Assembly (NCBI RefSeq): GCF_038051925.1
Contig: NZ_CP150634.1
Coordinates: forward strand, 4,730,864-4,762,863
Source: Methylotuvimicrobium sp. KM2
Lineage (GTDB): Bacteria; Pseudomonadota; Gammaproteobacteria; Methylococcales; Methylomonadaceae
DNA length: 32,000 nucleotides
Direction of reading: 5' to 3'
Shown: in pieces, positions 1 through 32,000 of the stretch
Numbering within the stretch: the first letter of the stretch is position 1
Layout of the letters: the number at the start of each line of letters is the position of its first letter
The notes under the pieces: generated by a model
Database searches by the model: none
Told to the model about the DNA's origin: nothing
What the model saw: only the letters and a program-made list of their open reading frames with translations
Program-made: the position numbers and the translations under genes

Positions 1-266
1 TCTAGCGAGTGGCTGGCGTGTTTACGTTTAACGGCGGTCGGCGTGCCGATGTTGTAGGCAAGCACTCCGGGCAACTTGGCCAGGCGTTTGGTGCCTTCGA
101 TGTATTTTTGCCGCGCGTTTTCATCACCGTGTTGTTTCAACCAGATGATCACGATATGATGTGCCTTACGCTGTTCCCCGGATTCGGTTGCCGGTTCCTT
201 TGCGCCTGCTGCCGAACTCAATGCGGCCAATATCATCAAGAGTGAAAGGGGTTTCGCTAATTTCAT
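1..266 (-). CDS. Dabb (stress-responsive alpha/beta-barrel) family protein with signal peptide; 3' end runs off the window
   Basis: ATG at 266 is preceded by GAGGAGGA (273-280). My reverse translation is MKLAKPLSLLMILAALSSAAGA-KEPATESGEQRKAHHIVIIWLKQHGDENARQKYIEGTKRLAKLPGVLAYNIGTP..., open to position 1. It is absent from the ORF track because it has no in-window stop. Confidence 0.55.
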   Translation of the reverse strand, partial: MKLAKPLSLLMILAALSSAAGAKEPATESGEQRKAHHIVIIWLKQHGDENARQKYIEGTKRLAKLPGVLAYNIGTPTAVKRKHASHSL

Positions 267-432
267 TTTTTGTCCTCCTCGGTAATAAAGCGATGTTCGA
301 TCGCTGAATGCTAAAATCCGGTTAATCTATCCGTCATGAAGCGGGAACCGGCAATGATGAATCGCGGCGGTTTTTGTTGTTGCCGTTTTAAACCCGACAA
401 GAAACTATAAGCGAAAATCGAACCTATACAGC

Positions 433-1089
433 CTACCTCGCCTTGCCGTTGGACCATTTGTCATGCAATTGCTCGTATTCTCCGGATGTCGTTACCAGCA
501 CGACTTCATCGCCTTTTTTGAGTTCGGTATCGCGGTCGGCGGTATTGTATCTATTATCCCGGTAAAAAAAGATCGCTCTTGTGTGCTTCGGTAAGTCTAG
601 GTCGTCGATAGGGCCTTCCTCGGCTTCGTCGGCGATAAAACTGAACAGCCTGACATTGCCTCGGATCGTCGCGGATAGCTCCAGAATATTCCTGCCCGCG
701 GCGATATTCGCCAAATAGCGGGCATTGGTCAATGTCGGAACGATCGTGTCGTTCAGACCCAGCTCGACGCAGATATGTTCGAACTCGTGATCTTCAATAC
801 GGGTAATGACGCGTTTGACGCCGAGCGAACGGGCCACCAGGCTAGCGATGATGTTGGCTTCGTCGCTCTTGGTCAAGCAAAACAGCACGTCGATCGAGCC
901 CGGGTCGGTCTCCTTCAGAATCGCCGGCTTGCTGCCGTTACCATGTATGAAAACGCAATCGAGGCGTTCCATCAATTCATCGATCACGGTCTTGTCATTA
1001 TCGATGATGATGACTTCGTGACCTTCCTTCAATAAACGTTCGGCCGTTGCGATCGCCAACGACGACGCGCCGATGAATACGACTTTCAA
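433..1089 (-). CDS. trkA: Trk/Ktr K+ uptake system, peripheral NAD-binding RCK subunit (single TrkA-N/TrkA-C unit)
   Basis: Rossmann motif VVFIGASSLAIATAERLLKEGHEVIIID, followed by a TrkA-C-like C-terminus. The ORF track starts at TTG 1095, which abuts AGGAG with no spacer. The TTG at 1089 lies 6 nt after AGGAG and gives MKVVFIG. The start region overlaps the trkH stop. Confidence 0.85.
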   Translation of the reverse strand: MKVVFIGASSLAIATAERLLKEGHEVIIIDNDKTVIDELMERLDCVFIHGNGSKPAILKETDPGSIDVLFCLTKSDEANIIASLVARSLGVKRVITRIEDHEFEHICVELGLNDTIVPTLTNARYLANIAAGRNILELSATIRGNVRLFSFIADEAEEGPIDDLDLPKHTRAIFFYRDNRYNTADRDTELKKGDEVVLVTTSGEYEQLHDKWSNGKAR

Positions 1090-1091
1090 GT

Positions 1092-2558
1092 TCAACTCCT
1101 AATTTTGATCCAGGTTCGAGGATAAAGGAACACTAAAAAAGCGATGAATTCAACCCGTCCCAGCAACATGTCGGCAATCAAAACCGCTTTCAGCCACGGT
1201 TCCAGACCGCTTCCGGTAATGCCGGTCGACAAGCCTGTCGTCGAACACGCCGAGACCACTTCTAACAGGGCATCCATTGGATCGTAACCCGCCATCAGAA
1301 ACGGCAGCCACGAACATAACACCGTGCCGACGAAGATCAAAATCAGCAGCAAGGCTCTTTCGATGTCATCCGATTCCATCTTGTCGCCGCCCAATTCCCG
1401 CTCCAATACGGCATGAGCCGGCAGCGCCGTACGTTGGATAAAAAACTGCAGCAAGCGCAGTACGATCAAGAATCTGAGAATCTTGATACCGCCCGCGGTC
1501 GAACCTATCGAGCCGCCGACCAGCATTGAAACAATAAGGCACAGTTTAGCGGTATCATCCAATGATGCAACATCGGCATTCGCGAAGCCGGTCGTCGTTT
1601 GCGCCGAGAGTCCCATGATCACGGCTATTTTCAGTCTGACTAAGACATTGGCACTATTCGAATCTAAACACAAAAACAACAAGCCTATTATCGCAATCGA
1701 TATTACCGGCAATGCCAGAATTTCCGGATTGCATGACAATTCTTTGCTACCGGTTCGAGAGAGACGATAATAAAAAGGCAACGAAACAGCTCCCGCCACA
1801 CCGCACAACACCATTAAAAACTGGACCGACCAGGCGTTTATCGCGGCGAGACTGGAGTCGTAAATCGAAAAACCGCCGGTCGATACGCCGCTCAAAGCAT
1901 GCGTGACGGCGCTCAACGGGGAGGCACCGGCTATCAATAACACACCGATTGCAGACAGCGTCAGCACACAATAAATGACCAGTAAATTGATCGAGTGACT
2001 GCGTGCATTACCCAAAAAATCGCGGCTATCGTTGATTTCGCCCATCGCCAAACGGCGGGAAGCAATGCCTCTATCCAAAAATAACAACGCAACCGAAAAG
2101 GCCACAACACCCAGTCCGCCATACCATTGCATCCAGGAGCGCGCGAACAGAACACCGATCGAATGTTCCTGTAATCCTGTCATCGTACTCAAGCCGGTCG
2201 TCGTGACGCCCGATACCGCTTCGAAGAAGGCGTCGATGCCGCTCAAACCGGTGCCGACGAAAGGTATCGCCTCCAGTGCCGCGGCCAGGACGAAAGACAA
2301 CGCCGAAATGACCATCACTTCATTGCGCTTGATGTCTTCGGGCGGACGTAATCGGGACAAAGGCAGACAGATCGCGGAAAGTACGGCCAAGGCCAGCAAC
2401 TGATGTATCGTGAATAGCCATTCGCCGTTTATCCCGGAGACCAAGATCGGGATCAGCCTCAACAGGATGACGACCAGTCCGATGCGTGACAGATAACGGG
2501 CCAAGACCCGGTAACGCACGGGTTGAGCCAAGACGCGGGAAACATCGGAAAGACTCAT
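1092..2558 (-). CDS. trkH: Trk/Ktr K+ transporter membrane subunit (TrkH/KtrB family)
   Basis: 488-aa polytopic protein with four selectivity-filter P-loop motifs (VTTTGLS, VSTGGFS, QTTTGFA, CSTTGLS), typical of the Trk/Ktr/HKT superfamily. Directly coupled to the RCK subunit gene. Confidence 0.88.
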   Translation of the reverse strand: MSLSDVSRVLAQPVRYRVLARYLSRIGLVVILLRLIPILVSGINGEWLFTIHQLLALAVLSAICLPLSRLRPPEDIKRNEVMVISALSFVLAAALEAIPFVGTGLSGIDAFFEAVSGVTTTGLSTMTGLQEHSIGVLFARSWMQWYGGLGVVAFSVALLFLDRGIASRRLAMGEINDSRDFLGNARSHSINLLVIYCVLTLSAIGVLLIAGASPLSAVTHALSGVSTGGFSIYDSSLAAINAWSVQFLMVLCGVAGAVSLPFYYRLSRTGSKELSCNPEILALPVISIAIIGLLFLCLDSNSANVLVRLKIAVIMGLSAQTTTGFANADVASLDDTAKLCLIVSMLVGGSIGSTAGGIKILRFLIVLRLLQFFIQRTALPAHAVLERELGGDKMESDDIERALLLILIFVGTVLCSWLPFLMAGYDPMDALLEVVSACSTTGLSTGITGSGLEPWLKAVLIADMLLGRVEFIAFLVFLYPRTWIKIRS

Positions 2559-2721
2559 GTCGAAAATGCTCCTCCGGAGAGTACACGTATTATTTCGTAA
2601 AGTTGAATAATTCTAATAAAAAGCATTTCACCATGAAGTTCATGAAGAATAGGAAGTCGATTCAATAACTTATTGCACGTTTGTATAGAGCTTTCGCTCA
2701 CCAAAAAGGGTAGCGAGAATG

Positions 2722-2990
2722 TTTACCGTGAAAGTACGCGAACCGAAGAGGGTGCGGTTGCTCGACTGACAGGCGTCGGCGGCAGGGAAAGCCGTCGTCG
2801 AGCCTACAAGGATGTATTTACCCAGCACCTAAATGCCATAGGTCATTGGCAATTATTTAATATTATGCCCAATTTAGGTGCTGGGTTTACGGCGTCCTGT
2901 CGGGCGAGTGACCGCACTCTCAACCCGTCCCTCGTACTTTCATTTGCCGGGGCGATGGCTATATCTTCATAAACGTTAGGTAATTTCTTG
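2722..2990 (+). repeat. Nested-hairpin intergenic repeat, family 1, copy A (MITE/REP-like)
   Basis: Long imperfect inverted arms: gaaagtacgcgaaccgaagagggtgcggttgctcgactgacaggcgtc ... gacgccgtcctgtcgggcgagtgaccgcactctc ... gtactttc. Inner stem cccagcacctaaat / atttaggtgctggg. About 85-90% identical by eye to 6692-6897. Confidence 0.8.
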
Positions 2991-3078
2991 AATCCTTCAT
3001 GAACTTTATGTGCTTCATGGTTAAACTGCCGAATTTAGGATAATAGGCAAGTTTTTGACAAGGTATCTTGCACGTATG

Positions 3079-3984
3079 TTACCGTTTGCCCGAATCGGCT
3101 TTTTTAGACATCGATTCATAACCGGAAATGACATCGAACAATTCCTCGTCGATACTTCGCTGGCGTGTCTGATTGAAGGTCCGGCTGAGTTCATCCAGCA
3201 GCTCGTCGATATTCTTTTCGGCCCGCTGCATCGCCGCCAGACGACTGGCGTTTTCGCCGGCGAGCGACTCGGCGCAGGCTCTGTACATCGAAACAAAGAG
3301 ATACTCCCGGATCAGGGCTCTCAGAGTACCATCGTAATCGCCGACAGTCTCCGGGAGATTATCGGTTGGCCAAGCAGCCTTGACAAACTTGAGCCGCCAC
3401 GCGGAATCCAGCGGCAACAGACGCAGACAGACCGGCTCATAGACGGCTCCGGCCTCCGATTTAGGCCGGTTATGGAAAAGATAAAGCGAACTTTCATGGC
3501 TCAGTTGCCGGGTTTCGGCTTCGATCAACAGTTGGCCGATCAGCGGTGTAATGGCAGCCACCGAATTGGGCGTCGCAAACACTCCGCTTACCGCTAATCC
3601 GGAGTCGAGCAGATGCCCGTGAATGCGTTCGCCAACGGTCCAGATGACTTGCTCGCCCGCCAATTCTTGTAATCGCTTGACCGCGAATTCGACCAAAACG
3701 TCATTGAACTGTCCGACCAAGCCTTGATCGGTGCCTAAAACGATCACGCCGATCCGGTCCGCAGTTCTGCGCCGCGCGATTTCGCCATAGGCGCCTACGC
3801 CCATCGGCTTTAGGCTCGCCGTCAACGCCAGTTCGACGGTGCGGGCGTAATCCTCCAAGGAACGTACGGCTTCTTCGTATTGAACGATGCTGGAAGCGGC
3901 CAGCGCTTTCATGGTCCGCACGACACTTTTCAGATCGCCCGCGCCTTCGATTTTACGGCGCAACTCGTTCGATGTATCGGTCAT
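3079..3984 (-). CDS. atpG: N-ATPase (atypical F-type ATPase) gamma subunit
   Basis: 301 aa, last gene of the atpDCQRBEFAG cluster. ATGA overlap with atpA. Conserved gamma C-terminal helix ([19 protein letters not shown]). Confidence 0.85.
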
Positions 3985-5504
3985 TTTTGCATCGGCGTCA
4001 GTACCTTGCCGGCGAGTTCGACGATAGCGGCGCGGTTCGAATCGCTTAATGATTCGTCCGACAACAGGCTTTGCCGCAGCGCTTCGGGCAGCTCCCGTGA
4101 TGCATTTCGGACCGCGAGCTCCGCCTCGGGCATCCGGTCCGGCGGTACGGTATCGAACAATCCTTCTGTCAATGCCAGTAAAACCGCTATTTGTTCGGCT
4201 ACCGAAAACGTTTCGAATTCCGGCTGTTTAAGGCAGGTGCGGATACGGCGGCCGTGTTCGATCGTCTTGCGGGTATGTTCATCCAGACGGGTGCCGAAAC
4301 GGGCAAAGGTTTCCAATTCCTCGAATTGCGCGTAAGCCAGCTTCAGGTCGCCCGCAACGGAACGATAGGCGGGGCGCTGGGCCTTGCCGCCCACCCGCGA
4401 TACCGATTTGCCCACATCGATGGCCGGCAACACGCCCAATTCGAACAGGGCCGGCGACAAATAAATCTGGCCGTCGGTAATCGAAATCAGATTGGTCGGA
4501 ATATAGGCGGACAGATTCTGCGCTTCGGTTTCGATGATCGGCAGCGCGGTCAATGAGCCGCCGCCGAGATCCTCATGCAAATGTGTCGCGCGCTCCAATA
4601 ATCGGGAATGAATATAAAAAATATCGCCGGGAAAAGCTTCGCGTCCCGGCGGCCGGCGCAACAATAATGAAAGCTCGCGGTAAGCGCGGGCATGATTGGT
4701 TAAGTCGTCATAGACGATCAGAACGTCGCGGCCTTGCTCCATGAAATATTCGGCTATGCTGGTCGCCGCATAAGGCGCGATATAGGCTAAACCGGACGGG
4801 CGGTGGCCGCCCGTGACCACGACCAGCGTATAATCCATCGCGCCTTTTTCCTGTAGGGTGGCGATCACTTGAGACACGGCCGAAGCCCGTTGGCCGATCG
4901 CGCAATAAATACATAGGACATTTTGATCGCGCTGATTAAGTATCGTGTTGATCGCAATGGAGGTTTTGCCGATTTGCCGATCGCCCAGGATCAGTTCGCG
5001 CTGACCTCGGCCGATCGGGATCAAGGCGTCAATGACTTTAATGCCGGTTTGCAGCGGTACGGTCACCGGAGACCGGTCCATGATCGCAGGCGCTTCGCGC
5101 TCTATGGGACGGCGCTCGCTAAAATCGAGCGGTCCTTTTCCGTCCATGGCATGACCTAGCGGGTCGATCACGCGTCCGATGAGTCCCGTGCCCACCGGCA
5201 CGTCCATTACCCGGCCGGTGCGTTCGACTTCATCGCCGGTTTGCAAATGCCAGTAATCGCCGAGCAACACGACGCCGGCCTCTTCCTCTTCGACATTGAA
5301 GGCAATGCCGTATAAATCGTTCGGAAATCTGACTAACTCTTCAAAACCCACGCCCGGCAAACCGGACACTTTGGCGATGCCGGTAGACACGGTTGTGACA
5401 ATGCCCACCTCTTGCAAGGTCATTTGCGGGCTAAAGGTTTCACGAGCCTGCTTGATGTCCTCGAAGGCTCGCTCCAGAACGTTTGCTAACTGATCAGACG
5501 ACAT
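3981..5504 (-). CDS. atpA: N-ATPase alpha subunit
   Basis: 507 aa. Walker [10 protein letters not shown], plus [45 protein letters not shown], typical of F1 alpha. Confidence 0.93.
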
Positions 5505-6294
5505 GAGTATCGGTTCCGGAATGGCTCTGAGATACGGTTTTAGCCGTTAATGCCCGGCCTATACTGTTCTCAAAGTCTTGCAGGTATCCTGCGATGTTCC
5601 AGGAAAGTTTCCGTCCATTCGCACTCAGTTCGATGCCGCTGATTTGATCTGCATCGACATCGAATTCAATCGTGGCATTAACTTTAAATACGTCGCTGAC
5701 GGCTTGTTTGATCGCGCTTTGCTGTTCCGGCATCAGAGCGAAAGTGCTACGGACCCGGATTGGATCCGGTGAAGCTTGAATTGCATCGCTAAGGCGATTC
5801 TTTTCGGAGTCGTCGAGCGTGTGCAGACGTTGGAGAAAGGCTTCGCAAATACGCTGCTCCAGGCTCACCGAAGCCAAATCGGCTAACGTTTTACGGCTGA
5901 TGGCAAAAACTTCCTCCCGGGTATTTCGCATGAGTTCCCGGTGTAAGCGATTTTGCTCGTTTTTTAGTGCTTGCTGCCAGGCGGAACGAAGCTCATCGGA
6001 TTCGGTTCTTGCCGCCTTGATCAGCTTTTCGCGCTCATGTGCCGCATCATCATGCACTTGTTTCAAAAGACCGTCTCTTTGCCGCTCGAAACGTTCGATT
6101 TTTTCGACATACTCGATGCGCTCTCGTTCGGCAGCAGCCTTGATTTCACGGGCTTCCTCCAATTGCTGCGCTATTTTGGCTTCGCGGTCTTTCAGCGCTT
6201 GCATGACGGGCTTGTAAAGAAACCGTTTCAACAAGGCCATCAAAATCAGAAAATTGACCAGCTGAGCGAAGACCGTGAACCAGTCGATTAGCAT
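5494..6294 (-). CDS. atpF: N-ATPase b subunit (long form; no separate delta gene in the operon)
   Basis: N-terminal TM helix ([22 protein letters not shown]), then a long charged coiled coil. I prefer the ATG at 6294 (AGGA 8 nt upstream, 5 nt after the atpE stop) over the track start at 6333, which would overlap atpE. The 3' end overlaps the atpA start by 11 nt. Confidence 0.75.
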
Positions 6295-6299
6295 GGCTT

Positions 6300-6578
6300 T
6301 TATCCTGCTACTTGGGCTAAGGCATAATTCCAAAAAGGATTAGCGAAGATCAGAATCATCGACACGACAAAGCAATAAATCGCAGTCGATTCGACCATGG
6401 CCAAACCGACAAACAGCGTTCGAGTGATCGTCGCAGCGGCGTCGGGTTGTTGAGCTAACGCGGTTAGCGCCGCAGCAAGAGCGCGTCCTTCGCCGAGCGC
6501 CGGGCCGATACTGCCCAAGCCGATCGTAATGCCGGCCGTGACGATCGACGCAACGGCAATGAAAGCGGTAATATCCAT
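6300..6578 (-). CDS. atpE: N-ATPase c subunit (rotor ring proteolipid)
   Basis: 92-aa two-helix hairpin. IGPALGEGRA (E30) and LAMVESTAIY (E63, S64, T65, Y68). GAGGAG lies 7 nt upstream of the ATG. Confidence 0.92.
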   Translation of the reverse strand: MDITAFIAVASIVTAGITIGLGSIGPALGEGRALAAALTALAQQPDAAATITRTLFVGLAMVESTAIYCFVVSMILIFANPFWNYALAQVAG

Positions 6579-6610
6579 AATGACTCCTCTAATTTTTAAT
6601 AGTCAATTTT

Positions 6611-6965
6611 TACTGTGAAAGTTCGCAGTTTTGCATCCCTTATCTAATTTTTCGATATGCAAAAAACTGCTGTACAAATGTCGGTACCGAGGAGGGTGCG
6701 GTTGCTCGATCGGCAGGCGTCGGCGGCAGGGATAGCCGCCGTCGAGCCTACACGGACGTATTCACCCAGCATCTAAATAAGCCATGATTTTGAATCATTG
6801 CCAAAGACCTATGGAATTTAGGTGCTGGGTTCACGGCGTCCTGTCGGGCGAGTGACCGCACCCTCCACTACCAGAGAACTTTCATTTGCCGGGGCGATTG
6901 TTGGGCCTTCATGAACGTTACTGTAAAAGTACACGATTCGAAGAGGGGCGGTTGTTCGACTGAAT
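6611..6965 (+). repeat. Nested-hairpin intergenic repeat, family 1, copy B plus a truncated second unit, inside the N-ATPase operon
   Basis: 6692-6897 matches 2748-2952 in the same orientation. 6917-6962 (gttactgtaaaagtacacgattcgaagaggggcggttgttcgactga) restarts the unit. It fills the 395-nt atpB-atpE gap. Confidence 0.8.
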
Positions 6966-6973
6966 ATCTTCAA

Positions 6974-7636
6974 TCATGACCGCGTGGCCGCGGCGATATA
7001 AACCGTCGCCAGTATCGTAAAAATATAGGCTTGTACGATGCCGGTCAGCAAACCTAATGCATTCATGATAATCGGAAAAAACAAGGGCGTCACGACCAAC
7101 AATATCGCGACAATCATCGTACCGCTCATCATATTGCCGAACAGACGCACGGCCAATGCCAAGATGCGGGATAATTCACCGATGATATTGAACGGCAACA
7201 TAATCAGCGTCGGCTTCAGGTAGGACTTCAAGTATCCACCTAAGCCTTGTTTGGCAATACCGTAAAAGGGCACCGCGATAAATACGGCGATGGCCAATGC
7301 TGCCGTGGTCGACAATGAACCGGTCGGCGGCTCATAGCCGGGGAAAATCGCAAACAGATTGGCGGTGACAATAAACAAAAATAATGTCCCTAGAAACCCG
7401 AGGTATTTTTCCGGTTGTTTCAGGCCGACTTCTTCGATTTGTTTATTCAGCGTGATGACGATGACTTCTAAAATACTCTGCCAGCGTTTGTGTTCTATAT
7501 CGTTCGTTAGATTTCTGGTGATCAGTATCGCGCCGACAACCAGTATCAACATAATGGCCCAGGTCGTCACAATCGTGCCGTTAAGCTTGATGAAACCGTA
7601 TTGCCAAAAAATGAGCTGATCGGAACTCAAGCGCAT
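6974..7636 (-). CDS. atpB: N-ATPase a subunit
   Basis: 220-aa polytopic protein. The stator Arg motif LALAVRLFGNMMSG is conserved. Confidence 0.9.
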   Translation of the reverse strand: MRLSSDQLIFWQYGFIKLNGTIVTTWAIMLILVVGAILITRNLTNDIEHKRWQSILEVIVITLNKQIEEVGLKQPEKYLGFLGTLFLFIVTANLFAIFPGYEPPTGSLSTTAALAIAVFIAVPFYGIAKQGLGGYLKSYLKPTLIMLPFNIIGELSRILALAVRLFGNMMSGTMIVAILLVVTPLFFPIIMNALGLLTGIVQAYIFTILATVYIAAATRS

Positions 7637-7640
7637 GCGT

Positions 7641-7940
7641 TTATTCCTCCGTCGGTTGGTGCGATATTGCCGGTTTGAAACGGGTCATACGAATTACGAT
7701 AAAACGGGCAACGATAAAACCAAATAGACAAACCAAAAGTCGCTGCCAATGATCGGCGGCCAGCCAATAAAAACCGGCCAACGTGACTCCGGTTCGAAGA
7801 AGTATACTGCTGAAGAACCAGAACCCGGGACGTTTTGACTGAAGCCCTTTTTGTACGGTCCACCAAAGTCCTCCGAAAAAAAACATTCCCAGCAAGGTGC
7901 CGGCTCCGAAAGCCAGTGCCAACATCAGATTTTCAGTCAT
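7641..7940 (-). CDS. atpR: N-ATPase accessory membrane protein AtpR
   Basis: 99 aa, about 3 TM helices. Its position between atpQ and atpB is diagnostic of N-ATPase operons. It overlaps the atpQ stop by 8 nt. Confidence 0.75.
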   Translation of the reverse strand: MTENLMLALAFGAGTLLGMFFFGGLWWTVQKGLQSKRPGFWFFSSILLRTGVTLAGFYWLAADHWQRLLVCLFGFIVARFIVIRMTRFKPAISHQPTEE

Positions 7941-8271
7941 CTTTTTTATCCTGCTTTTTATGGATTCGAATATCTTCGTTGGATACCCAGCGCCAGGCGT
8001 TCCAACACCCCAGCATCAGCCCGCCAATCAATAACATCAAGGTCCAGGAATGAGGCCCCGGATACCGGTCATCCAGCCACAAGCCTAAAAATACTCCCAG
8101 CAATGCCGGCACCGCGACCGACCAGCCGATCAAGCCGAACCACCCCAAGCCGAACCAGATCGTCTTATTCACTTGCCGTTGGGCTTCAAGTTTACGCTCG
8201 GCCTTTGCTCCGACTTGACGGCTCAAGGACGAGTCCTTAGGTCGCTTTTTTTTATCGTTTGGCTCAGCCAC
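7933..8271 (-). CDS. atpQ: N-ATPase accessory membrane protein AtpQ (AtpZ/AtpI-like)
   Basis: The GTG at 8271 overlaps the atpC stop (ATCGTGGCTGA) and gives VAEPNDKKKRPKD... with two TM helices (IWFGLGWFGLIGWSVAVPALLGVFLGLWL; WTLMLLIGGLMLGCWNAW). The longer 190-aa track ORF lies inside atpC in another frame. Confidence 0.7.
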   Translation of the reverse strand: MAEPNDKKKRPKDSSLSRQVGAKAERKLEAQRQVNKTIWFGLGWFGLIGWSVAVPALLGVFLGLWLDDRYPGPHSWTLMLLIGGLMLGCWNAWRWVSNEDIRIHKKQDKKDD

Positions 8272-8668
8272 GATGATACTCCATAAAGCGCCGGACGAAA
8301 CCGCTTTCCAGTTTAGCCATGACCGACCGGACGCTTTTTTCGTGTTCGTCGAGCTCCAGAAATTCGCGCTCCACGGCTTCGCGCAATCGATCCAATTCGA
8401 TACCGCCGATGGCATTGCGCACCGATACCAGCACCTCGGTTCCGGTCTTGACCAGCATGCCTTGATCGATGGCCAGATAAACCTCGCCATCAGCTGCCGT
8501 TTCATAGGTTAGAATGCCCGGAGCCAAGGCTGCCGCGCAATCCAGGCGGTTCGGCAGTATGCCGAACGAACCTTGATATGTCTCGGCAACGATCCGAGTG
8601 ACGCCCTCGTACTCGGCGAATACCCGGAAAGGCAACAGGATTTTAAGATGCATCGATGACGAGTTCAT
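8264..8668 (-). CDS. atpC: N-ATPase epsilon subunit
   Basis: Position and size fit F1 epsilon. The ATG at 8668 (MNSSSMHLKILLPFRV) is 8 nt downstream of the atpD stop with GTGAGG upstream. The track start at 8695 would overlap atpD by 20 nt. Confidence 0.8.
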   Translation of the reverse strand: MNSSSMHLKILLPFRVFAEYEGVTRIVAETYQGSFGILPNRLDCAAALAPGILTYETAADGEVYLAIDQGMLVKTGTEVLVSVRNAIGGIELDRLREAVEREFLELDEHEKSVRSVMAKLESGFVRRFMEYHRG

Positions 8669-8675
8669 AGTGGCC

Positions 8676-10127
<1,452 letters not shown>

Positions 10128-10142
10128 TTACTTAATAGGGGC

Positions 10143-10160
10143 TATATTAGCGCTAATATA
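10143..10160. promoter_or_regulatory. Perfect 18-bp palindrome TATATTAGC/GCTAATATA upstream of atpD (candidate operator or promoter element)
   Basis: Read directly: tatattagcgctaatata, 82-99 nt upstream of the atpD ATG on the minus strand. Confidence 0.3.
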
Positions 10161-10180
10161 CCCATCGTAGATCAAAATTC

Positions 10181-10277
10181 GGCACCGGGGTATCCGTCAA
10201 AGGACGCCGTGAATACGTCCCTGTAGGCTCTATGCCAGCTCCATGCTGGCAAAGCCTTTGCCGAGCACCCCGGCGCC
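10181..10277 (-). repeat. Hairpin repeat, family 1 core, copy D (inverted orientation)
   Basis: Arms ggcaccggggtatccgtcaaagg / cctttgccgagcaccccggcgcc. The reverse-complemented core gagcctacagggacgtattcacggcgtcc matches the cores at 2800-2822, 6743-6765 and 27054-27066. Confidence 0.7.
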
Positions 10278-10316
10278 TCCTCAGGCACTGCCGAAATTTG
10301 AAGTGCGAAAGGTATA
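10269..10316 (+). repeat. 48-bp direct repeat, family 3, copy 1
   Basis: cccggcgcctcctcaggcactgccgaaatttgaagtgcgaaaggtata matches 13095-13142 with 2 mismatches. Confidence 0.8.
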
Positions 10317-10488
10317 TAACGATGAGCGGTCCTCCGTGGGAACCATGCGTTGGCTGCCGAAACAAGATCTGTTTGCATTCCTATGCTGGATCGGTGGGAA
10401 CGAGGAAATGGAAAAGTCCGAGTCGATGAGCCTTAAATAGTCGGGCATTTTCTATATTCCGAGCCGTCAAAATAAAAATGGCGCCTGA

Positions 10489-11970
10489 TTAGGACAAATT
10501 TGCATGCTTTTCTTCAACCATCTCGCTGATCAAGGCCATCACTTCGGCGCTGGCATCTTCCGACTGTTGCATGTCGCTGATTATGTTGTCGATGATTGCT
10601 TTGTTGCTTTGCCAGTTGTTTCGTGAATATTCATAGGCGCGTCGCGTGAATTTATGCACATCTTCGTGAGGTTTATTCAGCCTGGCATAGGCTTGCGTGG
10701 ATCTAAATTGCTCATGCCCAAGCCCATCGAAATACCATTTGCCAAGCCTGCAATGCTGATGATCGACATCGATCGCATCGGCTTGCGGACAACGCTTTAG
10801 GTTTTCGATCGCGATATAGCCGTTCTGTTTATAAACAATATGATCGACTTTGGTTAATAGTGCAAAGGTTTTATCCTTGGCATAACTGATATAGCCGACC
10901 GACGCTTTTGCCGAAATTGAAAGATCGGCAAACTGACTCCGAAATTCGTCGACTTTTTCCATGATTTCTTGGGAAAGTTCGGCGGATGCCTCGGCTTCGG
11001 AATGCATTTGATTGACGCGCTTATTGAATGAATTGAGTGTTTTAGTAACCTCCAGCGCCGCATTCTTAGTATGATCGGACAAGTTTTTGACTTCTTCCGC
11101 GACGACCGCGAAACCACGCCCATATTCGCCGGCTCGTGCAGCTTCGATCGAGGCGTTGAGTGCCAACAGATTGGTTTGGTCGGCGATACCGGTGATCATC
11201 GATAAGGATTCGGTTACTTTTTTACTATCGTCGATCAGTGCGGTAATGACATCGGTAACCGAATGAATATTGTCATTGATATTGGTTAACGAATGGCTAA
11301 TTGTATTGACCGACGACAAGCTATTTTCGGCGTTATTGCCGGTATTAATCGCGATGCTTTCAACCTTATGCATTTGTTCGGTAATGCTCAGTAGGTCTTC
11401 CTGATTGGATTTGAGATTATCGAGTAAATTCGAGGTATTCAGCAGGTGCAGTCCGGCAGAAAGGCGATTTTTCGTGATCATCGTTTCATTATCGCTCATG
11501 ACTCGCAGTGCTTTATTGACCGATTTCGCTGACGATTTAAGTAAGCCGGGAAAGCCGTCCGCAAGAGCGTAACGGTTATGATTGCCTTTGGCCGCTTGAT
11601 CGAAACAAGTCGTGATTTCCTTGAAATAAGACTCCATGATGTCGAGCATTTCGTTCAATTCCCAAGCGATTTTGCCGAGCTCGCCCATTCCCTTGGTTCT
11701 TGTGATTCGGTGGTAAAGTTCGCCGTCATTGGTTTTAATTAATACATCTTGGATGATGGCAATAATACGCAAATATTTTTTTGTTTCTGTGAGCGCGTAA
11801 AATGCAATGACGGTGAGTCCAAGGTTAAAGAGGAGAACTAGCCATGAAAAGCCGCTGGTAAAAGTCGTGTAAAAAAAATTGATCGCAGCGAGGAAACTAA
11901 TACCGGCCACGGCATAATTAACCTTGGCTTCGAGAAAAGGAATGTCGGCACTGGTGTGGCGGCTCATCAT
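10489..11970 (-). CDS. Methyl-accepting chemotaxis protein: N-terminal TM hairpin, no periplasmic domain, C-terminal CZB (chemoreceptor zinc-binding) domain
   Basis: Signalling hairpin tip [37 protein letters not shown]-terminal [10 protein letters not shown]...HEDVH matches the CZB H-x3-C-x-L-G-K-W motif. Confidence 0.88.
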
Positions 11971-12509
11971 TAAACTCCATTCGGTTTATAAAGCCCCAGA
12001 ACGAGACTGTCATAATTTTTGGCGCCGGTCTGCGCGACGACATCGAATAAATAGGCCAGCGATTTGTCCGGAGCTTCTTTCGCGGAACAGCCTTTTTCTA
12101 TCGCCAGCATTTCCCGATAAACCGGCACCAAAACATCCAACGCCGACGTCGGCGGTTTGCGCCTAACCGAATAATAACCCTGCAATTTGCCGTCTTTGTC
12201 GTAGTCCGGCGTAATATTCGCGAAGACCCAATAAAACCCACCATCTGAACACAGGTTTTTGGCAAAACCGAAAAATTCGTTTCCGGACTTTAAGGTATCC
12301 CACATAAACCGAAATACGCCGCGCGGCATTTCGGGATGCCGAATAATATTGTGTTGCACGCCAAGCAATTCGGACTCGGCGTATCCGGCAATTTCCATGA
12401 AAATACGGTTAGCGTAAGTGATTTTGCCGCTAATATCGGTTTTCGAAACGATAAAGTCGTTATCGCCCAGTTTCTTTTCGTCATTATTCGGGATAATATT
12501 TTTTTTCAT
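11970..12509 (-). CDS. Stand-alone Aer-type (FAD-binding class) PAS domain protein, translationally coupled to the MCP
   Basis: [68 protein letters not shown] aligns with the E. coli Aer PAS core (HNMVRHPDMP). The stop overlaps the MCP start (TAATG). The ATG at 12509 gives a typical N-terminus. The track ORF extends to a GTG at 12593 that has no SD. Confidence 0.8.
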
Positions 12510-12815
12510 CGTTGTGATGCGCCTTATAAGGTTCGATACATTTTTAGCAGAGTCGATTCCATAAAGTCTAGCTGTTGTAAAAAATATCGCCACCAGCTAA
12601 ATAATTTTCCTCATTCGCACTGCTCCAGCGTGGGAGTGCGTACCTATCTTGCCTGGCAGCGAAGTTATGAGGTCCCACAGAGGGCGCTCATCGTTATACA
12701 TAAATTGTAGGGTTCCTCCAGCCTGCTAAGCTCCGAATCCCTGCCCGGATCAAACCATAAGGGCTTGTGGTAGCATTGGTGGGGTTGCCATGGTACTCAC
12801 AGCCTACCCTATACC

Positions 12816-12837
12816 TCACTGCCATTAAGTTAAGCCG
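12816..12837 (-). repeat. Solo terminal repeat of the family 2 MITE
   Basis: cactgccattaagttaagccgt is identical to the first 22 nt of the 18306-18439 copy. No partner end is nearby. Confidence 0.6.
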
Positions 12838-12931
12838 TCACAGAATAAGTAATTCTGGTATTCAGGATCGAATGTACTTCAAAAGCCTGCCATCTATGGC
12901 ACTGGATTCCGTCAGTCCCTCACCTAGCGTT

Positions 12932-13065
12932 CACTGCCATTAAGTTAAGGATTTTTCCGTTCGCCCTGAGCCTGTCGAAGGGTGAATGGAAAAATCCTGG
13001 GTCGATAAGTTAAGCCGTCCATGGTTCGACAGGCTCACCACGAACGGCTTAACTTAATGGCAGTG
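12932..13065 (+). mobile_element. 134-bp MITE, family 2, copy 1
   Basis: 18-bp terminal inverted repeats cactgccattaagttaag / cttaacttaatggcagtg and two internal hairpins. Flanked by the 12-bp direct duplication tcacctagcgtt (12920-12931 and 13066-13077). Confidence 0.85.
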
Positions 13066-13094
13066 TCACCTAGCGTTAGGTGAGGGATCGACAT

Positions 13095-13142
13095 CCCGGC
13101 GCCTACTCGGGCACTGCCGAAATTTGAAGTGCGAAAGGTATA
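13095..13142 (+). repeat. 48-bp direct repeat, family 3, copy 2
   Basis: cccggcgcctactcgggcactgccgaaatttgaagtgcgaaaggtata matches 10269-10316. Confidence 0.8.
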
Positions 13143-13394
13143 AAAAGCAGGAACACAGCAATTAGCAAAAAATGGCTTTTATCGACAGCCTACCTTAGAT
13201 ACCCTTGCTATTGTCCGGTTTTGTAGGAAAGTATGATGGAAAAACGGAAATCGTTCGAGTTTTTTAGACGATAGATAAACGGGAGTTGAAGAGAGGATGA
13301 GGCCAGTTGTTTCATCAAATGACCTTAGAGGCAATAAGAGTGTATCGCCTCTAAGGATTTAGATAGCAATAAGCCGATTAATTAACGATCTTAT

Positions 13395-13790
13395 TTAATT
13401 AACGACTCTATGTCCGCGGTTACGTAAACAAGTGCGGTAAGATCGTTTGAAGGCTTCCTCGGCCTCGAAGCCTTGTTTAGCGCCGCCGCCGAAACCGCCG
13501 GCCGCCGCGCCGATCGCAGCCCCTGTTCCGGGGCTGCCTGTAAAGGCACCAACCACGGCGCCACCCGCCGCACCAATTGCCGCGCCGACGCCGGTACCGA
13601 TAGCGGTTTCCTTAACGGTACCGCCTGCCGCTTGACGAGCAAGTTGATCGCATTCGTACAAGTCTTGATTCAAACGGTAGGCATTGGGACTATCGTAAGT
13701 ATCGACCGTGGGTGTCCAACCGGTTTGAGTGGCGCAAGCGGATAGCAGCAATCCGCCGATCATGGTGATTCCAAGTGTCGATTTTTTCAT
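13395..13790 (-). CDS. Glycine-zipper outer-membrane lipoprotein
   Basis: Lipobox signal peptide MKKSTLGITMIGGLLLSAC. Gly/Ala zipper GTGVGAAIGAAGGAVVGAFTGSPGTGAAIGAAAGGFGGG. C-terminal YRTCLRNRGHRV, typical of this family. Confidence 0.8.
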   Translation of the reverse strand: MKKSTLGITMIGGLLLSACATQTGWTPTVDTYDSPNAYRLNQDLYECDQLARQAAGGTVKETAIGTGVGAAIGAAGGAVVGAFTGSPGTGAAIGAAAGGFGGGAKQGFEAEEAFKRSYRTCLRNRGHRVVN

Positions 13791-13867
13791 AAATATACCT
13801 CTTTGTTGAGTTTATAGCTGGAGCAAAAATAAAACCTTATATATGAATAAAGAATGAATTAGATCGA

Positions 13868-16351
13868 TTAAAGTTCCCTTAAAACGGATACCGGCGGTTT
13901 GTCGACTACTTGCCTAACGCCCCAGAAACCTGCGAGTCCGATAAAAAAGCCGCTAAGCGTAGGCATGACCAACCATAGCAGAAAATTGGGCCGGTAATTC
14001 AAGTGCAGCACTTCGGTATATAACGCGAAAAGCACGATTTCGGACAGGCCGATCGCCAAAATTCCCGCACTAAAACCCAATAGCGCAAATTCGATTATAT
14101 GCGTCTTCCGTAAAAATTGCCGATGCGCTCCTAGCGTTCGCATCAGCGCACCTTCATGAATGCGTTGGTCCAACCCGGCTTGAACCGCCGCGAACAGCAC
14201 GGTAAATCCGGCCAGTAGTGCGAAATATAACAAATAGTTGATCGCTTGGGTTAGTTGCGCCAAGATCGTTTGGAATTGTTTGAGAATCAAATCCACTTCC
14301 AGAACGGTTACACTCGAGTAGCGTTTGACCAGTTCATTCAAGAAATGTTTTTGATTTTCCGGCAAATAAAAACTGGTCATCGAGGTGCTGGCAAATCCGT
14401 CCAAGGTTCCCGGCGAAAAAATCATATAAAAATTAGGCTTCATCGTATCCCACTTAACGCTGCGAATACTGACGACTTCCGCTTGCAATTGTTCGCTTCC
14501 GATCGTAAAAGTCAGTTTGTCGCCGAGCTCAACGCCAAGACTCGAAGCCAATTTTTGCTCGATCGACACCAAACCCGGGCTATCATTCGTCCACCACTTG
14601 CCGGATAGAATCTTGTTTTCATCGGGCACCTGCTCCGACCAGGTTAGGCTCAAGTCGCGATGCGTGGCTTGTTCGCCTTGGGAATCCTTACTGACGATTT
14701 TTTGCACCGGAATGCCGTTGATTCGGACGAGTCGTCCGCGAACGATCGGATAAAAGCGGCTGCCGGTCAGGCCTTGGTCATCCAAATCCTGCTGGAAATC
14801 GGCTTGTTGTTCGGGAAAAATATTCAACACGAAATGGTTCGGCGCCTGTTCCGGCAACTGACGTTGCCAATCGGTCAATAAATCGTTTCTGACCGTGAAG
14901 CTCAAGGTCATCGCCACCAGCGTGATGCTAAATGCCAAAATCTGACTCACCGATGCCTGCCGGTTACGAATCAAACCTTGCACGCCGAAACGCCAAGTTA
15001 GAGGCAAACTGGGCAACAATTTTTGACAGGCCCAAAGGATTCCGTAAACCGCGCTGCCCAATACGAGTAACGCGATCAGGCCGACGCCGATGATGATGCC
15101 GGTCATTTTAAAATCTTCGGTATAACGCCATATCAAAACCGCGATAATAGCGATCGCCAAACCGTAAATCAGCCAAGCCGCGGACGGTAACGGCTCCAGG
15201 TCGCGGCGCAACACGCGTAGCGGCGACACCCTTTTGAGACGAAGCAGCGGCGGCAGAGCAAAACCCAGCAATACCGCCATGCCCGTCGCGAAACCGAAAA
15301 ATACCGCAAACCAGCTCGGCGAGGCGATGGCATCCGGTAACAAATCATGCAAAAGATGAAACAGCCCGGCCTGCGCAAACCAGCCTAGAAGACAACCGAT
15401 GGCGCTGGCCAACATTCCGAGAATAAAAAACTGACTACCGTAAAGCCATAAAATTTCTTTTTGCTTCAAGCCTAAGCATCTCAATACCGCTGTGGCATCG
15501 AAATGACGTTCGCTATACCGGCGCGTTGCAGCGGCAATCGCAACGCCGGCAATCAAAATCACGACAATGCTGGACAAGCCCAAGTAGCGCTCGGCCCGAT
15601 TTAGCGCATTGCCGACTTCAGGGCGGTCTTGATGAATATCCATGATGCGCTGGGACGGATTCAGCTGCGGCTTGATCCAACGATTGAATGCCATGATGCT
15701 CTGCGCTTCGCCGGCGAACTGAAAGAAATAATGCACATGACTGCCCGGTTGTATCACTCCCGTAGCCGGTAAGTCGTCGGCATGCATCATGACCCGCGGC
15801 GATAGGCTGTAAAAATCGCCCCGCTTGTCCGGCTCGTAAGTCAAGACACGGCTGATCGTCAACGCTTTTTCGCCGACCGTCAAGGCATCGCCGATTTGCA
15901 AATGCAGTGCCGACAGCACGCGTTTTTCAACCCATACCGACCCTGGCTCAGGTCCGGACGCCACTATTTGCTCGTCGCTGAAATCGGCGCCGGTGACCTT
16001 TAAAAAACCGCGTAACGGATAACGGGGACTGATCGCCTTCACGCCGGCCAGCAACAGTTCGTCGTTTTCCATCAAGACGCTTGAAAACTCGGCGGTTTCC
16101 GAACGGGTCAAGGCCAATTCGCCGGCCTTTTCCAGCCATGCGCCGGGAATGCGTTCGGGACTCGTTATTACTAAATCGGCCGCGAGAAAATCGGCGGCTT
16201 GTAAGGTCATCGTACGATGCAGGCGATCGGCGAATAGCGTAATTGCAGTCGAACTGGTCACGGCGATGATCAACGCGGCAATCAGAATCGTGAGTTCGCC
16301 GGAACGGCTATCGCGAAACAACAAGCGTAGCGCCAAATTAAAACGCGTCAT
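13868..16351 (-). CDS. ybbP: ABC transporter permease, double FtsX-type (YbbP-like)
   Basis: 827-aa polytopic protein. ATGA overlap with the upstream ATPase gene. Shows the conserved tesA / ybbA-ybbP synteny known from E. coli. Confidence 0.85.
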   Translation of the reverse strand: MTRFNLALRLLFRDSRSGELTILIAALIIAVTSSTAITLFADRLHRTMTLQAADFLAADLVITSPERIPGAWLEKAGELALTRSETAEFSSVLMENDELLLAGVKAISPRYPLRGFLKVTGADFSDEQIVASGPEPGSVWVEKRVLSALHLQIGDALTVGEKALTISRVLTYEPDKRGDFYSLSPRVMMHADDLPATGVIQPGSHVHYFFQFAGEAQSIMAFNRWIKPQLNPSQRIMDIHQDRPEVGNALNRAERYLGLSSIVVILIAGVAIAAATRRYSERHFDATAVLRCLGLKQKEILWLYGSQFFILGMLASAIGCLLGWFAQAGLFHLLHDLLPDAIASPSWFAVFFGFATGMAVLLGFALPPLLRLKRVSPLRVLRRDLEPLPSAAWLIYGLAIAIIAVLIWRYTEDFKMTGIIIGVGLIALLVLGSAVYGILWACQKLLPSLPLTWRFGVQGLIRNRQASVSQILAFSITLVAMTLSFTVRNDLLTDWQRQLPEQAPNHFVLNIFPEQQADFQQDLDDQGLTGSRFYPIVRGRLVRINGIPVQKIVSKDSQGEQATHRDLSLTWSEQVPDENKILSGKWWTNDSPGLVSIEQKLASSLGVELGDKLTFTIGSEQLQAEVVSIRSVKWDTMKPNFYMIFSPGTLDGFASTSMTSFYLPENQKHFLNELVKRYSSVTVLEVDLILKQFQTILAQLTQAINYLLYFALLAGFTVLFAAVQAGLDQRIHEGALMRTLGAHRQFLRKTHIIEFALLGFSAGILAIGLSEIVLFALYTEVLHLNYRPNFLLWLVMPTLSGFFIGLAGFWGVRQVVDKPPVSVLREL

Positions 16352-17040
16352 ACCAGTCTCCCGGCATCGAGTTTAATGCTGCGCCGGCAGCGTTCGGCCA
16401 AATGGCTGTCATGCGTGACCAATATGAGCGTGGTGCTGTTTTCGCGGTTCAATTCGAACAATAAATCGATGATTTGTTCGCCGGTTTTACTGTCCAGATT
16501 GCCGGTCGGTTCGTCGGCGAATAAAATAGCCGGCCGCGTCACGAAAGCGCGGGCCAACGCGACGCGCTGTTGTTCGCCGCCGGAAAGCTGCCTTGACGTA
16601 TGATTGAGCCGGTGGCTTAATCCCACCCTGCCGAGCAAATCGGCGGCCAAAACACGCGCATTTTTGTTGCCGCCCAACTCCAACGGCAACATCACATTTT
16701 CGACAGCGGTCAACCCCGGCAACAATTGAAACGACTGAAACACAAAGCCGATCAACTCGTTACGTACCGCCGCCCGCCCGTCTTCATCCATCGCCGTCAA
16801 ATCGCGACCGTCAATCGTCACGGAACCGCTTGTCGGCGTATCGAGCCCGGCCAACAAACTCAATAAAGTCGATTTGCCGGAACCGGACTCGCCGACCACC
16901 GCGAGACTCTCTCCCGGTTTGATTTGTAAATCGACCGATGCCAAGATATGTAAGGTGCCATCCGAAGTTTGCACGGTTTTACCGAGATTTTCGGTGACGA
17001 TAATATCTTTTAACGTTCTTTCAGGTTGAGTCTGTGTCAT
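16348..17040 (-). CDS. ybbA: ABC transporter ATP-binding protein (YbbA-like)
   Basis: Walker A GESGSGKST, signature LSGGEQQRV, Walker B ILFADEPTGNLD. Confidence 0.9.
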   Translation of the reverse strand: MTQTQPERTLKDIIVTENLGKTVQTSDGTLHILASVDLQIKPGESLAVVGESGSGKSTLLSLLAGLDTPTSGSVTIDGRDLTAMDEDGRAAVRNELIGFVFQSFQLLPGLTAVENVMLPLELGGNKNARVLAADLLGRVGLSHRLNHTSRQLSGGEQQRVALARAFVTRPAILFADEPTGNLDSKTGEQIIDLLFELNRENSTTLILVTHDSHLAERCRRSIKLDAGRLV

Positions 17041-17641
17041 GTTTAAATTTTTGCTTGCAGTAATAATAGCGTTAAGTTCAGCGGTCGTGTCGGCTGAAAC
17101 GATTGTCGTATTAGGCGATAGTATCAGCGCCGGATACGGAATAGAAGCGGGGAAAGGCTGGGTCGATTTACTTCAGAAAAAGCTGGAGGCCGAAAAGTTC
17201 CCGCATCAGGTGGTTAACGAAAGCATCAGCGGCGATACCAGCGCCGGCGGATTGGCTCGCATCGACAGCGCGTTGGCGCGGCATAGCCCGGAATGGGTGC
17301 TGCTGGAGCTTGGCGGCAACGACGGTTTAAGAGGATTGACCCCCAAGCAAATGCACGACAACTTGAACGAAATCGTCAAGCGTTCGAAACAAGCCGGCGC
17401 GCAAGTTTTGCTACTAGGCATGCGCATGCCGCCGAATCTCGGTAAACGCTATATTGAAATTTTTTACCAGGTTTATCCGGAACTGGCCAAAGAACACGAC
17501 CTGCCTTTCGTGCCTTTTATACTCGAAGACGTGGCCCTGAAAGCGGAACTGATGCAGCGCGACCGAATTCATCCGAATGCCGACGCACAACCGATTATCG
17601 CCGAAAAAGTATGGGAATATTTAGGTCCGCTGTTAAAATGA
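17039..17641 (+). CDS. tesA: SGNH/GDSL arylesterase / acyl-CoA thioesterase I with signal peptide
   Basis: Signal peptide MFKFLLAVIIALSSAVVSA. Block I VVLGDSISAGYG, block III LELGGNDG, block V DRIHPN. Divergent from ybbA. Confidence 0.88.
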   Translation: MFKFLLAVIIALSSAVVSAETIVVLGDSISAGYGIEAGKGWVDLLQKKLEAEKFPHQVVNESISGDTSAGGLARIDSALARHSPEWVLLELGGNDGLRGLTPKQMHDNLNEIVKRSKQAGAQVLLLGMRMPPNLGKRYIEIFYQVYPELAKEHDLPFVPFILEDVALKAELMQRDRIHPNADAQPIIAEKVWEYLGPLLK

Positions 17642-17705
17642 CAAGCCTTATTTCGGGTTTCCACCCGGCCGATTCACTCCAATAAATATAATAACGAGAT
17701 CATTG

Positions 17706-18128
17706 ATGAATGCCTTAACTCTGGAAAAAGCCAATCAAATCATTCATGTCGCATTAACCAATGCCCGCCAACTCAACCTAGAACCGCTGACCGTGGTCGT
17801 ATTGGACGAAGCCGGTCATCTCAAAGCGATGCAACGCGAAGACGGCGCCACGATGATTCGAGAGCAAGTCGCGATCGCCAAAGCGTGGGGCGCGGTCAAC
17901 ATGGGCATGTCGTCGCGAAATCTTGCCGCCGTCGCCGAGCAACGCCCCGACTTCATGAACGCGCTGATCGGCTTGGCCGACGGAAAAGTCATGCCCGTAC
18001 CGGGCGGCGTACTGATTCGTAATGCCGACCACAAAATTCTCGGCGCGGTCGGAATCTCCGGCGACGTCTCCGACCAAGACGAGCGCTGTGCGATCGCCGG
18101 AATCCACGCGGCCGGTTTATTTTGCTAA
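17706..18128 (+). CDS. GlcG/HbpS-like (DUF336) putative heme-binding protein
   Basis: PVPGGVLIRNADHKILGAVGISGDVSDQDERCAIAGI matches the GlcG family signature. The ATG at 17706 directly follows the TTG used by the ORF track. Confidence 0.75.
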   Translation: MNALTLEKANQIIHVALTNARQLNLEPLTVVVLDEAGHLKAMQREDGATMIREQVAIAKAWGAVNMGMSSRNLAAVAEQRPDFMNALIGLADGKVMPVPGGVLIRNADHKILGAVGISGDVSDQDERCAIAGIHAAGLFC

Positions 18129-18305
18129 GGAACGAGCATGAAATAACTTCATTCTAATATCGCAAGGAAGGAGGATTCGATTGACAGATGTCGGCCGCAC
18201 GCCCCGAAGCCACCTTAGATAAAACTGAAACAAAAACAAACCGCATCGTCATTCTTGTCGCATTGGTCGCCATGCCAATCGACTTATCTTCCCCACGCTA
18301 GTGCG

Positions 18306-18439
18306 CACTGCCATTAAGTTAAGCCGTTCGTGGTGAGCCTGTCGAACCATGGACGGCTTAACTTATCGACCCAGGATTTTTCCATTCACCCTTCGACAGG
18401 CTCAGGGCGAACGGAAAAATCCTTAACTTAATGGCAGTG
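18306..18439 (-). mobile_element. 134-bp MITE, family 2, copy 2 (inverted)
   Basis: Its reverse complement is identical at 134/134 positions to 12932-13065 (checked block by block). Flanked by the 12-bp duplication cacgctagtgcg (18294-18305 and 18440-18451). Confidence 0.9.
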
Positions 18440-18714
18440 CACGCTAGTGCGTGAATGTAGGCGAGTTTGCCCTGAATTGCGGGTGTGATGAGCTCGTGCG
18501 TCAAGTCGAGCAACCCCATGTCCCTATTGATCTCATTCACCACCAAACCGATCGCGCCGAATGAGCAAAGTATCGCATCCAGGTCATCGGCGTAACCGCC
18601 ACCGCCGAGCCCAAAATTCTGAGCGGTATTTTGCACGCTCGCCACGTCGAGGTATTCCCTTTCTATTGAAAAAACGTCTAAAAATGAAAAGATATGGGGA
18701 TATCTAGCGATGTG

Positions 18715-18742
18715 TTGTGAAGTTAAGCAATTTCCCTATAAT
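18715..18742 (+). promoter_or_regulatory. Candidate sigma70 promoter of the hydrogenase operon
   Basis: TTGTGA (18715-18720), 16-nt spacer, TATAAT (18737-18742), 31 nt upstream of the small-subunit ATG. Confidence 0.4.
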
Positions 18743-18773
18743 GCAATGATTTACTTCAAATGAGACGAAAACG

Positions 18774-19715
18774 ATGGCTACCTTATTCTGGCTACAGACA
18801 GGCGCCTGTGGCGGCGATTCGCTGGCGCTATTGAGTGCTGAATCACCGAGCCTCGAACAAATTTTTTCGGCTCACGGCGTTGAATTGCTATGGCACCCCT
18901 CGTTGTCCGGCGCGTCGATGCGCGAGCACGACGCGCTGCTCGAACGCATCGTCAACGGCGAACAAGCGTTGGACATACTTTGCGTCGAAGGCAGCATCGT
19001 CACGGCCCCGCGCGGTACCGGTCTGTACGACAGCTACCGCGGCCGGGCGCGCATGGACATCGCGCGTGAATTGGCAGAGCGGGCCGGTACGGTCGTCGCG
19101 ATGGGCACCTGTGCTGCCTACGGTGGCGTTCATGCCGCGGCGCCGAATCCGGGCGATTGTATCGGCCTGCAATACAACCGTTCGACTCCGGGCGGTCTGT
19201 TGCCGCCGGAGTGGCGTTCGCGCGCGGGCCTTCCTGTCGTCAACGTCTCCGGTTGCCCGGCACATCCCCACGCCATGACCCAGACGCTGGCCTGGCTCGC
19301 CGCCGGACTGCCGTTGCCGCTGGACGAACTGAATCGTCCTAAGGCGTTCTTCAATACCGTCGTTCATCAAGGGTGTACGCGTAACGAGTATCACGAATAC
19401 GACATCGAAGAAAACGAACCGGGCGGGCGCGCCTGTCTGTTTTTCAATCTCGGCTGCCAAGGGCCGATGACGCAGGCGGTATGCAACAGCGATCTGTGGA
19501 ACGGCACCAGCAGCAAGACTCGCGCCGGCGTGCCTTGTTTCGGTTGCACGTCGCCGAGCTTCCCTCGCGACACCGATTTGTTCTTGACTGAGAAAATCGG
19601 CGACATTCCGTTGCGCTTGCCGCTGGGCGTCGAACGTCCCCGGTACATGGCATACAAGAATCTTGCCCGCGCCGCTGCGCCGGAACGCGTCAAAGACAAG
19701 AAAATGGACGTTTGA
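18774..19715 (+). CDS. [NiFe]-hydrogenase small subunit, cytoplasmic (no Tat leader), group 2 sensor-like
   Basis: Starts directly at MATLFWLQTGACGGDSLALL. FeS-cluster motifs MGTCAAYGG, SGCPAHP, HQGCTRNEY, CLFFNLGCQGPMTQAVCNSDLWNG and GVPCFGCTSP. No RRxFxK motif. Confidence 0.9.
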   Translation: MATLFWLQTGACGGDSLALLSAESPSLEQIFSAHGVELLWHPSLSGASMREHDALLERIVNGEQALDILCVEGSIVTAPRGTGLYDSYRGRARMDIARELAERAGTVVAMGTCAAYGGVHAAAPNPGDCIGLQYNRSTPGGLLPPEWRSRAGLPVVNVSGCPAHPHAMTQTLAWLAAGLPLPLDELNRPKAFFNTVVHQGCTRNEYHEYDIEENEPGGRACLFFNLGCQGPMTQAVCNSDLWNGTSSKTRAGVPCFGCTSPSFPRDTDLFLTEKIGDIPLRLPLGVERPRYMAYKNLARAAAPERVKDKKMDV

Positions 19716-19716
19716 G

Positions 19717-21246
19717 ATGGCTACGATTGAAGTCAACATCAATTTGAACCGCGTCGAGGGAGACCTCGAAATCGCTTTGGTGCTCGACGACGGCGTCGTC
19801 ACGGAAGCTCGGACCGTCGGCACACTGTATCGCGGTTTCGAGCAGATCATGATGGGCAGGGCGCCCCGCGATGCGTTGGTGATCACGCCGCGGGTCTGCG
19901 GCATTTGCGGTACGGCTCATCTTTACTCGGCAGTGCTCGCGCTCGAACATGCCTGGCGGACGCCGGTGCCGCCGAATGCGACGCGCATCCGCAATCTTTG
20001 CCTGATTGCCGAAGGTATACAGAACGATTTACGTCAAACCTTTCTGTTTTTCGCGCCCGATTTTTGCCATCGGCGTTATAGTCAGCACAGCTGGTTCGAC
20101 GATGCGGTCGACGCTTTCGAACCGTTTCGCGGTTCGATTTATCTCGAAACGTTGGCTCAAACGCGGAAAGCGGTCGAAATCGTCGCGCATTTCGGCGGGC
20201 AATGGCCGCATTCATCCTATATGATACCCGGCGGCGTGACGACGCCGGCCGATCTGCGCCGGCTGTTGGCCTGCCGCTCGGTATTGGATGAGATTCAGCG
20301 CTGGTACGAACGGCGCGTCATCGGCGCTTCGCTCGACGATTGGCTGGCCTTGGAAGATGCCGAGCGCTATTTCGCTTGGCTCGATACGCCGGCGCATGCC
20401 GGCAGCGCGCTGGGTTTGATGAGCCGCGCGGCCCGCTCGCTCGGCCTACACCTGTGCGCCTCGGGTACGCCGCACATGCTCAGCTATGGCGCCTGGTGCG
20501 ATCCCGACCGTTGGTCCGCGCCGCACGACGCGCGTTTGCTGCCGGGCGGTTTCTACGACGGCGGAAGCGGCACGGTCGGGCCATACGATCAACAACTGAT
20601 CAATGAGCACGTTCGTCATTCCTGGTTCCGGCCTTATGACGGCGGGCGGCATCCGTGGAACGGCGAAACCGTCCCCGATTTTCAGCCGAACAGCGACCGC
20701 TACACTTGGGCGAAGGCGCCGCGCTACGGCGATAAGGTGGTGCAGACCGGACCGTTGGCCGAGCTGCTGATCGGCGGCGATGCACTGATTGCGTCGCTGC
20801 ACCAGGCCGAAGGCGGCAGCGCTTGGCTTCGACAATTCGCGCGGGTCAGGCGAATCGCCGTCGAATTGAAGCAAGCGCGACTGATACTCGACGAGTTAAC
20901 AGCGAATCTACACGAGCCGCATATTTTGAATCCGGCCAAAACACAGGAAACCGACGGAGAAGGATACGGTCTGATCATGGCCGCGCGCGGGGCGCTCGGG
21001 CACTGGCTCAAAATCAAAGACGGTGTCATCGAAAAATATCAAATCATCACGCCAACCGCGTGGAACGCCTCTCCTAGAGACAGCGGAGGCTTCCCGGGGC
21101 ATTGGGAGCAAAGCCTAGTCGGACTGAGCGTTCAGGATCCGGACGATCCCGTAGAAATCGGGCATGTCATTCGCTCCCACGATCCGTGCCTAGTGTGCAC
21201 GGTACATGTGCTGAACACCGGCACGAGGCTACGTTTCGGGCCATGA
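19717..21246 (+). CDS. [NiFe]-hydrogenase large subunit
   Basis: N-terminal Ni-Fe ligand motif RVCGICGTAH and C-terminal DPCLVCTVH, followed by a 12-aa tail (VLNTGTRLRFGP). The ATG at 19717 (MATIEVNINLNRVEGDLEI) is 1 nt after the small-subunit stop. Confidence 0.92.
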   Translation: MATIEVNINLNRVEGDLEIALVLDDGVVTEARTVGTLYRGFEQIMMGRAPRDALVITPRVCGICGTAHLYSAVLALEHAWRTPVPPNATRIRNLCLIAEGIQNDLRQTFLFFAPDFCHRRYSQHSWFDDAVDAFEPFRGSIYLETLAQTRKAVEIVAHFGGQWPHSSYMIPGGVTTPADLRRLLACRSVLDEIQRWYERRVIGASLDDWLALEDAERYFAWLDTPAHAGSALGLMSRAARSLGLHLCASGTPHMLSYGAWCDPDRWSAPHDARLLPGGFYDGGSGTVGPYDQQLINEHVRHSWFRPYDGGRHPWNGETVPDFQPNSDRYTWAKAPRYGDKVVQTGPLAELLIGGDALIASLHQAEGGSAWLRQFARVRRIAVELKQARLILDELTANLHEPHILNPAKTQETDGEGYGLIMAARGALGHWLKIKDGVIEKYQIITPTAWNASPRDSGGFPGHWEQSLVGLSVQDPDDPVEIGHVIRSHDPCLVCTVHVLNTGTRLRFGP

Positions 21247-21710
21247 GTAATCGGCAATTATGTCATATCGTTTGCTTCGGTAATCCGCTCCACGGTGATG
21301 ACGGTTTCGGTCCGGCGGTTTACCAACGGCTAGCGGCGCTGCCGCTGCCGGATAACGTGCGCGTGTTCGACGCCGGAACGCCCGGTCTGGCGGCATTAGC
21401 GCTATTTCAAGGATGCCATGAGGTGATGGTCGTCGACGCCGTCGCATCGGGCGGCATACCAGGGAAATTAAGCCGATTATCGCCGAATGTTGTTACGGCC
21501 GAAATCACGTTACCGGGCCACGGCATCGGCGTAGGCTATTTGTTAAAGGCCGTTGCCGCGTTGCCGGACTGCCCACGCATCGAGATCATCGCAGCGGAAA
21601 TCCTTGGAGCGGCACCGTTCCGTCCGGGCTTGTCAAAACCGGTGCGCCAAGCTGTCGACGATGCCTTCGTTCTACTGGAAAAATATGCCGAGCAAGTTTC
21701 CCGTCAATGA
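21243..21710 (+). CDS. Hydrogenase maturation endopeptidase (HupD/HoxW/HyaD family)
   Basis: MSNRQLCHIVCFGNPLHGDDGFGPAV...VMVVDAV...GHG matches the family pattern. ATGA overlap with the large subunit stop. Confidence 0.85.
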   Translation: MSNRQLCHIVCFGNPLHGDDGFGPAVYQRLAALPLPDNVRVFDAGTPGLAALALFQGCHEVMVVDAVASGGIPGKLSRLSPNVVTAEITLPGHGIGVGYLLKAVAALPDCPRIEIIAAEILGAAPFRPGLSKPVRQAVDDAFVLLEKYAEQVSRQ

Positions 21711-24354
21711 ATCGCACCTAAATGAGGAGCTGACGCGTTTGCGGGTCGAATTCGAAGCGCTTCGAATCGCCAACGCGGCGCTCGAGCAACAATTGTCGAT
21801 CGACGCCAAGCAGGCCGATTCGATGCTGCGGGTGCTCGAAATACGTAGTAACGAGCTAAAGGAAGCCAACCTACATCAGCTGAATCAAAGTAATTTCATC
21901 CGTCGCGTCATGGATTCGACCGGCGCGATGATGATCGTGCTGGGACCTGATGGGCATATACGCCAAGTCAATCGGCGTTGCGCGCAGGAGTTGACCGGAA
22001 CCGATTCGATTCCGGACAATCGCGTGCTGGACGACTGGTTGCATCCCGACGAACGACAAGCGCTTGTCGCACAAGCGATCGGTTTGCCGTGGCCCGTTTT
22101 TTCTCCGCTGTTCGAAGTCGTGCGGCGTTCGGGTTCCTATGCCGCTGAGCACCGTCTGGCAAGCCGCGACGGAAGCTATCGCCATTATTGGTTTGAGGCG
22201 AGTATGCAACACAACCCTCAAGGCAAAGAAGAAGGCGCCGTCATTTGCGCGAGCGATATCACGCGGCTCAAACAACAACAAGAGCGATTGAGCCGAAGCG
22301 AAAAACGCCTGAAAGAGGCGCAAAAAATCGCCCGCCTGGGGCATTGGGAAATGGATTTGACGTGCGACAAACTCACTTGGTCGGAGGAAGTGTGTATTAT
22401 TTTCGAGCTCGATTCGGCTTCGATACCCCGTAACTATGCGGACTTTCTCGAACTCGTCTATCCAGCCGACCGGGCCGCAGTCGACCGGGCTTTCACATCC
22501 GCCCTAAGCACGCATGGTTCTTACGACATCGAACATCGTCTGTTAGCGGCCGGCGGACAAATTAAGTGGATACACGAACGGTGCGTCATCTACTATGACG
22601 ATGCCGGGCGGGCTTTACGGTTGGTCGGAACGATTCAGGATATCACCGAGCAACGCTTGGCCGAAGAGCAGTTGCGTCTTGCGGCGAGCGTCTTCGACAA
22701 TAGCCTGAATGGCATTCTAATCACCGATGCGAATACGCGCATCGTCAAGGTCAACCGCATGTTCAGCGAAGTCATGGGCTATTCGTCCGACGAGGTGTTG
22801 GGACAAAAACCGAGCTTGCTGAAATCCGAGCACCACGATAAGCAATTTTATCGCAGTCTGTGGGCCGCACTCGAACGGGACGGCAAATGGCAGGGTGAGA
22901 TTTGGGACCGGCGTAAGAACGGCGAACTGATACCACTGTGGCAAAATATATCGTCGGTGCGCGACGCCATCGGACGCGTGACGCACTATATCAGCGTCTT
23001 TTACGATTTAACCCAACAAAAGCAAAGCGCGAAACATATCTACCATCTGGCCTATTACGATGCCTTGACCGAACTACCGAACCGGCAGTTATTCAACGAG
23101 CGCTGCGAGCATGCACTGGAGAGGGCGAATCGCGACTACCATCCGCTGGCAGTTTTGTTTCTTGATCTGGACCGGTTCAAGCACGTCAACGACAGTCTCG
23201 GGCATCCGGCCGGAGACGAGCTTTTGCGCATGGTCGCACACGCAATCAAGAGTTCTTTGCGCCAAGACGATACGGTCGCGCGCTTGGGTGGCGACGAATT
23301 CATCATTTTGCTCGAAAATACCGGGAGCCGCTCCGATGTCGAACAGGTCGCCCTCAAAATCATTGCGCACCTCTCTAGACCTTTCATCGTTCAAGGCCAT
23401 AAGCTGGAGATCGGCACGTCGATAGGCATCAGTTGTTATCCTGAGGATGGCAAAGACACCATGTCCTTAATCAAACACGCCGATCTTGCGATGTATCGAG
23501 CCAAGGAAAAAGGACGCGGTAATTTTCAGTTTTACGAAACGTATCTAACTACGCGCGCGAAAGAACGTCTTTTTCTCGAAAGTGAGCTGCGCGACGCACT
23601 GGAACGCCAGGAATTCCATCTTCATTACCAACCGCAATTCGCCTTATCCGGCGGCGAATTGATCGGAGCCGAGGCTTTATTGCGCTGGAATCATCACGAG
23701 CACGGCCTGATCGCGCCCGACAAGTTCATTCCGATCGCCGAGGAATCGGGGCTGATCGTCGCGATCGGCGAATGGGTGCTATCGGCCGCATGCAGTCAGG
23801 CCAAGGCATGGCTCGACGCCGGTTACGCATTCAAACAGGTCGCGGTCAATCTGTCCGGCGCGCAGATCGAACGCAGCGATATTTTGGCAACGGTCGGCAA
23901 CGTCCTTGCAACAACGGGACTGCCTCCCCAGCACCTAGAGCTCGAAATCACCGAAACCTATATCATGCGTCAAGCGAAACAGAACGTTCGTATCATGGAA
24001 GAGCTTCGCGCATTGGGCGTGAGCCTGGCGATCGATGATTTCGGAACCGGGCAGTCGTCGCTCAGTTATTTGAAACGCCTGCCGGTCGACAAGTTGAAAA
24101 TCGACCGTTCATTCGTGATGGATATTCCGCAAGATAGCAATGATATGGCCATTACCCGAGCGATTCTCGCACTCGGACACAGTTTGAAACTAACCGTTTT
24201 GGCCGAGGGTGTCGAAACCGCAGAACAAGCGGCTTTTCTTAACGAATTAAAATGCGACGAAGTGCAGGGCTATTATTACAGCCGCCCGCTGGACGCCGAA
24301 AGCTTCCGGAAGCTATTGGCCAAGCAAAAGTTCGATGCAGATCTTTCTGATTGA
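21685..24354 (+). CDS. Cytoplasmic coiled-coil + 3x PAS + GGDEF + EAL protein (c-di-GMP synthase/phosphodiesterase)
   Basis: Three PAS modules, RLGGDEF with an RQDD I-site 5 aa upstream, and EAL motifs EALLRW, DDFGTG, KIDRSF, EGVE. No TM segments. The start is 21685 (MPSKFPV) or 21661; either overlaps the endopeptidase gene. Confidence 0.9.
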   Translation: MPSKFPVNESHLNEELTRLRVEFEALRIANAALEQQLSIDAKQADSMLRVLEIRSNELKEANLHQLNQSNFIRRVMDSTGAMMIVLGPDGHIRQVNRRCAQELTGTDSIPDNRVLDDWLHPDERQALVAQAIGLPWPVFSPLFEVVRRSGSYAAEHRLASRDGSYRHYWFEASMQHNPQGKEEGAVICASDITRLKQQQERLSRSEKRLKEAQKIARLGHWEMDLTCDKLTWSEEVCIIFELDSASIPRNYADFLELVYPADRAAVDRAFTSALSTHGSYDIEHRLLAAGGQIKWIHERCVIYYDDAGRALRLVGTIQDITEQRLAEEQLRLAASVFDNSLNGILITDANTRIVKVNRMFSEVMGYSSDEVLGQKPSLLKSEHHDKQFYRSLWAALERDGKWQGEIWDRRKNGELIPLWQNISSVRDAIGRVTHYISVFYDLTQQKQSAKHIYHLAYYDALTELPNRQLFNERCEHALERANRDYHPLAVLFLDLDRFKHVNDSLGHPAGDELLRMVAHAIKSSLRQDDTVARLGGDEFIILLENTGSRSDVEQVALKIIAHLSRPFIVQGHKLEIGTSIGISCYPEDGKDTMSLIKHADLAMYRAKEKGRGNFQFYETYLTTRAKERLFLESELRDALERQEFHLHYQPQFALSGGELIGAEALLRWNHHEHGLIAPDKFIPIAEESGLIVAIGEWVLSAACSQAKAWLDAGYAFKQVAVNLSGAQIERSDILATVGNVLATTGLPPQHLELEITETYIMRQAKQNVRIMEELRALGVSLAIDDFGTGQSSLSYLKRLPVDKLKIDRSFVMDIPQDSNDMAITRAILALGHSLKLTVLAEGVETAEQAAFLNELKCDEVQGYYYSRPLDAESFRKLLAKQKFDADLSD

Positions 24355-24479
24355 AGCCGGGTACGTAAAGTGCGTGTTTCAAAAGCCCCCTGTGTCAGGA
24401 TAGTTGTCGCATGAGTTATTGAGACTTTATAAAATCTATGGCTAAAATGCTGATTTGATTATGTCAAGGTACCCGAATT

Positions 24480-25262
24480 ATGGCATTACCGAGAACTTTG
24501 GGACTGGGTAGCCCATTATTGAATTTACCTCGAAGCTTTAAACCCATTTCTTCCCCAACTGAGCAACCGGTTTTCAGGCTTTCTCTTCGGCAACAGATGT
24601 TTTCTCTGGGGCTTTTATTTACGCTCAGTTTATTGGCTGCACTGGCGATGGCGGCTTATTTTTATCCGAGCATTGCGAGCAATGACAAAGTAGTCGCGAA
24701 CATCGTTCGTAATATCGGCTTCGGCGGCGGCGTTTTCGGCTTTAGTTTGGTATTACTGACCGCTTTTTATCGGCACTGGGCGTCTGTAACCGCGCCGTTA
24801 TATGCCTTAGCGGGCGGGGTGTTCATGAGCGGATTGGCGCTTTCACTTGAACAACGTTTTCCTGGCATTGCCGTACAGTCTTTGGTTGTGACATTCAGCA
24901 TCGCTTTGGTAATGTATGCGTTGTATGCGACCGGTGTGATTAAAGTAACGCGAAAACTTTTTGTGCTGATTTACGCCGCGGCGGCTACTATCGCGCTGGT
25001 TTATTTGGTGGGATTTACCGCATTGCTTGCCGGTGTGCCCTTGCCTTTTTTGCATGGTGCCGGTGTGGGCGGGATGCTTTGGTTTGGCTTTATCGTCGTG
25101 ACCGCATCGTTAAATTTACTAGTCGATTTTCGTCGTATAGACAATGCTATACAACGCGCTCAACCTTCGTGGATGCGCTGGTACTTGGGACTGGGCATGC
25201 TAGTGACCTTAGTGTGGATGTACATTTCGGTTCTGAGGCTGATTGCAAATGCTAGACGATGA
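24480..25262 (+). CDS. Bax inhibitor-1/YccA-like integral membrane protein (COG4760-type)
   Basis: 260 aa, about 7 TM helices. The C-terminal WMRWYLGLGMLVTLVWMYISVLRLI resembles the conserved end of this family. The assignment is from memory of that pattern only. Confidence 0.55.
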   Translation: MALPRTLGLGSPLLNLPRSFKPISSPTEQPVFRLSLRQQMFSLGLLFTLSLLAALAMAAYFYPSIASNDKVVANIVRNIGFGGGVFGFSLVLLTAFYRHWASVTAPLYALAGGVFMSGLALSLEQRFPGIAVQSLVVTFSIALVMYALYATGVIKVTRKLFVLIYAAAATIALVYLVGFTALLAGVPLPFLHGAGVGGMLWFGFIVVTASLNLLVDFRRIDNAIQRAQPSWMRWYLGLGMLVTLVWMYISVLRLIANARR

Positions 25263-25355
25263 GGGATAAACGGGAAATGTGACAACAGGCTCTCGTCGGC
25301 CCGTGTTCGATTGCCTATTATTGTCCCTACATTTTAAAAACAGAGAAGTAATTTT

Positions 25356-26822
25356 TTACCAAATCCTTAGTTGTTTTTCTCGAAGCATTCTTCTGTAAGC
25401 TTCTTCCAGGTTTGCAATAAAATTCATTTCATTCCTAATCGGTGAATCTTCAAGCATCGAACGTAGCTCTTTTTTATAATGCGCGATGCGTTCTTTATCG
25501 TTCGCCAAATGTACCGCCTTTAAGAAATAGTCTTCTTCATCCATTGCGACTAATTCATTTGCGCCTATTGCGCTTAATATGGATTGCGAGACTCTTGCGA
25601 CATGTGATTTACCGTCTAAAGCAATGACCGGCACACCCATAAAAATAGCCTGCATCGTTGTTGTGGTGCCGTTGTAAGGAAAAGTATCAAGTGCAATATC
25701 CAGTTCGTTATACAGCAATAAGTGCTCTGATCTTTTTGGCGAGAATCCGTACAATACTAGTCTGTCTATCTGTTCTAAACCGGCAGAGGCAAAACGTTTC
25801 TTGATACGATTCTGTTCAACTTTCTTTTCAAAACCTCTCCCCTTCAGCACAAATTTGGAATCAGGAACGGCCTGTAAGATTTGTACCCATAAAGCAATCG
25901 TTCTATCTGTGATTTTTGAAATTTTATTGAACGTACCGAAGGTCACAAAACTATTTGATTGACACGGCGCATCATTTATTTTCAAATTTTCAGGGGGCAG
26001 ACGAAAGCATAAAAAACAATCTGGCAAGCGATACAGTTTTTCTGAATGCCACTCGTCTGAGACATTTTGAGGGTCGCTGATCGAGTCAACAAGGCGATAA
26101 TCCATTGTTTTTAAACCTGTTGTGCCGGGATACCCTAAATAAGTCACTTGGACGGGGGCAGCCCGTAAAGCAAATACATCTAACCGATTACCGCTGGTCA
26201 GGCCTGCCACGTCGATTAAAATATCGATAGCGTCCTGTTGAATTTGATCGAACAACTGTACTGTAGACATGTGTCGAATATCGATCCATCGATCGGCGGC
26301 CAGTTTAAATTGATGAGTCACACCATCTTCTTGATTAATATTGGCATAACAGAATATTTCAAAAATGTCCTTATTGTGATTTTGAATAATAGGCAACAAA
26401 AAATAAGCCACCGGATGAGCATTAAAATCCGGAGACACATAGCCGATTCTAATTTTTAAATGTTTACTGCGTGGCTTAAGCGAAAGTTTATATTTTAAAA
26501 CGTAGTGATTTGTATATGCTTCGGCCCATTTTTTATGCTCTAGGGCAACTAACGAAGGAGGCTCGTCACTGTAATTTAAGGTATTGATTAAACGTTGATG
26601 CGTATTTAAATCGTATTTGATTTGCAATCCTTCTCGATATACTGAAATAGCTTCATCGACCTTGCCAAGCAGACGCAAGCAATTGCCTAGCACGCGAAAA
26701 ACACGCGAGTCATCCGTGTTCATGCTCTTTGCTTCTTTTAAAAAAGCAGCGGCTTCGTCATAGTTACCTTGCTCAAATGCAGCAATTCCCTGCGCAAACA
26801 CATTTTTAAATGAATCCGACAT
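25356..26822 (-). CDS. TPR-containing GT41-family glycosyltransferase (SPY/OGT-like)
   Basis: N-terminal TPRs (GNYDEAAAFLKEAKSMN; GKVDEAISVYREGLQI). GT41 hallmarks IGYVSPDFNAHPVAYFLLP, VTYLGYPGTTGLKTMDY, TFGTFNKISKIT and LDTFPYNGTTTTMQAIFMGVPVI. Confidence 0.8.
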   Translation of the reverse strand: MSDSFKNVFAQGIAAFEQGNYDEAAAFLKEAKSMNTDDSRVFRVLGNCLRLLGKVDEAISVYREGLQIKYDLNTHQRLINTLNYSDEPPSLVALEHKKWAEAYTNHYVLKYKLSLKPRSKHLKIRIGYVSPDFNAHPVAYFLLPIIQNHNKDIFEIFCYANINQEDGVTHQFKLAADRWIDIRHMSTVQLFDQIQQDAIDILIDVAGLTSGNRLDVFALRAAPVQVTYLGYPGTTGLKTMDYRLVDSISDPQNVSDEWHSEKLYRLPDCFLCFRLPPENLKINDAPCQSNSFVTFGTFNKISKITDRTIALWVQILQAVPDSKFVLKGRGFEKKVEQNRIKKRFASAGLEQIDRLVLYGFSPKRSEHLLLYNELDIALDTFPYNGTTTTMQAIFMGVPVIALDGKSHVARVSQSILSAIGANELVAMDEEDYFLKAVHLANDKERIAHYKKELRSMLEDSPIRNEMNFIANLEEAYRRMLREKQLRIW

Positions 26823-26959
26823 TTTTGTTTCCTACCTGATTGCCTTGTTTAGTCCCCTAATTTTTTTATGGTGCCATTTAGTAGGGGCGCAGGTGACTAG
26901 CCGATATTCAAGACAAATCGGCATTATAAATTGGCTAAACGATTACCGTTTATTTAAGG

Positions 26960-27124
26960 CAGCAATTCCCAATTTGGAGATCAAAAAGGGTGTGGGGTAT
27001 GCTTGGCGAGGATGTCGGCAGCAGGGAGCTGCCGCCAAGCCCCCATGGATGGGTTTACGGCGTTCCTCGACAGGCATACCCTACACCCTAAAATCGGCGA
27101 AACTGCTCAAACTGGGAATTGCTG
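26960..27124 (+). mobile_element. 165-bp MITE carrying the family 1 core hairpin (copy C)
   Basis: Perfect 12-bp TIRs cagcaattccca / tgggaattgctg. 10-bp direct duplication ttatttaagg (26950-26959 and 27125-27134). Inner hairpin ggtgtggggtatgcttggcgagga ... tcctcgacaggcataccctacacc. Confidence 0.75.
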
Positions 27125-27643
27125 TTATTTAAGGGCTGTCATATTCAAGCTAATAGGCCGGTTTAAAAACTGCTTATTGCTCGTATCGTTGAAAATGCCG
27201 AATCTTTCGACTCTCGTAATACTTTTAAACCCGGCCTTTGTTAAATAAAACCTTAAAAAATCTTCGTTAAGGCCTACCATATGAAAATCGTATGCATTCG
27301 TTTGCCCTCCGTAGAGCATTCTCATCACATAAAACCGATCTTTAAAACTTAGGCTTTTATCGACCAGCAGGGTGGCCAATGTATCTAGATCCGGGACACT
27401 AAGATAAATTTTTCCACCGGGAAGTAAAACTCTAAACCACTCTTTCAAAACTTCTTGTAGATCGCTAATATAGCTGAAATGTTCCAAAATATGGGAAGCA
27501 TAGATTGCAGAAAATGTGTTATCCGCAAAACGAGATAAATCATTGGCATTACCCACATGGTCGACATGGTCGGTTTTTACAATATTGAATATCTCCCATC
27601 CCGCTTTTCTTTTCGTGCCGCCGATATGTAGTTTGCTTGCCAT
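27125..27643 (-). CDS. SAM-dependent methyltransferase (COG4627-like)
   Basis: LHIGGTKRKAGWEIFNI...DNTFSAIYASHILEHF...LLPGGKIYLSVPD. GGAGG lies 9 nt upstream of the ATG. Confidence 0.7.
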   Translation of the reverse strand: MASKLHIGGTKRKAGWEIFNIVKTDHVDHVGNANDLSRFADNTFSAIYASHILEHFSYISDLQEVLKEWFRVLLPGGKIYLSVPDLDTLATLLVDKSLSFKDRFYVMRMLYGGQTNAYDFHMVGLNEDFLRFYLTKAGFKSITRVERFGIFNDTSNKQFLNRPISLNMTALK

Positions 27644-27807
27644 TTTTGCACGCCTCCAGAACTACTGAAAATACTTCATTATTTTCTTTGCAAATCAAAT
27701 TCTGCTCCGAAGTGCCTGTTCGAGAACTACAGGATATTTGCGCCAATAATGTGACCCAACAGAAAAGCACTTTGATTGTATTTGCTCTCTAAGTCGGAAA
27801 TTCGACC

Positions 27808-29718
27808 TTACATCACGAAGTATAACCTTGAATAAAAACAAGCCGTATGCTGTACCGAGTCGACCCTAACCCATTGACGAGTTAGTTTAAAACGAAAGCT
27901 GTTTATGCTTTTTTCCGGATATAAATGCGCATATGTCGATTCCGCTGTATGTCGGGTATACATAAGGCCCTTGGCGGACGCGATCATTGCCGCCATTATT
28001 TTGTCGGCACGCTTCTGTTCCCCCAGATAGGTCGACAGATAATATGCGGCAATTAAGCCCTCGCAACGCGAACCGTCGTGATAAACATGGTCGCCATAGT
28101 AATAATAGAAGCCTCCAGCATAATCTAAATAGGGCGAGTTCTCATCTGTATAACTATGTTCGATCATGGCATTCGCATCATTAAACACAAAGTCGATATA
28201 GCTATTTTTGCGAAAACCTTCGACCTTAACCCATTCCTCGATCGCTTGCATTAGCCAAGCATCGGCGGGTAACTCCAAAAACAATTCCTTGTATTTTACG
28301 GGCCGGATGTCCACTAAAAAATCCAGCGCTTTTTCGCTTTTTTCGGCGATTTCTTTTTTTAAATCGTCATCGATCCGATCGATCCACTGGTAGTATAGAG
28401 TCAGTCCCAATAAGGCTTCGCCCGGATAATAAAAAGAGAATAATTGTCTTTTGATATCATCGGGCGGGTCGATGATCGGCTGGCCTTGATTGAATAACGG
28501 GTGAATGTAATAACCGATCATTTCGCCGTCGTCGGCGATTCGAGACAGAATATGTCGAACGAGACCGTCGATAGTGAGTCGATAGGCTTCATCGCCGGTA
28601 TGCCGGTAATAATGCATCAGCGCGACTAGTGCAACGCCCGCGCCGCCGAGTTTCGATTTTTTATTGTCGAACGGATAGCAGGCGTAGCGTCCTTGCCACT
28701 CGTGTTCTCTGAGTGTCGAAAACAGATATTGCATCGAATGGCCAGCGGCTTCGAGATAATCGTTGCGTCCGGTTAATTCATAACCGCGCAACAGCGAGAT
28801 AGTTCCGCCGCAATGACGCAATATGTTGTTATACAAAGGATCGGCCATTTTGGGGTGATCGAAGTCTACTTTCGTATCTTGATAAGCGTCGTAAAAATAC
28901 AAAAAACTGCCTTCATCGTTCATGTTGGCGACGAGCCAATCGATGCTTTTCAATGTACTTTCAAGCAAGGTTTCTTTGTCGAATCGAACTTTGCTAATCG
29001 GATAACCGCGATAAAGCGGTAAGATTTCTCGATCGGTATAGCTGATGAACGCAATACTTTTGATCAAACTAGAAGATACCGGTTCGCTTCGCATTAGTTT
29101 TTCGCGAACTGAAAACCGGTTGGATTGTTTCGCGATGCCGGTTTTTTTCGCGAGGAAACGCAGCAGTTGTGAGACGGACATGATGCTATGCACGACGGCG
29201 TCGGTCGGCATAAAGTAGCGTAATACGCCTTTATATTCGTATTTGATGCCGGTAATGCCCGGCTCGAAACGGCTGTCGCAAAACGTCGACCCGGTTAACG
29301 ATTTCAGCGGGCACGGGCGCTCTTCGGTTACCATCTCAAACAAAATCCGGCACTGATTGGCGTCTTGAACGGCAAAGTCGGAAAGAGCAGGGTTGGTTTT
29401 GAGTTTTTCAACGATACGTTGCAATGTAGCTTCGATCGTTGCTCTTCTAGCCCCCCAGCGTATCGGTTTCAAACCTTGTTGAAACAGCGAAATGTAAATC
29501 TGCGAAATAGCCGGATCGAATGGCAAGTCAAGGTCAGTCGTTGAAAAAGCGCTCTCTCCGGAAATTAATGCCTGACGGATGTCGTTCAATAACCGATGTT
29601 CCGCCGAAAAGTCCGTTTTGCTATGAAATGCTCGGTTTTGATCTGCCATGAGTGAGTTTTGTGCATCGAAGGGTGGTTTGATTGTTTTTTTGGACAGACT
29701 TAGAGTCTGTCGGTCCAC
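27808..29718 (-). CDS. Large cytoplasmic protein of unknown function, possible (alpha/alpha)6-barrel C-terminal domain
   Basis: 636-aa ORF, with no signal peptide or TM helices seen. Aromatic/Gly-rich motifs KLGGAGVALVALMHYY, FYYPGEALLGLTLYY and GGFYYYYGDHVYHDGSRCEGLIAAYY. The start is uncertain: GTG 29718 or ATG 29649. Confidence 0.6.
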   Translation of the reverse strand: MDRQTLSLSKKTIKPPFDAQNSLMADQNRAFHSKTDFSAEHRLLNDIRQALISGESAFSTTDLDLPFDPAISQIYISLFQQGLKPIRWGARRATIEATLQRIVEKLKTNPALSDFAVQDANQCRILFEMVTEERPCPLKSLTGSTFCDSRFEPGITGIKYEYKGVLRYFMPTDAVVHSIMSVSQLLRFLAKKTGIAKQSNRFSVREKLMRSEPVSSSLIKSIAFISYTDREILPLYRGYPISKVRFDKETLLESTLKSIDWLVANMNDEGSFLYFYDAYQDTKVDFDHPKMADPLYNNILRHCGGTISLLRGYELTGRNDYLEAAGHSMQYLFSTLREHEWQGRYACYPFDNKKSKLGGAGVALVALMHYYRHTGDEAYRLTIDGLVRHILSRIADDGEMIGYYIHPLFNQGQPIIDPPDDIKRQLFSFYYPGEALLGLTLYYQWIDRIDDDLKKEIAEKSEKALDFLVDIRPVKYKELFLELPADAWLMQAIEEWVKVEGFRKNSYIDFVFNDANAMIEHSYTDENSPYLDYAGGFYYYYGDHVYHDGSRCEGLIAAYYLSTYLGEQKRADKIMAAMIASAKGLMYTRHTAESTYAHLYPEKSINSFRFKLTRQWVRVDSVQHTACFYSRLYFVM

Positions 29719-29726
29719 AAAGCAGG

Positions 29727-29751
29727 AATGAGCCGCTCGGAGCGGCTCATT
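29727..29751. other. Perfect 12-bp-arm inverted repeat (hairpin) between the PEP-CTERM gene and the 636-aa gene
   Basis: aatgagccgctc g gagcggctcatt, with no flanking U-tract. It ends 8 nt upstream of the GTG at 29718. Confidence 0.35.
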
Positions 29752-29834
29752 AGTTTGGGATAGTTTATCGCGTGTATTTTATTGGGCTTTTCTCTGGAGT
29801 TTATCGAAGCGATGAAAGTCGATGATGTAGCCTG

Positions 29835-30425
29835 TCAACTTCTTTTTAGCCGACGCGAATAAGTTAAAAGAAAGCAGGCTAACCCCAGGCTCAATAGAAC
29901 CGAAATATGAGGTTCAGGCACCTGCACGCTGAATTGACTGATTGTTGTAATTCCGGCTCCGAATTGATCGTCTATGGTTTTTTGTCGAAATCCGAAAATA
30001 TCGCCTGCATTGACGAAGAAGTGGGTTTGGCCGGTTTGTATAAAATCGCCTTGGTCGTTAGTGAGCAGGAAAAAGACATCGTTGTGCAAATAGCCGAATG
30101 GATCCCATTGAGGGCCATCGATATCGAATGTTTCATAGGACCAATAGAATGAGACAAAACCGGAAGCGGCCGCCATGATAGTGAGGTCGACATCAATCTG
30201 ATCTTGTGTACCTAAATCTCTTTGATCGGATGATGTTAAAGTCACAGAACTAAAGCCGTTGAAATCAATGGAACCATTACCGGCGGTAGTGGTTGCCGTC
30301 CAATTAGCCGGGCTATACGGACCGGTAAAATCGGAAATCAACGCGGCTTCAGCAGGAATGAATGCCATGAAGATTAACAACGTGATCAATGCCGTACATT
30401 TGTAGAACCGATGCTGGATTATCAT
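29835..30425 (-). CDS. Secreted PEP-CTERM sorting-domain protein
   Basis: Signal peptide (LITLLIFMAFIPAEA). The C-terminal VPEP-HISVLLSLGLACFLLTY-SRRLKRS is a PEP motif, TM helix and basic tail. Confidence 0.85.
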   Translation of the reverse strand: MIIQHRFYKCTALITLLIFMAFIPAEAALISDFTGPYSPANWTATTTAGNGSIDFNGFSSVTLTSSDQRDLGTQDQIDVDLTIMAAASGFVSFYWSYETFDIDGPQWDPFGYLHNDVFFLLTNDQGDFIQTGQTHFFVNAGDIFGFRQKTIDDQFGAGITTISQFSVQVPEPHISVLLSLGLACFLLTYSRRLKRS

Positions 30426-30617
30426 TTAATCTCCCATTTATGAAGTAACAAATTGGTTTACAACTAGAGAACCTATCAAGGCGTAGCCGGATTATCTGCG
30501 AGATAATTCGCAATATTCCAATTGAATGGTGCTAGTCAATAATCGCATGGACTCCGCAGGCGACCATTAACTTTTCAGAATGATCGACTACGGAATATGA
30601 GCTTACAAGGTCATTAA

Positions 30618-32000
30618 TTATTCCGGATCCGGTTCTAGGCTATCGGGTAAATCGAAGCCGTTTTCAAAAGGATTAAGCGGGTCGTCCATATCGGCGTTAG
30701 AAGTTCTAGGGTCGTTATCGCTCATGAACAAATCGTCTCCATCATCCAACAGGTCTTCGAGACTTAAAGTCTTGCCGCTGTTGCCTTGATCGAAGTTATC
30801 GCTGTTTTCTGCATTATTGTTGTCTTCGGAATTGCCCGGAGCATCTTGGTCGCCGTTACCATGACCGTTGTTGCCTTGCCTATTGCCGCCGCTGTTGCCT
30901 TGGCCGGAGTTGTCGCTGTTTTCAGCATTATTGTTGTCTCCGGAATTGCCAGGAGCATCTTGATCGCCGTTGCCGTGACCATTGTTGCCTTGCCTGTTGC
31001 CATTGTTATCCTGATCGGAATCCTCTTCATCACCATTATCAGGTTCTTCGTTGTTAATGACATTTTGAGTTTTGGCGGACTCGTCGGTTTCATCAGCAGT
31101 AGAGCCTTCTTCAGGCATTTTGCTTTCTTCATCCTGATCTGGCTCGTGGTCATCCGGGGTATGATCGGAATTATCCGGTTCTTCATTGTCAGTGGTGTCT
31201 TCACCGTCAGACAAATCTTGATCGACCTCATCAGATTGCTCATCCTCAGTCACATCTTCATCATCGGTGGACTCCTCTTTTTCTTCGGTCGAATCTTCGT
31301 CTTCTGCAGTGGGATCAATTTCTTCGCCCGAAAACTCTTCATCAAAAGTGGTTTCCTCAACCTGTATTACTTCGTTATCGCTAACTTCATAAGTAGTAAT
31401 CGTTTCATTCATCATACTTACAGCCGCATACTCTTGAGTCTCTCCATCTGTAATGCAACTGTTATCCGGATCGGCATCGAAACCTAGATCGATAAAGTGT
31501 TGAAGCGAGAAAGTACGCCCAATAACTTGGCCTCCAGGATTAGTCGTCCAACCATCGGTAGTAGTCGATTGTCCTGTTTGGTCGTAATGCCCCGGTCCGG
31601 CTTTGATGATGATATCAGTTACTTCGCCCCATTCCGTATTATTTTCAATAAATTCGGCCAATGATACGGCGATAGCAACATTGCTAAATTCAGGGCTACT
31701 TGGAAACTCGACTTTTCTTATCCCACTAGTATTTCCAGTATCTAGATTGTAGGCAATATACGAAATTGCGTGAGGCAATTCGCAGTCATCGTCCGTGTCT
31801 GTATCAGAATCCGTATCGGTATCGGTATCCAAGTCCGTGTCGGTATCCGTGTCGGTATCCGTGTCGGTATCCGTGTCGGTATCCGTGTCTGTATCGGTGT
31901 CCGTATCCGTATCCGTATCGGAATCCGTGTCCGTATCGGTGTCCGTGTCTGTATCGGTGTCGGAATCCGTGTCCGTATCGGTATCCGTGTCTGTATCTGT
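30618..32000 (-). CDS. Highly acidic repeat protein with an N-terminal (Thr-Asp)n tract; 5' end runs off the window
   Basis: The frame stays open to 32000. The M at 31832 in the track is an internal TTG (Leu). The sequence reads ...TDTDTDSDTDTD...DDDCELPH, then a globular segment of about 150 aa, a D/E-rich region, and two 38-aa repeats (GNRQGNNGHGNGDQDAPGNS.DNNNAENSDN). Confidence 0.8.
   Translation of the reverse strand, partial: TDTDTDTDTDTDSDTDTDTDTDTDTDSDTDTDTDTDTDTDTDTDTDTDTDTDTDTDLDTDTDTDSDTDTDDDCELPHAISYIAYNLDTGNTSGIRKVEFPSSPEFSNVAIAVSLAEFIENNTEWGEVTDIIIKAGPGHYDQTGQSTTTDGWTTNPGGQVIGRTFSLQHFIDLGFDADPDNSCITDGETQEYAAVSMMNETITTYEVSDNEVIQVEETTFDEEFSGEEIDPTAEDEDSTEEKEESTDDEDVTEDEQSDEVDQDLSDGEDTTDNEEPDNSDHTPDDHEPDQDEESKMPEEGSTADETDESAKTQNVINNEEPDNGDEEDSDQDNNGNRQGNNGHGNGDQDAPGNSGDNNNAENSDNSGQGNSGGNRQGNNGHGNGDQDAPGNSEDNNNAENSDNFDQGNSGKTLSLEDLLDDGDDLFMSDNDPRTSNADMDDPLNPFENGFDLPDSLEPDPE
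30777..31004 (-). repeat. 114-bp tandem duplication (2 copies) inside the acidic protein gene
   Basis: Units begin with gctgttgccttg at 30777 and 30891. The period is 114 bp (38 codons) and the copies are roughly 85-90% identical by eye. Confidence 0.8.
31835..31894 (-). repeat. 12-bp in-frame tandem repeat (4 perfect copies plus 1 imperfect) within the (Thr-Asp)n coding tract
   Basis: ccgtgtcggtat occurs four times (31835-31882), followed by ccgtgtctgtat. Confidence 0.85.

Follow-up and report, generated by a model that had tools for sequence, protein, structure and literature searches.

Four tightly packed genes on the forward strand (18774-24354, +), encoding a [NiFe] hydrogenase small subunit, a large subunit, a maturation protease, and a PAS-GGDEF-EAL protein in a methane-oxidizing bacterium, probably make up a single operon for a cytoplasmic H2 sensor whose output is c-di-GMP. 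The evidence comprises the observed gene content, motifs, phylogenetic position, conserved linkage, and homology to HoxJ. The window referred to below is the whole 32-kb stretch of DNA that was analyzed. Both the group 2c class of hydrogenases and the idea of H2-to-c-di-GMP signaling were already published in 2016 and are not new; H2 sensing by group 2c has been predicted from genomes, and a literature search found no paper with experimental data on any group 2c member.

A sigma-70-like promoter candidate, TTGTGA-16-TATAAT (18715-18742, +), lies 31 nt 5' of the small-subunit ATG and agrees with the consensus at 10 of 12 positions, making it, by consensus match only, the joint-best plus-strand site between 18100 and 24600. 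Position 18715, given as the start of the unit in the initial annotation, is not coding and corresponds to the -35 hexamer of this promoter-like site. A repeated palindromic element is also present just 5' of the operon. The small- and large-subunit genes are spaced by 1 nt (TGA-g-ATG) and the large-subunit and protease genes overlap as ATGA, both junctions being as initially annotated. The signaling gene, annotated as starting at least 26 nt inside the protease gene, does so with a 26-nt overlap if ATG 21685 is used; ATG 21661 is the alternative, and homologue N-termini favor 21685. No convincing terminator was found in the operon interior. A decaying or horizontally acquired operon remnant with no current function would be consistent with the G+C content of the operon (56-62%, versus 42-52% in flanking DNA), the lack of hyp genes nearby, and the palindromic element upstream, but is highly improbable given four intact reading frames, conservation of each Ni, FeS, GGDEF and EAL motif, tight overlapping junctions, and a second Methylomicrobium genome with the same gene order at 97% identity. 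Genes downstream of the signaling partner are not conserved, and no regulated target is encoded near the operon.

The small subunit (313 aa; 18774-19715, +; Pfam Oxidored_q6 and NiFe_hyd_SSU_C) begins with MATLFWLQTGACGG and aligns to mature HoxK, past the Tat leader of that protein. A longer in-frame ORF is impossible and a Tat leader is absent, upholding the annotated lack of a twin-arginine leader and a cytoplasmic enzyme. The proximal-cluster positions read C12-G-G-D15, where Asp stands in for the second Cys; there are three Cys at the medial cluster, and a His plus three Cys at the distal one. The proximal segment was compared in a 12-member alignment with HoxB (CGGC), HucS (CSGN), and HoxK, and the Asp was present in all clade members of this sample that cover the segment. 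A complete electron relay of this kind, with a His-ligated distal cluster, is a feature of catalytic uptake enzymes and counts against the sensor reading.

The large subunit (509 aa; 19717-21246, +; Pfam NiFeSe_Hases, 1.5e-84) is 99% identical to a named Methylotuvimicrobium alcaliphilum protein, and carries both of the motifs initially reported, RVCGICGTAH and DPCLVCTVH, with Ni ligands C61/C64 and C491/C494, and a C-terminal tail of 12 aa after H497. Its gas-gate pair is I63/F111; all 67 core-clade members have Ile63, with Phe at position 111 in 57 and Met in 10. The same Ile/Phe pair occurs in HoxC, while HoxG has Val/Leu, and PMC11023054 describes it as the pair of O2-resistant H2 sensors. 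The maturation endopeptidase (HycI/HybD family, 155 aa; 21243-21710, +; TIGR00072, 3.6e-29) is encoded 3' of the large subunit in 66/67 core-clade loci, the exception (L017) being a locus that stops 80 nt past the large subunit, and is absent after 2b large subunits. The proven 2b sensors have no such tail or dedicated protease; both are typical of catalytic uptake enzymes and, like the complete relay, speak against a sensor.

For classification, a neighbor-joining tree of 86 large subunits, only five reference sequences among them, was built. The large subunit falls within a 68-member clade (bootstrap 100), the group 2c clade, that includes Methylobacter tundripaludum SV96, the species of the top HupL match on which PMC4853749 bases its group 2c call. 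HoxC and the Paracoccus 2b-type subunit (bootstrap 99), and the Huc-type 2a large subunits (bootstrap 100), form groups of their own apart from this clade. The label "group 2c-like" is therefore supported by this reference phylogeny. Its L2 motif, SHDPCLVCTVH, departs from the published 2c consensus SFDxCLVCTVH by a single residue (H for F). A sister subclade (L062, L066, L067, L069-L071) has no signaling partner; its small subunit is truncated and without the medial and distal cluster region, and it is therefore a different enzyme type.

The signaling partner (889 aa; 21685-24354, +; Pfam) consists of an N-terminal module, PAS2, PAS3, GGDEF and EAL, in agreement with the annotated coiled coil, PAS, GGDEF with I-site, and EAL arrangement (RQDD followed by GGDEF; EAL, DDFGTG and EGVE seen). 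The hydrogenase-linked input module (aa 9-206; 21709-22302, +) is a coiled coil with LRIANAALE followed by PAS1, which bears GLPWPVFS and QGKEEGAV motifs and no conserved Cys or His marking a cofactor. PAS2 (PAS_3 family by Pfam, aa 230-317; 22300-22674, +) was confined to the GGDEF-EAL partners within the subclade of the window. The GGDEF diguanylate cyclase domain (23050-23520, +; Pfam and motifs), with RxxD I-site RQDDTVARLGGDEF, and the EAL phosphodiesterase domain (23584-24288, +; GAEALLR, DDFGTGQS, AEGVE, QGYYYSRP) retain their GGDEF, I-site and EAL signatures throughout the clade.

PAS3 (aa 330-450; 22672-23034, +) was assigned to the NifL/MmoS/Aer type by structure matches to 3EWK (MmoS, 4e-26), 2GJ3 (NifL, 2e-12) and 8DIK (Aer, 2e-8). 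Its identity to the first MmoS PAS domain (3EWK) is about 40%, and it also matches NifL PAS1 and Aer. PAS domains of MmoS, NifL and Aer bind FAD, and PAS3, being of this type, is probably flavin-binding. In essentially all GGDEF-EAL partners sequenced across the PAS region, PAS3 is present and sits directly before GGDEF. These properties, together with the Rieske-bearing relatives described below, which indicate partners able to carry redox centers, would suit a combined H2/O2 redox-poise sensor, in which the hydrogenase mainly supplies reductant to a PAS3 flavin, O2 re-oxidizes that flavin, and the output reports the H2:O2 ratio and not H2. That arrangement is unlikely: most kinase partners lack a PAS3-like domain, their module joining HisKA directly, like HoxJ, so PAS3 is not required for hydrogenase coupling, and flavin binding by PAS3 is predicted from homology only.

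Linkage was examined by a forward census over 67 loci from core-clade genomes. Each of the 63 assessable loci has a signaling gene directly after the protease, encoding a GGDEF(-EAL) partner in 31 and a histidine kinase in 32. The HoxJ/HupT kinase and response regulator initially described as missing are indeed absent from the 32-kb window; for the clade, the absence of a kinase does not hold, as about half of its members have a histidine kinase in place of GGDEF-EAL. The nearest non-identical relative, from a Methylomonas MAG (L004; bootstrap 100 for its grouping with the window and L003), has a hybrid kinase, and together with the census split this indicates that the output has been swapped on an unchanged hydrogenase. 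The N-terminal coiled-coil/PAS module is full length in 63/63 core-clade partners (HMM E-values 1e-41 to 1e-83; 271 bits for the window's own partner), and pairwise identities of the module and of the large subunit are correlated (Pearson 0.91). In the reverse test, where metagenome loci were fetched by the module alone, the small subunit, large subunit and protease were immediately upstream in 10/11. Among 67 full-module representatives, Pfam outputs were HATPase_c in 42, GGDEF in 12, EAL in 11, and SpoIIE in 4, with Rieske in 17, and one was fused to HycI protease; rarer CheA-like or PP2C outputs are joined through the same input module. A Rieske [2Fe-2S] domain precedes the module in 28 core-clade partners, and the CxH...CxxH ligands are intact in 27/28, pointing to an electron-based signal. 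The partner encoded in the window lacks such a domain, which, like the absence of conserved cofactor-marking residues from its PAS1, counts against the mechanism proposed below. HoxJ aa 16-177 is homologous to the module (hhalign probability 96%, E 2.8e-9), and HoxJ scores 36.5 bits against the module HMM, where none of 72 other PAS domains exceeds 26 bits; a HupT-like input domain is homologous as well. The earlier proposal that one of the three PAS domains docks on the hydrogenase is thereby narrowed to the N-terminal coiled coil and PAS1.

This linkage, kept across the clade, strengthens the sensor interpretation. It also bears on the alternative of a metabolic cytoplasmic hydrogenase that recycles or evolves H2 and gives its electrons to a soluble carrier whose gene lies elsewhere, with a GGDEF-EAL protein that is merely co-operonic or only regulates expression of the enzyme. 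Such an enzyme would account for the tail, the protease and the three-cluster relay with its His-ligated distal cluster, as in catalytic enzymes, and for respiratory Huc being the closest solved relative; M. alcaliphilum 20Z is reported to make H2 under O2 limitation (as cited in PMC7716213), and the sister subclade has no signaling partner. It is distinctly unlikely, however, since the output varies on a constant input module in 63/63 loci, the association is recovered in reverse in 10/11, the module and the HoxJ input domain are homologous, the partner-less subclade is a different enzyme type, and the window encodes no acceptor subunit: as initially stated, no cytochrome b, diaphorase or extra FeS subunit gene was found across its 32 kb. 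The same 32 kb contain no hyp gene either. Conserved linkage, the shared HoxJ-like module, the reverse test, and the Ile/Phe gate make the proposed sensor role of the hydrogenase well supported by inference from sequence.

In the proposed mechanism, the large subunit would be matured by the protease and then paired with the Tat-less small subunit, and the narrow Ile63/Phe111 gas gate of the heterodimer should allow it to work in an aerobe. Slow H2 oxidation would send electrons down three FeS clusters, the proximal with three Cys and Asp15, the medial 3Fe-4S-like, and the distal with His and three Cys. The PAS-GGDEF-EAL protein would dock on the hydrogenase via aa 9-206, as HoxJ does on the Cupriavidus necator regulatory hydrogenase. 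Along its PAS2-PAS3 helices the complex would relay a redox or conformational state set by H2, shifting the balance of synthesis by GGDEF and breakdown by EAL and thereby the level of c-di-GMP in the cell. Physical docking, electron transfer to the partner, the direction of the c-di-GMP change and the downstream targets are all inferred. PAS3 would probably serve as a second redox/O2 input, and not as the receiver of the H2 signal.

Among known systems, the 2b sensors HoxBC-HoxJ-HoxA (Cupriavidus necator H16) and HupUV-HupT-HupR (Rhodobacter) share with the window a cytoplasmic group 2 enzyme, the Ile/Phe gas gate, and an N-terminal input domain homologous to those of HoxJ and a HupT-like ORF, and many clade members have the HoxJ-like layout of a module fused directly to the kinase core. 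They differ in that the large subunits are only 35-37% identical and in separate clades, 2b large subunits end at CTVH without a protease gene, HoxB carries four Cys at the proximal cluster and a fourth one at the medial cluster, in place of the Asp15 and three medial Cys seen in the window, and the 2b output is a kinase feeding a sigma-54 activator instead of GGDEF-EAL; in the window, neither an uptake hydrogenase nor hyp genes adjoin the operon. Among solved structures the closest is that of Huc, a metabolic 2a enzyme (Mycobacterium, PDB 7UTD; E 4e-106, about 39% identity), which counts against a sensor role. Features that the window shares with the 2a enzymes (Huc; cyanobacterial HupSL) are the protease and C-terminal tail, three Cys at the medial site, conservation of the C-terminal tail of the small subunit, and a non-Cys residue at the second proximal ligand position (Asn in HucS, Asp in the window). 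The two are nevertheless in separate clades, Huc has Leu in place of Phe111, and in Huc-type loci the accessory genes include NifU and NHL-repeat genes, while a signaling partner is absent. The C-terminal 580 aa of the partner score 730 bits with the NCBIfam DibA model, under its cut-off of 980, and also match E. coli DosP, but DosP, DibA, NifL and MmoS lack the hydrogenase-linked N-terminal module and are not encoded in hydrogenase operons. HydDB [NiFe] group 2c, listed as "diguanylate cyclase-linked (putative)" (Greening et al. 2016; Sondergaard et al. 2016, PMC5037454), has the same Tat-less small subunit, Methylobacter tundripaludum clustering, GGDEF/EAL gene in the operon, and proposed role in H2 sensing via c-di-GMP; there is no essential difference, and the window is a typical member. 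What the class name leaves out is that about half of the clade is histidine-kinase-linked, with rarer CheA-like or PP2C outputs, all through one input module, which often sits after a Rieske domain.

For the hydrogenase locus, ORF listing and family scans placed four co-oriented genes on the forward strand, encoding a 313-aa small subunit (18774–19715, Oxidored_q6 and NiFe_hyd_SSU_C domains), a 509-aa large subunit (19717–21246, NiFeSe_Hases, 1.5e-84), a 155-aa maturation protease of the HycI family (21243–21710), and an 889-aa PAS-GGDEF-EAL protein (21685–24354), hereafter the partner. The initial annotation had described these genes as packed into one unit, and this was borne out by their junctions, TGA-g-ATG between the subunit genes, an ATGA overlap between the large subunit and protease genes, and a 26-nt overlap between the protease and GGDEF-EAL genes. 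A candidate promoter-like site (TTGTGA-16-TATAAT, 18715–18742) coincides exactly with the start coordinate of that annotation, no convincing terminator was found within the operon, and an Rfam scan of 18100–24600 returned no riboswitch or other RNA family. The small subunit had been held to have no Tat leader, and its alignment to HoxK indeed begins only where the HoxK leader ends; since each listed ORF begins at the first start codon past a stop, the small subunit is not extendable upstream to such a leader. The Ni-Fe ligands, likewise proposed to be kept, are present in the large subunit (C61/C64/C491/C494), and, by its ligands and protease, the heterodimer is predicted to form a functional [NiFe] hydrogenase. 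The partner was matched by Pfam GGDEF (7e-54) and EAL (3e-78), with motifs RQDDTVARLGGDEF, GAEALLR, DDFGTGQS, AEGVE and QGYYYSRP; the GGDEF motif, its RxxD I-site (noted at the outset) and the EAL motifs are intact in the window and across the clade described below, and on these motifs the partner is a predicted bifunctional diguanylate cyclase/phosphodiesterase. Decay of the genes is unlikely, because all frames and motifs are intact.

The surrounding 32-kb window contains no cytochrome b or diaphorase gene, in agreement with the earlier statement that an energy-conserving partner is missing, and no hyp genes. Its remaining genes encode Trk K+ uptake, an F-type ATPase operon, a PAS protein and an MCP, an ABC exporter, a GDSL lipase, HbpS-like and BaxI-like proteins, and glycosyltransferases and methyltransferases. 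The ATPase operon is complete (3079–10061, reverse strand), includes an ATPase_gene1 (AtpI/AtpQ-like) protein, and is adjoined by the TrkA/TrkH genes (433–2558); we take its arrangement to recall alternative Na+-translocating 'N-ATPase' operons, which would presumably suit a haloalkaliphile. At 10489–12593 (reverse strand), the gene for a small PAS protein (207 aa) immediately precedes that for an MCP-signalling protein whose C-terminal domain is of the zinc-binding CZB type, and together they resemble a soluble chemoreceptor pair. Upstream of the hydrogenase operon, the intergenic region contains a nested palindromic element of ~150 nt (18298–18447, arms of 20–26 nt, 87–92% complementary, RNA fold −86.5 kcal/mol, z = −11), and its 21-nt core (CTTAACTTAATGGCAGTG..) recurs in three further copies at 12814–13068, with a chance expectation of 0; the element and these copies look like a REP/MITE-type repeat family. 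Across 19001–24000, G+C was 0.62 in the structural hydrogenase genes and 0.54–0.57 in the signalling gene, against 0.40–0.52 in most flanks, and the G+C-rich operon may have been acquired horizontally, which fits the patchy spread of its clade over Gamma-, Beta- and Alphaproteobacteria.

The large subunit is 99% identical to a named protein of Methylotuvimicrobium alcaliphilum, so that the window comes from this species or one very closely related to it, and the best 120 database relatives of the subunit are each at least 64% identical. Identity falls to ~39% with Huc-type 2a enzymes (Huc, from Mycobacterium, being the closest solved structure, 7UTD, E 4e-106) and to 35% with HoxC, the 2b large subunit of Cupriavidus necator. 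A neighbour-joining distance tree with 100 bootstraps was built from 80 fetched genome loci (43–97% identity to the window large subunit) and five references (2b, HoxC and Paracoccus; 2a, Mycobacterium and Bradyrhizobium; 1d, HoxG), with group 2c defined by the HydDB table and the Thiomargarita paper PMC4853749. With Methylobacter tundripaludum as the one literature anchor for 2c, since PMC4853749 based its group 2c call on a best hit to the HupL of this species, the window falls with strain SV96 of this species in a 68-sequence clade (bootstrap 100), apart from the 2b references (bootstrap 99) and the 2a references (bootstrap 100), each of which form their own clade. This membership supports the group 2c-like label of the initial annotation. 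The window's L2 motif, SHDPCLVCTVH, is one position off the published 2c consensus SFDxCLVCTVH (PMC4853749), with His for Phe, and matches the Thiomargarita sequence that the same paper judged 'most consistent with group 2c'. The locus is outside the 2a clade, and Huc-type accessory genes (NifU, NHL and HucM-like) were not found in the window. It is a typical member of a class described in 2016 by prediction only; the idea that its members sense H2 and signal through c-di-GMP is already published and is not new.

Adjoining this clade in the tree is a sister subclade whose members have no partner (L062, L066, L067, L069–L071; bootstrap 100), found in Verrucomicrobiae, Mycobacterium, Thermoleophilaceae and Nitrospinota MAGs. 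Its small subunit is truncated, lacking the medial and distal cluster region, and the proximal Asp is replaced by Glu; a HypB/CobW-like gene lies downstream in L062. By these sequence features the subclade may be a different type of cytoplasmic hydrogenase, distinct and undescribed.

Conservation of the link to the signalling gene was analysed by strand-aware ORF calling and tblastn domain mapping at the fetched loci, and 63 of the 67 core-clade genome loci (the clade without the window) had enough sequence for the partner to be judged. In all 63, a signalling gene directly follows the protease gene, so that the linkage noted in the window is kept throughout, and the order hydrogenase, protease, GGDEF-EAL recurs in Ideonella, Gallionellaceae, Sedimenticola, Methylobacter and Neptuniibacter. 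The output is GGDEF(-EAL) in 31 of the 63 partners and a histidine kinase in 32, and Pfam scans of representatives showed hybrid kinases with REC and Hpt domains and a CheA-like kinase. The output differs even between close relatives, while the N-terminus of the partner stays constant: in the nearest non-identical relative, a Methylomonas MAG (78% identity, bootstrap 100), a hybrid kinase takes the place of the GGDEF-EAL protein of the window. No conserved regulated target was found downstream of the partner gene across 7 loci.

Among more distant hydrogenase relatives, a PAS-SpoIIE (PP2C phosphatase) gene follows the hydrogenase in a Leptonema MAG (L077, 9010–10407) and a CheA-like Hpt-HATPase kinase gene follows it in a Polyangiaceae MAG (L064, 8991–10979), which adds to the range of outputs. 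Nitrospinaceae and delta-proteobacterial MAGs (L080, L081) lie on the deepest branch (44% identity), and in them a hybrid kinase gene lies 3' of the large subunit gene, with a 146–149-aa ORF of unknown family between the two and a separate GGDEF gene ~3.3 kb downstream; no protease was found there by homology to that of the window. On the same branch, the partner fragment of a Desulfobacterales locus (L082) gave no match to the HMM of the N-terminal module.

This module spans aa 9–206 of the window partner, where a coiled coil (signature LRxANxALE) leads into a first PAS domain (PAS1) with LPxLPWxVxS and QGKxEGAV motifs. Its HMM matched 63 of 63 partners over the full length (E 1e-41 to 1e-83), and module identity tracks large-subunit identity (Pearson 0.91, as a descriptive value only). 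An exhaustive search of representatives across the whole library returned 1933 relatives of the module, with 113 clusters at E ≤ 1e-10; Pfam domains among 67 full-module representatives were HATPase_c (42), Rieske (17), GGDEF (12), EAL (11) and SpoIIE (4). In one representative (of 66 aligned), a HycI protease domain is fused to the module, through either a natural fusion of protease and sensor or read-through between the overlapping genes. In the reverse direction, metagenome loci were fetched with a 7-sequence module alignment alone, and genes for the small subunit, large subunit and protease lay immediately upstream of the module in 10 of 11. The sole exception, L096 (6001–6582), has a kinase-fused module at 39% identity with carboxypeptidase and hydrolase genes as neighbours, and no hydrogenase was found in the 6 kb upstream.

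Profile comparison aligned the module with aa 16–177 of HoxJ, the kinase of the C. necator regulatory hydrogenase (hhalign probability 96%, E 2.8e-9, 162 columns), and the module HMM scored HoxJ at 36.5 bits and a Paracoccus HupT-like ORF at 46.1 bits, compared with at most 26 bits (median 9) for 72 other PAS domains of the partner set. Many kinase-type partners also resemble HoxJ in that the module leads straight into HisKA. The module is thus a homologue of the input domain at the N-terminus of HoxJ, the PAS region of which is the part that binds the regulatory hydrogenase, and by this homology aa 9–206 are the likely docking element. The initial annotation had proposed docking by one of the three PAS domains; docking through a PAS domain is upheld as a prediction, and the site is narrowed to the coiled coil and PAS1.

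A Rieske domain precedes the module in 28 core-clade partners, including all those of Methylobacter, with the CxH...CxxH ligands intact in 27 of the 28. Fusion of a redox centre to the docking module suggests that the signal consists of electrons from H2. In the window's partner no Rieske domain was found, and PAS1 of this protein lacks any conserved Cys or His. The PAS domains of MmoS, NifL and Aer bind FAD, and the third PAS domain of the partner (PAS3, aa 330–450) is ~40% identical to the first PAS domain of MmoS (3EWK, 4e-26) and also matches NifL PAS1 and Aer. PAS3 is present in essentially every GGDEF-EAL partner with a sequenced PAS region and is absent from most kinase partners, and because of this absence PAS3, at first considered as the electron-receiving domain, was rejected as the core coupling element; we read it as a probable second redox or O2 input belonging to the output cassette, with the H2 signal received elsewhere. 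A combined H2/O2 sensor, in which PAS3 would bind a flavin as its homologues do, is a plausible variant.

The initial observation is confirmed and its interpretation supported. The sensing function that we infer gains considerably in strength and specificity from the swapping of outputs, the HoxJ-like module common to the partners, the Rieske fusions and the Asp ligand of the proximal cluster. On balance, we lean towards reading group 2c as a large modular family of H2 sensors, and so as more than the oddity that the label 'diguanylate-cyclase-linked' suggests. In this family a docking module of HoxJ-like coiled-coil/PAS type would connect one O2-compatible hydrogenase type with four or more kinds of output (GGDEF-EAL, histidine kinase, CheA-like kinase and PP2C phosphatase). 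The signal would be electrons leaving the distal cluster, with the Rieske [2Fe-2S] domain that precedes the module in ~40% of members as the likely acceptor. For M. alcaliphilum and other aerobic methanotrophs, H2 would on this reading be a signal that sets c-di-GMP, and not a fuel, and could come from the cell's own fermentation or from neighbours at an oxic-anoxic interface; c-di-GMP is the main switch between biofilm and motility, and H2 would in this way bear on the choice between sessile and motile life. A purely metabolic hydrogenase would account for the C-terminal tail and protease, the full electron relay, the kinship to Huc and the H2 production reported for strain 20Z under O2 limitation (cited in PMC7716213); against such a role stand the lack of any acceptor subunit in the window and the association with a HoxJ-like module, which is strict in both directions while the outputs change.

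If the sensor reading is true, H2 would be tied to c-di-GMP in organisms that control methane emissions. The locus is well suited in practice to testing a sensing role that has been a prediction since 2016, M. alcaliphilum being a model methanotroph available in culture. In line with the initial annotation, the literature searched yielded no experimental study of any 2c enzyme. To our knowledge, the only kind of H2 sensor studied experimentally is the 2b regulatory hydrogenase with HoxJ, where the way in which the signal is passed is still debated.

Compared with the known systems, the gas-channel gate of the large subunit (I63/F111; I63 in 67 of 67 clade members, position 111 Phe in 57 and Met in 10) is like that of 2b, aligning with I62/F110 of HoxC, whereas HoxG of group 1d has V/L and Huc has I/L; a review describes Ile/Phe as the pair of O2-resistant H2 sensors (PMC11023054). 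In the small subunit, the second proximal ligand is Asp15 (CGGD), in contrast to CGGC in HoxB of 2b and CSGN in HucS of Huc. The proximal site comprises three Cys and Asp15, the latter conserved in the sampled clade members that cover this segment, and would hold either an Asp-ligated 4Fe-4S or a 3Fe-4S cluster. At the medial site there are three Cys, against four in HoxB, and the distal site (His and three Cys) is intact. The enzyme thus joins a gas gate of the sensor type to an electron relay that is otherwise complete and resembles that of Huc. From Huc-type 2a it differs by its separate clade and by a window without the accessory genes of that system. From 2b it differs at the C-terminus, where HoxC and the Paracoccus subunit end in ...CTVH and the window subunit continues past H497 with a 12-aa tail, VLNTGTRLRFGP, and in having a dedicated protease gene, whereas the 2b subunits have none. 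The HoxJ/HupT kinase and HoxA/HupR response-regulator activator that adjoin 2b enzymes, described as absent in the initial annotation, were not found in the 32-kb window, but the partner that follows the protease has a HoxJ-like input domain of its own.
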